Part shown: in pieces, positions 1-18,205 of the stretch
Numbering within the stretch: position 1 is the stretch's first letter
How the letters are laid out: the number at the start of each line of letters is the position of its first letter
Source of the DNA: a virus
Virus record (IMG/VR): IMGVR_UViG_3300033405_000009
Reading direction: 5' to 3' (one strand)
Length of the DNA stretch: 18,205 bases
The notes under the pieces: model-generated
What the model was told of the DNA's origin: nothing
Database searches by the model: none
The model's input: only the letters and a program-made list of their open reading frames with translations
Program-made: the position numbers and the translations under genes

Positions 1-236
1 AGCTAGAATCTCTTTGACTTTTTTAGTCGCAGAAACTCGGGCTCCATCCCAGCCTTCCCCGTAAATCCAATGTGTAGAATCCCTGACAAAATCATGCAGG
101 CTCCACATCGTGTCGATATTGGGCTTTTCACTAGTTTTGTATAAAACAAAACGGTTTTCGTGGTCTTTCACTGCGGCAACCTCCACAGGAATAGTTTTCT
201 TCCCCTGTGGCGCCTCGCTTTTAATCCAAATAATAT

Positions 237-419
237 TCATGGCGGTCCCGGGTCCTTACCACCGAGCTCGATGATTTGCTTACGCCAATCTCGCGCTTTG
301 TTGAGAAGCTCGGTGCTTCGAGTTTGCACCTCGGTCAAATTCCGATTGAGTGCATAGTTTTCCGTCAGAACTGCCGTGAGCAACTCTGGAAGCGACATGT
401 CAGCCCATTCTTTGCGCAT
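237..419 (-). CDS. small hypothetical protein (60 aa); ends at TGA and the frame stays open downstream to about position 24 if TGA is read as sense
   Basis: ORF track only; no recognisable motif; low coding confidence. Confidence 0.2.
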   Translation of the reverse strand: MRKEWADMSLPELLTAVLTENYALNRNLTEVQTRSTELLNKARDWRKQIIELGGKDPGPP

Positions 420-434
420 GGGCGACAGTACAGC

Positions 435-629
435 TTATGACTCCATGATTTTTCGAACTAGTTCGAGATCACAATCCGGGCGATTGTGAGTTACTCCCTT
501 TCGGGAGTCGAACATTCCTGTACCGCAGCGCAGACAAGGCGCGAGATAGAAAATCGCTCCGTCGATTTCCCTCATCGGGGCCTTCTCCACTGTGATTTTG
601 AAGCTCGGGAATTTGACCCGTTCGATCAT
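435..629 (-). CDS. small hypothetical protein with CxxC (CLRCGTG), possible zinc-ribbon
   Basis: 64-aa ORF, TAA stop, Cys pair; no family recognised. Confidence 0.25.
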   Translation of the reverse strand: MIERVKFPSFKITVEKAPMREIDGAIFYLAPCLRCGTGMFDSRKGVTHNRPDCDLELVRKIMES

Positions 630-815
630 GAATTTCCAAGGCCCAAGGGCCTAGCTCTTCATCGGATTCTGTCTCGAGGGTCCTCATACCTGTCCTGAAT
701 ATGCCTTTTCACAGAGGCTTTCTCTTCATTCACCCCATTAGCCTTCCACGGCTTGCACATCAAGCAGCCGGCACGACTCTTCTTAGGGCGTCGTCGTTTA
801 TGATGCATTGAAACT

Positions 816-860
816 CTCCTTGAACAGAGCCGGCGCAACCGGCTCGGACATGTTCAAGGA
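816..860 (-). terminator. long nested hairpin downstream of the tmRNA 3' end (possible ssrA terminator or processing structure)
   Basis: Inverted repeat ctccttgaaca ... tgttcaaggag (816-826 / 850-860) enclosing an inner perfect 7-bp stem gagccgg-cgcaa-ccggctc (828-846). About 30 nt downstream of the tmRNA 3' end on the minus strand. No strong U-tract follows. Confidence 0.35.
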
Positions 861-890
861 GAGTGAATTGTTCATCTGTTTTATGGTTAG

Positions 891-1240
891 TGGAGAAGCG
901 GGGAATCGAACCCCGGTCCGCGAAACGCCCGATTCGTCTTCTTTCACGTGCGTAGTCGTCATATCCCTGACGACTGAGTTCGCAGATTCGGCTGCGACCT
1001 AGATGACCTGTGGATCTCGATCCTTTCGCCGGTCAACCCGCGTCGGATCCAGCCCTGGTGGTTCATGCCCGGAGATCAGGTACTAGGACGATCTTCCTGC
1101 CGGACAGCTTCACGGTTTCTTAGGCCGCGAGGCGCGCTGCGTTGTCGTTCGCAATTGGACGGCCCATTTGGTTGTGGCGGGACGGGCGCCGCCTGCACGC
1201 AGACTAAATCTTCCTTTCCACGTCGAAACCGATCTTCCCC
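891..1240 (-). ncRNA. ssrA: tmRNA (SsrA), about 350 nt; tag reading frame GCG AAC GAC AAC GCA GCG CGC CTC GCG GCC TAA = ANDNAARLAA*
   Basis: Minus-strand 5' end GGGGAAGATCGGTTTCGACG matches the tmRNA 5' consensus (GGGG...TTCGACG). The 3' end GGACCGGGGTTCGATTCCCCGCTTCTCCA is a tRNA-like T-arm plus acceptor strand CTTCTCC that pairs with the 5' GGGGAAG. An internal short ORF ends in the canonical ...LAA tag followed by TAA. CCA is not fully encoded (sequence continues ...A CTA). Confidence 0.85.
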
Positions 1241-1466
1241 AAGGTGGGACCATCTGAACATTACAACAGAAGCCTAGGATTCCATGATTAGACGTACGAG
1301 AGCTTCGTCACAACTTTCGTCGGGCGGAGTCGAGGCTTCTAACCCGCACTTATCACATCGGAATTTGGTGGAATTAATCTGTTCCCATTCATGTGATATG
1401 TCCATCATGAATGTGATCTTGGTGAGATCGTGAGCGAGGCGTCCGAAATCCACCTTGAGTTTTACA

Positions 1467-2030
1467 TTAGGCAGCAGCCGGTGGGGGAGCGTAATACTTG
1501 TTTACGAGCTCCATGAACTGAGTCATGGGGAAACTTGGTCCAGGGTCTGTGTGGGTAGTCTCATGATATTTCGCAGAAATTGCAGCATGCGTAGTAATTC
1601 CACATGCAGAATCATCGAGGTCACTTGCCTCAAGAACAGTAGTCGGAAGACCGTTACGAGTGCAGATATCTGCAACCAGTTGAGCACATAAATCGAGCAT
1701 TTGCATATCATTCAACCACTGCTCAGTTGTGTCTCTGGCATATCCGGACATTTCAATATGAATTCCGTGGAGATTGCCAATAGGTCCTGCAGCCCACGCA
1801 GCATCCTTCTCATCTACACACTGGACGATCTCATCGACGTCGACAGTGTAATGGGCTGAGACTTTTGAACTTGCGGCTGCGAACATGTTTGCCACGTTCT
1901 TAGCAGTTACAGTGCTCTCAGTCGCTTCTTCATCATGAAGTACCACCCAGAGTATTTGACGGCCTCCTACGGGGTAGGAATGAATGTTAGGGGACGTAAC
2001 TTGAGAAGTAGCTAGGCTTGATCCGTTCAT
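1467..2030 (-). CDS. N-acetylmuramoyl-L-alanine amidase, Amidase_2 / PGRP / T7-lysozyme fold (AmpD-like or endolysin-like)
   Basis: 187-aa ORF, ATG start, TAA stop. Motifs HYTVDVDEIVQCV...AWAAGP...HGIHIEMSG and ...GITTHAAIS...THTDPGPSFP resemble the zinc-amidase_2 signature. Confidence 0.6.
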   Translation of the reverse strand: MNGSSLATSQVTSPNIHSYPVGGRQILWVVLHDEEATESTVTAKNVANMFAAASSKVSAHYTVDVDEIVQCVDEKDAAWAAGPIGNLHGIHIEMSGYARDTTEQWLNDMQMLDLCAQLVADICTRNGLPTTVLEASDLDDSACGITTHAAISAKYHETTHTDPGPSFPMTQFMELVNKYYAPPPAAA

Positions 2031-2070
2031 CGACCTAAGATGAGATGAAGGATCTATTGTATGCTCTCCT

Positions 2071-2403
2071 ATGGGAGAGTTTTGCTATTCCACGGTCAAC
2101 AGTCCTCCGACCCCGAAACAGATGGAAGAAGATCTCATCCGCCTCAACACCGAGATCTTCGGCACCAAATACATCATCAAGAAAATTGATGGTGTCAACT
2201 GGGGCTGGAAATGGTGCTTTATGCTCCCACCAGAATCAGGTTGGACTGATGCAGCCTTCTCTGTGGTTCTATTGCGGGACAAACGAATGGAGTTTAAAGT
2301 CCCGAGATCACAATGGGATGAATATTGGGAGGACCAACAGAAAATCCGCCGTAAACTTGTTCGTCTTTATGGCGGTGCCAAAAGTAAGAAACAGCGCCCC
2401 TGA
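2071..2403 (+). CDS. hypothetical protein (alternative ATG at 2122); 3' end overlaps tRNA1 by 8 nt, convergent
   Basis: 110-aa ORF with globular-looking composition (KYIIKKIDGVNWGWKWCFMLPPESGWTD...). One of very few plus-strand genes in the window. Confidence 0.4.
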   Translation: MGEFCYSTVNSPPTPKQMEEDLIRLNTEIFGTKYIIKKIDGVNWGWKWCFMLPPESGWTDAAFSVVLLRDKRMEFKVPRSQWDEYWEDQQKIRRKLVRLYGGAKSKKQRP

Positions 2404-2467
2404 CAGGATTCGAACCTGCGTCCCCGATTTTGAAGATCAGAGCTCGACCGTTGAGACTTACAGGGGC
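2396..2467 (-). tRNA. tRNA with anticodon UCA (UGA-decoding suppressor or Trp(UCA)-like); discriminator G; CCA not encoded
   Basis: Reverse complement GCCCCTGTAAGTCTCAACGGTCGAGCTCTGATCTTCAAAATCGGGGACGCAGGTTCGAATCCTGTCAGGGGC. Acceptor is 7 bp GCCCCTG/CAGGGGC. T-arm is GCAGG-TTCGAAT-CCTGT. Anticodon arm is CTGAT-CTTCAAA-ATCGG, giving anticodon 34-36 = UCA. The D-arm is irregular: a 3-bp CTC/GAG stem with a GG-containing loop. Confidence 0.65.
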
Positions 2468-2486
2468 ATGGATTCTATCGAAAGTG

Positions 2487-2816
2487 CTATTTATCTTTGA
2501 AATCTTCGATTAAGAAAATTCGTCGTCCAGATGCCTGATAATCGATGTTTCGACGAAGAGGTGGAGCTTTTGCTTCTCCACGAAAAACCTCCATTGTGTG
2601 ATCCCGACAAAGGACACTCTCTTTATCTGGGACGGCCCATCTCATCTCAGTGCAATAAGAACGCATGCATTTGATGGTAGACTCGATAGTAGGCCCTGCT
2701 TCTAGCGCTTTTTGAAGCTCTTCCATTTGAGCCTTTGCGAGCACTTCTCTTTGTTCACGAGCCACTTTAGGGTCGAAATCTAGAAAACGCTGGATAATCT
2801 TTTCTTTATCTTCCAT
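2487..2816 (-). CDS. hypothetical protein (109 aa) lying between the two UCA tRNAs; its ATG starts 1 nt after the encoded CCA of the upstream tRNA
   Basis: ORF with ATG start (cat at 2814-2816) and TAG stop. Contains Cys/His (CMRSYCTE...CRDH). No family recognised. Confidence 0.45.
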   Translation of the reverse strand: MEDKEKIIQRFLDFDPKVAREQREVLAKAQMEELQKALEAGPTIESTIKCMRSYCTEMRWAVPDKESVLCRDHTMEVFRGEAKAPPLRRNIDYQASGRRIFLIEDFKDK

Positions 2817-2891
2817 TGGTGGTTCCGAAGGGGTTCGAACCCTCGTAGGGCGATTTTGAAAATCGCTGCCTGACCACTAGGCTACGGAACC
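2817..2891 (-). tRNA. tRNA with anticodon UCA (UGA-decoding), canonical cloverleaf, discriminator A, CCA encoded
   Basis: Reverse complement GGTTCCG-TA-GCCT-AGTGGTC-AGGC-A-GCGAT-TTTCAAA-ATCGC-CCTAC-GAGGG-TTCGAAC-CCCTT-CGGAACC-A-CCA. Every stem pairs. U33 and A37 are present, and anticodon 34-36 = UCA. The T-arm is palindromic (GGTTCGAACC), but only the minus-strand orientation gives a cloverleaf. Confidence 0.8.
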
Positions 2892-2897
2892 GAAAAC

Positions 2898-3878
2898 TTA
2901 ATGAAGTTCCCATGGCGGTGGACCATCCATATCATACAAGAACCCGACTTCCCAAACCTCATTCACAGGTGGATACTTGCTTTCGTAACGAAATTCGTGC
3001 GTTGTTCCACATTTTGTTCCTTCTTTCGCCAAATATTTGATGATTGAAACAACGTTCGCTCCACCTTGACCTGACTGGACGAGTTTCCGATAAGTGGCGG
3101 TTTTGATTCGCCCAATCTTGTGGAATTTGCGCTGGGCTTCTTCGCCGCCCTTGAGGAGAACATTGTAATCAACTTTCTCGTAAACTTGTTCGGCGCCCTC
3201 GAAGATGACTGTCAATTTCATCCTTTTTCCGGGGTCCACTTCGGTGATCTCGGTCTTGATTCCGACCCCGAATCCGTATGGATTCTTGAAGGTCAGATCC
3301 ACCGAATAGCAATTAGGATTTTTCCGATTGTGCGCGTTTTCTCGATGGTTTCCATTGCACTCGACTGGATAAGCCACCGTCGCATCCATCCCTTTCGGGA
3401 TATACTTGATCATTCGTGTGTGCGGTTGGCGCGAAGTGATTTCCATCCCGCTCATTAACGCGGCTGCATGAAGAGTGGAGCTTACTTGACAGACCCCGCC
3501 GCCGATTCCGGGCGTCATTTCTCCCATAAAAATGACTGGCGCGTCGATGAATCCATTCTCTGCTACGCGAGGCCCGACTACATCATTAAAACTGAACTCT
3601 TGTTGTGGATCCAACACAGTTCGAAGCTTAGTAGCAGCGAGCTCGATGTTGGTAGCTCTCGCGTTTACGTCATATTCGGTTGAATACCGACCTAACTCAG
3701 GGCTTGGACGGTGATCCGGCGGGGGAAGCCTCTCTTGTTCACTCTTGAGTACGGAGATGCCTGGTGAAATCTCCACCATCTCCGGCGGAGGTTCCGCAGA
3801 CTTCTCAGGTGGAGGCGTCGGAGGTGCTGGCCTCGAACAGGCAACCACTAAGAACAAGAGGAAAGTAAAACGCTTCAT
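2898..3878 (-). CDS. VanW-domain lipoprotein
   Basis: 326 aa. Signal peptide MKRFTFLLFLVVAC with lipobox VVAC, followed by a Pro-rich linker. Carries the VanW signature GGGVCQVSSTLHAAAL. The ATG overlaps the pyrE TGA stop (ATGA). Confidence 0.6.
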   Translation of the reverse strand: MKRFTFLLFLVVACSRPAPPTPPPEKSAEPPPEMVEISPGISVLKSEQERLPPPDHRPSPELGRYSTEYDVNARATNIELAATKLRTVLDPQQEFSFNDVVGPRVAENGFIDAPVIFMGEMTPGIGGGVCQVSSTLHAAALMSGMEITSRQPHTRMIKYIPKGMDATVAYPVECNGNHRENAHNRKNPNCYSVDLTFKNPYGFGVGIKTEITEVDPGKRMKLTVIFEGAEQVYEKVDYNVLLKGGEEAQRKFHKIGRIKTATYRKLVQSGQGGANVVSIIKYLAKEGTKCGTTHEFRYESKYPPVNEVWEVGFLYDMDGPPPWELH

Positions 3879-4444
3879 TCCAAGAACTGCTCTTTCGTGT
3901 AGATGGCAATAGCTTCGATTCCGGCAGCTTTGAATGCCTCATCGGCGCCTTCATTACGATTTACAAGCCCCACAACCCCAAGCACCTCGAAGCCTTCATT
4001 TTTCAAGGTTTGGATCGCACGGAGTGAAGAACCGCCCGTGGTAAATACATCCTCAAGAAGGACTACGGGAGTACCAGCAGGAAGAGATCCCTTGCCTTCT
4101 ACAAGAGCGCCCGTCCCATGGTCCTTCTTGGCTTTCCGCACATAGAGGGCGGGCAAATCTTGGATTTCACTCACGGCACTCAAAAGAGATACCGCGCTGG
4201 CTAGAGGACAACCACCAAGTTCGACACCAGCTACGGCTTTAGCATCTGGGAAATTTGACGCGACCGCCTCCAGCATGACCTGTCCGGCCCACAAATGGCC
4301 TGTGGCGTCCAAAATAGCCTGTTTGCAGTCGATGAAGAAATCGCTTTCTTTGCCGGAAGCCAGAGTAAACTTCCCGAAACGGACCGATTTGGTCCGAAGT
4401 AGACGAGCGAGGTCCTTGTGCGGATCGGAGCCTAGGTGAATCAT
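3875..4444 (-). CDS. pyrE: orotate phosphoribosyltransferase
   Basis: 189 aa. FGKFTLASGKESDFFIDCK and the PRPP-binding motif VVLLEDVFTTGGS match OPRTase. TGA stop. Confidence 0.85.
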   Translation of the reverse strand: MIHLGSDPHKDLARLLRTKSVRFGKFTLASGKESDFFIDCKQAILDATGHLWAGQVMLEAVASNFPDAKAVAGVELGGCPLASAVSLLSAVSEIQDLPALYVRKAKKDHGTGALVEGKGSLPAGTPVVLLEDVFTTGGSSLRAIQTLKNEGFEVLGVVGLVNRNEGADEAFKAAGIEAIAIYTKEQFLE

Positions 4445-4452
4445 GGCTTACG

Positions 4453-4845
4453 TTACAGTAGGCGTCTTTGCATGAGATCGACTAATCGCATGACCATTTC
4501 TTCGTCGATATCATCACGTGGTTCCAACGGCTTGTAAGATTGCTCGTGTGGAAGTCCGAAATAAATATCGCAAATTCGGACTAGCGGAAGGCTTCCTACG
4601 GAATAGACATCAAGGATGGAACCTCGACATCTCGCTTTCGTCGCCGGGATTAACAGCCAGGAATGATCGGCCATCCCATGGTGACCGTCTTGGACCTCCA
4701 GGCCTAAGATGACTCCAACAGCCCGAGTGAGTTCGTGACAACGTAGCCCGGGAATTTCAGGGAGAGACTCCACGAGAACCCGAGCTACGCCGTACAACGC
4801 TTGTTCTTTCTTGGTGAAGACGTTGGTTACGCTATATCCTCTCAC
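4453..4845 (-). CDS. hypothetical protein (130 aa, GTG start as called)
   Basis: ORF only; TAA stop; no motif recognised. Confidence 0.35.
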   Translation of the reverse strand: MRGYSVTNVFTKKEQALYGVARVLVESLPEIPGLRCHELTRAVGVILGLEVQDGHHGMADHSWLLIPATKARCRGSILDVYSVGSLPLVRICDIYFGLPHEQSYKPLEPRDDIDEEMVMRLVDLMQRRLL

Positions 4846-4854
4846 ACGGTCAGC

Positions 4855-5193
4855 TTACGCCGACATGGACTCAGTTTCCGGCAACGCTAAACCAAGTCCT
4901 CGACACAACCGCCTAGATCGATCCCCTGGCTCGAGAGTAATCGCCGTCAACGCGTTGTTCATGTCAGGCTCTCGGAATTGAGAAATTTGAAGTCCTCGTT
5001 CCTCAGCCTTTTTCACGAGCATTCAAAGCTCGCGCTCGTCACGAACCGCGAGCATGGCGATGTAATTCGAGTTGCGGTACCAATCCATCCAGTCCGGATG
5101 CTCCGCTGCGTACGCCAGCGCTGCATGGATCGATTGCACTGCCTGATCCCCATCCGGAAGATCCGAACGAGTGATGACATACAACTTTTCCAT
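4855..5193 (-). CDS. PTH2-family peptidyl-tRNA hydrolase-like protein interrupted by an in-frame TGA at 5023-5025 (needs UGA readthrough); alternative start GTG at 5229
   Basis: Upstream part KLYVITRSDLPDGDQAVQSIHAALAYA...IAMLAVRDEREL resembles the PTH2 N-terminal half ([25 protein letters not shown]...). Directly after the TGA the same frame continues MLVKKAEERGLQISQFREPDMNNALTAITLEPGD and matches the PTH2 C-terminal half (...AEELGL...DAGRTQIAPGS.TVLAIGPGP). The ORF ends at TAA 4855-4857. Alignment was done from memory. Confidence 0.45.
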
Positions 5194-5197
5194 GAGT

Positions 5198-5614
5198 TTA
5201 GACCGTCGCTGCGACCATAGCCGCCTCACGTGGATAAGGAGCCTTCGGCCTCGGAGGAGGCGCCGAAATGGCCCCGGAGGGGTCCTGGAGCCAGCTCACG
5301 ATCTGCTCTTTCTTCAAGTCAGGCAAATGCTTCTGCAAGAGCTTGAAGAGGTAATCCGGGTAGGGCATGTTGTGTTCGAAATGCCACACATCCCCAACCT
5401 TTCGGATACTCACAGTGCCGACAGTGGACCAATAAGCGCCGTCCAATGCCTGCATGTGATGCGATCGTTCGATGCGCCTATACTTGAAACCCCTGATGTA
5501 ACCCCAAGCGAGATTACGATAGCGGTCTCCGTGTGAGCGATCTTCACGAATCGCGTTATGAAGCGCCTTTACCCGAGCGCGTTCGACGCGCTGTTCATCC
5601 GTCATCTGATACAT
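5198..5614 (-). CDS. hypothetical protein (138 aa)
   Basis: ORF with ATG start and TAA stop; basic and aromatic-rich; no family recognised. Confidence 0.4.
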   Translation of the reverse strand: MYQMTDEQRVERARVKALHNAIREDRSHGDRYRNLAWGYIRGFKYRRIERSHHMQALDGAYWSTVGTVSIRKVGDVWHFEHNMPYPDYLFKLLQKHLPDLKKEQIVSWLQDPSGAISAPPPRPKAPYPREAAMVAATV

Positions 5615-5759
5615 GGTAACTCTCCTGGTAAATGGTAAACGTCGTTGCGAAATTGGGAACGACGGACACCAGGAGGTCCACGGATGCAGTTAATTCAGAG
5701 GTGGTGCTTCATGATTCAACCATCATAACCGTTGTTGCTGCAGCTGTCAAGTTCGGGGT

Positions 5760-5832
5760 GCGCCGAGTCAGATTCGAACTGACACGTGCCCGCTTATGAG
5801 ACGGGGGCTCTGACCGATTGAGCTATCGGCGC
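5760..5832 (-). tRNA. tRNA-Met (anticodon CAU; elongator Met or Ile2-type cannot be distinguished)
   Basis: Reverse complement GCGCCGA-TA-GCTC-AATCGGTCA-GAGC-C-CCCGT-CTCATAA-GCGGG-CACGT-GTCAG-TTCGAAT-CTGAC-TCGGCGC. All arms are canonical. No C1:A72 mismatch or 3 GC anticodon-stem signature of initiators. CCA not encoded. Confidence 0.8.
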
Positions 5833-5841
5833 AGTATGTTG

Positions 5842-5913
5842 TCCGCCGCCCGGGAGTTGAACCCGACCACAAAGTTTATAGGACTTCGTAGCTCAACCGG
5901 AGCGTTGCGGCGG
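5842..5913 (-). tRNA. tRNA-like gene with apparent anticodon UAU (Ile, AUA-reading) but atypical C33 and a short D-loop; possibly aberrant or a pseudo-tRNA
   Basis: Reverse complement CCGCCGC-AA-C-GCTC-CGGTT-GAGC-TAC-GAAGT-CCTATAA-ACTTT-GTGG-TCGGG-TTCAACT-CCCGG-GCGGCGG. The 7-bp acceptor and T-arm are good. The anticodon loop CCUAUAA lacks the conserved U33. Confidence 0.45.
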
Positions 5914-5985
5914 GGATTTCGGATTTCTCCGATATATGTATCCTCCGCCGCATGGTTTTATGACCTCCGATTGACCTGATGTTGA

Positions 5986-6933
5986 TCAAGTGAGTTCTCG
6001 TACTCGTCGGACAATTTTGCGTACCCGCCATGGACGTAGCATCCCAACGACTCCGAGTTTTACAGCGGATACTCCGAGCCTCGTTAGAATCTCAGCGGCT
6101 TCCACCGACATTACCCCACCACCTACGATTAGGGGTTTCTTGAGCTTAGCCATTTTAGCTCTTTGAGCGATCTCAAGTACTAATGGAAAGATTGGATTCC
6201 CTGACATTCCACCACCCCCAATATGGGATAACGGAGAAGCAGACTGTCCCCAAATCTGATTCCAATTGATCTTATGGGATAGATTTCCCCATTTCAGTGT
6301 GTTGGAAACTGAAACTGCATCGCAAGCTGGGTGATTCATGACTTCCCGGATGATCTCCACTGAAATATCAGGTCCGAAGTTGGGGACGAGAGGGATTCCC
6401 AGAACCTTGGCAATGTCCAAAGCTCCACCAGCTTCTTCCGCAAGTTCGGACGTTGAAAGTCCAACATTCGGGCAAGAGAAATTCATTTCTAAAGCGAATG
6501 GACTTTTGAACTCCGGAATGTGAGGTTTGAGCATCTCGACGAAACTGTGAAGTTCCATCATTCTGTGGACGAGAGATGAATCCACGCTCATGAATGAGAT
6601 GAGGAACGGTCTCTCTCGAGCTTGCCATTTACCGCTCATGAGCAACGCATGAGCCCCAGGACCGCTTAATCCCACAGCATTTAGAACGGCCCCCTGAAGG
6701 AACTTAACCTTTATGCAAGAAGGGAGAAGGTCTTTCGGAGAGACTCCATCTGCCTCAAGAGGCATGTTCCCCGCACGGGGGTGGAGGGTCGTGGTTTTAG
6801 CAACGAAGGTGGCCCCTTCATAGTCAAGGCCGAATGGCTTCATTAGCCTATGATACCAATATCCATCTCCGTAAAACCCGAGGGAACCGGATGAGCACCA
6901 AACTGATCCGTATTCCGTCCCTCGTAACTTCAC
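5986..6933 (-). CDS. pyrD: dihydroorotate dehydrogenase, class 1 (active-site Cys)
   Basis: 315 aa. Motifs EMNFSCPNV, GGGGMSGNPIFPLVLEIAQRA and LIVGGGVMSVEAAEILTRLGVSAV. TGA stop. The GTG start as called is uncertain. Confidence 0.75.
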   Translation of the reverse strand: MKLRGTEYGSVWCSSGSLGFYGDGYWYHRLMKPFGLDYEGATFVAKTTTLHPRAGNMPLEADGVSPKDLLPSCIKVKFLQGAVLNAVGLSGPGAHALLMSGKWQARERPFLISFMSVDSSLVHRMMELHSFVEMLKPHIPEFKSPFALEMNFSCPNVGLSTSELAEEAGGALDIAKVLGIPLVPNFGPDISVEIIREVMNHPACDAVSVSNTLKWGNLSHKINWNQIWGQSASPLSHIGGGGMSGNPIFPLVLEIAQRAKMAKLKKPLIVGGGVMSVEAAEILTRLGVSAVKLGVVGMLRPWRVRKIVRRVRELT

Positions 6934-7015
6934 ATTTCACCTTCTAAAACCGGCCCTGTGCGGCATCGTAACCAGGATAGCGGTCCCTCATCGGTTCCAC
7001 CTGGACTAGGTAGAG

Positions 7016-7450
7016 CTATCTCGTAGCCGCTTCGGCGTATGCCTTAGCCGCCAGTTCCTTGGCTTCATCTTCTTCATCCGGCCAAGCCCAGCACATCCCC
7101 AGGAAGGGAGTCATAGACTGACGACCATACGAACAAGACGTTGCCCTTTCCAACTGCCAACCATAAGGATCGGTCTTGTTCTTATCATCAGAGACGTACA
7201 CGAGATTGCAGCATGGCACATAGAAGGCATTCTGATGCTCCGGAGAGTTGGTCAGATTGATTTCATCGTGCTTCTGCTTAAAATCTGCGACCGTTTGACC
7301 ATCCGGACCCCCATGGAACCAGTTAGTGACGATAGCATTGTGTGCGACCCGGTGACTGTCGAAGAAGATGACCCTACAGCCGATCTTGAATGCTCTATCC
7401 ATGATGCCCTGTCTTTCTACGGCTTCGAAGCCGCACAGGACAGGTTTCAT
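7016..7450 (-). CDS. hypothetical protein (144 aa)
   Basis: ORF only; TAG stop. Confidence 0.35.
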   Translation of the reverse strand: MKPVLCGFEAVERQGIMDRAFKIGCRVIFFDSHRVAHNAIVTNWFHGGPDGQTVADFKQKHDEINLTNSPEHQNAFYVPCCNLVYVSDDKNKTDPYGWQLERATSCSYGRQSMTPFLGMCWAWPDEEDEAKELAAKAYAEAATR

Positions 7451-7647
7451 CTCGACATTACCAAGAAAGGTCTAATATTGAACGACCAATTTGACTGGTA
7501 GTGTCGCTTTTGAGGATATGGCGAAATGAATTGGAACCATATCCTTGATTGTAAAAGGGATTGGGGATAACCGTCACTACTGTCGGAATCTCTTACCCTC
7601 GACCTGCTAATATGTGGGTTGAACACTTCACTCATCAAGAGGAAGCC

Positions 7648-7821
7648 ATGGCCGCTAAGAAGACTGCAAAGAAGACCGCCAAGAAGCCTGCTGCCAAAAA
7701 GACGGCAGCCAAGAAGGTTGCCAAGAAGACGGCGAAGAAGCCTGCTGCGAAGAAGGCTGTCAAGAAGGCTGCTGCGAAGAAGCCCTCGGCTGCGGCTACC
7801 GCACCGGCTCCTCAGGCCTGA
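7648..7821 (+). CDS. histone H1-like Lys/Ala-rich nucleoid protein (57 aa, AKKTAKKPAAKK repeats)
   Basis: ATG at 7648 preceded by aagAGGAAgcc (SD, about 5-nt spacer). Protein is MAAKKTAKKTAKKPAAKKTAAKKVAKKTAKKPAAKKAVKKAAAKKPSAAATAPAPQA. Followed by a strong intrinsic terminator. The longer ORF call from TTG 7561 and the alternative-frame ORF 7619-7885 are artefacts. Confidence 0.7.
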   Translation: MAAKKTAKKTAKKPAAKKTAAKKVAKKTAKKPAAKKAVKKAAAKKPSAAATAPAPQA

Positions 7822-7830
7822 AACGGTCTC

Positions 7831-7870
7831 ATCTAGGTCGGGGGTGGAATTTATCCCCGACCTAGATTTT
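7831..7870 (+). terminator. rho-independent terminator of the H1-like gene
   Basis: Perfect 11-13 bp inverted repeat atctaggtcgggg-gtggaatttat-ccccgacctagat followed by tttt. Confidence 0.65.
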
Positions 7871-7911
7871 CATAGTTGGCGTTGAGCTTTCCATCAAAAC
7901 GCTGACTTAAG

Positions 7912-8271
7912 ATGGATGAAGTCAATGATACCCCCCGAGTCTGTGAGGCTTGTGGAGGGGATAAAAGCACTACGTGTCATTGGTGCACCAGCGGATTTCA
8001 AAATTTAGTCCAGCAAGAACGTTGGCAGAAATTCCGCCAGAGAATGGGGAAAATCTCTGGGACTTATTCCTTGTTTCAAGGAATGGTTGAAGAGTTATTG
8101 GAACGCATCGACGGGTTAGAAGGCGAAGAAGCTCAGTCCTTGGTTGTGGAGGGTCGAGAGGCTCTATGCAAATGGTTAATTTCAGAGCACGGAACTCCTG
8201 ATAGAGACGAAGCCGGTAAAGCCCTATTGGTGAGTTACCGGCATTGTCTCGACTATTTCGCTAAGAGATAG
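7912..8271 (+). CDS. hypothetical protein with N-terminal Cys4 zinc-ribbon-like motif (CEACGG...CHWC)
   Basis: 119-aa ORF, TAG stop immediately abutting the convergent RF gene stop. Confidence 0.4.
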   Translation: MDEVNDTPRVCEACGGDKSTTCHWCTSGFQNLVQQERWQKFRQRMGKISGTYSLFQGMVEELLERIDGLEGEEAQSLVVEGREALCKWLISEHGTPDRDEAGKALLVSYRHCLDYFAKR

Positions 8272-8938
8272 TTACCAGTCCCCTCGCGAGTATTCCTTAT
8301 ATTTCCATTGTCGACCAGTTAGATGGTCATTGACTTGACCATCCTGAACTCGAACAGTTCTTCTCTTATCGCCGCGCATCCCGGACCCCACTTGAGCTCG
8401 TCGATCAGCGGCTCGAGCAGAAGTCACTCTTTCATGCTCCGAAGCCCAGAGACGGGCACGAAGAAGTGAAAGAGCGGTTTCCTTGTTCTGTTTGAGGCTG
8501 CGCTCTGTTTCACATCGAACTTGAAGCCCGGACGGTTCATGCTTTAGAATTATAGCCGTTTCGACTTTATTCCTAGCTTGTCCGCCGGCTCCGGATCCGC
8601 GAGTTGGGATCCATTCGAGATCGTCTTCTCGAATATGAACCTGCGCTTCAGTCGGGATGGGTAAAACTGCGACTGTAATAGTCGAAGTCTGAACCCGGCC
8701 CCTTTTCTCTGTTGGAGGAATCCGTTGCCAGCGATGCCCGCCGGACTCATTCGCAAAGGTCTCGTCTGCTGCCTTCCCGGACACTTGGAAGGTAACGATT
8801 CCCGGTCGTCTGTCCGCTAGTTCGACGTCAAAGACCCCTCCGGACTGCCAAACGGGCGTAAATTCCGAATTGCTCTTCTACGAGGAGTTTGGCGTCTGCG
8901 CCGCCTTCTGCTGCCCTGATCTCGACTACAATACTCAT
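8272..8938 (-). CDS. class-I peptide chain release factor, RF1-like and N-terminally truncated, requiring a +1 programmed ribosomal frameshift at 8828-8833 (CUU UGA C)
   Basis: Frame 0 from ATG (8936-8938, SD AGAGG upstream) gives MSIVVEIRAAEGGADAKLLVEEQFGIYARLAVRRGL then TGA. The +1 frame continues DVELADRRPGIVTFQVSGKAADETFANESGGHRWQRIPPTEKRGRVQTSTITVAVLP...RGSGAGGQ...RTVRVQDGQVNDHLTGRQW. This aligns contiguously with RF1 domains 2-4 (EIRAGTGG...RYAEARRW/RVEIM...GGHRVQRVPATE...SGAGGQ). Shift-site context ccGGAGGggtCTTTGAC matches GGAGG, 3 nt, CUU-UGA-C. Domain 1 (about 105 aa) is absent. The recognition loop PPT fits the RF1 PxT motif, not the RF2 SPF motif. Confidence 0.75.
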
Positions 8939-9090
8939 GATCCTTACCTCTTTCCGTGTGAAGACACGAAGAACACGCGCACAAACTGTCGATCGAGGCT
9001 AAGGAGCTTCGTCGTTGACAGGCAGGGGTGCGCGGATTGGGAAGAGGATCACGTCAACCTGAATGGATGCTCTTATGGAGCTTCACATCT

Positions 9091-9300
9091 TCATTTTACA
9101 ATCGAAGACTTAAGCGTCCCATCAGGATTGCGAAGGGGATGTTGTTCGAATTTGGGGCGCTTAGGTCCGCAGTGGCCATCCGGCATCACTGCGACACGCA
9201 CATACTTGCCTATGGTTCCAGCGTCCGGATGCCCGCAAGTCAGGTCATCATCCGGTTCCATGTAGGAATGGACGCATGCTTGACAGTTGGGCGAGTTCAT
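9091..9300 (-). CDS. small Cys/His-rich protein (about 69 aa) whose ATG overlaps the SPFH gene's TGA stop (ATGA)
   Basis: MNSPNCQACVHSYMEPDDDLTCGHPDAGTIGKYVRVAVMPDGHCGPK...; TGA stop at 9091. Tentative. Confidence 0.3.
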   Translation of the reverse strand: MNSPNCQACVHSYMEPDDDLTCGHPDAGTIGKYVRVAVMPDGHCGPKRPKFEQHPLRNPDGTLKSSIVK

Positions 9301-10316
9301 TTCTTGACGTCGAGTCCGAACATGAGAGGGCTGCCCTGCGGGAGGATATTGGCTGGCATTCCGCCGTTCCACTTCTTGGCCGCTTCGAGCATAGCCTCGG
9401 CTTGCATGCGCTGAATATCAAGGTGATTCTTCTCGATCAGAGCTTCCTTGGCCTTGGCGAATTCTTCGGCCGCCATACGTTCGGCCCTCGCTGCAGCGAT
9501 CTTCTGCTCATTCTTCTGCTCATTCGCGACTTTCTCTTTACGGGCGATTTCGATGTTCATTTCGGCGTTGGCCGTTTCGTTGATTGCTGCCTGAATCTTG
9601 TCATCGAAGGCCAGACCACCCGCACTTCCGACGTTCTGTACGGTGATTCCGTACGTCTTGAAGTGCTCCTTCGTAAGTTTCTCAACCTCGGCGAACACTC
9701 GACTCTTCTGGACTTTGCACTCCTCCAAGGTCAGGACACCGAATGCCTTCGAAAGCTCGCCCTGAATGAAACCGCGGACGTTCTGATCAACGACTTCTTT
9801 GAGTTGCTTCGTGGTGTGGTAATAGAGATAGACTGGGGCGTCCTCCTCCATTACGAAGGCAGTCATGTTCACACCCACGTGAAAGTTGATACTTTCTTTC
9901 GACTCCACCTCGATGGCTCGCACGTCTTCAACGGGACCGGGAGCCGCTGCGGGTGCTCCAGGAGCTGCGGGTGCTGGAGCCTTGGCTGGCGGCGACGCGT
10001 CGTTCTTGATCCACTCGCGCGTAACGAGACTCCTGTCGACCTTAACGACTCGGACGGTGGGAATCCACTCGTAGTCCCACCACATTCGCCCCGTATCTCG
10101 CTCGCGTACGGAGATCTCGATACGCTTTGCGACGACCTTCTTGGACTCGAGATACTTGATGCTCTCGAACTTCTCCTGTTCCTTGCTGTTTCCTTCGAGA
10201 GGAATGACGAAGGCTGTCTCGTTCGGCCCAACGTTTTCGAGTGGCAGAACTTTCGCCGGGCCACACCCGATCAGGGTGAGCGCGAACATGATGAACCCAA
10301 CATTCGACAGCTTCAT
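9297..10316 (-). CDS. SPFH/band-7 (stomatin/flotillin-like) domain lipoprotein
   Basis: Probable start MKLSNVGFIMFALTLIGC (lipobox LIGC) at 10316, sharing TAATG with the upstream gene. C-terminal SPFH-like region GITVQNVGSAGGLAFDDKIQAAINETANAEMNIEIARKEKVANEQKNEQKIAAARAERMAAEEFAKAKEA. Ala/Pro linker. The antisense ORF 9276-10469 is a shadow. Confidence 0.6.
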   Translation of the reverse strand: MKLSNVGFIMFALTLIGCGPAKVLPLENVGPNETAFVIPLEGNSKEQEKFESIKYLESKKVVAKRIEISVRERDTGRMWWDYEWIPTVRVVKVDRSLVTREWIKNDASPPAKAPAPAAPGAPAAAPGPVEDVRAIEVESKESINFHVGVNMTAFVMEEDAPVYLYYHTTKQLKEVVDQNVRGFIQGELSKAFGVLTLEECKVQKSRVFAEVEKLTKEHFKTYGITVQNVGSAGGLAFDDKIQAAINETANAEMNIEIARKEKVANEQKNEQKIAAARAERMAAEEFAKAKEALIEKNHLDIQRMQAEAMLEAAKKWNGGMPANILPQGSPLMFGLDVKK

Positions 10317-10591
10317 TACCGGTCTCCGTTTGTATTTGGCTTGGTCCAAGGAACGATCCAGATAAGGAAAAGAATTACTGCGAAGAGAGCAAAGCAGGCC
10401 ACATCCGGTAGACTCAACCGACTGATGATCGTCGGAGAACCCATGGGAGTAGCGACGTCTCGCGCCTGACTCAACGCAGCCGCAGTTTCGAAGGGATTGT
10501 ACGCGGCTTGTAAGGCCGCATGAAGCCAGTACATCAAACCGAAAGCGACGAATGTGAAGATGAGTCGCTTAATGAGAGATTCGGTCTTCAT
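10316..10591 (-). CDS. small two-TM membrane protein (91 aa), translationally coupled to the SPFH gene (NfeD-like partner role possible)
   Basis: Hydrophobic segments LIFTFVAFGLMYWL and VACFALFAVILFLIWIV; TAA stop overlapping the next start. Confidence 0.45.
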   Translation of the reverse strand: MKTESLIKRLIFTFVAFGLMYWLHAALQAAYNPFETAAALSQARDVATPMGSPTIISRLSLPDVACFALFAVILFLIWIVPWTKPNTNGDR

Positions 10592-10923
10592 GGGGTTACT
10601 GCTCCAGGTGGCATCGCCATGTTACATGGAACGAAGAATCTTGGAGATGGAGTAGAAATGTCGTGCAAGAAGCAGTATCCGCCTTGCTCATAGAGCACGT
10701 ACGAGCGAGCAGGCTTCGAACTTGACCCATGAGTCTGAGTTTCTGGCTTGTAAGGGACGTACCAGATGATTTTTCGTTCCGGCTCCATCCCAATTTGGGC
10801 CTGGACATATTTGATGACCTGTTCCTTGCTCGGAGCCTCAGGAAGGTCGTCATCGCATCCGGTCAGACAGATGGAAATAACCAAGACCTCCAAGAAGCAA
10901 ATGGGCTTACGGAGTCTGATCAT
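10588..10923 (-). CDS. small lipoprotein (internal start MIRLRKPICFLEVLVISICLTGC, lipobox LTGC)
   Basis: The N-terminal extension of the called ORF is Ser/Arg-rich and non-protein-like. An internal Met gives a classic signal peptide plus lipobox. TGA stop overlaps the next start. Confidence 0.45.
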   Translation of the reverse strand: MIRLRKPICFLEVLVISICLTGCDDDLPEAPSKEQVIKYVQAQIGMEPERKIIWYVPYKPETQTHGSSSKPARSYVLYEQGGYCFLHDISTPSPRFFVPCNMAMPPGAVTP

Positions 10924-11275
10924 CGACATCGGACTTCTCCTGGGCAGCAAGATTAGCGTCATATTCTGCCTTCTTGACGTCGTATTTCTCGGAATCGTTG
11001 TGCTCCCGCATCTCATTGATGCTGAAGTATCCGGCTTGCCACATGATGCCCTGTGCGAAACACAGCCACCGTTCGGCCTTGCGGACTCGGCTTTCGTTTC
11101 CTGCACTGGTCTCTACCATCTCGCGAATTTTCGGCAGCATCCACATGATGTGCTTGGCTGCCTTCTCCATCCCAGGAGGAGTCAAGTCTTTGTCGACTTC
11201 CTCAGGCTTCACCCGAGTGCGACGGAGAGCTTCCTCGTACCACAGACAGACCTGGATAATCTGATCGGCTCGCAT
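10907..11275 (-). CDS. hypothetical protein (122 aa)
   Basis: ORF with ATG start and TAA stop; charged helical composition. Confidence 0.45.
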   Translation of the reverse strand: MRADQIIQVCLWYEEALRRTRVKPEEVDKDLTPPGMEKAAKHIMWMLPKIREMVETSAGNESRVRKAERWLCFAQGIMWQAGYFSINEMREHNDSEKYDVKKAEYDANLAAQEKSDVDDQTP

Positions 11276-11294
11276 GGAACCCCGTACATCCGGA

Positions 11295-11927
11295 CTAATC
11301 AGACTTGCGCGTCCAGATAGTCATCATATCATCTCTTTCGAACCATCGTGGGATTTCAACTGTCTTGGAAAGAATGAAATTCTTTCGGAGGACTTTATAG
11401 AACGATGCCCCTGCAGTCATTCCATTGAAGTCCCCAACATAAATGAGAGTTTGACCTTTCCAATATTTCAGACAATCTTTAGCAACCATATGTCTTTTAG
11501 ACTCAGGTGCTAGAGGCTGTTCCATTGGAGGCCAGCATAAGAAGAGGGACCTGTCTCGATATTGTTTCAAATCCCGGGGATCACCCCGGGAAATGAAAGT
11601 AAAAAGATTACCTCCAACATGCCACGGATTGATTCCGAATGGGTCATATCGATCGTAGGCGATAATATCAACCCCGATATATCGGAGTAAATGCGCCCAA
11701 TAACCCATACCGGCCCCCATTTCAACTATCGGGCCATGGGTTGCAATTTCTAGTAACGCCTCCTCAGTAGGTATCGCCCAAGAGATATTCATGCACTCTC
11801 GCATGACTTGGCGGGCTTTGCTGCAATGTTCTAGTGGAAGGCAGTCCAAATACCTGCGGAGGAGGACGTTTTCTCGATGAAGATCTTTATCTTTACCGAT
11901 CCACCTCCGAGAGGATGAGCGGTTCAC
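11295..11927 (-). CDS. putative class-I SAM-dependent methyltransferase
   Basis: Motif I-like IVEMGAGMGYWAHLL, followed by an acidic beta2 end DIIAYD and a possible motif-IV-like CWPP. GTG start overlapping the upstream TGA (GTGA). Confidence 0.45.
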   Translation of the reverse strand: MNRSSSRRWIGKDKDLHRENVLLRRYLDCLPLEHCSKARQVMRECMNISWAIPTEEALLEIATHGPIVEMGAGMGYWAHLLRYIGVDIIAYDRYDPFGINPWHVGGNLFTFISRGDPRDLKQYRDRSLFLCWPPMEQPLAPESKRHMVAKDCLKYWKGQTLIYVGDFNGMTAGASFYKVLRKNFILSKTVEIPRWFERDDMMTIWTRKSD

Positions 11928-12556
11928 TCTGACTTGGGATCTTTGGGCTTGGGCTCCTCCTTCTTCGGCGGAAGCTCCAATTTGCGAAGCAGATCCGGAT
12001 TTTTGAGCTGGGCCACCACCGGACTCATCCCCTGAACCAGAATGCGGAGTCCCTGATCCCGGATCTGGGTCGGATCAATGGCTGCATGGGTCTCGGCCAG
12101 TCGCTTGGCACTATTGGCTAGACGTCGGCTGTTGCGAAGCAGGTCGGTACCGGCCAAGTCCTCATGATCCGAGGTAGCCCGGACCCCGGCCTCCTGGTCG
12201 CGAGGTGATGGAACGGTCCGACGCTTGTATGTCTCCCAGAGAATGCGCTTGATTTGATCCATCTTGCGCTTACGAATGGTCTCAACATCCGGATCAGAGG
12301 GCTTCGGCAAGCGAGGCTTGATGTAAGCATGCTTCGCGAGCCAAACGTAGGGCACGAATCGCTTGGGAGCGACTCGAGCGGCCCAATCGAGAAATTGAGC
12401 GGCCCTGTGGACCTCGGACAGATTCCTGTCCGGGTCGAAATCTTCGAAGCTAATAGTCTTCAGCTTGGGCTTCTTCACCAGCACTTGAGGTGCCGAAGCG
12501 GGTGGCGGCCCGGGTGCTCGGTTAGTGGCCTTCATGGGTACGCTCTCCAGTCGCAT
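11924..12556 (-). CDS. hypothetical basic protein (210 aa)
   Basis: ATG start, TGA stop; Pro/Lys-rich termini. Confidence 0.45.
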   Translation of the reverse strand: MRLESVPMKATNRAPGPPPASAPQVLVKKPKLKTISFEDFDPDRNLSEVHRAAQFLDWAARVAPKRFVPYVWLAKHAYIKPRLPKPSDPDVETIRKRKMDQIKRILWETYKRRTVPSPRDQEAGVRATSDHEDLAGTDLLRNSRRLANSAKRLAETHAAIDPTQIRDQGLRILVQGMSPVVAQLKNPDLLRKLELPPKKEEPKPKDPKSE

Positions 12557-13523
12557 GGGAATTCAACCCTTTCACGTAAGTTTCAAGTACAGCGAGCGAT
12601 TCGATCACTGTCTGGTACTCTTGCACCTTGTTAGTTTCCCCACCATTGTGATCGGGATGAAGTTGTGCGGCTCTTTTGAGCATTGCTCGTTTCGCCGCAG
12701 TGAGGTTGATCTCCTTCCCAAACGTAAATCCTTGCCCGAGCCCAAGGACTTCACAGGCCTTCCTAAACTCGTCGCGAGATACCTTCTTGGCCTTTGCCGA
12801 CTTCACGGCGGTAGCCCTCAGTCGATTAACATTCCGCCGTAGATCTTCACATGCTTCATGGACGAAGTGTCGAAAGTCATCTACAGCTTTCTGTTGCTCG
12901 TGAAAATCTACATCTTTATACTCAACCATGCTAGCTCGCACGAAATCTTCTACCAATACATTGAGTCGAACCAACAACGTTTTTGACCTGGACTGTTGCG
13001 AATCCATGCTTAGAAATGACGGCTCTTCACCTGCCCCATTTACCGGCATTGCCGCCGGAAGAGGCGTTGATACCGGCGGTGCAGATGACCGTTGAGATTT
13101 CGAGTACGGTGCGGCCTTCCTGAATTTTCGACCATCCGGAGTACTCGCCGAGTATCCCGATTTTTCGTAGTCGTCGATTACGTATTCTGCCGCATCGACG
13201 AATTCCATATTCTCTTTCTCAGCCAGTGCTTTACTCTCTCGATACAAGCGGATCACGGTGTACTGAGCCACACCTTTATCTAGCATGTTCCAGAAAGAAT
13301 TAACCCACGGTCCGCTATTCAGCAGCGTGGATCTGTGATCGTAATCCTGCCTTGAGCCACCTAGAAACCGAGCGAGCACGATCCCGAATGGGCCACGGGG
13401 CTGCGGATCTTCATCGAAGATCGCATTACGAATCTCCTTTTCGAGTTCTGCCTTCCGCTTCCAATTCGTGGAATTGGCAGTTTGCTTATACTGGGTAATC
13501 AACCCTTGCAATCTGCTAGTCAT
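12522..13523 (-). CDS. J-domain (DnaJ-like) protein with C-terminal J domain (DjlA-like architecture)
   Basis: C-terminal DEFRKACEVLGL...LTAAKRAMLKRAAQLHPDHNGGETNKVQEYQTVIESLAVL contains the HPD tripeptide in J-domain helix II/III context. ATG at 13523. Confidence 0.6.
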   Translation of the reverse strand: MTSRLQGLITQYKQTANSTNWKRKAELEKEIRNAIFDEDPQPRGPFGIVLARFLGGSRQDYDHRSTLLNSGPWVNSFWNMLDKGVAQYTVIRLYRESKALAEKENMEFVDAAEYVIDDYEKSGYSASTPDGRKFRKAAPYSKSQRSSAPPVSTPLPAAMPVNGAGEEPSFLSMDSQQSRSKTLLVRLNVLVEDFVRASMVEYKDVDFHEQQKAVDDFRHFVHEACEDLRRNVNRLRATAVKSAKAKKVSRDEFRKACEVLGLGQGFTFGKEINLTAAKRAMLKRAAQLHPDHNGGETNKVQEYQTVIESLAVLETYVKGLNSHATGERTHEGH

Positions 13524-14841
13524 CAATATCCCCCACGTCTAGCAGAAGGGCGGGATCCAGGTCTGCATTATTTGCAACCATGGACTGAATCCGGCGCATT
13601 TCTCCAGTGAGCTTATGAAGCGATGTCATGACTTGACCAAGTTTGTTCACTTCTTGCTGTTTGATGGCCGACTCGACTGCTTGGGCTACTTCGATTCTGA
13701 TGGAACTTACAGACGGGACTGCGATTTGAACCGCGTCCATGATGGCTTGAATGTCAATGGTAGACTCGGATCTCTCCTCCAGGGCTTGCACCCTTCGGGA
13801 AAGATCCGAGATCTGCTCGAAGATTTGATCCCCGCGGTCTTTGATGAAGACGATATTTTCCACCACTCGAAGTTGAATTTCACCCGATTGAGTCAACAAC
13901 TCCTGCATCATCTTGATCGCATTGACGAGATCACCAGTGCCTCCGAGCATAGGCATTGGAATGGGAAGAGGGACCTGTTGAGTATGAGGTGCCTCATCGT
14001 CTTCCTCTTCGACAAAGACGAGTCCATCTGAATTGAGACGCTCCCACATCCTCTGAGAGCCACCACCTGGCATCTTCCGATTGCCTTTATTGACCCAACC
14101 GAGCTCCCTCAAAATGCCACCGATTCTGGCTCGGTGGGCATTGTGGACGATTTCTCTGTCCAATCCGATTGCTTCCACCAGAATATCAGTAGTGGTAACT
14201 TGTCTTTTGTCCGCTACATACTCTTGGACTTTATCTTCCCAGGTTGCCTCTTCCTCAATTACTTCTTCGGCTTGAGACTCTTCTTCGGAAGATTCCTCGG
14301 TCTCTCCTTCCGATTCAGCTTCTTCGGAAAACTCTTCTTCCTCTTGACTTACGAGGTCCGTCACGGTTTCTGGCTCCGGCTCCGGCTCTGGATCCGGCTC
14401 TGGATCCGGCTCTTGTTGCGAAGCCAATTTCAAATTGGCGAGGTTTTCGAAAGGACGACTGGTGAGAGTATTCTTTGAACTTTGGCTCGCACTACGCAAG
14501 ATCAAATTCTCCATCTTGCTCCCTGGCAAGGTGCAACCGCTCAAGAGGTCATTTACGGGAGCACCGTCACCTCTCTCTAGAAGAGAGTATGCAGCCCCCA
14601 GGCTCGGTTTCTCTCTTGGTTGACTACAGCTTACGATTCCCTGCCTATACAGGACTGCCATGAAATCCCGTTGCCATGTTCTGTCTGAAGCTTCGGCGCG
14701 GATGATGGAACTGGTTTCAGAATCGCGAGCAGGGAACTTGTCGAATAACTCCGAAAGGCGATTTTCACCATGAACGCTTCGAAGAATTCTCAACGCTCGT
14801 GCGACGAGTTCCTTCCTAGCTCTCAACCTGTCGGGACTCAT
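13516..14841 (-). CDS. large acidic protein with (E/D-P)n repeat, Glu-rich tract and C-terminal coiled coil; central segment possibly winged-helix-like
   Basis: 441 aa. QQEPDPEPDPEPEPEPETV...EEEEFSEEAESEGETEESSEEESQAEE. TAG stop. Confidence 0.5.
   Translation of the reverse strand: MSPDRLRARKELVARALRILRSVHGENRLSELFDKFPARDSETSSIIRAEASDRTWQRDFMAVLYRQGIVSCSQPREKPSLGAAYSLLERGDGAPVNDLLSGCTLPGSKMENLILRSASQSSKNTLTSRPFENLANLKLASQQEPDPEPDPEPEPEPETVTDLVSQEEEEFSEEAESEGETEESSEEESQAEEVIEEEATWEDKVQEYVADKRQVTTTDILVEAIGLDREIVHNAHRARIGGILRELGWVNKGNRKMPGGGSQRMWERLNSDGLVFVEEEDDEAPHTQQVPLPIPMPMLGGTGDLVNAIKMMQELLTQSGEIQLRVVENIVFIKDRGDQIFEQISDLSRRVQALEERSESTIDIQAIMDAVQIAVPSVSSIRIEVAQAVESAIKQQEVNKLGQVMTSLHKLTGEMRRIQSMVANNADLDPALLLDVGDIDD
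14373..14414. repeat. tandem hexanucleotide repeat (ggctcc/ggctct/ggatcc, 7 units) encoding the EPDP repeats of the minus-strand gene
   Basis: Direct reading of ggctccggctccggctctggatccggctctggatccggctct. Confidence 0.8.
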
Positions 14842-14875
14842 GTGGTGAGATCATTTACTCCTGATTATTCCCAAC

Positions 14876-15754
14876 TTACGCTCGGGGCGGTGGATAAGCC
14901 ATCACTCGAGAGCGCAGGGACTCAGCCTTGGTTCGACTGCAATTCAAAAGCAAGTGTAGACGAGGGTTATTTCGAAGCCTCTCCACATCTCTATAAAGAT
15001 CATATATTTTAATATCGCGAAGAGGCACAATAAAGCCTCCTCCTGGGGAGGTACGAAATGCGATTGCGCACATGTGCGATCCCGGCCCGTATATGGAACT
15101 GCTTGAATACCGCATGCGAGCCAGAAACTCTGGCTTATAACCTAATTTCTTTTCTAGGAAAGATTCCACCGCTTCAATTCGAGAAAATCCTGTAAATTTC
15201 TTTTCTCTCCCAATAGAAAAATTGCACGCCACGATTCCTCCCGGAGCGACAGCTTTTGCAGCCGCACCAATCCGATTTAGCGTGTAGTCAGAAACTTGAT
15301 TTGAGAAATCCAGATAAATAGATTCGAATGGGATGTGAATGTCGTCTAGGACCTTCGATACGTCTGTATGTAAGATCGTGATGGTTGGAAACTTAACAGA
15401 GAAATTTTCGACGGCTTCTTTGTCAATGTCCACGGCCAACATACTGTCGTCACTAACTCGCAAACCTCTGAGGACTGATGCGTCTCCTCCTTCGCTTGAA
15501 GACAGAAACAGATGAGGACCACTGCGGAAGCGCTTTGGTCCAAGTGCTTCCATAACAGCCTCCCAAATGCGGAGACGGACTGCTTTTTTAGGTTGACTGT
15601 CTCCCCGGTAAGTGCACCGGGTGGCCCTCGTTGGACCCGGTGCACTCGTAGCACACATCGCTCTTATCTCTTCGAGAATGAGTTCTCGAAGAGATTCACC
15701 TACGAGACGTTTAAGGGCCAACCGCGGAGTCATCACTCCACGCGATCGTAGCAC
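14876..15754 (-). CDS. hypothetical protein (292 aa), possibly Rossmann/methyltransferase-like (LAVDIDKEAVENF ... FESIYLDF)
   Basis: ORF with TAA stop; weak motif resemblance only. Confidence 0.4.
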   Translation of the reverse strand: MLRSRGVMTPRLALKRLVGESLRELILEEIRAMCATSAPGPTRATRCTYRGDSQPKKAVRLRIWEAVMEALGPKRFRSGPHLFLSSSEGGDASVLRGLRVSDDSMLAVDIDKEAVENFSVKFPTITILHTDVSKVLDDIHIPFESIYLDFSNQVSDYTLNRIGAAAKAVAPGGIVACNFSIGREKKFTGFSRIEAVESFLEKKLGYKPEFLARMRYSSSSIYGPGSHMCAIAFRTSPGGGFIVPLRDIKIYDLYRDVERLRNNPRLHLLLNCSRTKAESLRSRVMAYPPPRA

Positions 15755-16221
15755 TTCTTGAGGTGCGTGAATGTCATGTGCTTGGCCTGAGTCCGACCCT
15801 TCTCGCTCTTGAGAATCCTCGGGGTAATACCAGTGACATCCATGGACGCGATCTCAATGATCCTATCCTTTACATCGAGATAACTCTTTCCCTTGAATTG
15901 CTGCCCCAGCGCCAAGCCCATCTGACGGGCTACCCTGGGAACCACCGGGGTCTTAGCTTGAAGAGGTGCCGAACCACGAAGCTGCTTGTTTGCAGCCCTC
16001 TTCTTGGCAGCCTTCTTGGCAGATGCACTTCGCTTCGGGTCGGGCGCCTTCTTTGCAGAGGTTGCAGGAGTAGCGAGGGTAGACTCTGGCTCAATGTCCG
16101 GTACCTCCTCTCTCGTGAGTTCCTCCATGAGGACCTCTCGGACGGTCTCCCGGACCAGCTTTCGAAGATCAGCCCCAACGGTTTCTCGAACGATTTCCTT
16201 GACCAGACTTCGTAGATTCAT
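15733..16221 (-). CDS. Lys/Ala-rich putative DNA-binding protein (internal ATG at 16221 preceded by GGAGG)
   Basis: Repeats LVKEIVRETV / LVRETVREVL, then KKAPDPKRSASAKKAAKKRAANK, then a globular C-terminus. SD ggttcGGAGGattcaATG. Confidence 0.45.
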   Translation of the reverse strand: MNLRSLVKEIVRETVGADLRKLVRETVREVLMEELTREEVPDIEPESTLATPATSAKKAPDPKRSASAKKAAKKRAANKQLRGSAPLQAKTPVVPRVARQMGLALGQQFKGKSYLDVKDRIIEIASMDVTGITPRILKSEKGRTQAKHMTFTHLKKCYDRVE

Positions 16222-16266
16222 TGAATCCTCCGAACCTGGAATACGCAACACCTAGAATGATTTACG

Positions 16267-17547
16267 CTACGACGATTTCCTGGTAGTCAAGGCCTCGAGA
16301 GTAAGTTCTTGCAGAACTTCTACCTCATCAGTTGCCGCGCTCAATCGTTTCATAATGGCATCAGCGCGACGACGCCTGTCATCTTTCAATGCGGTAGTCA
16401 ACATCCGGATTTCTTTGAGAACAGGTTCCACAACCGTATCTCGAAGCAATTCGATCGATTTTTCTGCTGCTTGAATATGACCAGCCGCATTAGTGGCAGA
16501 CACGGCATTCATTTTCTGCTCAATAGACTTGGCCTGATTCTCATGCAAAGTCCGGATTTGATTATTCAAGTCGGACTTCATAAGGTCCAACTTCATTTCA
16601 AATTTGATCATGTGCCCATTCATGGCAACTAGATCTCCCTCCAGCGTATCAAGCCTTCGAGTAGTCTTATCGACATTCTCACCCAGAATCTTGAAAATTG
16701 AATTTTGTGATTTCAGCGTGTCGAGAATTTTCGACAGAATCTCAGCCACAGCATGATCTGACTTTTCCTCGGATGATGGAGCGACAGATGACTCTGTAGA
16801 CGCCACCAATTCGGCTTCTACGACTGCGATCTTTTCCTCCATCGGAGGACCCGCAGAAGTCTCATCCTCTTCATCCTCACTTTCTTCATCCTTCTTCTCA
16901 GGGCTTTCTGACTGGCCATGACTGGCCTTGCAAGGGTCATTTGGATTGATCAGAGTGAAGAGACACGGTTCTGTCTGCCCGTCGATGAGCTTTTGGATTT
17001 CCTCTTTGTTGAGGATTTCTAAAGTAATTTTGGCTCCCTCTCCTTGAAGCTTCAGATAACCCTTCTCGACGAGGCCATCGATCAAGACGTTTTGCCAAGT
17101 CGGGATTCTGGCCACTCGCTCTTGATACCTGTCACCCTTCTTTGGAACAAACATGTTCCGTTTAATCATGGGTGAGGTGGACTGTGAAAGACGACGCAAT
17201 CCGCGGGTCGCCACAGCGACCTTTGCATTTAATTCTCTCATGGAAACAGCATATGAATTCCGCACGTCGCCACCATTCTCTTTGGTATAGGATGCAAGAT
17301 CTCCTGATACTTCTTTCAGAGCTGTCTGGATTCTGGTGTTAGAACTCGGGAAGTAACAGTCTTCCCCCTTCCTTCTACTAAGGACGACATCATTCCCCGT
17401 TGCAAGGGTTCGCATAACTGCTACTTGCCAAGAACGTGAGATTGGCCCACAACCAACGAAAATTTCCGATACAGGCATGGGCTGCTTAGCATTCTTTAGG
17501 ACGCTAAGTACATGCAGAAGAATTTGACATTTCTCTGCTTGATTCAC
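16267..17547 (-). CDS. hypothetical protein (426 aa) with acidic linker (EESEDEEDE) and long C-terminal coiled coil
   Basis: ORF with TAG stop; heptad-rich C-terminal 150 aa. Confidence 0.45.
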   Translation of the reverse strand: MNQAEKCQILLHVLSVLKNAKQPMPVSEIFVGCGPISRSWQVAVMRTLATGNDVVLSRRKGEDCYFPSSNTRIQTALKEVSGDLASYTKENGGDVRNSYAVSMRELNAKVAVATRGLRRLSQSTSPMIKRNMFVPKKGDRYQERVARIPTWQNVLIDGLVEKGYLKLQGEGAKITLEILNKEEIQKLIDGQTEPCLFTLINPNDPCKASHGQSESPEKKDEESEDEEDETSAGPPMEEKIAVVEAELVASTESSVAPSSEEKSDHAVAEILSKILDTLKSQNSIFKILGENVDKTTRRLDTLEGDLVAMNGHMIKFEMKLDLMKSDLNNQIRTLHENQAKSIEQKMNAVSATNAAGHIQAAEKSIELLRDTVVEPVLKEIRMLTTALKDDRRRRADAIMKRLSAATDEVEVLQELTLEALTTRKSS

Positions 17548-17576
17548 GCGATCCGCTACGCGAGATGAATTTGCAT

Positions 17577-18205
17577 CTACGATTTCGGTCCAGTGAAAGC
17601 GATGATCTCACCAGCTGGTTTGCGATAATCTGCGGGACCGCCTACGGACCTTGTGCCCGTGAAAGTGTCCATATCGAATCGGCTGTAGAGACGGAGCGCG
17701 TCTTCGGCCACTGAATTGCTCAAGACCGTGCGTACCCCATCTTCACCCAAATCTGTGAAGACTTTCGCAAGCAGTTCGTGTTGCTCGAGAGTGAATCCGT
17801 TCGCAGTATATGATGTGAACTTGGAGGTTTTAGAAACGGGGATATAGGGAGGGTCGAAATATACGGCATCTCCATGCTTTGCCTTCAAGCAGATATTCTG
17901 GAATGAATCTGTACAAAGTTCGACATTTTCCTGCAGAACGGCCGAAACTGCTTCCAAATTCTTCTGATCGCAAATGAGCGGGTTTGTGTATTTCCCGAAT
18001 GGTGTATTGAATTTTCCATCAAGGTTTACACGATAGAGCCCATTGAAACCCGTGCGATTCAAATAGATGAACCGTGCGGCTACTTTGATCGAATCCAATT
18101 TCTCAGGATCCAGCTTACGAATGGCTAAATACGCCTGTTTCTCATAGACATATTTGCTCTTCCGAAGCTCGCGAATGAGTTCGGGAAGACTGTCTCGAAT
18201 GACTT
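17577..18205 (-). CDS. Dam-type DNA adenine-N6 methyltransferase (D12 class); 5' end lies beyond the window edge
   Basis: Motifs FIYLNRTGFNGLYRVN and DAVYFDPPY (DPPY motif IV). The frame stays open from the called TTG at 18098 upstream to position 18205 (...IRDSLPELIRELRKSKYVYEKQAYLAIRKLDPEK...), so the N-terminal SAM-binding part is outside the window. Confidence 0.8.
   Translation of the reverse strand, partial: VIRDSLPELIRELRKSKYVYEKQAYLAIRKLDPEKLDSIKVAARFIYLNRTGFNGLYRVNLDGKFNTPFGKYTNPLICDQKNLEAVSAVLQENVELCTDSFQNICLKAKHGDAVYFDPPYIPVSKTSKFTSYTANGFTLEQHELLAKVFTDLGEDGVRTVLSNSVAEDALRLYSRFDMDTFTGTRSVGGPADYRKPAGEIIAFTGPKS

What the first reader, a model, noticed from the sequence alone, without database searches (positions are those of the whole stretch)
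891..8938. Clustered translation toolkit: tmRNA, four tRNAs, a truncated release factor and a peptidyl-tRNA hydrolase within about 9 kb
The first 9 kb hold ssrA (tag ANDNAARLAA), two UCA tRNAs, tRNA-Met(CAU), an aberrant UAU tRNA-like gene, a PTH2-like hydrolase and a frameshift-controlled RF1-like factor. All of these act on stalled, terminating or recoded ribosomes. They are interleaved with cell-envelope and pyrimidine-biosynthesis genes.

This co-localisation is typical of jumbo-phage or mobile translation islands. It may form one functional unit for managing UGA readthrough and its consequences.
Basis: inference. Interest (0 to 1): 0.7.

Follow-up and report, generated by a model that had tools for sequence, protein, structure and literature searches.

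The report
Huge-phage translation genes with frameshifted RF1
This stretch belongs to a very large bacteriophage that carries its own tmRNA, tRNAs (two read the UGA stop codon), a peptidyl-tRNA hydrolase and a shortened release factor; such kits are known, but the release factor can only be made through a programmed +1 ribosomal frameshift, which seems to be undescribed for RF1-type genes.

Summary
They are a tmRNA, two tRNA(UCA), a tRNA(CAU), a degenerate UAU tRNA-like gene, a PTH2-like gene and a domain-1-less RF1-type release factor split by CUU UGA C. They are interleaved with pyrE, a DHODH-like gene, VanW and an endolysin.

The DNA is phage, not a chromosomal island. It lies on a 62.9-kb ORFan-rich contig. 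Gene order, tmRNA included, is conserved in a 436-kb IMG/VR contig at about 60% protein identity. GC is uniform and there are no att repeats. More tRNAs lie outside the window.

Huge phages with RFs, tmRNA and tRNAs are already published, so the kit itself is ordinary for this class. The idea of a single UGA-management unit is only weakly supported:
- I found one homology-supported in-frame UGA (in PTH2) in 34.6 kb.
- UGA still ends 23% of ORFs.
- Most phages with this RF show no suppressor tRNA within 10 kb.

The release factor is the notable result. It belongs to a large family (347 IMG/VR stretches, 356 bacterial-genome stretches, mostly Myxococcota). In 139 of 160 loci examined the gene needs a prfB-style +1 shift at one conserved site (codon 36 in 136 of them). 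The shift codon is UGA, UAG or UAA. I found no description of this.

The parts
888..1240 (-). tmRNA (ssrA), tag ANDNAARLAA*
   Evidence: ARAGORN. Rfam RF00023 scores 105.3 bits against a gathering score of 47, model positions 1-374. The sister phage has a tmRNA at the equivalent place, with tag ANDNGALRIAA.
1467..2030 (-). N-acetylmuramoyl-L-alanine amidase (endolysin); not a translation gene, lies just downstream of the UCA tRNAs
   Evidence: Pfam Amidase_2, E=2.4e-20. PHROG 12609 endolysin, E=1.9e-37. No in-frame TGA.
2395..2467 (-). tRNA with anticodon UCA (#2), discriminator G73, irregular D arm; candidate opal suppressor
   Evidence: Rfam tRNA 45.9 bits against a gathering score of 29; anticodon loop CUUCAAA. 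ARAGORN does not call it.
2817..2891 (-). tRNA with anticodon UCA (#1), 75 nt, short variable arm, A73, CCA encoded; candidate opal suppressor, not tRNA-Sec
   Evidence: ARAGORN and Rfam at 61 bits. 76% identical to one of the two tRNA(UCA) of the sister phage.
2898..3878 (-). VanW-domain protein with lipoprotein-like N-terminus
   Evidence: Pfam VanW, E=1.6e-36. 56% identical to the sister-phage orthologue.
3875..4444 (-). orotate phosphoribosyltransferase (pyrE)
   Evidence: NCBIfam TIGR00336 scores 141 bits against a cut-off of 106.8.
4855..5193 (-). PTH2-like peptidyl-tRNA hydrolase gene interrupted by an in-frame TGA at 5023-5025 (context GAG CTT TGA ATG)
   Evidence: Translation and sequence. 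Pfam PTH2 scores 30.0 bits against a cut-off of 23, spanning the TGA. 59% identical over 116 aligned positions to the uninterrupted sister gene, which has Met at that position. The 56-aa fragment ending at the TGA is recorded on 8 contigs.
5756..5833 (-). tRNA(CAU): elongator Met or Ile2 type (G1-C72, so not an initiator)
   Evidence: ARAGORN and Rfam at 64.6 bits.
5841..5913 (-). degenerate tRNA-like gene with UAU at the anticodon position (C at position 33, T loop UUCAACU)
   Evidence: ARAGORN only. No Rfam tRNA hit at E<=1. A canonical tRNA-Ile(UAU) sits at the syntenic position in the sister phage and is its closest match (71%), sharing the acceptor stem.
5986..6933 (-). dihydroorotate-dehydrogenase-like protein
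   Evidence: Pfam DHO_dh, E=1.9e-11. 63% identical to the sister gene.
8828..8938 (-). RF gene ORF1: 36 sense codons (MSIVVEIRAAEGGADAKLLVEEQFGIYARLAVRRGL) plus UGA
   Evidence: JGI called the equivalent 36-aa ORF in the sister phage, with a weak PCRF hit.
8827..8841 (-). programmed +1 frameshift cassette GGAGGGG-U-CUU-UGA-C (SD-like element, 1-nt gap to the CUU slippery codon, stop codon, C)
   Evidence: Sequence. The same cassette occurs at the same codon in 139 of 160 related loci.
8272..8829 (-). RF gene ORF2 (+1 frame): remainder of domain 2 with the PPT (PxT-type) motif, the GGQ domain, and domain 4 ending in YSRGDW
   Evidence: Pfam PCRF plus RF-1. RF1 alignment. AlphaFold model with pLDDT 83.9, TM 0.83 to free RF1 (1rq0).

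Best explanation
The window is part of a huge-phage genome. Its sister genome is 436 kb. The translation genes are a conserved but loosely arranged takeover kit, not an operon or an integrated island.

**tRNAs and tmRNA (inferred).** The tRNAs supplement decoding for a phage whose composition differs from its host's. The tmRNA works with host SmpB.

**The release factor (shown).** It is a paralogue of RF1 that has lost domain 1. It keeps the RF1-type decoding residues (Q of WQR, PPT, T of TST) and the GGQ motif. Its mRNA cannot give a functional protein by standard decoding. After 36 codons the ribosome meets CUU UGA C, with GGAGGGG immediately upstream (one nucleotide before CUU).

**How the shift works (by analogy with prfB).** The SD-like element pairs with 16S rRNA. 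Peptidyl-tRNA-Leu slips from CUU to UUU. Translation then continues in the +1 frame to give the 221-aa factor. The yield depends on how slowly the A-site stop codon is decoded.

**What sets the yield in this phage (inferred).** The stop is UGA, which an RF1-type factor should not read. The shift would therefore report host RF2 activity and the activity of the phage's own tRNA(UCA), not the level of its own product. The factor itself would add UAA/UAG termination capacity, and 77% of the phage ORFs I could score end in UAA or UAG.

**The UCA tRNAs.** They are conserved in both phages. They are needed to make full-length PTH2 in this phage. They would also compete with frameshifting at the RF site. 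That gives a real but limited functional link between three of the listed elements.
For: **Phage identity and synteny.**

**RF homology.**
- The joined product aligns across the junction to RF1 residues 88-307.
- NCBIfam prfA scores 191-195 bits, against prfB 128 and prfH 69.
- The structure model matches RF1.

**Frameshift is programmed, not damage.**
- 68 of 80 IMG/VR loci and 71 of 80 bacterial-genome loci need a +1 shift at CTT followed by a stop. The site is after codon 36 in 136 of these 139 loci.
- CTT and the first T of the stop are invariant across 140 sites.
- An SD-like element is present at 103 of 140 shifted sites but at only 1 of 18 uninterrupted genes.
- Two further phages carry an in-frame stop at the same codon instead of a shift.
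- The 170-aa ORF2 product is recorded on several contigs from JGI, ENA and Logan.

**Stop-codon use.** In the 34.6-kb piece: TAA 43%, TAG 34%, TGA 23%.

**PTH2.** The UGA is reproducible and readthrough restores the Pfam domain.
Against: - Nothing here has been tested experimentally.
- Codon specificity of the short RF is inferred from motifs. About half the family, including this member, has Gln where RF1 and RF2 have the stacking His (GRVQTST).
- If the factor read UGA, the site would be a plain prfB-like autoregulator.
- Readthrough by tRNA(UCA) at the shift site gives a dead-end peptide, so the suppressors and the RF may work against each other rather than together.
- High-GC phages that use TGA for 64% of their stops also carry this RF, so 'stop-codon compensation' cannot be the general reason.
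- The host is unknown. Myxococcota is only suggested by where the family occurs.
- The PTH2 UGA could be a recent inactivating mutation.
Confidence: 0.7

Rival explanations
1. Code-change module. The phage switches the infected cell from the standard code to UGA-as-sense for a set of late genes. The two tRNA(UCA) and the RF1-type factor would be the switch machinery, placed next to the lysis gene. [quoted passage not shown]
For: - Two tRNA(UCA) are conserved in both phages.
- The RF is of the complementary specificity type.
- The module genes are written in standard code.
- An endolysin lies about 360 bp downstream of tRNA(UCA) #2.
- One in-frame UGA, in PTH2, is reproducible.
- The published precedent is bioRxiv 10.1101/2021.08.26.457843.
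Against: - Only one homology-supported in-frame UGA occurs in 34.6 kb, and none in about 20 kb of the sister phage.
- The endolysin has no UGA.
- UGA is used as a stop in 6 of 21 window genes. Suppression there would add 9-71 codons.
- No aminoacyl-tRNA synthetase is nearby.
- 78 of 80 other phage loci with this RF show no suppressor within 10 kb.
- No major capsid, terminase or tail-tube genes of this phage were visible, so the idea is untested where it matters most.
Confidence: 0.2
2. The two interruptions are damage. The RF frameshift and the PTH2 UGA would be inactivating mutations or assembly errors in decaying auxiliary genes.
For: - The sister phage's PTH2 is uninterrupted, so the PTH2 UGA is lineage-specific.
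- The UGA is followed directly by ATG, and no selection test was possible because the two assemblies I compared are identical.
- The neighbouring UAU tRNA is visibly degenerate.
Against: - For the RF this is excluded. The same CTT-stop +1 site with an SD-like element recurs in 139 of 160 loci, with both halves conserved.
- For PTH2, the downstream half remains open and 59% identical to the sister across the stop. The UGA is on 8 contigs, and cognate tRNAs are encoded 2 kb away.
Confidence: 0.08
3. A mobile translation island integrated into a bacterial chromosome at a tmRNA or tRNA gene.
For: - tmRNA and tRNA 3' ends are common integration sites (general knowledge).
- The short RF1 family also occurs in complete Myxococcota chromosomes, once with 29 tRNAs beside it and locally low GC.
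Against: - No direct repeats flank the tmRNA or tRNAs.
- GC is uniform.
- Both flanks are phage-like and ORFan-rich out to 34.6 kb.
- The syntenic relative is a 436-kb IMG/VR viral contig.
- No integrase was seen.
Confidence: 0.02

Closest known systems
prfB (RF2) autoregulatory +1 programmed frameshift, CUU UGA C with an upstream SD-like element
   Same: The cassette has the same parts: an SD-like GGAGG(GG) element immediately upstream (1 nt before CUU here), a CUU slippery codon, a stop codon and a following C (81% of sites). As reported for prfB, genes without the interruption have lost the SD-like element (1 of 18, compared with PMC12421855).
   Different: - The gene is RF1-type, not RF2.
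- The site is in domain 2, aligned to about residue 122 of T. maritima RF1. In prfB it is at codon 26 in domain 1.
- The stop can be UAG (33 sites) or UAA (4), besides UGA (103). UAG was never found at prfB sites.
- With UGA, the product should not recognise its own shift codon, so this would not be simple autoregulation.
Canonical RF1 (prfA)
   Same: PCRF and RF-1 domains. RF1-type decoding residues (Q of WQR, P-x-T as PPT, T of TST). GGQ motif. 37-38% identity and a matching fold.
   Different: - It lacks domain 1 (about 105 residues) and the last 35 or so residues.
- It has a family-specific C-terminus, Y-x-R-G-x-W.
- It scores far below the prfA equivalog cut-off.
- It needs recoding, which a survey of 12,753 genomes did not find for prfA (PMC12421855).
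PrfH (RF-H), the domain-1-less release factor paired with RtcB
   Same: About 200-220 aa, no domain 1, GGQ present.
   Different: The PrfH model scores only 69 bits against a cut-off of 167. The best PDB PrfH match has E=2.8e-8, against 1e-42 for RF1. PrfH lacks the PxT/SPF decoding motif (general knowledge). No rtcB lies nearby.
Translation gene complement of huge phages (Al-Shayeb et al. 2020, PMC7162821)
   Same: tRNAs, tmRNA, RF1/RF2 and other translation genes encoded by phages over 200 kb. Here the RF sits inside tRNA arrays in many such phages.
   Different: In the passages I retrieved, that paper does not report truncation of the RF, a frameshift, suppressor tRNAs or PTH2.
'Code change module' of TGA-recoded Jade phages (Borges et al., bioRxiv 2021.08.26.457843)
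   Same: A UGA suppressor tRNA and an RF1, written in standard code and lying upstream of a lysis gene.
   Different: No TrpRS. The lysis gene is not recoded. No genome-wide UGA recoding is visible in 34.6 kb. The RF is truncated and frameshift-dependent.

Membership tests
RF1 (prfA equivalog) | Full four-domain architecture (about 360 aa) scoring above the NCBIfam equivalog cut-off | tested here: not met
   221 aa. Aligns to model positions 105-317 of 347 and 114-325 of 361. Scores 194.6 and 190.9 bits against cut-offs of 400 and 423.
RF1 (prfA equivalog) | RF1-type decoding elements (PxT tripeptide, Gln before it, Thr of the HTST segment) and the GGQ motif | tested here: met
   WQRIPPTEKRGRVQTST and SGAGGQ are present. 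The His of HTST is replaced by Gln in this member.
RF1 (prfA equivalog) | Release activity at UAA and UAG | not testable with these tools
   Needs an in vitro release assay.
RF2 (prfB) | SPF tripeptide and a best match to the prfB model | tested here: not met
   PPT instead of SPF. prfB scores 127.6 bits against a cut-off of 370, below the prfA score.
prfB-type +1 programmed frameshift | SD-like element closely upstream of CUU, then an in-frame stop, with the ORF continuing in +1; conserved across homologues | tested here: met
   GGAGGGG-U-CUU-UGA-C at 8841-8827. 139 of 160 related loci have the site, and the logo shows CTT and T invariant. The site's position in the protein is not homologous to the prfB site.
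prfB-type +1 programmed frameshift | Frameshifting occurs in vivo and responds to release-factor level | not testable with these tools
   Needs reporter assays or proteomics.
PrfH | Matches the PrfH equivalog and is paired with rtcB | tested here: not met
   69.4 bits against a cut-off of 166.65. No RtcB is among the called neighbours.
tmRNA | tRNA-like domain plus tag reading frame, scoring above the Rfam gathering score | tested here: met
   105.3 bits against 47, full-length model. Tag ANDNAARLAA*.
tmRNA | Partner SmpB encoded nearby | tested here: not met
   No SmpB Pfam hit among genes called in record positions 27303-61952. Host SmpB is presumably used.
tRNA-Sec | Long variable arm, extended acceptor/T helix (8/5 or 9/4), about 90-100 nt | tested here: not met
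   Both UCA tRNAs are 72-75 nt with a 7/5 cloverleaf and a short variable loop. The ARAGORN 'SeC' label only reflects the anticodon.
Opal suppressor tRNA | Canonical tRNA fold with UCA at positions 34-36 of a 7-nt loop, with U33 | tested here: met
   Loops UUUCAAA (#1) and CUUCAAA (#2); 61 and 45.9 bits. The amino acid carried is unknown, because nearest-neighbour comparison was inconclusive.
PTH2 peptidyl-tRNA hydrolase | Pfam PF01981 above the gathering score over an intact ORF | tested here: inconclusive
   30.0 bits against 23 when UGA is read as sense. The ORF is interrupted by that UGA. NCBIfam Pth2 scores 24 bits against a cut-off of 126.
Stop-codon-recoded phage with code-change module | Many in-frame recoded stops at conserved sense positions, concentrated in late or lysis genes | tested here: inconclusive
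   One supported in-frame UGA in 34.6 kb, and none in the endolysin. No major capsid, terminase or tail-tube genes of this phage could be reached.
Stop-codon-recoded phage with code-change module | Suppressor tRNA plus a release factor of complementary specificity, encoded in standard code | tested here: met
   Two tRNA(UCA) and an RF1-type factor.
Integrated island at a tRNA/tmRNA gene | att direct repeats, an integrase and a compositional break | tested here: not met
   and the gene lists.

The most novel reading that the evidence does not exclude
Domain-1-less RF1 paralogues of huge phages and Myxococcota form a large, uncurated family. Their expression is gated by a regulatory stop codon at codon 37. 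The stop is usually bypassed by a prfB-like +1 frameshift (UGA, UAG or UAA). In at least two phages it is bypassed by in-frame readthrough instead. This would be the first programmed recoding in an RF1-type gene. It would include UAG sites that could give true RF1 autoregulation, and UGA sites that would make a phage RF1 respond to host RF2 and to phage suppressor tRNAs.
Probability: 0.55. Interest if true: 0.8.

Novelty: new variant of a known kind. Interest (0 to 1): 0.6.

Why it matters
The cluster as such adds little, because huge phages are already known to carry tRNAs, tmRNA and release factors. The release factor is what matters.

- Programmed frameshifting has been a textbook peculiarity of prfB. 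A recent survey of 12,753 genomes concluded it is not used for RF1 and never uses UAG (PMC12421855).
- Here an RF1-type gene family, present in hundreds of phage and Myxococcota sequences, carries the same cassette at a different place. It uses all three stop codons, and a readthrough variant exists.
- This gives a natural system for asking what a termination-efficiency sensor is for when the sensed codon is not the product's own. It also bears on how phages retune termination in infected cells.
- In practice, gene callers split or truncate this gene. Database entries are 170-215-aa fragments annotated as 'peptide chain release factor 1'. Annotation pipelines need a rule for it.
- The two conserved UGA-reading tRNAs, together with a UGA-interrupted PTH2, make this clade a candidate for partial or incipient UGA recoding.

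Tried and rejected
- Megablast of the whole window against INPHARED phages gave no match.
- A single-protein IMG/VR scan with the RF found nothing. An alignment was needed (then).
- An exact-pattern scan of JGI metagenome contigs around the PTH2 UGA gave no match. I answered the question through the look-up of encoding contigs instead.
- A homologue search with PTH2 returned a single hit and was uninformative.
- A look-up of DHODH with the GTG start was not on record, because the callers used a shorter start.
- General UGA recoding of the window was rejected. Code-11 ORFs tile the window, all three stops are used, and UGA-as-sense only inflates off-frame ORFs. The apparent UGA in DHODH lies upstream of its start codon.
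- Assigning an amino acid to the UCA tRNAs by nearest neighbour among 788 phage tRNAs failed, with 0.71-0.78 identity to many isotypes.
- I looked for co-variation between the PxT-type motif (PPT, PPN or PPS) and the stop used at the shift site and found none.
- A link between the RF and PTH2 or UCA tRNAs across the family was rejected.
- Pfam scans of RF neighbours in the Archangium and Minicystis chromosomes gave nothing that shows whether those copies sit in prophages.
- Cluster-member names gave only 'peptide chain release factor 1'.
- Literature searches for a frameshift in RF1 or phage RF genes found no description. This covers only the held library.

Full report
**1. What is in the window**

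ARAGORN and Rfam agree on a full-length tmRNA at 888-1240 on the minus strand. Its tag is ANDNAARLAA, and it scores 105.3 bits against a gathering score of 47. They also agree on a tRNA(UCA) at 2817-2891 and a tRNA(CAU) at 5756-5833.

Rfam alone finds a second tRNA(UCA) at 2395-2467, at 45.9 bits. Its acceptor, anticodon and T arms are regular, its anticodon loop is CUUCAAA, and its D arm is irregular. Both UCA tRNAs are 72-75 nt with short variable loops. They are therefore not tRNA-Sec. By anatomy they are opal-suppressor tRNAs.

ARAGORN alone calls a 'tRNA-Ile(UAU)' at 5841-5913. Rfam gives it no tRNA score even at E<=1. Its anticodon loop has C at position 33. It shares its acceptor stem and genomic position with a canonical tRNA-Ile(UAU) in the sister phage. 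It is a degenerate copy.

Protein genes on the same strand are:
- an Amidase_2 endolysin (1467-2030);
- a VanW protein (2898-3878);
- pyrE (3875-4444);
- a DHODH-like protein (5986-6933).

**2. The PTH2-like gene**

Between 4855 and 5193 the minus strand encodes a 112-residue PTH2-like protein. Pfam PF01981 scores 30.0 bits against a cut-off of 23. The frame contains a TGA at 5023-5025, in the context GAG CTT TGA ATG.

The sister phage has an uninterrupted gene that is 59% identical across the stop, with Met at that position. The 56-residue fragment ending at this TGA is recorded on 8 contigs. A 35-kb JGI contig is identical to the ENA contig over the 6,171 bp compared. The TGA is therefore not a one-off assembly error.

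A +1 slip here would hit a stop after three codons. Full-length protein needs readthrough, and two cognate tRNAs are encoded 2 kb away. A recent nonsense mutation cannot be excluded.

**3. The release-factor gene**

ATG at 8938-8936 opens a 36-codon frame (MSIVVEIRAAEGGADAKLLVEEQFGIYARLAVRRGL). It ends in CTT TGA C (8833-8827), with GGAGGGG at 8841-8835. The +1 frame then runs to 8272.

The joined 221-residue product:
- aligns without a break at the junction to residues 88-307 of T. maritima RF1 (E=9e-43);
- scores 191-195 bits on the prfA models, against 128 on prfB and 69 on PrfH, all below the equivalog cut-offs;
- gives a confident AlphaFold model (pLDDT 83.9) whose best PDB matches are RF1 chains, with TM 0.83 and rmsd 3.0 A to free RF1 (1rq0).

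It has the RF1-type Gln, a PPT tripeptide and GGQ. It lacks domain 1 and ends in a family-specific Y-x-R-G-x-W motif.

**4. Where the DNA comes from**

Exact-product look-ups place the window, reverse-complemented, at about positions 36.6-54.8 kb of ENA metagenome contig ERZ27256913:k141_649736 (62,892 bp). I could read 34.6 kb of that contig. It also holds:
- tRNA-Pro, three tRNA-Ser, tRNA-Thr and tRNA-Gln;
- an HNH nuclease, a sigma-70 factor, an AAA_28 protein, a Dam methylase and a collagen/K1-lyase-like protein;
- mostly ORFans.

There is no SmpB, no aminoacyl-tRNA synthetase and no integrase. GC is flat at 0.47-0.55. The only direct repeat family is a coding AKK repeat.

The closest relative is IMG/VR contig 3300032782_000001 (436,316 bp). 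Proteins are 24-66% identical and the gene order is the same: Dam, then RF (with the identical CGGAGGGGTCTTTGACC), DHODH, tRNA(UAU), PTH2, pyrE, VanW, two tRNA(UCA), a tmRNA (tag ANDNGALRIAA) and HNH.

The locus is thus part of a huge-phage genome, and the arrangement is conserved in its clade. It is not a compositionally distinct or integrated island.

**5. Is it a unit for managing UGA?**

I translated all frames with TGA as sense and compared them with the sister phage. The only in-frame TGA supported by homology in 34.6 kb is the one in PTH2. The apparent TGA in DHODH lies upstream of its GTG start.

Six of 21 window genes end in TGA. Suppression at those stops would add 9-71 codons. The endolysin next to the suppressor tRNAs has no TGA. 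The visible region therefore uses the standard code.

The tRNA(UCA) pair is nevertheless conserved in both phages although the sister's PTH2 has no UGA. The pair must have another conserved target. The only conserved UGA-dependent feature I could see is the RF shift site. No major capsid, terminase or tail-tube genes could be reached with the tools available.

A Borges-type 'code change module' (suppressor tRNA plus RF1 upstream of lysis genes) therefore stays possible but unsupported.

**6. The release factor belongs to a large recoded family**

A protein search returned many 190-236-residue relatives. One class covers the whole query in one frame. The other lacks the first 36 residues and begins with ..GG(V/L)F(D/E/S).., which is the +1 reading of GGAGGGGUCUUUGA.

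Counts from the collection scans:

| Collection | Stretches encoding a relative | Loci examined | +1 shift needed | Shift stop (TGA / TAG / TAA) |
|---|---|---|---|---|
| IMG/VR viral contigs | 347 | 80 (contigs up to 482 kb) | 68 | 55 / 11 / 2 |
| Species-representative bacterial genomes | 356 | 80 | 71 | 47 / 22 / 2 |

In all 68 shifted IMG/VR loci the shift falls immediately after codon 36. In the bacterial set three loci with longer N-termini differ (codons 44, 44 and 65).

The 80 bacterial loci are overwhelmingly Myxococcota. They include the complete chromosomes of Minicystis rosea and Archangium gephyra.

Across the 140 shifted sites (window included):
- CTT and the first T of the stop are invariant;
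- the next base is C in 81%;
- GGAGG dominates positions -11 to -7, and an SD-like element is present in 103 of 140.

In the 18 genes without a shift whose N-terminus I could read, the SD-like element is present once and CTT is not kept. The same loss of elements is reported for in-frame prfB (PMC12421855).

Two related phages (467 kb and 183 kb) are counted among those 18. They carry an in-frame TAG or TGA at the same codon, with the ORF continuing in the same frame, in loci that otherwise look standard-code. A stop codon at this position therefore appears to be the selected feature. It is usually escaped by a +1 slip.

**7. Genomic company of the family**

In the 80 phage loci the RF lies within 10 kb of at least one tRNA in 47 and of at least 15 tRNAs in 27. 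It lies within 10 kb of a tmRNA in 5. Suppressor tRNAs occur only in the sister phage, and PTH2 only in the sister and one other locus.

The general association is RF with tRNA arrays. The association with UCA tRNAs and PTH2 is specific to this clade.

**8. Mechanism proposed**

Shown:
- the cassette, its conservation and the RF1-type residues;
- the need for recoding to include the N-terminal GG-x-DA segment. The equivalent segment in RF1 contacts the first base of the stop codon (established RF1/RF2 structural knowledge).

Inferred by analogy with prfB:
- SD/anti-SD pairing and slow decoding of the A-site stop let peptidyl-tRNA-Leu slip from CUU to UUU;
- the yield rises when the stop is read slowly.

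Where the stop is UAG or UAA, an RF1-type product could autoregulate. In this phage, where it is UGA, the yield should depend on host RF2 and on the phage tRNA(UCA). Readthrough by that tRNA gives a dead-end peptide about 27 codons longer.

The product would add UAA/UAG termination capacity. 77% of 44 scored ORFs in this phage end in TAA or TAG. In the high-GC Myxococcota-type loci the figure is 36%. This 'stop-codon compensation' idea does not explain high-GC phages that also carry the gene.

The motif does not co-vary with the stop used. This member has Gln in place of the stacking His. Its codon specificity is therefore uncertain.

**9. Comparison with what is known**

Huge phages encoding RF1/RF2, RRF, tmRNA, SmpB and many tRNAs are described in PMC7162821. 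Suppressor tRNA plus RF modules in recoded phages are also described.

Programmed frameshifting is described for prfB only. A 2025 survey states it has not been shown in prfA and found no convincing case. It also states that TAG is never the prfB shift codon. A 2016 review says early in-frame-stop readthrough in RF genes is unknown in bacteria. GeneTack clusters list only RF2.

No NCBIfam model claims this family. My searches of the held literature found no description. That is absence of evidence in one library, not proof of novelty.

**10. Verdict**

- The jumbo-phage reading is supported.
- The 'single UGA-management unit' is at best partly right.
- The kit is an ordinary feature of huge phages.
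- The frameshift-dependent short RF1 is a new variant of a known mechanism, and it is worth following up.

Noticed in passing
L017 10001-10654 (IMGVR_UViG_3300037067_027616) and L023 10001-10648 (IMGVR_UViG_3300028920_002946): In these two related huge phages the short RF1 gene has an in-frame stop at codon 37 (GGA TAT TAG ATG and GGG CTA TGA CTG). The gene continues in the same frame. This is a readthrough-type interruption at the position where other members frameshift. Both loci otherwise look standard-code.
   Followed up: partly
L011 7510-7587, L025 8451-8525, L016 1850-1927, L075 13299-13374 (c), L084 5575-5670: ARAGORN calls tRNAs with four-base anticodons (taag, taag, ctcg, tgaa, gttc) inside the tRNA arrays next to the short RF1 gene. 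They could be quadruplet decoders, intron-containing tRNAs or artefacts.
   Followed up: no
window 7648-7821 (+); tandem repeat 7650-7784: A small plus-strand ORF, MAAKKTAKKTAKKPAAKKTAAKKVAKK..., consists of Ala/Lys-rich AKK repeats and resembles histone H1. It fills the apparent gap between the 144-aa and 119-aa genes. Gene callers did not annotate it.
   Followed up: partly
L004 (ENA ERZ25039587 contig_58339, 763,830 bp; positions 345747-366415): An ORFan-rich contig of 764 kb carries an uninterrupted short RF1. If it is a single phage genome, it exceeds the 735-kb record cited in PMC7162821.
   Followed up: no
L156 (Polyangiales chromosome OZ245758.1, 3449708-3460392): A short RF1 (shift after codon 44) sits beside 29 tRNA genes in a stretch with GC 0.60, against about 0.69 in the other Myxococcota loci. 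This is probably an integrated tRNA-array element or prophage. In several Myxococcaceae and Polyangiales loci the RF gene directly follows tRNA-Tyr and tRNA-His.
   Followed up: no
window 435-629 (-), about 1270-1480 (-); L170 17891-18175, 18172-18423, 18900-19148, 20416-20688: A family of small Cys-containing proteins ending in (I/V)MES-stop flanks the tmRNA in both phages, with several paralogues each. Function unknown.
   Followed up: no
window 2487-2816 (-): A 109-aa ORFan sits between the two tRNA(UCA) genes. The sister phage has no counterpart, and its two tRNAs are only 24 bp apart. The ORF starts directly after the encoded CCA end of tRNA(UCA) #1.
   Followed up: no
window 5756-5833 (-) and 5841-5913 (-): The tRNA(CAU) has C4-G69 and C5-G68 in its acceptor stem, as E. 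coli tRNA-Ile2 does. It lies 7 nt from the degenerate UAU tRNA. Both may serve AUA decoding. This rests on recalled identity rules and was not tested.
   Followed up: no

Follow-up and report, generated by a model that had tools for sequence, protein, structure and literature searches.

Paired UCA-anticodon tRNA genes at a conserved locus of huge bacteriophages, a candidate module for UGA handling

In bacteria, the prfB gene, which encodes RF2, is autoregulated through a +1 frameshift, the site of which comprises a Shine-Dalgarno-like element and the sequence CUU UGA C. Suppressor tRNAs that read stop codons are known from phages. Jade phages encode a suppressor tRNA(UCA) and RF1 upstream of the lysis cassette (10.1101/2021.08.26.457843), phage tRNA(UCA) species having G73 or A73 are functional Trp opal suppressors (PMC12636597), and the standard-code megaphage G has a suppressor tRNA(UUA) together with a tmRNA (PMC12484599).

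Here we describe two tRNA(UCA) genes of a huge bacteriophage, the sampled genes of which still use UGA as a normal stop codon. They lie in an 18,205-nt stretch of DNA from the IMG/VR record IMGVR_UViG_3300033405_000009 (hereafter, the window), and the features of the locus are collected in Table 1.

Table 1. Positions of the main features in the window
Feature	Position	Strand	Properties
tmRNA	888..1240	-	Tag ANDNAARLAA; Rfam RF00023, 105.3 bits; ARAGORN
Endolysin (N-acetylmuramoyl-L-alanine amidase)	1467..2030	-	Pfam Amidase_2, 2.4e-20; PHROG endolysin, 1.9e-37
tRNA B	2395..2467	-	Anticodon UCA; loop CUUCAAA; discriminator G73; no CCA; irregular D-arm
109-aa protein gene	2487..2816	-	CCCH motif; invariant APPLRRNIDY-type motif
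tRNA A	2817..2891	-	Anticodon UCA; loop UUUCAAA; G1-C72; discriminator A73; encoded CCA
VanW-domain gene	2898..3878	-	Pfam PF04294, 1.6e-36; synteny anchor
pyrE (orotate phosphoribosyltransferase)	3875..4444	-	NCBIfam TIGR00336, 3.2e-41
tRNA-Met(CAU) and tRNA-Ile(UAU)	5756..5913	-	ARAGORN; Rfam, 64.6 bits for the Met tRNA
pyrD-like gene	5986..6843		Ends in TGA
RF1-type release factor without domain 1	8272..8938	-	PPT (PxT) motif; GGQ; two frames joined by predicted +1 shift
prfB-like +1 frameshift site	8827..8842	-	CGGAGGGGUCUUUGAC; SD-like GGAGG, 3-nt spacer, CUU, UGA then C

The UCA tRNA genes and their conservation

Both tRNA genes matched the Rfam model RF00005 (gathering score 29) well, tRNA A with 61.0 bits (E 2.7e-11, at 2820-2891(-)) and tRNA B with 45.9 bits (E 3.9e-07, at 2395-2467(-)). 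Given the loops UUUCAAA and CUUCAAA, the anticodon is UCA in both. A preliminary description of this DNA, made from the letters alone, had proposed two minus-strand tRNAs with this anticodon, neither of them Sec-like and the two differing in the discriminator base (A with an encoded CCA versus G), and we found it correct on all three points. The covariance model supported both genes, while ARAGORN supported tRNA A only, calling it at 2817-2891 as 'SeC' tca; it did not call tRNA B, the D-arm of which has a 2-nt insertion and a U.C mismatch. The 'SeC' label reflects the UCA anticodon only. In both tRNAs the acceptor stem measures 7 bp, the T stem 5 bp and the variable loop 4-5 nt, and both show the RF00005 features of canonical elongator tRNAs (U33 in a 7-nt loop, G18G19 and the T-loop GTTCRA), the D-arm of tRNA B being irregular. 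We considered and rejected tRNA-Sec, as these dimensions do not fit its architecture (an 8+5 or 9+4 acceptor/T helix, a 6-bp D stem and a long variable arm). tRNA A and tRNA B are genuine and intact elongator tRNA genes with a UCA anticodon, carried by a huge bacteriophage.

The phage context that had been suspected was confirmed by the endolysin, a DNA methyltransferase, tail-fibre-like ORFs and the kinship with a 436,316-bp IMG/VR contig (IMGVR_UViG_3300032782_000001, scaffold Ga0335082_10000001), which has the same gene order. The phage context, the standard-code genes and a GC content of ~50% led us to reject a code-4 or code-25 host genome, and the suggestion of an organism in transition between codes was not sustained: this is a phage with its sampled genes in the standard code.

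Conservation of the locus was traced from the VanW-domain gene. A tRNA(UCA) gene follows each of its homologues P0002-P0005 (49-57% identical to it), making five phage lineages with this one included, and UCA is retained in eight of the nine tRNAs found at this position. When eight homologues were aligned, 14 of the 20 cloverleaf pairs showed compensatory changes with all four stems kept, and the TTCAA anticodon columns were invariant at pairwise tRNA identities of 47-81%. The occurrence of tRNA(UCA) at the same locus in four other lineages, together with this covariation, is therefore not due to chance. UCA has been lost from the A73-type tRNA of one relative. An exact-pattern scan of IMG/VR for the tRNA A type matched the 436-kb contig only. 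A small clade of huge phages thus shares the UCA tRNAs as a conserved feature: the VanW-like gene is always followed directly by one or two tRNA(UCA) genes, with a lysin-like gene and a tmRNA further downstream. In this phage the endolysin gene is the next one downstream of tRNA B and is free of in-frame TGA, and the tmRNA has a syntenic counterpart in the 436-kb relative. One relative showed an anticodon-loop variant, CUAAACA, and apparent remnants of split tRNAs.

Searches beyond this clade returned little. Megablast of the full window against the phage collection and a metagenome scan with the upstream 137-aa protein gave no match. The 485-kb phage LR745208 uses the standard code, has 36 tRNAs, none with UCA, and has few genes in common with this phage; the 595-kb LR756511 has one protein in common with it. 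A capsid-like protein of LR745208, used singly and as a 26-sequence profile, retrieved at least 120 proteins at at least 80 loci, none of them on the 436-kb contig, and we found no usable repeated motif for sampling that contig.

The gene between the two tRNAs belongs to a real protein family, with 42 representatives at E<=1e-3 (best 57% identity, 3e-30), in the alignment of which C50, C55, C70, H73 and PP.R..DY..R are conserved; no Pfam, PHROG or NCBIfam model matched the 109-aa protein. Its ATG directly abuts the CCA of tRNA A, so that the gap is 0 nt and not the 1 nt proposed at first. The gene is absent from the loci of all relatives, where the two tRNAs stand 3-24 nt apart with no gene between them, and it is a lineage-specific insertion. 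A scan of the minus strand found no terminator-like site.

UGA stops and the release factor gene

The scan for TGA codons covered ~83 kb, of which ~33 kb came from this phage and 49.9 kb from the 436-kb relative. The sampled DNA comprises nucleotide-metabolism, replication and recombination genes, and the structural gene blocks lie outside it. None of the 56 genes called in this phage contained an in-frame TGA, and neither did the ~50 kb sampled from the relative. Internal TGA was likewise missing from the endolysin and from two ORFs that resemble tail-fibre genes, and one of them ends in TGA. Coding density under table 11 was 0.91-0.92 in the sampled DNA. TGA was the stop of 18 of the 56 called genes here (32%) and of 31 of the 64 ORFs in the relative (48%). 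It ends, among others, pyrE (where the TGA overlaps the ATG of the VanW gene as ATGA), the pyrD-like gene and the genes at 9297-10316, 11924-12556 and 15733-16221. There are no backup stops near the TGA-terminated genes, which readthrough would extend by 1-64 codons. Because TGA stops are common and lack such backup, efficient suppression would lengthen many phage proteins.

These observations agree with two statements made from the sequence earlier, namely that TGA still ends well-supported ORFs including pyrE and pyrD, and that any decoding of UGA must be partial or conditional, TGA being a working stop nearby. The likeness drawn to phages with stop-codon-recoded genes found no counterpart in the DNA sampled from either phage: the marks of code-4-type recoding, that is, internal TGA, a gain in coding density and depletion of TGA stops, are not seen in the ~83 kb sampled. 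A pair of ORFs in the same frame at 39097-40866 of the relative's region was considered as a case of readthrough and rejected; these are two genes, the second having its own Shine-Dalgarno sequence, with a hairpin between them.

The locus also encodes a release factor, which gene callers split into pieces of 36 and 170 aa. The joined product of 221 aa, which would read RRGL-DVELAD across the junction, scored 194.6 bits with prfA, 127.6 with prfB and 69.4 with prfH, covering model positions 105-317 of 347, and a single alignment of the prfA HMM spans the junction. We rejected its assignment as RF2 (SPF motif, autoregulatory shift), since prfA outscores prfB and the motif is PPT (PxT). PrfH was rejected too, the score being 69.4 bits against the TIGR03072 cut-off of 166.65 and the likeness consisting of the missing domain 1 only. 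The junction has the sequence expected of a prfB-type +1 frameshift, GGAGG-GGU-CUU-UGA-C (also given as GGAGGGGUCUUUGAC), from which the predicted product continues in the +1 frame. Readthrough of this UGA in the 0 frame was rejected, as the 0-frame sequence is unconserved and meets further stops soon. The identical 16-mer occurs in the same place of the release factor gene in the 436-kb relative, in LR745208.1 and in three further IMG/VR huge-phage contigs, which makes six lineages. Some of these phages, LR745208 for example, have no tRNA(UCA); as the frameshift site is more widespread than tRNA(UCA), the evidence tying the release factor to the tRNAs is circumstantial.

Origin and amino-acid identity of the UCA tRNAs

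In INPHARED, the best match of tRNA A was tRNA-Arg(UCU) of E. coli Kuravirus phages (84% over nt 6-61), and the best matches of tRNA B were tRNA-Arg(UCU) of Proteus phages (86% over nt 30-70). The bodies of both resemble tRNA-Arg(UCU) and not tRNA-Trp, a nearest-neighbour comparison with local phage tRNAs being by itself not decisive. The identity of E. coli tRNA-Arg depends on A20, C35 and U or G at 36, and that of bacterial tRNA-Trp on G73, C34/C35/A36 and A1-U72. At the position of A20 in the Kuravirus tRNA-Arg(UCU), tRNA A has U, and all UCA tRNAs that we aligned with phage tRNA-Arg(UCU) have U or C there and A36, so that they lack the Arg determinants A20 and U or G at 36. On this comparison, we infer that the UCA tRNAs arose from phage genes of the tRNA-Arg(UCU) type by a change of base 36 from U to A and loss of A20.

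All UCA tRNAs compared share G1-C72 and U34. The discriminator is G73 in tRNA B and in every second-position homologue; among the first-position tRNAs, it is A73 in tRNA A and U73 in the counterpart of the 436-kb relative. Charging could be performed by a host or a phage synthetase; for the G73 type, which is always present, Trp seems the likeliest amino acid. No aminoacyl-tRNA synthetase, TrpRS included, was seen in the sampled DNA. That the different discriminators make tRNA A and tRNA B different in amino acid, as had been supposed, is not proven, because tRNA-Trp(UCA) is known both with G73 and with A73 (PMC12636597).

Explanations for the locus and comparison with known systems

The reading that we slightly favour is that the locus is a phage module altering the way in which the infected cell handles UGA, resembling the 'code-change' modules. 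The UCA tRNAs would be made during infection and would compete with host RF2 at UGA, which would thereby become partly readable; they appear to belong to a standard-code, early or middle region near genes for nucleotide metabolism, a sigma factor and recombination. The RF1-type factor without domain 1 would sustain termination at UAA and UAG, and since its synthesis needs a +1 slip at UGA, it should respond to the speed of UGA decoding. The tmRNA would clear ribosomes running off message ends. The resemblance to the modules of recoded phages that had been pointed out holds to this extent: a release factor and a lysis gene lie near the tRNAs, as in those modules. A more elaborate version, which we regard as distinctly unlikely, is a switchable circuit for UGA reassignment in a phage still using UGA as stop, where two Arg-derived suppressors of different acceptor identity insert different amino acids (Trp and a second residue), decoding is deliberately ambiguous or dual-purpose, the RF1-like factor is made only if a ribosome stalls and slips at UGA, so that its level reports the UGA-decoding state (RF2 versus suppressor tRNA), and tmRNA clears the readthrough products.

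Classical recoding of late genes, in which structural and hallmark genes carry in-frame TGA as an amino acid in a code-4-like manner, as in Agate and Jade phages, is unlikely in our estimate but has a real chance. The module agrees with the code-change module already described, both in composition and in lying beside a lysis gene, a survey of jumbo phages found recoding confined to hallmark-gene regions (PMC13037316), and the ~83 kb sampled is DNA expected to stay in the standard code. However, neither the endolysin nor the two tail-fibre-like ORFs have internal TGA, TGA is the commonest or second-commonest stop, whereas TGA stops are scarce in the relatives of phages known to recode TGA (2.7%, for example), the GC content of ~50% differs from that of the low-GC recoded phages known (10.1101/2021.08.26.457843), and TrpRS is not seen in the sampled DNA. 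We give about the same limited credence to the absence of any recoded phage gene, the tRNAs causing general readthrough of UGA at a low level; host mis-termination, C-terminally extended variants of phage proteins and buffering of UGA mutations from CGA, AGA or UGG were considered as its purposes. The standard code of all sampled genes would fit this, and so would the suppressor tRNA(UUA) and tmRNA of the standard-code megaphage G (PMC12484599), the presence of tRNA(UUA) instead in related huge phages, the tmRNA of the locus, which would handle ribosomes reaching message ends, and the Arg-derived bodies, which suit repair of changes from CGA or AGA to UGA. But the phage's own TGA-ended genes, without backup stops, would also be extended by 1-64 codons, no sign of a benefit is visible in the sampled DNA, and several lineages have kept two distinct UCA tRNAs, which points to a particular task in decoding.

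It is still less probable that the two are tRNAs for sense codons, either a Trp tRNA reading UGG by U34 wobble or tRNAs still charged with Arg, which would simply add to the tRNAs of the host, the reading of UGA being incidental. The remaining tRNAs of this phage have U34 and suit codons ending in A (anticodons UAU, UGU and UUG), huge phages have large tRNA sets, and no tRNA-Trp(CCA) was seen in the DNA sampled from this phage. On the other hand, UGA is the best partner of a UCA anticodon, A36 together with the missing A20 speaks, by E. coli-type rules, against Arg still being attached, a related huge phage supplies Trp through an ordinary CCA tRNA, and two copies with different acceptor ends are unnecessary for one sense codon. 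Decaying copies, or a non-translational role as integration sites, processing signals or decoys, we consider very improbable. The irregular D-arm of tRNA B, missed by ARAGORN, and the relative with the loop CUAAACA and the apparent split remnants would fit decay, and tRNA genes are often attachment sites, one weak blastn match being to an attP core; yet compensatory changes keep the four stems across lineages, UUCAA is invariant, and the Rfam scores of 45-63 bits are well above the threshold of 29.

If the UCA tRNAs are active, as the proposed UGA-handling module requires, this phage clade would combine natural suppression of UGA with heavy use of UGA stops. Models of codon reassignment call for just such an ambiguous intermediate, which is seldom observed. 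An RF1-type factor gated by an RF2-style frameshift, as predicted here, would report the activity of another factor or of the suppressor tRNAs. For expansion of the genetic code, the Arg-derived UCA tRNAs without A20 may offer orthogonal opal suppressors. The 'SeC' label of ARAGORN and the splitting of the release factor gene are pitfalls for annotation.

Among described systems, the Jade 'code-change module' (10.1101/2021.08.26.457843) is similar in having tRNA(UCA) and an RF1-type factor in a standard-code module upstream of a lysis gene. It differs from the present locus in several ways. The present locus has two different tRNAs with UCA and, within the sampled DNA, no TrpRS; its release factor is missing domain 1 and depends on a +1 shift at UGA; it includes a tmRNA; and its neighbouring lysis gene is free of in-frame TGA. 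TGA is a frequent stop here, in a genome of the 400-kb class with a GC content of ~50%. Megaphage G is likewise a very large standard-code phage with a stop-reading tRNA and a tmRNA (PMC12484599), but it has one tRNA(UUA) for UAA with no release-factor link reported, whereas here two tRNA(UCA) would serve UGA. The phage Trp opal suppressors AP1 (G73) and HF2 (A73) are phage-borne tRNA(UCA) with the same discriminators (PMC12636597); they have a cognate phage TrpRS and Trp insertion was shown for them, whereas the bodies here are Arg(UCU)-like.

The tRNA-Gly(UCA) of code-25 and the tRNA-Trp(UCA) of code-4 bacteria are also UCA tRNAs of ordinary shape, and make UGA a sense codon. Those bacteria, however, have neither UGA stops nor RF2, while UGA ends a third to half of the genes here, and the Gly-type U73 is found only in the first tRNA of the 436-kb relative. 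The release factor gene shares with bacterial prfB the sequence CUU-UGA-C with an SD-like GGAGG 3 nt upstream, inside a class-I release factor gene. The prfB site is at codon 26, whereas the phage site is at codon 37, in domain 2 of an RF1-type gene without domain 1; and while prfB senses its own product, the phage site would instead sense RF2 or the decoding of UGA.

Source phage and the two tRNA(UCA) genes

The window carries genes for an amidase endolysin, a VanW-domain protein, pyrE, a dihydroorotate-dehydrogenase-like protein, a DNA methyltransferase, a release-factor (RF) homologue, a tmRNA and two more tRNAs, while many of its ORFs had no family. Identical sequence was found on metagenome contigs of 34–63 kb from ENA, Logan and JGI. 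A 56%-identical homologue of the VanW protein lies on a 436,316-bp IMG/VR viral contig (the 436-kb relative), which shares with the window the gene order RF, tRNA-Ile(UAU), pyrE, VanW, two tRNA(UCA) genes, lysin-like gene, tmRNA, sigma factor and 430-aa protein. The phage-type genes and this common gene order indicate that the source is a huge phage; the preliminary description had proposed a phage or an organism in code transition, of which the phage context stands and the cellular genome does not.

Coordinates of the features discussed (window positions unless another contig or locus is named)
Feature	Position	Strand	Details
tmRNA	888-1240	-	One-piece, tag ANDNAARLAA
tRNA B	2395-2467	-	Rfam 45.9 bits; loop CUUCAAA; acceptor GCCCCUG/CAGGGGC; discriminator G; without CCA
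109-aa gene	2487-2816	-	CCCH/APPLRRNIDY family; ATG abuts the CCA of tRNA A
tRNA A	2817-2891 (Rfam 2820-2891)	-	Rfam 61.0 bits; loop UUUCAAA; acceptor GGUUCCG/CGGAACC; discriminator A; CCA encoded
pyrE	3875-4444		Clusters with the tRNA/VanW locus
Small protein	5023-5193		Homologue in LR745208
Promoter-like site	5722-5750	-	Near-consensus sigma-70 type, TTGACA-17 nt-TATGAT, 11/12 matches; just downstream of tRNA-Met
pyrD-like gene	5986-6933		Clusters with the tRNA/VanW locus
RF gene	8272-8938	-	Split by callers: 170-aa fragment 8272-8784, 36-aa ORF 8828-8938
RF slip site	8827-8842	-	CGG AGG GGU CUU UGA C
Long ORF	9165-10655	+	Open over the same 1.3 kb as the next
Long ORF	9210-10568	-	PHROG 'lipoprotein' match; strand preferred by gene callers
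Dihydroorotase; PTH2 peptidyl-tRNA hydrolase	L116 1030-2954; 3711-4049		Dihydroorotase of a relative, clustered with the tRNA/VanW locus; PTH2 also present in relatives
tRNA(UCA)	L117 1404-1479		Half-tRNA-like flanks ~1370-1403, 1494-1527
tRNA(UUA)	LR745208.1 7629-7705 (L006)		ARAGORN call only
tRNA(UUA)	L016 19804-19880		ARAGORN call only
Helicase-like ORFs	LR745208.1 293815-296667, 297554-300547 (L011/L012)		Intein-like stretches

The syntenic tmRNA of the 436-kb relative encodes the tag ANDNGALRIAA. An ANDN...LAA tag is similar to those of proteobacteria and would hint at a standard-code host. Promoter-like sites showed no excess over shuffled sequence in the scanned region. Assembled independently, the ENA and Logan contigs and one JGI contig ended ~8–11 kb past the low-coordinate end of the window (locus L002 about 9.7 kb beyond position 1); this common end could be a repeat, a hypervariable stretch or the genome terminus.

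Features of the two tRNAs were read from the minus strand together with the Rfam alignments. Both scored above the threshold of 29 of the Rfam tRNA model, and the alignment upheld the UCA anticodon in each. ARAGORN called tRNA A, labelled 'SeC' because of its tca anticodon only; unlike tRNA A, tRNA B was not called by ARAGORN, and its D-arm has one mismatch and a 2-nt insertion in the Rfam alignment. Both have a 7-bp acceptor stem, a 5-bp T stem and a short variable loop, and therefore neither is a selenocysteine tRNA. The earlier claim of two non-Sec UCA tRNAs with differing discriminators was thus borne out.

Next, we compared the locus among relatives. Every phage lineage with a VanW homologue at least 49% identical has a tRNA(UCA) directly after it. 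The pair is 349 nt apart in the window (A73+CCA and G73, with the 109-aa ORF between), 24 nt in the 436-kb relative (U73+CCA and G73) and 3 nt in locus L118 (A73 and G73). L116 has one (G73), after which the contig ends, and L117 has one (G73) with an additional A73 tRNA of loop CUAAACA. In VanW relatives at most 46% identical, that position holds different tRNAs or no tRNA. Across eight aligned UCA tRNAs, the UUCAA columns did not vary and 14 of 20 cloverleaf pairs had both-sided compensatory changes, which points to selection on fold and anticodon alike. In L117, the tRNA(UCA) is flanked by what resembles a second tRNA cut in two, its 5′ half (GGGTCTGTAGCTCAGTTGG...) on one side and its 3′ half (...GCGGGTTCGACTCCCACCAGGCCCTCCA) on the other, as would result from insertion of one tRNA into another; ARAGORN intron mode did not call this split tRNA.

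The 109-aa protein belongs to a family of 42 representatives with a CCCH motif and an invariant PP.R..DY..R motif. Its gene had been placed 1 nt after the CCA of tRNA A; the adjacency holds, but the ORF begins at the very next base. No Shine-Dalgarno sequence was visible before its ATG, and one may speculate that 3′-end processing of tRNA A would yield a leaderless message. In 2.06 Mb of fetched loci the gene was confined to this phage, and it is therefore a lineage-specific insertion between the tRNAs, outside the conserved unit.

In blastn searches of 50,697 GenBank phage records, the best match of tRNA A was an annotated tRNA-Arg of E. coli Kuravirus phages (84% over nt 6–61) and that of tRNA B an annotated tRNA-Arg of Proteus phages (86% over nt 30–70), both with anticodon UCU by ARAGORN. 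E. coli ArgRS recognizes A20, C35 and U/G36. In the alignment, the matched Arg tRNAs have D-loop GGA (A20) and anticodon loop CUUCUAA, whereas in every UCA tRNA the GG precedes U or C at position 20, and base 36 is A. Judged by the E. coli rules, the UCA tRNAs would be expected to have become poor arginine acceptors. The second-position tRNA carries G73 in every lineage and the first-position one A73 or U73; G73, C35 and A36 in the former are consistent with bacterial Trp identity. The discriminators do differ as proposed, but because a published screen found phage Trp-tRNA(UCA) genes functional with either G73 or A73 (PMC12636597), this difference does not prove different amino acids.

UGA as a stop codon

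Joining L001 and L002 gave 33.4 kb from this phage, including the whole window, and a second assembly covered 49.9 kb from the 436-kb relative. Under table 11, ORFs tile the two regions with a density of 0.91–0.92. Stops in this phage region were TAA 24, TGA 18 and TAG 14; TGA terminates 32% of its genes, against 48% in the relative. That TGA works as a stop near the tRNAs was confirmed: pyrE, the pyrD-like gene and several further supported genes end in it, and ATGA stop/start overlaps such as pyrE/VanW occur. Backup stops were not evident: after a TGA stop, the following TAA or TAG lies 1–64 codons on. Supported genes held no internal TGA in the 33.4 kb and 49.9 kb, both outside the capsid/terminase block, and called genes of this phage region no internal stop of any kind; the endolysin and two tail-fibre-like ORFs use the standard code. 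A same-frame ORF pair in the 436-kb relative, considered for readthrough, proved to be two separate genes, between which lie a hairpin and a Shine-Dalgarno sequence. With TGA still a working stop, any UGA decoding would have to be partial or conditional, as had been suggested; recoded genes were not found in these regions.

Predicted frameshift site in the release-factor gene

The 36-aa ORF of the RF gene, MSIVVEIRAAEGGADAKLLVEEQFGIYARLAVRRGL, ends at TGA, and the +1 frame continues as DVELADRRPG...GGHRWQRIPPTEKRG...SGAGGQ.... Joined, the 221 residues give one continuous RF1 alignment (prfA 194.6 bits, prfB 127.6, prfH 69.4) over model positions 105–317 of 347, and the factor therefore lacks domain 1. 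The bacterial prfB +1 frameshift uses an SD-like element, a spacer, CUU, and UGA followed by C. The phage site has the same architecture, with GGAGG and a 3-nt spacer. The identical 16-mer occurs at the same RF position in the 436-kb relative, LR745208.1 and three more IMG/VR huge-phage contigs, six lineages in total; two further pattern matches were by chance. In the 0 frame, the continuation lacks conservation and runs into more stops, which argues for the +1 shift as the productive route.

Unlike prfB, the factor is RF1-type (PxT), so what the shift would sense is the speed of UGA decoding, by RF2 or suppressor tRNAs, and not the gene's own product. The same RF is also present in phages lacking tRNA(UCA), such as LR745208 with no UCA anticodon among its 36 tRNAs, which weakens the RF–tRNA link. 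In the literature searched, we found no description of a frameshift in a phage release-factor gene; Al-Shayeb et al. noted RF1, RF2 and tmRNA in huge phages, and an RF frameshift is not among the features.

The LR745208 homologue is also without the PxT loop (QRTSNGRIHSS). In place of UCA, related huge phages have a tRNA whose anticodon is UUA, a reader of UAA; that of LR745208 lies just after the homologue of the small window protein. The intein-like stretches of LR745208 (485 kb) were judged by eye from Hint-type motifs in translations.

Possible roles and relation to known systems

On the best-supported reading, the pair are functional and decode opal codons for a huge phage; with the termination-related genes around them, the RF1-type factor and the tmRNA, the predicted tRNAs would alter UGA handling in the infected cell. 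One main rival is classical recoding limited to unsampled hallmark genes. The sampled DNA holds nucleotide metabolism, sigma factor, gp32-, RuvC-, UvsX- and SbcC-like genes, classes expected to keep the standard code even in recoded phages. However, late-gene recoding is less likely here than in the published cases, which are low-GC and TGA-depleted, because TGA stops are abundant and GC is about 50%. The other main rival has no recoded genes and supposes a low level of general readthrough that would serve host takeover or buffer nonsense mutations. A purely sense-codon role and decay of the genes are both less likely.

Phage suppressor tRNAs are an already known kind. What appears new is the pair of Arg-derived UCA tRNAs in a UGA-stop-rich huge phage, with an RF1-type factor whose synthesis is predicted to depend on a prfB-like frameshift. 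Among published systems the code-change module of Jade phages comes closest, and another analogue is the suppressor tRNA and tmRNA of the standard-code phage G. Here, unlike in both, several lineages retain two distinct UCA tRNAs, and UGA is at the same time a much-used stop codon.

What the first reader, a model, noticed from the sequence alone, without database searches (positions are those of the whole stretch)
4855..5229. PTH2-like peptidyl-tRNA hydrolase ORF split by an in-frame TGA that both halves read across
The 68-aa called ORF (5023-5229) resembles the N-terminal half of PTH2-family peptidyl-tRNA hydrolases, and it ends at TGA. The same frame immediately continues for 55 more codons. 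That continuation, AEERGL...TAITLEPG, resembles the PTH2 C-terminal half (AEELGL...TVLAIGPG), up to TAA at 4855.

The TGA falls at a position that is hydrophobic in homologs, which is compatible with Trp. This is direct in-sequence support that UGA is decoded as sense in at least some genes, consistent with the two UCA tRNAs 2.3 kb away. Like the release factor and the tmRNA, this is a translation-rescue function.
Basis: partly seen in the sequence, partly recalled or inferred. Interest (0 to 1): 0.75.

Follow-up and report, generated by a model that had tools for sequence, protein, structure and literature searches.

The report
Suppressor-tRNA-gated phage PTH2-like hydrolase gene
A phage gene for a small PTH2-fold (peptidyl-tRNA-hydrolase-like) enzyme is interrupted by one UGA stop codon that the phage's own two UGA-reading tRNAs could read through. 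Nearly every relative of this gene in other phages carries an in-frame stop codon matching a suppressor tRNA encoded next to it, which points to a conserved and apparently undescribed translational switch.

Summary
On the minus strand, ATG 5193-5191 opens a 112-codon PTH2-like gene. It contains a single in-frame TGA (5025-5023, codon 57) and ends at TAA 4857-4855. Both halves match the phage PTH2-like family independently and colinearly, at 71.9 and 57.7 bits, or 141.5 bits fused. The TGA replaces exactly one codon in the middle of a helix.

The same sequence occurs in 8 assemblies, so it is not an assembly error. Selenocysteine is excluded.

The window is not broadly UGA-recoded. This is the only coding-to-coding in-frame TGA in 44 kb, and 7 of the 22 other ORFs end in TGA.

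The decisive evidence is comparative. Of 84 non-redundant homologs, 83 carry an in-frame stop 1-7 codons after an ATG (81 TAG, 1 TGA, 1-2 TAA). The stop type always matches a suppressor tRNA encoded within about 2.5 kb on the same strand: CUA, UCA or UUA, in 26 of 26 loci with enough flank. The one locus with enough flank whose gene has no stop also has no suppressor tRNA. Cultured mycobacteriophages Bxz1 and Myrna show the same arrangement.

The window is an opal variant with the stop moved into the gene body. The most likely meaning is that the enzyme is made only when the suppressor tRNA is active. I found no published description.

The parts
4855..5193 (-). PTH2-like gene: 112 sense positions including one in-frame TGA. 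The N part is 5193-5026 (56 aa) and the C part is 5022-4858 (55 aa), ending at TAA 4857-4855.
   Evidence: Searches give Pfam PTH2 30 bits, phrog_1866 E 2e-13 and family HMM 141.5 bits. A homolog model has the PTH2 fold.
5023..5025 (-). In-frame TGA at codon 57, in the context CTT TGA ATG. It occupies one alignment column in the middle of helix 3 (equivalent to Y64 of P0001).
   Evidence: A purine follows the stop, as in 83 of 84 homolog gate codons.
2817..2891 (-). tRNA with anticodon UCA (opal suppressor 1). It encodes its own CCA end, has discriminator A73 and a 5-nt variable loop.
   Evidence: ARAGORN, Rfam tRNA 61 bits, sequence. It is most similar to the amber suppressors of homolog loci.
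2395..2467 (-). Second tRNA with anticodon UCA (opal suppressor 2). Anticodon loop CUUCAAA, discriminator G73.
   Evidence: Rfam tRNA 45.9 bits, sequence. ARAGORN did not find it.
5722..5750 (-). Promoter-like site TTGACA-17-TATGAT (11 of 12 matches). It lies upstream of ORF138, the PTH2-like gene, ORF130, the PRTase gene, the VanW gene and the tRNA(UCA) genes, all on one strand.
   Evidence: This is a consensus match only; the number of such sites in the region is not above shuffle expectation.
8272..8938 (-). RF1-like release-factor gene lacking domain 1. It needs a +1 frameshift at GGAGGGG-T-CTT TGA C (CTT 8833-8831, TGA 8830-8828). This is a second UGA-dependent recoding event in the window.
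   Evidence: The fused 221-aa product scores 191-195 bits on RF1 models, covering model positions 105-317 of 347 (PRK00591) or 114-325 of 361 (TIGR00019). Homologs with CTT TAG C occur in amber-suppressor phages.
888..1240 (-). Phage tmRNA with tag ANDNAARLAA. It belongs to the same translation-rescue gene set.
   Evidence: Rfam 105 bits. tmRNAs also lie near the PTH2-like gene in L027, L031, L032, L038, L046, L057, L064 and L088.

Best explanation
The locus is one intact gene for a PTH2-fold enzyme, presumed to hydrolyse a tRNA-linked ester. Its translation is gated by a UGA codon.

Proposed mechanism:
- Without a charged UGA-reading tRNA, host RF2 terminates at codon 57. The resulting 56-aa fragment lacks half of the beta-sheet and the invariant E-P-D motif, so it should be inactive.
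- When the phage's tRNA(UCA) genes are expressed and charged, the UGA is decoded and the full 112-aa enzyme is made. These tRNA genes lie 2.1 and 2.6 kb downstream on the same strand and are probably in the same transcription unit.
- The gene therefore senses suppressor-tRNA activity.

This is the local, opal version of a module conserved across very diverse phages: a PTH2-like gene carrying an in-frame stop cognate to an adjacent suppressor tRNA.

What is shown and what is inferred:
- Shown: gene integrity, the PTH2 fold of the family, the presence of cognate tRNAs, the family-wide stop/anticodon covariation, and the absence of general UGA recoding in 44 kb.
- Inferred: that readthrough actually happens; that the enzyme acts on peptidyl- or aminoacyl-tRNA produced as a consequence of suppression (drop-off, or ribosomes that read through stops and stall, which fits the co-encoded tmRNA and release factor); and whether the loop is feed-forward (the remedy is made only when suppression is on) or negative feedback on the suppressor itself.
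- Unknown: the amino acid inserted at the UGA.
For: Gene integrity:
- Each half matches the family profile (71.9 and 57.7 bits) and the fused product scores 141.5 bits. There is no indel at the TGA, and all invariant C-terminal residues are kept (FREPD, TAI, EP, LC, LxLAL).
- The homolog P0001 models at pLDDT 97.6 with TM 0.76-0.78 to solved Pth2 structures. The TGA maps to the middle of helix 60-72.

Family rule:
- Of 84 non-redundant homologs, 81 carry TAG, 1 TGA and 2 TAA in frame.
- An in-frame ATG lies 1-7 codons upstream in 83 of 84, and a purine follows the stop in 83 of 84.

Covariation with the neighbouring tRNA:
- TAG genes have tRNA(CUA), the TGA gene in L053 has tRNA(UCA), and the TAA gene in L096 has tRNA(UUA).
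- L024 has no in-frame stop and no suppressor tRNA in 20 kb.
- No non-cognate suppressor tRNA occurs in any locus.
- 24 of 26 loci with at least 2.5 kb of flank on both sides have the cognate tRNA on the same strand by ARAGORN. The other two were recovered by Rfam or by eye.
- Extra internal TAGs in L019, L079 and L104 also require suppression.
- The closest homolog's 'Q3' is really a TAG.

The module exists without genome-wide recoding:
- In Bxz1, Adlitam, Myrna and ScoobyDoobyDoo the gene is preceded in frame by ATG TAG or GTG TAG and followed by tRNA(CUA).
- TAG ends 4 of the 8 annotated CDS in the ScoobyDoobyDoo locus.

The window itself:
- This is the only coding-to-coding in-frame TGA in 34.6 + 9.8 kb.
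- 7 of the 22 other ORFs end in TGA.
Against: - There is no expression, proteomic or tRNA-charging evidence.
- In the window the stop sits at codon 57, whereas in the family it sits in a 1-7 codon leader. The window is therefore an atypical member, and its TGA could be a recent event that the tRNAs merely tolerate.
- All available copies of this phage are essentially identical, so conservation of this particular TGA cannot be tested.
- An ATG follows the TGA directly, so reinitiation could produce a separate C-terminal peptide.
- Efficient UGA suppression would extend 7 other ORFs by 8-70 codons. One of them would run into tRNA genes.
- In the mycobacteriophages the annotated GTG start lies just after the TAG at good Shine-Dalgarno spacing, so readthrough there is not required.
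- The catalytic Lys of canonical Pth2 is absent from this subfamily, so the enzymatic activity is uncertain.
Confidence: 0.7

Rival explanations
1. The phage uses a genome-wide reassignment of UGA to a sense codon (code 4 or 25), and this gene is just one ordinary example.
For: The window holds two tRNA(UCA) genes and an RF1-type release factor. This is the gene set reported for TGA-recoded phages (bioRxiv 10.1101/2021.08.26.457843). Only about 44 kb of a genome of at least 98 kb was seen, and recoding in such phages concentrates in late genes.
Against: - There is only one coding-to-coding in-frame TGA in 44 kb.
- 7 of the 22 other ORFs end in TGA, including ATGA/GTGA overlaps and one whose extension would run through tRNA genes.
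- The putative endolysin (amidase, 1467-2030) and the tail-fibre-like genes contain no in-frame TGA.
- The release-factor gene is productive only if its UGA is bypassed by a +1 shift rather than read in frame.
- GC content is 0.51.
Confidence: 0.08
2. The gene is a pseudogene: a recent nonsense mutation inactivated it, and the tRNAs are unrelated.
For: The stop position is unlike the rest of the family. No diverged orthologs are available to show that the TGA is maintained.
Against: - The C half keeps every invariant family residue and scores 57.7 bits with no frameshift or second stop.
- The same sequence occurs in 8 assemblies.
- Two cognate suppressor tRNAs lie on the same strand.
- The family-wide rule makes an in-frame cognate stop the expected state, not an accident.
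Confidence: 0.07
3. The gene is split: termination at TGA and reinitiation at the adjacent ATG (TGA ATG) produce two peptides that assemble into the enzyme.
For: An ATG immediately follows the TGA. A separate 55-aa ORF is called in one assembly.
Against: - The break is in the middle of a helix of a compact single-domain fold.
- All 137 homologs are single chains across this point.
- The column after the TGA is variable, with Met not among its 12 commonest residues, so Met there is not conserved.
- No Shine-Dalgarno-like sequence precedes the ATG.
- This model does not explain the covariation with suppressor tRNAs.
Confidence: 0.07
4. The UGA encodes selenocysteine.
For: ARAGORN labels the UCA tRNA 'SeC', but it does so from the anticodon alone.
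Against: - Both tRNAs are 72-75 nt with 5-nt variable loops and 7/5 acceptor/T stems, and they match the general tRNA model, not tRNA-Sec.
- No SECIS family reaches threshold.
- Cys is not among the 12 commonest residues at the aligned column.
- Pfam scans of the 20 ORFs tested, which left out three small ones, found no selA, selB or selD.
Confidence: 0.01
5. A programmed +1 frameshift occurs at CTT TGA, as in prfB and the neighbouring release-factor gene, instead of readthrough.
For: The same CTT TGA hexamer is the shift site of the release-factor gene in this window.
Against: The +1 frame after CTT reads E-C-S-stop. Homology continues in the zero frame. There is no Shine-Dalgarno-like element upstream. 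Leu at -1 is invariant in the family (136 of 137), so CTT is explained by the protein sequence.
Confidence: 0.01

Closest known systems
Stop-codon recoding in phages with phage-encoded suppressor tRNAs and release factors (Ivanova 2014; Borges et al., bioRxiv 10.1101/2021.08.26.457843; Peters et al. PMC9523058)
   Same: A phage-encoded suppressor tRNA, an RF1-type factor for a UGA-reading phage, and an in-frame stop codon proposed to delay translation until the suppressor is active.
   Different: Here a single gene is affected in at least 44 kb, and TGA remains a common terminator. The gated gene is itself a translation-quality-control enzyme that is genetically linked to the tRNA. The Borges preprint contains no 'hydrolase' or 'PTH'. 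The same module also occurs in phages annotated entirely in the standard code.
Archaeal/eukaryotic peptidyl-tRNA hydrolase Pth2 (Pfam PF01981; PDB 2zv3, 1q7s, 1xty, 1wn2), noted in jumbo phages by Iyer et al. (PMC7824862)
   Same: Same fold (TM 0.76-0.78) and full-length profile match (E 2.6e-11). The R-x-D-L and A-Q-x-x-H-A motifs are shared.
   Different: The subfamily lacks the G-K loop that carries the catalytic Lys: there is a 2-residue gap. It has an invariant E-P-D where Pth2 has D-x-G-x-T, with a 4-residue deletion. Its activity is untested. XacN1 ORF295 is a canonical Pth2 without a gate codon.
Mycobacteriophage cluster C 'peptidyl tRNA hydrolase' (Bxz1 gp154, Myrna gp84) with the adjacent tRNA annotated tRNA-OTHER or tRNA-Pyl(cta)
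   Same: Same protein family (34-41% identity), an in-frame NTG-TAG immediately before the ORF, and an amber suppressor tRNA 130-310 nt downstream. tmRNA and many tRNAs are present in the genome.
   Different: The leader is a single codon, and the annotated GTG start after the TAG could work without readthrough. The stop is TAG, not TGA. In the window the stop is at codon 57.
prfB (RF2) autoregulatory +1 frameshift at CUU UGA C
   Same: Expression of a translation factor is set by how a stop codon in its own mRNA is decoded. The window's release-factor gene has the canonical Shine-Dalgarno-CUU UGA C cassette.
   Different: In the PTH2-like gene the productive event is in-frame readthrough by a suppressor tRNA. 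The sensor reports suppressor tRNA activity rather than release-factor activity.
Phage lambda bar minigenes and Pth (two-codon ORFs that cause peptidyl-tRNA drop-off; recalled from established literature, not tested here)
   Same: ORFs of 2-5 codons ending in a stop, functionally connected with peptidyl-tRNA hydrolase.
   Different: Here the mini-ORF is in frame with, and fused to, the hydrolase ORF. Its stop matches a suppressor tRNA. The window itself has no mini-ORF.

Membership tests
PTH2 superfamily (Pfam PF01981) | Sequence match above the curated threshold across the domain | tested here: met
   The fused product scores 30 bits against a cut-off of 23, over aa 3-93. The family profile matches PDB Pth2 chains at E 2.6e-11 over the full length.
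PTH2 superfamily (Pfam PF01981) | PTH2 alpha/beta fold | tested here: met
   This was tested on the 54%-identical homolog P0001, because the window's fused sequence could not be submitted. The model has pLDDT 97.6, and the top 15 PDB hits are all Pth2 or Pth2-like at TM 0.66-0.78.
PTH2 superfamily (Pfam PF01981) | Catalytic Lys in the G-K loop and Asp of the D-x-G-x-T motif (Lys18 and Asp86 of S. solfataricus Pth2; residue roles recalled from the literature) | tested here: not met
   The alignment to 2zv3, 24bt and 1rzw shows a 2-residue gap where 'GK' lies. It shows an invariant E-P-D in place of D-A-G, followed by a 4-residue deletion. A carboxylate is retained.
PTH2 superfamily (Pfam PF01981) | Peptidyl-tRNA hydrolase activity | not testable with these tools
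   Needs an enzyme assay or complementation of pth(ts).
Suppressor-linked phage PTH2-like subfamily (phrog_1866; defined in this work) | Strong match to the subfamily profile | tested here: met
   141.5 bits for the fused product. phrog_1866 E 2.2e-13.
Suppressor-linked phage PTH2-like subfamily (phrog_1866; defined in this work) | In-frame stop codon in the ORF that matches a co-encoded suppressor tRNA | tested here: met
   TGA at codon 57 with two tRNA(UCA) genes. In relatives the pairs are TAG/CUA, TGA/UCA and TAA/UUA.
Suppressor-linked phage PTH2-like subfamily (phrog_1866; defined in this work) | The stop lies in a short leader, 1-7 codons after the ATG | tested here: not met
   The window has no leader (M-E-K-L-Y...) and its stop is at codon 57.
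Suppressor-linked phage PTH2-like subfamily (phrog_1866; defined in this work) | Cognate suppressor tRNA close by on the same strand (within 2.5 kb in 26 of 26 well-flanked loci) | tested here: met
   tRNA 1 lies 2.13 kb and tRNA 2 lies 2.56 kb from the TGA (1.96 and 2.39 kb downstream of the gene end), both on the same strand.
Genome-wide UGA-recoded phage (code 4 or 25) | Many genes with in-frame TGA, and TGA depleted as a terminator | tested here: not met
   One gene in 44 kb has an in-frame TGA. 7 of the 22 other ORFs end in TGA. The rest of the genome was not seen.
Selenoprotein gene | tRNA-Sec architecture, SECIS element, and Cys in homologs at the UGA column | tested here: not met

The most novel reading that the evidence does not exclude
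The PTH2-like gene and its neighbouring suppressor tRNA form an autonomous, ancient and widespread phage module. In it, a tRNA-ester hydrolase is translated only through a stop codon cognate to the tRNA next door.

On this reading the hydrolase gene is the primary, dedicated target of otherwise 'orphan' phage suppressor tRNAs. That would include standard-code, culturable phages such as Bxz1 and Myrna. The module would act as a sensor or governor of nonsense suppression, and it may be the seed from which full stop-codon reassignment evolves.

The window shows that the module can switch stop type (to opal) and move the gate codon into the gene body. It also shows the companion release-factor gene using the same stop in a prfB-like frameshift site.
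Probability: 0.35. Interest if true: 0.9.

Novelty: new variant of a known kind. Interest (0 to 1): 0.78.

Why it matters
Phage suppressor tRNAs are known, but in standard-code phages their targets are not. The XacN1 authors searched explicitly and found none (PMC5852040).

This finding offers a concrete, conserved target and a testable circuit. A translation-quality-control enzyme appears to depend for its synthesis on the suppressor tRNA encoded beside it. The evidence is three-way covariation between stop codon and anticodon (TAG/CUA, TGA/UCA, TAA/UUA) across phages of GC 0.24-0.66 and genomes up to more than 400 kb.

The circuit is directly testable in Mycobacterium smegmatis with Bxz1 or Myrna.

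It also matters for annotation. Standard-code callers truncate or split this gene nearly everywhere. One pipeline translated the TAG as Gln, which hid the stop codon.

Finally, it bears on how phages tolerate, tune or evolve stop-codon reassignment.

Tried and rejected
Searches that found nothing useful:
- Megablast of the whole window against GenBank phages gave no match.
- A degenerate DNA pattern across the TGA found nothing in IMG/VR.
- The JGI metagenome collection did not return this phage, so no diverged ortholog was available to test conservation of the TGA.
- Relatives of the release factor were not found in IMG/VR by single-sequence patterns.

P0001 was used as a proxy for that search and for the structure prediction.

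Analyses that were inconclusive:
- I could not assign an amino-acid identity to the two UCA tRNAs. tRNA 1 resembles the family's amber suppressors and has A73. tRNA 2 has G73 and a Trp-like loop but no overall similarity to tRNA-Trp.
- The crude long-ORF test for TAG recoding around the homologs is too noisy above GC 0.4. In the low-GC loci it shows few or no internal TAGs (0 of 10-25 ORFs in several loci). That suggests the neighbourhoods are not heavily recoded but does not settle it.
- The sigma-70 scan of Bxz1 found no promoter at its threshold. The idea of a leaderless AUG-UAG mRNA rests only on my reading of TTGACA-N17-TAC(T/A)GT.

Leads that did not pan out:
- XacN1 ORF295 turned out to be a canonical Pth2 without a gate codon.
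- Extending the contig by 9.8 kb brought only small unannotated genes and no late genes.

Alternatives rejected:
- The reinitiation or mini-ORF reading of the family leaders. 32 of 84 codons after the stop are not possible start codons (GTT, GTA, AAC and others). Internal extra TAGs exist. The stop type tracks the tRNA anticodon.
Full report
**1. The observation**

The biologically likely start is ATG 5193-5191 (MEKLYVITR...), 5 nt after the TAA of the upstream ORF. The source assemblies call a 56-aa ORF there, and every homolog alignment begins there. The gene is therefore 4855-5193, with 112 sense positions and TGA at codon 57 (5025-5023, context GAG CTT TGA ATG).

Homology evidence:
- With the TGA read as any residue, the product passes Pfam's PTH2 threshold: 30 bits against 23, over aa 3-93. 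The N half alone scores 15.3 bits and the C half alone gets no Pfam hit.
- The product matches phrog_1866 at E 2e-13.
- A profile built from 55 relatives, none of them from this phage, scores the N half 71.9 bits, the C half 57.7 bits and the fusion 141.5 bits. The alignment is ungapped, and the TGA fills exactly one column.

The sequence is not an artefact. The 56-aa ORF ending in this TGA is on record from 8 contigs in ENA, JGI and Logan assemblies, the longest being 98 kb. Two copies are identical over 6.2 kb, and a third assembly is 99.98% identical over the 10.5 kb where it overlaps the source contig, a stretch that does not include this gene.

**2. What the protein is**

The family profile matches solved Pth2 structures over their full length (2zv3, E 2.6e-11). 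A model of the closest homolog, P0001 (54% identical), has pLDDT 97.6. All of its significant PDB matches are Pth2 or Pth2-like folds at TM 0.76-0.78.

The TGA corresponds to Y64 of that model, in the middle of helix 60-72. A 56-aa product would lack two strands and the invariant E-P-D motif.

The subfamily is not a canonical Pth2. The loop that carries the catalytic Lys is shortened by two residues. D-x-G-x-T is replaced by an invariant E-P-D followed by a four-residue deletion. The residue roles are recalled from the Pth2 literature. I therefore call the protein PTH2-like and treat its hydrolase activity as an inference.

**3. Is UGA generally a sense codon here?**

No, at least not in what can be seen.
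- The window tiles almost completely with standard-code ORFs on one strand, and 7 of the 22 other ORFs end in TGA. Several have ATGA or GTGA overlaps. One has a TGA-read extension that would run through two tRNA genes.
- I scanned for TGAs joining two coding-like segments. Over 34.6 kb of the source contig the scan finds only the PTH2-like gene on the gene strand. A further 9.8 kb adds nothing convincing.
- A putative endolysin (amidase) and tail-fibre-like genes contain no in-frame TGA.

**4. The cognate tRNAs, and the selenocysteine alternative**

Two tRNAs with anticodon UCA lie 2.1 and 2.6 kb downstream on the same strand. They are 72-75 nt long with short variable loops. They match the general tRNA model, and no SECIS or tRNA-Sec family is hit. 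Cys is not among the 12 commonest residues at the aligned column. Selenocysteine is excluded.

That column is highly variable (K, I, L, E, Q, N, Y and others, with no Trp among the 12 commonest). The alignment therefore does not indicate which residue is inserted. tRNA identity could not be assigned either.

**5. The decisive comparative result**

Searches of IMG/VR, JGI metagenomes and GTDB genomes returned about 100 loci encoding relatives at 40-59% identity. Their GC content ranges from 0.24 to 0.66, and many come from contigs of 130-447 kb. The pattern across them is as follows.

- Gate codons. Among the 84 non-redundant genes that have a stop codon in this leader window (L024 has none and is not counted), 81 have TAG, one has TGA (L053) and two have TAA (L096, plus a doubtful case in L091).
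  - An in-frame ATG lies 1-7 codons upstream of the stop in 83 of 84, most often 2 codons.
  - The base after the stop is a purine in 83 of 84.
  - From established suppression genetics, a 3' purine favours suppression.
- Hidden stops. The apparent 'Q3' of the closest database homolog is in fact a TAG that a pipeline translated with code 15.
- Covariation. The stop type always matches a suppressor tRNA encoded nearby on the same strand: CUA for TAG genes, UCA for L053 and UUA for L096.
  - L024, the one well-flanked gene without a stop, has no suppressor tRNA in 20 kb.
  - No locus has a non-cognate suppressor.
  - Of 26 non-redundant loci with at least 2.5 kb of flank on both sides, 24 show the tRNA by ARAGORN, at -72 to +2093 nt from the gene.
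  - The two apparent exceptions have amber tRNAs with unusual arms, found by Rfam or by eye.
- Additional internal TAGs. Three homologs have further internal TAGs.
- Reinitiation. Reinitiation after a mini-ORF cannot be the general explanation, because 32 of 84 codons after the stop (GTT, GTA, AAC and others) are not start codons.

**6. The module without genome-wide recoding**

The family is annotated as 'peptidyl tRNA hydrolase' in 207 cluster C mycobacteriophage records.
- In Bxz1 and Adlitam the ORF is preceded in frame by ATG TAG.
- In Myrna and ScoobyDoobyDoo it is preceded by GTG TAG.
- In all four a tRNA with anticodon CUA follows within 130-310 nt. It is annotated 'tRNA-OTHER', 'tRNA-Pyl' or 'tRNA-Ser'.
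- TAG ends 4 of the 8 annotated CDS in the ScoobyDoobyDoo locus, so these phages are not TAG-recoded.

One caveat applies. The annotated GTG start directly after the TAG sits at good Shine-Dalgarno spacing, so readthrough is not strictly needed there. A TTGACA-N17-TAC(T/A)GT element would place the transcription start at about the NTG, giving a leaderless AUG-UAG mRNA. That is my reading only; the promoter scan found nothing at its threshold.

**7. Interpretation**

The window's gene is an opal version of a conserved pair: a PTH2-like ORF gated by a stop codon cognate to a linked suppressor tRNA. Here the gate has moved from a short leader into the body of the gene.

The most economical mechanism is that full-length enzyme is made only when the phage tRNA(UCA) is expressed and charged. 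Otherwise RF2 releases an inactive fragment.

Why couple these two functions? Suppression makes ribosomes read past stop codons and stall. It also increases abortive products. The same islands carry tmRNA (the window and at least 8 homolog loci) and truncated release factors. A hydrolase for tRNA-linked esters that is produced in proportion to suppressor activity would fit either of two roles:
- a feed-forward remedy for the side effects of suppression, or
- if it acts on the suppressor's own ester, a negative-feedback governor.

These functional steps are inferences.

**8. Rivals**

- Genome-wide code 4 or 25 is disfavoured by section 3.
- A pseudogene is disfavoured by the intact, conserved C half and by the family rule.
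- A two-piece enzyme made through TGA-ATG reinitiation is disfavoured by the mid-helix break and the non-conserved Met, but it is not excluded.
- A +1 frameshift is excluded by the reading frames.
- Selenocysteine is excluded.

**9. A second UGA event in the window**

The release-factor gene (8272-8938, minus strand) is RF1-like. It has a PPT motif and scores 191-195 bits on RF1 models against 128 on RF2. It lacks domain 1.

It is productive only through a +1 shift at GGAGGGG-T-CTT TGA C, the canonical prfB cassette.

Homologous truncated RF1-like genes occur in four of the PTH2-like loci.
- In two amber-suppressor phages (L064, L100) the gene needs a +1 shift at CTT TAG C.
- L057 and L069 are contiguous. 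They carry an in-frame TGA at the RF1 Trp position, as does L064.

The stop in the release-factor shift site therefore also tracks the suppressor type. This shows that in this window UGA is a regulated decision point rather than a plain sense codon.

**10. Novelty**

Phage suppressor tRNAs, phage release factors and stop-codon gating of late genes are known. PTH2 in jumbo phages is also known. I found no paper that links a PTH2-like gene to suppressor tRNAs or notes its in-frame stop. The XacN1 study looked for targets of its CUA suppressors and found none.

I rate this a new variant of a known kind. The conclusions rest on comparative sequence evidence only.

Noticed in passing
window 8272-8938 (- strand); shift site CTT 8833-8831, TGA 8830-8828: This RF1-like release-factor gene lacks domain 1. 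It needs a +1 frameshift at GGAGGGG-T-CTT TGA C, the canonical prfB-type cassette, yet it sits in an RF1-type (PPT motif) factor that should not itself read UGA. The fused product is 221 aa.
   Followed up: partly
L064 7751-8402, L100 8194-8842, L057 7845-8492, L069 3401-4051: These are homologous truncated RF1-like genes near PTH2-like genes. L064 and L100, from amber-suppressor phages, need a +1 shift at TGC/TGT CTT TAG C. L057, L064 and L069 carry an in-frame TGA at the conserved RF1 Trp position, and L057 has a second in-frame TGA. The stop in the shift site covaries with the suppressor type.
   Followed up: partly
L108 4001-4313 (MAG 'Pseudomonadota bacterium KLAP178', contig CAUJHX010000182.1, GC 0.66): This is the closest N-terminal match (59% identity). 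The PTH2-like ORF needs a +1 shift at CAT TAG C (about 4118-4124) to stay colinear with the family. It could be a real recoding site or an assembly error. There is no suppressor tRNA in 8 kb, and two tRNA-Ile(aat) genes lie just upstream, as in L024.
   Followed up: partly
L106 3974-3982, L107 3974-3982, L111 871-879, L112 874-882 (mycobacteriophages ScoobyDoobyDoo, Adlitam, Bxz1, Myrna): In these cultured phages NTG TAG GTG immediately precedes the annotated 'peptidyl tRNA hydrolase'. A TTGACA-N17-TAC(T/A)GT element lies upstream, so the transcript could begin at about the NTG and be leaderless. The tRNA downstream, annotated 'tRNA-OTHER', 'tRNA-Pyl' or 'tRNA-Ser', has anticodon CUA.
   Followed up: partly
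L046 10374-10446 and 11212-11282; L064 about 9895-9968; L061 386-460 and 463-540: These suppressor-type tRNAs have unusual T loops, D arms or enlarged anticodon loops. ARAGORN misses or mislabels them. Counts of phage suppressor tRNAs made with standard tools are therefore underestimates.
   Followed up: partly
P0038, P0044 (327-331 aa); P0008, P0036 (N-terminal extensions): Some family members are fused or adjacent to a roughly 200-aa region. That region carries an HD-like 'HDxGK' motif, an 'HYPNHA' motif and a C-terminal 'MFGG..STSFKIKW' motif. It may be a further conserved partner of the PTH2-like gene.
   Followed up: no
window 5841-5913 (- strand): ARAGORN reports a tRNA-Ile with anticodon UAU, but the Rfam tRNA model does not reach its gathering score there. 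It lies next to a well-supported tRNA-Met (5756-5833). Its authenticity is uncertain.
   Followed up: no
window 888-1240 (- strand): The phage-encoded tmRNA (Rfam 105 bits) has the tag ANDNAARLAA. tmRNAs with related ANDNAF... tags lie a few kb from the PTH2-like gene in L027, L031, L032 and L038.
   Followed up: partly
window 2898-4444 and 5986-6933 (- strand): The string of same-strand genes that contains the PTH2-like gene and the tRNAs also encodes a VanW-like protein and a phosphoribosyltransferase. A dihydroorotate-dehydrogenase-like protein lies just upstream. This is unusual cargo for a translation island. Some callers choose a later VanW start (293 aa instead of 326 aa).
   Followed up: no
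L105 195-533 (P0001): A database protein that appears to have Gln at position 3 is really encoded by TAG, because a pipeline translated it with code 15. Protein databases therefore hide the gate codon in this family.
   Followed up: yes

Follow-up and report, generated by a model that had tools for sequence, protein, structure and literature searches.

RF2 provides the textbook case of autoregulation by programmed +1 frameshifting, at the sequence CUU-UGA-C. At the shift site of its gene, prfB, the stop codon is TGA in 98.6% and TAA in 1.4% of cases, and never TAG (PMC12421855); reviews, and a survey from 2025 that covered over 12,000 genomes, state that RF1 has no counterpart of this frameshift and that TAG never occurs in the motif. 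Translation factors are also carried by phages: huge phages are reported to encode RF1, RF2, tmRNA and many tRNAs (PMC7162821), and in the TGA-recoded 'Jade' phages RF1 is found beside a UGA suppressor tRNA (bioRxiv 10.1101/2021.08.26.457843). No earlier description of an RF1-type factor that lacks domain 1 and depends on a frameshift was found in the literature.

The gene described here lies in 18,205 nucleotides of viral DNA (IMG/VR record IMGVR_UViG_3300033405_000009; this whole stretch is called the window in the following). Judged from its sequence, its product is very probably an RF1-type class-I release factor of 221 residues, mini-RF1, which would be made by way of a programmed +1 frameshift. 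A prfB-type device, until now believed to be confined to the gene of RF2, is thereby found in an RF1-type family, and at a different position.

Layout of the gene and identity of its product

The gene is encoded on the minus strand, with the following features:

8272-8938, minus strand: mini-RF1 gene, from ATG 8938 to TAA 8272, with a joined product of 221 aa
8941-8950, minus strand: ribosome-binding site GAGGTAAGGA, 2 nt 5' of the ORF0 ATG, read from the sequence
8828-8938, minus strand: ORF0, with ATG and 36 sense codons MSIVVEIRAAEGGADAKLLVEEQFGIYARLAVRRGL, closed by an in-frame TGA, from the translation and the alignment to RF1
8905-8894, minus strand: codons of the GGxD tip within ORF0, from the alignment to RF1
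8837-8841, minus strand: internal Shine-Dalgarno-like GGAGG, 3 nt 5' of CTT and 6 nt 5' of the stop
8827-8833, minus strand: predicted shift site CUU UGA C, with the P-site Leu codon, slippery CUUU, and the weak stop UGA followed by C
8272-8829, minus strand: +1-frame ORF of 185 codons (DVELADRRPG...YSRGDW) and TAA
8710-8718, minus strand: codons of Pro74-Pro75-Thr76, a PxT-type 'tripeptide anticodon' loop (RF1 type), from sequence and alignment
8578-8586, minus strand: codons of Gly118-Gly119-Gln120, the catalytic GGQ motif, from sequence and alignment

ORF0 starts with the ATG at 8938-8936, its sense part closes with RLAVRRGL, and TGA follows at 8830-8828; the part of RF1 domain 2 that it encodes is the first strand and helix α5, with the GGxD tip. 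The site itself reads, after a C, GGAGG (8841-8837), GGT, CTT (8833-8831), TGA (8830-8828) and C (8827). The +1 frame begins at GAC (8829-8827), and terminates at TAA (8274-8272); of an RF1-type factor it covers the remainder of domain 2, domain 3 (with GGQ), and domain 4. The gene callers of JGI, Logan and ENA list ORF0 as a 36-aa gene of its own and the remainder as 170 aa, placing the start of the downstream ORF at GTG 8784; the ribosome-binding site 2 nt upstream of ATG 8938 supports this ATG, and not GTG 8784, as the true start.

Skipping a single base at the site restores a continuous release-factor alignment, as the initial annotation had stated: the joined product aligns to residues 88-307 of T. 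maritima RF1 without a gap over the junction, which falls at F140/E141 of T. thermophilus RF1 and is thus, again as stated there, inside domain 2. Against Pfam, the joined product matches PCRF and RF-1, the former only over positions 101-194 of the 194 in the profile; this agrees with the claim that domain 1 is absent, and the first 36 codons are assigned to RF domain 2. The best NCBIfam score is obtained for prfA (E-value 2e-57, compared with 5e-37 for prfB and 3e-19 for prfH) and the recognition loop is PPT, so that its earlier classification as RF1-type holds.

By the curated cut-offs, the product is nevertheless not a full RF1: it reaches 194.6 bits against a cut-off of 400 and 190.9 against 423, with matches that begin only at profile positions 105-114. 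Domain 1 and the C-terminal helix are absent, the chain ending at RGDW, about 35 residues short of the end of RF1. Nor does it qualify as RF2, with a PPT instead of an SPF loop and 127.6 bits against a cut-off of 370 (TIGR00020), or as PrfH, with 69.4 bits against 166.65 (TIGR03072). An ArfB/ICT1-type rescue factor was ruled out, since the protein has domains 2 and 4 with the PxT loop; its match to the ArfB model spans only residues 97-133 and reaches a score of 35, where the cut-off is 100.

The AF2 model of the joined product has a pLDDT of 86 overall and of 92-95 near the junction, and superimposes on ribosome-bound RF1 with a TM-score of 0.91. Of the residues with which RF1 recognizes stop codons, Q181 (Q71 here), T194 (T84 here), and the threonine of PxT are retained; two depart from canonical RF1, E119 being replaced by D throughout the family and H193 by Q in this protein and in about 40% of the family. 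Family members have PPT, PPN, or PPS in the loop, never SPF, and GGQ is invariant in their alignment. Mini-RF1 would be expected to release peptides at UAA and UAG, without coupling to RF3.

Conservation of the shift site

The initial annotation had concluded that expression of this gene requires a prfB-style +1 frameshift, and the relatives of the gene agree: of 149 homologous loci, 128 make the same switch to the +1 frame at residue 36/37. Their sources are huge phages, where the gene is often within a tRNA array, and Myxococcota chromosomes; they include the published huge phage genomes LR745208, LR745206, and LR756501-4, with an identical cassette in the 485-kb phage LR745208.1. The 128 frameshifted loci form 116 clusters at 90% identity and have a median pairwise identity of 52%; the cassette elements are kept across relatives down to 30% identity.

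The CTT-stop-C core and its Shine-Dalgarno context, singled out by the initial annotation, are conserved among the homologs. CTT precedes the stop in all but one of the frameshifted homologs (127/128), although it makes up only 9.1% of the Leu codons in the rest of these genes, and the base after the stop is C in 106 of 128 (83%), compared with 19 of 124 (15%) after the terminal stops. GGAGG is located exactly 3 nt from CTT in 61 of 124 unique homologs (49%), and G-rich 4-5-mers are found at 3-4 nt in about 37 more; in 22 of the 124 a recognizable Shine-Dalgarno sequence is missing, so the stimulator is not universal. The cassette is lost where the frame is uninterrupted: neither CTT nor GGAGG is present at the site in any of five such relatives, even where the same RRGL peptide is encoded. 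In some lineages (L008, L009, and L131), an in-frame stop at the same codon appears to take the place of the frameshift and would need read-through; these loci and the L045 group, which also has an in-frame stop, may be genes regulated by read-through or may belong to recoded genomes.

At the protein level, ORF0 is the best-conserved part of the molecule, with a mean identity of 58% over the 128 homologs compared with 51% for the rest. Upstream extensions of the +1 frame are unconserved, with the exception of 'GGVFD', a wrong-frame translation of the cassette nucleotides.

All this is consistent with a +1 frameshift of the prfB type for which a weak stop acts as the gate, and ribosomes probably do shift at CUU UGA C. 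[quoted passage not shown] Where UGA is decoded first by a factor or a tRNA, translation would yield no more than a peptide of 36 residues or junk from read-through. As the frameshift competes with decoding of the stop, the yield of the factor would be inversely coupled to the speed of stop decoding, and the site would in this way sense termination capacity; in this phage, where the stop is UGA, the competitors would be host RF2 and two phage tRNA(UCA). Three other routes to the product were considered and rejected: transcriptional slippage, for which the run of three T is too short, and internal initiation and a split protein, given that the +1 frame has no conserved start and that ORF0 is conserved.

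The stop codon at the shift site and its possible readers

Across the 128 homologs, the shift-site stop is TGA in 91 (71%), TAG in 33 (26%), and TAA in 4, and among both phages and bacteria it changes from one relative to another at 81-96% identity; no covariation was found with the PxT loop, the α5 tip, the H193/Q variants, or phage versus bacterial origin. TAA occurs at 4 of 123 shift sites, compared with 65 of 123 true termini of the same genes. Since the stop is interchangeable between close relatives, selection seems to act on its weakness (UGA or UAG, not UAA), whichever factor reads it, and not on UGA as such. The initial annotation had proposed a circuit that responds to UGA decoding; an RF2-specific circuit does not fit the family as a whole, but for this particular gene dependence on host RF2 and competition by tRNAs follow mechanically from its UGA.

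Two tRNA genes that could supply this competition are located in the window:

2817-2891, minus strand: tRNA with anticodon UCA (reads UGA) and an encoded CCA end (ARAGORN; Rfam, 61 bits; cloverleaf fold)
2395-2467, minus strand: second tRNA, with loop CUUCAAA (anticodon UCA) and discriminator G73, tRNA-Trp-like (Rfam tRNA, 45.9 bits)

Only the first of these is detected by ARAGORN, which misses the one at 2395-2467. Both lie 5-6 kb downstream of the mini-RF1 gene, adjoin an amidase gene (1467-2030), and are on the same strand as the amidase and mini-RF1; they are possible competitors at the shift-site UGA. The window thereby combines suppressor tRNAs with a release factor near lysis genes, as in a 'code change module'. 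It has no detectable aminoacyl-tRNA synthetase, and the in-frame recoded stops of such modules are not seen, no in-frame TGA being observed over about 38 kb of this phage, for which contigs of 50-200 kb exist. TGA terminates 5 of 19 genes in the window and 14 of 50 called genes over the 38 kb, and the amidase ORF is intact. Recoding was judged from the stops at which called genes end; two other measures, the six-frame ORF coverage obtained with alternative codes and the number of ORF pairs split by a single stop, were too noisy for the purpose, especially at high GC.

A suppressor tRNA within 6 kb of the gene is lacking in 63 of the 65 phage loci. The only loci with one are the window and L049, whose tRNA has the anticodon CUA and whose shift site has the matching TAG; a suppressor tRNA was thus rejected as a family-wide companion. 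Next to mini-RF1, the window encodes an SPFH protein and an ORFan. When 5,300 neighboring ORFs were clustered all against all, no conserved partner gene emerged, no neighbor family occurring in more than 13 of 129 loci, and the commonest neighbors among these loci are HNH endonucleases, NADAR, and capsid genes. PADLOC defence models gave no match, and neither did Megablast of the window against GenBank phages. A prophage origin of the Myxococcota copies seems unlikely: they are flanked by ordinary cellular genes (FemAB-like, sigma-70, SnoaL), and no phage markers were seen near them, in DNA of 70% GC where ORF calling is unreliable. An exact search of public databases for the joined proteins of Minicystis, Nannocystis, and Pyxidicoccus returned nothing.

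Several explanations compete for these observations. It is scarcely credible that the extra T arose by error in sequencing or assembly, that the gene is a pseudogene, or that only the 170-aa ORF, or two separate polypeptides, are functional: the site sequence is identical in samples from at least four projects, through independent JGI (two samples), Logan, and ENA assemblies, which also counters the assembly error that the initial annotation had left as an alternative; the 128 homologs shift at the same residue with no other disruptions; and ORF0, conserved as a protein, holds the α5 tip needed for the first stop-codon base, whereas a start at GTG 8784 would remove two core strands. What remains on the other side is that all public gene callers annotate two ORFs and that a relative from Nannocystis pusilla (L129) looks disrupted elsewhere in the gene. 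The frameshift could also be genuine and yet sense nothing, proceeding with a fixed efficiency that either holds a potentially toxic factor at a low constant yield or represents a tolerated accident kept efficient. We consider this rather unlikely. The choice between TGA and TAG does seem close to neutral, the existence of uninterrupted relatives means that the shift is dispensable, and overexpression of a release factor lowers fitness (PMC12421855); against this, every element of the cassette is maintained to 30% identity, and avoidance of TAA together with a selected C at +4 suggests a tuned competition with termination, which is inherently rate-responsive.

Two further explanations concern what would be sensed. 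The frameshift may have evolved to report UGA decoding, either by host RF2 or through suppression by tRNA(UCA), with mini-RF1 made as part of a switch in UGA reading. For the window, this has some appeal: the stop is UGA and the product RF1-type, two UGA-reading tRNA genes lie downstream beside the amidase gene, the arrangement resembles the suppressor-tRNA and RF1 'code change module' by the lysis genes of TGA-recoded phages (bioRxiv 10.1101/2021.08.26.457843), and L049, the sole other locus with a nearby suppressor, has the TAG that matches it. It is, however, doubtful in view of the quarter of the family that has TAG, of the flips between close relatives, of the many phage loci that have no suppressor tRNA, and of the role of TGA as an ordinary terminator here; moreover, a UGA suppressor would produce unproductive read-through in the 0 frame, not extra frameshifting. 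True autoregulation as in prfB, by which mini-RF1 would terminate at its own shift-site stop and thus read both UGA and UAG, with a broadened or omnipotent specificity, is improbable: the PxT threonine, Q181, and T194 are kept as in the UAA/UAG-specific RF1, the recognition loop is alike in genes with TGA and with TAG, and UAA, which any such factor should read, is strongly avoided. Its attraction is that feedback by the product would most simply explain why a second lineage of release factors has a stop-dependent +1 cassette, and has it at a position that is not homologous; it would also account for the tolerance of both UGA and UAG, recognition residues do deviate from RF1 (E119D and H193Q), and an eRF1 gene of giant viruses has such a device as well (PMC3521657). 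With an RF1-type product and UGA in 71% of the genes, there would be no autoregulation in these unless the specificity is broader than the motifs suggest.

These considerations lead us to a more general proposal, which we put forward tentatively: mini-RF1 may represent a large, undescribed family of natural RF1 paralogs without domain 1, in huge phages and Myxococcota, in which the prfB cassette has evolved independently and acts as a generic sensor of termination capacity, through UGA or UAG. Its members, possibly with broadened specificity or an action free of RF3, might take over or buffer termination; in the window, mini-RF1 would form a stop-reading module with the two UGA-decoding tRNAs. 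As a widespread uncharacterized termination factor, whose gene pipelines annotate in two pieces, as a 36-aa ORF and as a truncated 'RF1', it could provide an experimental handle on the way in which termination of translation in the host is managed by phages with tRNA arrays, tmRNA, and suppressor tRNAs.

Comparison with known systems

In architecture, natural mini-RF1 equals the engineered RF1 without domain 1 (Mora et al., as related in PMC1586002), which is a laboratory construct, with neither a natural family nor a frameshift. Among natural proteins, it is comparable to PrfH in size (about 200-230 residues), in the absence of domain 1, in the retained GGQ, and in the overall release-factor fold (PMC1586002; match to PDB 9mor). 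It is, however, structurally nearer to RF1 than to PrfH, on which its model superimposes with a TM-score of only 0.67 (0.91 for RF1), and it keeps the stop-codon recognition residues of RF1; further, PrfH is paired with RtcB, whereas mini-RF1 has neither RtcB nor any other conserved neighbor, and no need for frameshifting has been reported for PrfH genes.

With the release factors of huge and recoded phages, mini-RF1 shares a comparable context of translation genes. The respective papers (PMC7162821; bioRxiv 10.1101/2021.08.26.457843) mention no truncation of these factors and contain no occurrence of the word 'frameshift'; the window differs from the recoded phages in that TGA is not recoded in the 38 kb examined, and most homologous loci differ from them in having no suppressor tRNA. 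The release factor gene of Mimivirus and Megavirus also has internal stops that are passed by recoding, in a frameshift of the bacterial autoregulatory kind (PMC3521657), but it is an eRF1/aRF1 homolog from eukaryotic viruses, uses both frameshifting and read-through, and is unrelated in sequence and in the domain of its hosts.

The closest likeness is to prfB. In both, the gene encodes a class-I release factor, a G-rich Shine-Dalgarno-like sequence is placed 3 nt before CTT, slippery CTTT is followed by a stop and then C, and GAC is read after the shift (PMC12421855); in both, the elements of the cassette decay in lineages with an uninterrupted frame (PMC12421855). The product of prfB has the SPF loop, mini-RF1 has PPT and no domain 1; the shift occurs near codon 26 in domain 1 of prfB and at codon 36 in domain 2 of mini-RF1, positions that are not homologous; and 26% of the mini-RF1 family have TAG at the site, compared with 0 of 8,164 in prfB. 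In prfB the stop is read by the gene's own product, whereas the window has an RF1-type product and a TGA stop; since such a product is not expected to read UGA, simple autoregulation does not follow here as it does in prfB. The mini-RF1 family thus offers a natural experiment in which the mechanical need of the device, a weak stop, can be separated from its autoregulatory need, a stop read by its own product.

Shift site and reading frames of the mini-RF1 gene

The gene for mini-RF1, an RF1-type product of 221 residues without domain 1, occupies 8272-8938 on the minus strand and is spread over two frames:

Upstream of ATG 8938, minus strand: ribosome-binding site GAGG/AAGGA, from the sequence
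ATG 8938 to TGA 8830-8828, minus strand: ORF0, 36 codons MSIVVEIRAAEGGADAKLLVEEQFGIYARLAVRRGL, by translation
8841-8837 (GGAGG), then GGT, CTT (8833-8831), TGA and C, minus strand: shift site, from the sequence
GAC 8829-8827 (entry) to TAA at 8272, minus strand: +1 frame of 185 open codons, by translation
8272-8274, minus strand: gene terminator TAA

These frames confirm the layout for a prfB-style +1 shift at CUU-UGA-C described in the initial annotation. Public gene calls split 8272-8938 in two, a hypothetical ORF of 36 aa and a 'peptide chain release factor 1' of 170 aa from an internal GTG; this is how the gene is annotated in the public record L153 (9847-9957 and 10001-10513, local coordinates) and likewise in L155 and L157, and many database entries of 190-210 aa in this family are probably mis-annotated in a similar way. 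An assembly error as the source of the split is not borne out: the same phage sequence, at 100% identity, has been assembled from JGI (two samples), Logan and ENA samples with the bases of the shift site identical in all, gene callers in each assembly give the 36-aa ORF and a 170-aa 'RF1' beginning at the internal GTG, and the published 485-kb huge phage LR745208.1 carries an identical CGGAGGGGTCTTTGAC.

Protein searches return RF1-like proteins of roughly 220 residues, a family with two forms, one uninterrupted and of full length, the other represented by ORFs that span 84% of the query and start exactly at the junction; the N-termini of the latter are unrelated except for 'GGVFD', a wrong-frame reading of GGnGGnGTCTTTGAC. 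In a library of 50%-identity representatives, more than 20 top-scoring clusters start their match at query residue 34-39, and canonical RF1s, of about 355 residues, enter the hit list only below about 1e-40. When 68 loci fetched from IMG/VR, 80 from GTDB species-representative genomes and the window (149 in all) were re-analysed by tblastn and explicit ORF walking, a +1 frame change at query residue 36/37 was found in 128, the window counted; these form 116 clusters at 90% identity, with a median pairwise identity of 52% and a minimum of 30%. The site itself recurs in these relatives: 127 have CTT as the codon preceding the shift stop and one has TTT (elsewhere in these genes, 9.1% of Leu codons are CTT); the base following it is C in 106 of 128 and G in 18 (C follows the true stops of the same genes in 19 of 124); of 124 unique sequences, 61 have GGAGG upstream of CTT at a spacing of exactly 3 nt, about 37 more have a shorter G-rich core at 3-4 nt, and 22 have no SD-like core there. 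The protein encoded by ORF0 is at least as conserved as the rest of the product (mean identity 58% vs 51%). Five uninterrupted relatives have TTA, CTC, ATC, CTC and TTG in place of CTT and all lack GGAGG at the site, even though two of them otherwise spell the same RRGL (CGA AGA GGT CTC and CGG CGT GGA TTA); in prfB, these elements are likewise lost once the frame has closed (PMC12421855).

Expression of the gene very probably involves a programmed, SD-stimulated frameshift, in which tRNA-Leu, at a slowly decoded stop, would slip +1 from CUU onto UUU, the upstream SD would stimulate this slip, and the outcome would be a domain-1-less factor of RF1 type.

Some homologs are built differently. 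Three (L008, 6001-6654; L009, 6001-6651; L131, 6001-6654) have a stop exactly at codon 37 and continue in the same frame, in the contexts TAT TAG A, CTC TGA C and CTG TGA C, respectively; judged by their sequences they would need read-through, not frameshifting, and they may be pseudogenes, genes regulated by read-through or genes of recoded genomes. Of the three, L009 also lacks the PxT loop, and L131 is on an Armatimonadota contig of 1.36 Mb. Distant subfamilies (L045, L047, L111, L064, L123 and L128, codon ~47-50; L042, L052, L056, L057, L127 and L122) have no frameshift and contain in-frame TGA, one or two codons per gene, at positions conserved in the alignment; relatives have polar residues at these positions, not a conserved Trp; in the group with ~60% GC the TGA is always at the same spot, and the low-GC group may represent TGA-recoded phages. 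In L129 (Nannocystis pusilla, around 6084-6653), CTT GAC is in frame, the extra T is missing and the N-terminal part is out of frame further upstream; this may be a decaying copy or a long-read assembly error.

Identity of the joined product

The joined 221-residue product matches the Pfam domain PCRF at profile positions 101-194 only, together with the RF-1 domain, and aligns to residues 88-307 of T. maritima RF1 without a gap at the junction; domain 1 is thus missing, as the initial annotation had stated, ORF0 encodes part of RF domain 2, and the shift falls inside this domain, at a position equivalent to T. thermophilus F140/E141. Among NCBIfam models the product scores best with RF1 (2e-57; RF2 5e-37, PrfH 3e-19), every curated cut-off being higher than its score. 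Its AlphaFold model (mean pLDDT 86; 92-95 around the junction) superimposes on ribosome-bound T. thermophilus RF1 with a TM of 0.91 and an rmsd of about 2 A; it fits RF1 better than RF2 and far better than PrfH (TM 0.67), and differs from RF1 in lacking the C-terminal helix, the last residues being ...RGDW. ORF0 encodes the GGxD tip of alpha5, which in RF1 touches the first base of the stop codon. The RF1-type PPT loop (P74-P75-T76) and the GGQ are both seen in the product, and Q71 and T84 are kept as well; two recognition residues depart from RF1, with D for E119 throughout the family and Q for H193 in the window gene, and because of these departures mini-RF1 may have an altered stop specificity. 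Truncated RF1 without domain 1 is reported, as relayed in PMC1586002, to retain peptide release and to work in vivo, domain 1 being required to stimulate nucleotide exchange on RF3; from this activity and the residues kept, we infer that mini-RF1 would act as a release factor.

Stop-codon choice and UGA-reading tRNAs

Across the 128 frameshifted homologs the stop at the shift site is TGA in 91, TAG in 33 and TAA in 4. It switches between close relatives (L083/L078 at 96% identity, L014/L003 at 86%, L093/L090 at 84%, L125/L132 at 81%), is split alike in phages (42:13) and bacterial genomes (48:20), and, among homologs, does not track the H or Q found at the H193 position, nor changes in the PxT loop or the alpha5 tip. 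At the shift site TAA is almost absent (4 of 123 unique frameshifted homologs); at the true end of these genes it is the favoured stop (65 of 123 overall; 26 of 30 loci below 55% GC, 26 of 60 at 65% GC or above). From these sequence patterns we read selection for weakly terminating UGA-C or UAG-C at the shift site and for a strong stop at the gene end, not for a stop tied to one factor. The idea of a code-sensing circuit driven by RF2 and UGA is for this reason only partly supported, TGA and TAG being interchangeable across the family.

The window also encodes two tRNAs with the anticodon UCA:

2817-2891, minus strand: tRNA, anticodon UCA, found by ARAGORN
2395-2467, minus strand: second tRNA, anticodon UCA, found with Rfam (45.9 bits) and missed by ARAGORN

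The second is tRNA-Trp-like (anticodon loop CUUCAAA, discriminator G73), and, in the order of transcription, both come just before the amidase gene, a layout that resembles the published description of lysis-adjacent suppressor-tRNA and RF1 modules in TGA-recoded phages. That these tRNAs and mini-RF1 form such a recoding-type module is plausible but unproven, because TGA is an ordinary stop (terminating 5 of 19 window genes and, across about 38 kb of this phage, 14 of the 50 genes called), the amidase ORF is uninterrupted, and a UGA suppressor acting at the shift site would lead to unproductive read-through in the 0 frame. Among the other loci a suppressor tRNA is found near mini-RF1 (within 6 kb) only in L049, the sole TTT homolog, where the anticodon CUA of the tRNA (7725-7801) matches the TAG of the shift site (TTT TAG C, near 6110). 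High-GC hosts use mainly TGA stops; window genes end mostly in TAA or TAG (14 of 19). It is speculative that mini-RF1, placed among tRNA genes, serves stop codons as phage tRNAs serve sense codons.

Distribution and relation to known frameshifting genes

With genes for an amidase, VanW, a phosphoribosyltransferase, a DHODH-like protein, SPFH, Dam, a tmRNA, tRNAs and many ORFans, almost all on one strand, the window looks like phage DNA. The tmRNA gene (888-1240, minus strand; Rfam 105 bits; tag peptide ANDNAARLAA) lies directly downstream of the amidase gene, and tmRNA genes also flank mini-RF1 in L002, L011, L053 and L065. IMG/VR contigs with homologs are mostly 100-536 kb long; within 6 kb of mini-RF1, at least five tRNA genes occur in 30 of 65 phage loci (up to 37) and a tmRNA in 4 of 65, nearly all in the same orientation as mini-RF1. 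Four-base-anticodon tRNAs (taag, gatg, acca) called by ARAGORN in these arrays (L003 3510-3587, L014 4451-4525, L055 4642-4714, L062 2750-2845) may be frameshift-suppressor-like or prediction artefacts. Recurring neighbours are HNH endonucleases, NADAR and nucleotide kinases, with a T4-type Gp23 capsid gene in five loci; a conserved partner gene, sought across the mini-RF1 neighbourhoods, was not found. Uninterrupted mini-RF1 genes occur on two very large contigs, L150 (ENA ERZ25039587 contig_58339, 763,830 bp) and L149 (232,071 bp), amid almost nothing but ORFans without Pfam hits; the contigs may come from phages or plasmid-like elements with very large genomes. The GTDB matches are overwhelmingly from Myxococcota (Nannocystis species, Minicystis rosea, Pyxidicoccus fallax, Kofleriaceae, Polyangia MAGs), mostly without nearby tRNAs and among ordinary cellular genes. 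The joined proteins of cultured Myxococcota have no match in a collection of 15 billion proteins; the slippage is therefore annotated by no pipeline.

The literature searched, which covers few subscription journals, so that an earlier description may exist, holds no account of the mini-RF1 family and none of an RF1-type gene with frameshifting. A 2016 recoding review calls an RF1 counterpart unknown; a reviewer comment accepted by the authors of the 2006 RFH paper (PMC1586002) describes the RF1 family as without a conserved frameshift; the text of the 2013 GeneTack survey contains neither 'RF1' nor 'prfA', prfB being the only release-factor cluster described; a 2025 prfB survey (PMC12421855) judges regulation of RF1 by programmed frameshifting unlikely; and papers on huge and recoded phages refer to RF1 and RF2 genes of phages without mention of frameshifting. 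The same prfB survey finds TAG at the shift site in 0 of 8,164 prfB genes, unlike in the mini-RF1 family: the mechanism is known, the gene family is new, and its stop-codon logic is different.

Follow-up and report, generated by a model that had tools for sequence, protein, structure and literature searches.

The window analysed here, an 18,205-nt stretch of DNA, originates from a 62.9-kb metagenomic contig (L001) of a huge phage. Nine consecutive minus-strand ORFs occupy the end of the window where the sequence-only reading had placed them, and genes called independently on the source contig are the same. In gene order, with one internal repeat, they are:

17577..18205, minus strand: Dam, a D12-class N6-adenine DNA methyltransferase (MethyltransfD12, TIGR00571), C-terminal 209 codons
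16267..17547, minus strand: g426, which opens the six-gene conserved module and is a paralogue of g441
16975..17226, minus strand: predicted second winged-helix-like repeat of g426 (iterated HMM search; translation checked)
15733..16221, minus strand: g172 (162 aa as called; alignment A6), its stop overlapping the g292 start (TGATG)
14876..15733, minus strand: g292, a class I (Rossmann-like) SAM-methyltransferase fold with an N-terminal helical extension
13516..14841, minus strand: g441, first gene of the ancestral three-gene cassette (alignment A5)
12522..13523, minus strand: g334J, with a C-terminal J-domain at about aa 257-320 (window 12567-12758) and its HPD at 12651-12659
11924..12556, minus strand: g210b, a basic winged-helix protein with a long helical extension, the cassette's most widespread member
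11295..11804, minus strand: g210mt (169 aa as called; longest ORF to 11927), a small phage class I SAM-methyltransferase-like protein, accessory
10907..11275, minus strand: g122, a small protein, accessory (phrog_7775, 5e-11)

These genes had been described as tightly coupled throughout, which is true of only three or four of the eight junctions; gaps separate the genes at the rest. In the following list a gap is positive and an overlap negative, in nt:

Dam > g426: called starts +29; longest ORF +29
g426 > g172: called starts +45; longest ORF +15
g172 > g292: called starts -1 (TGATG); longest ORF -22
g292 > g441: called starts +34; longest ORF +34
g441 > g334J: called starts -8; longest ORF -11
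g334J > g210b: called starts -35 (-14 with Met8 as start); longest ORF -35
g210b > g210mt: called starts +119; longest ORF -4
g210mt > g122: called starts +19; longest ORF +19

The related lineages L004, L007 and L023 show the overlaps g172/g292, g441/g334J and g334J/g210b again in their gene calls, so these overlaps look selected. A divergent 78-aa gene lies upstream of Dam, so that Dam heads the array, and no terminator-like site was found on the coding strand within any of its intergenic gaps. The end assigned to the cluster at 10907 proved arbitrary, since the same-strand array runs on beyond it through SPFH, release-factor, DHODH, PRTase, VanW and amidase genes.

The stretch is part of an uncultivated huge (jumbo) myovirus, and the nine genes sit in a long same-strand array of its genome. 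A phage origin, one of the readings offered earlier, rather than a chromosomal housekeeping operon, is borne out by several features: a tmRNA, four tRNAs (one of them UGA-suppressor-like), an amidase gene and a release-factor fragment all lie inside the window, while on L001 fibre-like genes and six more tRNAs follow past the Dam end, and a sigma factor and an HNH gene lie outside the opposite end. Furthermore, the homologues detected were all on metagenomic viral contigs (up to 436 kb) with a giant tail sheath gene; relatives were found on viral contigs of 111-436 kb and in the NCBI assembly GCA_902731255.1 (382,860 bp), and their sheath gene encodes 1.7-1.9 thousand residues.

The core of the cluster is an undescribed, translationally coupled three-gene cassette comprising a scaffold protein, a J-domain protein and a small basic winged-helix protein. 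The J gene lies directly upstream of the winged-helix gene at 19/19 loci, the full scaffold-J-winged-helix order is kept at all 15 loci with enough sequence, and L029 has two tandem copies of the cassette. Within the clade of the window, duplication of the scaffold gene (into g426 and g441) and insertion of g172 and g292 between the copies have given a six-gene module, and six lineages (window, L012, L007, L013, L004 and L023) share its order at 25-57% identity. Dam, g210mt and g122 are lineage-specific additions and join the cluster only in the closest lineage, L012. The cassette had no tblastn match among GenBank phages or PLSDB plasmids, and a pattern scan of GTDB genomes gave no cassette match. 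It adjoins the giant tail sheath gene in L007, L013/L014, L023, L029 and L031 and collagen-like fibre genes in the window phage and L029; at the loci of other phages, nucleic-acid enzymes often stand beside it (DNA ligase, NT5C, MazG, GIY-YIG, Endonuclease VII, RtcB and Mom).

The scaffold is a predicted dimerising protein with one to three basic winged-helix-like repeats, a flexible acidic linker and a C-terminal coiled coil. Alignment A4 agrees with the earlier description of g426 as a coiled-coil protein with an acidic linker. Before the linker the protein has a tandem pair of basic winged-helix-like repeats (aa 6-79 and aa 108-191) and an invariant C195-x10-C206-x3-H210 motif; PDB profile matches to its C-terminal part are to coiled coils only. 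Its paralogue g441 (hhalign against the g441 family: E 5e-15 at 98.4% probability, 115-487 aligning collinearly with 8-356) comprises one such repeat (aa 8-102), an insert, an EPEPE acidic linker and a C-terminal coiled coil. An iterated HMM search counted two repeats per g426 orthologue, one per g441 orthologue and three in the L032 protein, with a pI above 8 in 22 of 23. Their winged-helix-like character is suggested by the signature A..AL..LL..P....LF..[loop]..WQ..hh..Lh..G.h..[wing]..Y and by weak PDB matches of the helix-3-plus-wing segment to Sso10a-2 (E 0.07) and YgaV (E 1). The insert of g441 is lineage-specific (aa about 163-270), carrying an acidic tract and a wHTH-like piece, and aa 163-271 match the C-terminal tail of the helicase PHROG 256/1313 (2.5e-6 and 7e-5); the L004 orthologue has an RNA_pol_A_CTD in its place (27.5 bits, cutoff 23.8). 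The hyper-acidic tract, which had prompted the suggestion of a DNA mimic, is mostly missing from the L007 and L013 orthologues (296-329 aa), where a short EPEPE-type stretch stays; it behaves as a variable linker, and the mimic interpretation is not sustained.

Archaeal Sso10a and eukaryotic Hop2-Mnd1 likewise have a winged helix at the N-terminus and a dimerising coiled coil after it, and as a paralogous pair g426 and g441 may heterodimerise, as Hop2-Mnd1 does. The best PDB matches, to Sso10a-2 and to the Hop2 winged helix (E 0.47), are not significant, and in this sequence comparison the one to three repeats, the acidic linker and the Cys/His motif are without counterpart in either system.

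The second cassette member, g334J, is a class-C (type III) J-domain protein with a conserved N-terminal domain (about 150 aa) specific to the cassette, a Pro-rich linker, a helical region and the C-terminal J-domain, and its gene shares 8 nt with g441 and 14-35 nt with g210b. The J-domain noticed in the sequence-only reading is confirmed by an HPD motif invariant in 12/12 orthologues, at identities down to 18%, and by a match of the family profile to the E. coli DnaJ J-domain (E 8.4e-9); a domain search found none of the DnaJ G/F region, zinc-finger or C-terminal domains. No match to g334J was returned by tblastn against GenBank phages. The first functional phage-encoded J-domain protein reported is Rki (ORF 057w) of the T4-like phage RB43, described as an ORFan that stabilises sigma-32 (PMC3486835). 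In both proteins a J-domain with HPD is the sole recognisable chaperone element and host DnaK the presumed target. No relation was detected beyond the J-domain, which is C-terminal in g334J, and the g334J gene always stands in a fixed trio with two winged-helix proteins, unlike Rki as that report describes it.

The third member, g210b, had been recorded as a basic protein, which the pI range of its family (9.2-10.6) supports; this family of small basic winged-helix proteins (~175-205 aa) forms 212 clusters at 50% identity. Between the scaffold copies, g172 encodes an N-terminal amphipathic helix, a Lys/Ala-rich basic stretch and a small C-terminal domain (pI about 10), with orthologues in L012, L007, L013 and L023 and a 64-aa remnant in L004; a weak similarity links its N-terminal helix to the extension at the N-terminus of g292 (blastp E 0.02; hhalign probability 30-34%). 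The weak Rossmann-like motifs noted in g292 can be raised to a class I methyltransferase fold, no Pfam family scoring above threshold. Its nearest folds are RNA and protein methyltransferases, not DNA ones, with identities of 11-18% to the class I groups RlmI/RsmB (rRNA m5C), PrmA and Trm1 (tRNA); unlike these, g292 has its own N-terminal helix and C-terminal helices, and its motif I reads EGGDAS, not GxGxG as in class I SAM-dependent methyltransferases. Among the accessory genes, the SAM-methyltransferase-like assignment of g210mt is supported by phrog_19090 (3.9e-25), a weak Methyltransf_23 match and tblastn relatives in PhiCh1, phiH, HGTV-1, Goslar, AVP1 and LR756500, some of which carry a class I SAM-methyltransferase annotation. 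It accompanies the module in L012 only, where the g122 orthologue adjoins it.

Dam is cut by the window end, its first 70 codons lying outside (whole gene 279 aa, L001:9132-9971). Its identity as a Dam-type DPPY methyltransferase is upheld by Pfam MethyltransfD12 (2e-33) and NCBIfam TIGR00571 dam (5.7e-69) together with FxGxG and DPPY motifs, and PADLOC assigns it to MTase_II/oMTase models (7e-82 and 5e-73). It is also an orphan, as had been proposed: no restriction-enzyme family match occurs in ~9 kb upstream or 17 kb downstream. The phage orphan Dams of T4 and P1 (TIGR00571) share the D12-class domain, both motifs and the full-length family match, and are likewise phage-encoded without an adjacent restriction enzyme; the window protein, with predicted GATC specificity, is an ordinary TIGR00571 member with no notable difference, lying outside the conserved module. 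Dam would most likely methylate the GATC sites of the phage DNA as ordinary self-protection from restriction; these sites are not avoided (114 against 130 ± 10 expected). The role of defining gene given to Dam by the earlier reading could not be kept, for it accompanies the cluster in one related lineage only, and is thus accessory, whereas six-gene synteny extends over six lineages and the three-gene core far wider.

The likeliest role of the cassette, which we advance tentatively and at somewhat less than an even chance, is that of a nucleic-acid-bound complex remodelled by host DnaK. Basic winged-helix domains would bind nucleic acid, most probably DNA; coiled coils would pair these domains, possibly as a g426/g441 heterodimer; and the J-protein would dock on the resulting complex, its HPD loop loading host DnaK (Hsp70), which would assemble, activate or dismantle it. 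The process served could be genome replication or organisation, or transcription take-over. All globular parts are basic and the scaffold inserts are of DNA-associated types (RNA polymerase alpha-CTD, above the Pfam threshold, and a phage-helicase C-terminal-tail-like piece), which hints at nucleic-acid binding, while putative DnaK recruitment is inferred from J-domain conservation only. DnaJ/DnaK remodels the lambda O-P-DnaB complex as well as the winged-helix initiators (Rep) of P1, F and RK2; SV40 large T antigen has a J-domain of its own that it uses. The resemblance is one of analogy only, a winged-helix binder and a J-domain bringing Hsp70: T-antigen J-domains are among the weak profile matches, but apart from the J-domain nothing is homologous to O, P, Rep or T antigen, neither iterons nor origin-like repeats were found within or beside the cluster, and the bacterial initiators use the host's DnaJ where the cassette brings a phage J-protein.

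The tail sheath neighbour in five lineages and the fibre neighbours would fit equally well with a module for virion or tail assembly, in which acidic coiled-coil proteins scaffold or chaperone the assembly, DnaK is brought in by the J-protein for the folding or assembly of huge proteins such as the sheath, and the winged helices are protein-interaction modules or belong to proteins packed into the head to coat the DNA there. Acidic, helical coiled coils are typical of phage scaffolding proteins, and one weak PDB match is to a scaffold-tropomyosin chimera (E 0.13); moreover, viral J-domains aid polyomavirus capsid assembly (cited in PMC12619734). We nevertheless consider this role unlikely: the cassette usually lies on the opposite strand to the sheath gene or is separated from it by nuclease genes, DNA ligase, NT5C, MazG or RtcB adjoin it at other loci, PHROG structural matches are lacking, a methyltransferase and Dam are odd partners for a scaffold, and the uniformly basic domains and DNA-associated inserts favour nucleic acid. 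Those inserts also speak against a take-over of RNA or translation, a distinctly improbable reading in which the basic proteins bind rRNA, tRNA or mRNA, g292 methylates RNA and the J-protein brings DnaK to ribosome-associated complexes. The structural neighbours of g292 and the translation-rich window suit it, as do two weak profile matches, one between g210b and uS4/eS9 (E 0.15), the other between the helical region of the J-protein and bS20 (E 0.04); neither ribosomal match, however, is significant, basic helical proteins typically give such matches, the wider cassette is without g292 and g172, and translation genes are unlinked to it in other lineages.

Very improbable, in our judgement, is the earlier proposal of a defence or anti-defence island, with Dam, an acidic DNA mimic and a J-domain protein countering host immunity. 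Phages classically use an orphan Dam against restriction, and the orphan-methyltransferase models of PADLOC and the striking acidic tract of g441 fit this proposal. A bacterial NACHT protein senses phage with the participation of host DnaJ (PMC12169576). A phage J-protein could conceivably interfere there. However, the PADLOC run gave Dam only, plus negligible matches at E about 0.003, orthologues do not conserve the acidic tract, Dam accompanies the module in just one other lineage, and cassette order is strict over a very wide sequence range, unlike fast-turnover counter-defence islands. Least credible of all, and already disfavoured, is the absence of any joint function, the genes being unrelated phage ORFs sharing only their direction of transcription. 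Phage genomes normally consist of long same-strand arrays in which the gaps are short, this one extends past the nine genes, and three of the nine are not conserved with the rest; yet trio order and overlaps persist at every one of the 15 loci, down to about 20-30% identity, and L029 duplicates the cassette as a unit.

Among minor observations, promoter-like sites were no commoner than in shuffles (6 vs 6.2) and terminator-like sites were slightly over shuffle level (13 vs 8.1 ± 3.1). Stop codons are a mixture of TAA, TAG and TGA, and the region therefore uses the standard code.

What emerges from this region is a conserved cassette of J-domain and winged-helix genes that belongs specifically to uncultivated huge phages and lies within a longer array of co-oriented genes. 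From position 10907 to the end of the window, nine minus-strand ORFs follow one another, as the sequence-only reading had stated, and an independent gene call on the source contig (ENA ERZ27256913 k141_649736, 62.9 kb; here L001) returned identical genes. The tight coupling that was also proposed holds for three junctions, which are true overlaps (g172/g292, g441/J and J/g210b) present likewise in the gene calls of related phages; it does not hold for the remaining junctions, where gaps reach +119 nt.

Junctions of the array in gene order, from called starts (nt; negative values are overlaps)
Dam methyltransferase to g426 (scaffold protein): +29
g426 to g172 (basic helper): +45
g172 to g292 (methyltransferase-like protein): -1
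g292 to g441 (scaffold protein): +34
g441 to J (J-domain protein g334J): -8
J to g210b (small basic winged-helix protein): -35
g210b to g210mt (methyltransferase-like protein): +119
g210mt to g122: +19

Promoter-like sites in the cluster occur at shuffle level, without excess, while terminator-like sites show a slight excess (13 vs 8.1 +/- 3.1 in shuffles), none of them on the coding strand within the intergenic gaps of the array. Stop codons are mixed across the cluster and the ORFs are intact, which rules out stop-codon recoding, so the region reads in the standard code. Past 10907 the array goes on along the same strand with SPFH, release-factor, dihydroorotate dehydrogenase, phosphoribosyltransferase, VanW and amidase genes, and the lower boundary of the cluster at this position is arbitrary. 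The 35-nt J/g210b overlap (window 12522-12556) is conserved in both reading frames in five lineages, with J terminating in G-[DE]-R-S-H-E-G-[RH] and g210b starting with M-R-x-E-x-x-x-M-K. Since GGAGAG is located 7 nt before Met8 of g210b, its true start may be Met8, in which case the upstream conservation would be imposed by the J frame.

Within the array, the order g426, g172, g292, g441, J, g210b is kept at 25-57% identity in six lineages (the window and the relatives' contigs L012, L007, L013/L014, L004 and L023), and the cut contig L039 carries a partial module, g292 through g210b. A full HMMER scan of 1.84 billion representatives for the g210b family recovered relatives in 212 clusters at 50% identity, the best 150 of the 212 being 100-217 aa long and mostly 165-205. 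For the distant members, the gene just upstream is a J-protein homologue in every locus fetched, and the gene preceding J is a g426/g441 relative wherever the contig extends far enough; the J and winged-helix genes are thus adjacent in 19 of 19 loci, and the full trio of scaffold, J-domain and winged-helix proteins is found in all 15 loci where enough of the contig is available. In L029 (4008-8833), a viral contig of 427 kb, the cassette occurs in tandem duplicate, as scaffold-J-winged helix twice over. The constant order upstream of g210b homologues, together with this duplication, argues that the ancestral unit is a cassette of three genes. The clade of the window has two copies of the scaffold gene, and there g172 and g292 occupy the place of the first J and winged-helix genes of L029. 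Dam, g210mt and g122 travel with the module in the closest lineage (L012) only, and the emphasis first placed on Dam was misplaced.

Outside these contigs the cassette was elusive. Megablast of the cluster against GenBank phages gave no match, nor did a tblastn comparison of 50,697 GenBank phage genomes with the J-protein, g210b, its family consensus and two of its distant relatives. PLSDB plasmids, searched by tblastn with g210b, gave no match, and a pattern scan over the species genomes of GTDB revealed no relative; the pattern and metagenome scans were run with sub-alignments of the 60-sequence g210b set. A scan of viral contigs with the single g292 protein likewise gave no match, whereas an alignment-based scan of the same kind of material did find relatives. 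Beyond the J-domain, and apart from coiled coils and a lineage-specific insert of g441, the three cassette families have no sequence match in Pfam, PHROG, NCBIfam or the PDB.

The two scaffold proteins are paralogues. BLAST among the nine proteins detected no paralogy, and the relationship comes from profile comparison, in which g426 and g441 align with an hhalign probability of 98.4% (E 5e-15), collinearly over nearly all of g441. Both consist of repeats, then an acidic linker, then a C-terminal coiled coil, and g426 additionally carries an invariant C-x10-C-x3-H motif. An iterated search defined the repeat, of about 85 aa, with two copies in g426, one in g441 and three in the protein of a further relative (L032); its helix-3-plus-wing pattern gives weak matches to Sso10a-2 (E 0.07) and the ArsR-type regulator YgaV (E 1), and a word-indexed homology search with the repeat found no match. 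PDB profile searches with g292, g210b, g426 and g441 returned nothing significant except coiled coils. The globular parts of the cassette proteins are all basic: the pI is above 8 in 22 of 23 repeats, 9.2-10.6 in all 60 g210b sequences, and about 9 in the J-proteins (7.1 in L032). Acidic linkers make the scaffold proteins acidic overall; the first scaffold copy of L029, unlike all other scaffolds, is basic overall (pI 9.6).

The hyper-acidic tract of g441 and its wHTH-like insert, which has PHROG helicase-tail matches, are lineage-specific and largely missing from the L007 and L013 orthologues, which retain a short EPEPE-type stretch; what the family keeps is the basic N-terminal repeat and the C-terminal coiled coil. 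In the 383-kb phage GCA_902731255.1 (L004, 10898-11986), an RNA polymerase alpha-CTD at aa 103-163 of the g441 orthologue (27.5 bits, above threshold) takes the place of this insert. Because the acidic tract is not conserved, the suggestion that g441 could be a DNA mimic finds no support; in an Ocr/ArdA-like mimic a conserved, structured acidic array would be expected as the functional core. The wider proposal of a defence or anti-defence module also went unsupported, as PADLOC-DB v2 gave no defence-system match for cluster proteins other than the methyltransferase; the marginal matches were Avs2 (0.0033, to the coiled coil) and DruM (0.0033, to 35 residues of g292).

For g210b, an AlphaFold2 model built from 60 sequences (pLDDT 90.9) predicts a winged-helix core followed by long helices, which would place the protein among winged-helix proteins. 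Pfam and PHROG scans of the family gave no match, and a BFVD fold search returned uncharacterised phage proteins only. DNA binding by g210b is a possibility for which its uniformly high pI speaks.

The J-domain protein is recognizable from its family profile, in which helices II and III flank the HPD loop and match the E. coli DnaJ J-domain (E 8.4e-9 over helices II-III), although the single-sequence Pfam score is below threshold (17.2 vs 27.8 bits). The HPD motif, at window 12651-12659, is invariant in 12 of 12 orthologues at identities down to 18%. The J-domain is C-terminal, and the N-terminal portion of about 150 aa forms a domain private to the cassette J-protein. A G/F region, zinc finger and DnaJ C-terminal domain are all lacking in g334J, so its architecture is not that of types I and II; the missing DnaJ_CXXCXGXG and DnaJ_C matches and the C-terminal position of the J-domain make it a class C (type III) J-protein and not a DnaJ orthologue. 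Rki of RB43, whose J-domain was exchanged into E. coli DnaJ for complementation of a dnaJ cbpA mutant, is reported as the first functional phage-encoded J-domain protein (PMC3486835), and a 2025 survey describes the role of phage DnaJ-like genes as poorly understood (PMC12619734); the literature consulted contains few phage-encoded J-domain proteins. With those previously described, g334J has the J-domain alone in common.

The window end truncates the Dam ORF, which on the source contig encodes 279 aa and belongs at full length to the Dam family (TIGR00571, 232.8 bits vs a curated cutoff of 114.85; PF02086, 2e-33 for the in-window part), with the SAM-binding FxGxG motif as EPFLGGGA and the catalytic DPPY motif as FDPPY. 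No restriction-enzyme Pfam match was found among the called genes 9 kb upstream or in 17 kb downstream, which confirms the proposed orphan status, and g426, the gene that follows Dam, is retained in other lineages that have no Dam beside it. The orphan Dam that drew attention to the region is, by its sequence, an ordinary Dam-family enzyme, which is already known biology, and its gene is accessory. GATC avoidance was rejected, the window holding 114 sites vs 130 +/- 10 expected, without depletion, an observation that bears indirectly on the putative methylation of GATC. Past the window end, at L001 9020-9075, two TGATCAC copies, each with a GATC and spaced about 34 nt from each other, stand within the 210 nt that divide Dam from the divergent gene upstream, an arrangement that could provide methylation-sensitive control of the Dam promoter.

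The predicted structure of g292 (pLDDT 84) has a seven-stranded Rossmann-like methyltransferase fold, and its invariant residues fit motifs I, II and IV, with D109 invariant at the end of strand 2 and motif I as an invariant but atypical E-G-G-D-A-S (canonically GxGxG). No curated family claims it: the best match, Pfam Methyltransf_35, is below threshold in all six matching members of nine (best E 1.4e-3), and there is no NCBIfam match. The stop of the basic helper g172 overlaps the g292 start. The N-terminal helix and AKKA patch of g172 (15733-16221) resemble the N-terminal extension of the adjacent g292 (14876-15733); the likeness is weak (blastp E 0.02; hhalign probability 30-34%) and could reflect partial duplication or a shared docking helix. 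The remaining methyltransferase-like protein, g210mt, falls in a small phage family known from haloviruses and from jumbo phages such as Goslar.

The source is a huge myovirus, neither a chromosome nor a small mobile element. Inside the window are four tRNAs, one of them reading UCA in its anticodon, together with a tmRNA and a 170-aa release-factor fragment; within 10 kb past the Dam end lie six more tRNAs and, on the opposite strand, collagen-like tail-fibre genes, and within 10 kb past the other end an HNH gene, a sigma-70-type factor and an AAA_28 protein. Such gene content has been described for huge phages (PMC7162821).

The six tRNA genes past the Dam end on the source contig
L001 1481-3448, about 6-8 kb past the window's Dam end: one each for Pro, Thr and Gln, and three for Ser

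The cluster proteins have homologues exclusively on viral contigs from metagenomes, 111-436 kb in length, and on the NCBI assembly GCA_902731255.1 (a single 382,860-bp contig), and the relatives share a conserved protein of 1.7-1.9 thousand residues whose cultured-phage relatives are annotated as tail sheath. The phage origin first suggested is thus borne out by the tmRNA and tRNAs, the fibre genes and relatives confined to viral contigs with a giant sheath gene. Among cultured phages, the giant sheath protein has its nearest match, at 31% identity, in Tunturiibacter phage Tunturi_5 (309 kb); the matches annotated there as sheath extend over its C-terminal 350-390 residues only, or over 58% of it (Tunturi_5), and it has no PDB sequence match. 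In five lineages, between which the sheath protein is 54-75% identical, its gene and the cassette are at most a few kb apart; near the sheath genes of Tunturi_5 and of LR745208.1 the cassette is absent.

Sheath genes near the cassette
L007 1263-6359: giant sheath gene
L023 11651-17479: giant sheath gene
L013/L019: giant sheath gene
L029 8897-12379: giant sheath gene
L031 1208-4495: giant sheath gene

Judged from gene sequences, the trio is translationally coupled and widely conserved; it comprises a coiled-coil protein with multivalent basic repeats, a J-domain protein and a winged-helix protein of basic charge. We propose that the basic domains would bind nucleic acid, most likely DNA in view of the scaffold inserts of alpha-CTD and helicase-tail type and of neighbouring genes that often encode nucleic-acid enzymes; that the coiled coils would dimerise the scaffold, possibly as a g426/g441 heterodimer; and that the J-protein would dock on the resulting complex and pass it to host DnaK for assembly, activation or disassembly. 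DnaJ and DnaK act on lambda O-P-DnaB and on winged-helix Rep initiators, and T antigen has a J-domain; the likeness of the cassette to these systems is one of analogy, not homology. An RNA-directed role, which the nearest folds of g292 suggest, is a weaker rival. A role in virion assembly or DNA coating is a serious rival, since no iteron-bearing replication origin was found inside the cluster and the cassette often stands beside sheath or fibre genes.

It is a tentative and somewhat doubtful possibility that the trio is a previously unrecognised, huge-phage-only machine in which the phage's own J-domain adaptor lets host Hsp70 drive assembly or turnover of a phage nucleoprotein complex, be it a replication/transcription organiser or a genome-condensing one, to which the window's clade adds a new methyltransferase coupling. 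If true, bacterial viruses would have their own counterpart to the J-domain strategy of T antigen. The function proposed follows an already known theme, viral J-domain hijacking of Hsp70; what is new is that a J-protein and two basic winged-helix protein families are locked together in a fixed trio whose genes are translationally coupled. Should the proposed mechanism hold, giant phages would be seen to put host Hsp70 to work on a genome-associated task, and three protein families and a winged-helix repeat would be newly defined; should it fail, a well-delimited conserved module would still be useful for huge-phage genome annotation.

Several features of the surroundings merit record. The 75-nt tRNA at window 2817-2891 (-), with anticodon UCA, is labelled SeC by ARAGORN, scores 61 bits as an Rfam tRNA and resembles a UGA suppressor; it lies near the tmRNA (888-1240 (-), tag ANDNAARLAA) and the class I release-factor fragment (8272-8784 (-)), whose 170 aa comprise the end of PCRF and the RF-1/GGQ domain. 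Together these might indicate UGA recoding elsewhere in the genome, the window genes themselves using the standard code. Along the cluster's strand, window 1467-10349 (-) encodes Amidase_2, VanW, a phosphoribosyltransferase, a divergent dihydroorotate dehydrogenase and an SPFH/Band 7 protein, the phosphoribosyltransferase and dehydrogenase forming a pyrimidine-synthesis pair unusual in phage. Among the window's few plus-strand ORFs is one of 86 aa (7561-7821 (+)), Lys/Ala-rich with AAKKTAKKPAAKK repeats and H1/HU-tail-like, which overlies tandem repeats of 12-54 nt. Finally, L030, a viral contig of 131 kb, encodes a tyrosine integrase at 6936-8060 (Phage_integrase, 1.7e-32, with an N-terminal SAM-like domain) directly downstream of the cassette and ahead of a DUF1643 gene, which hints that some cassette carriers may be temperate.
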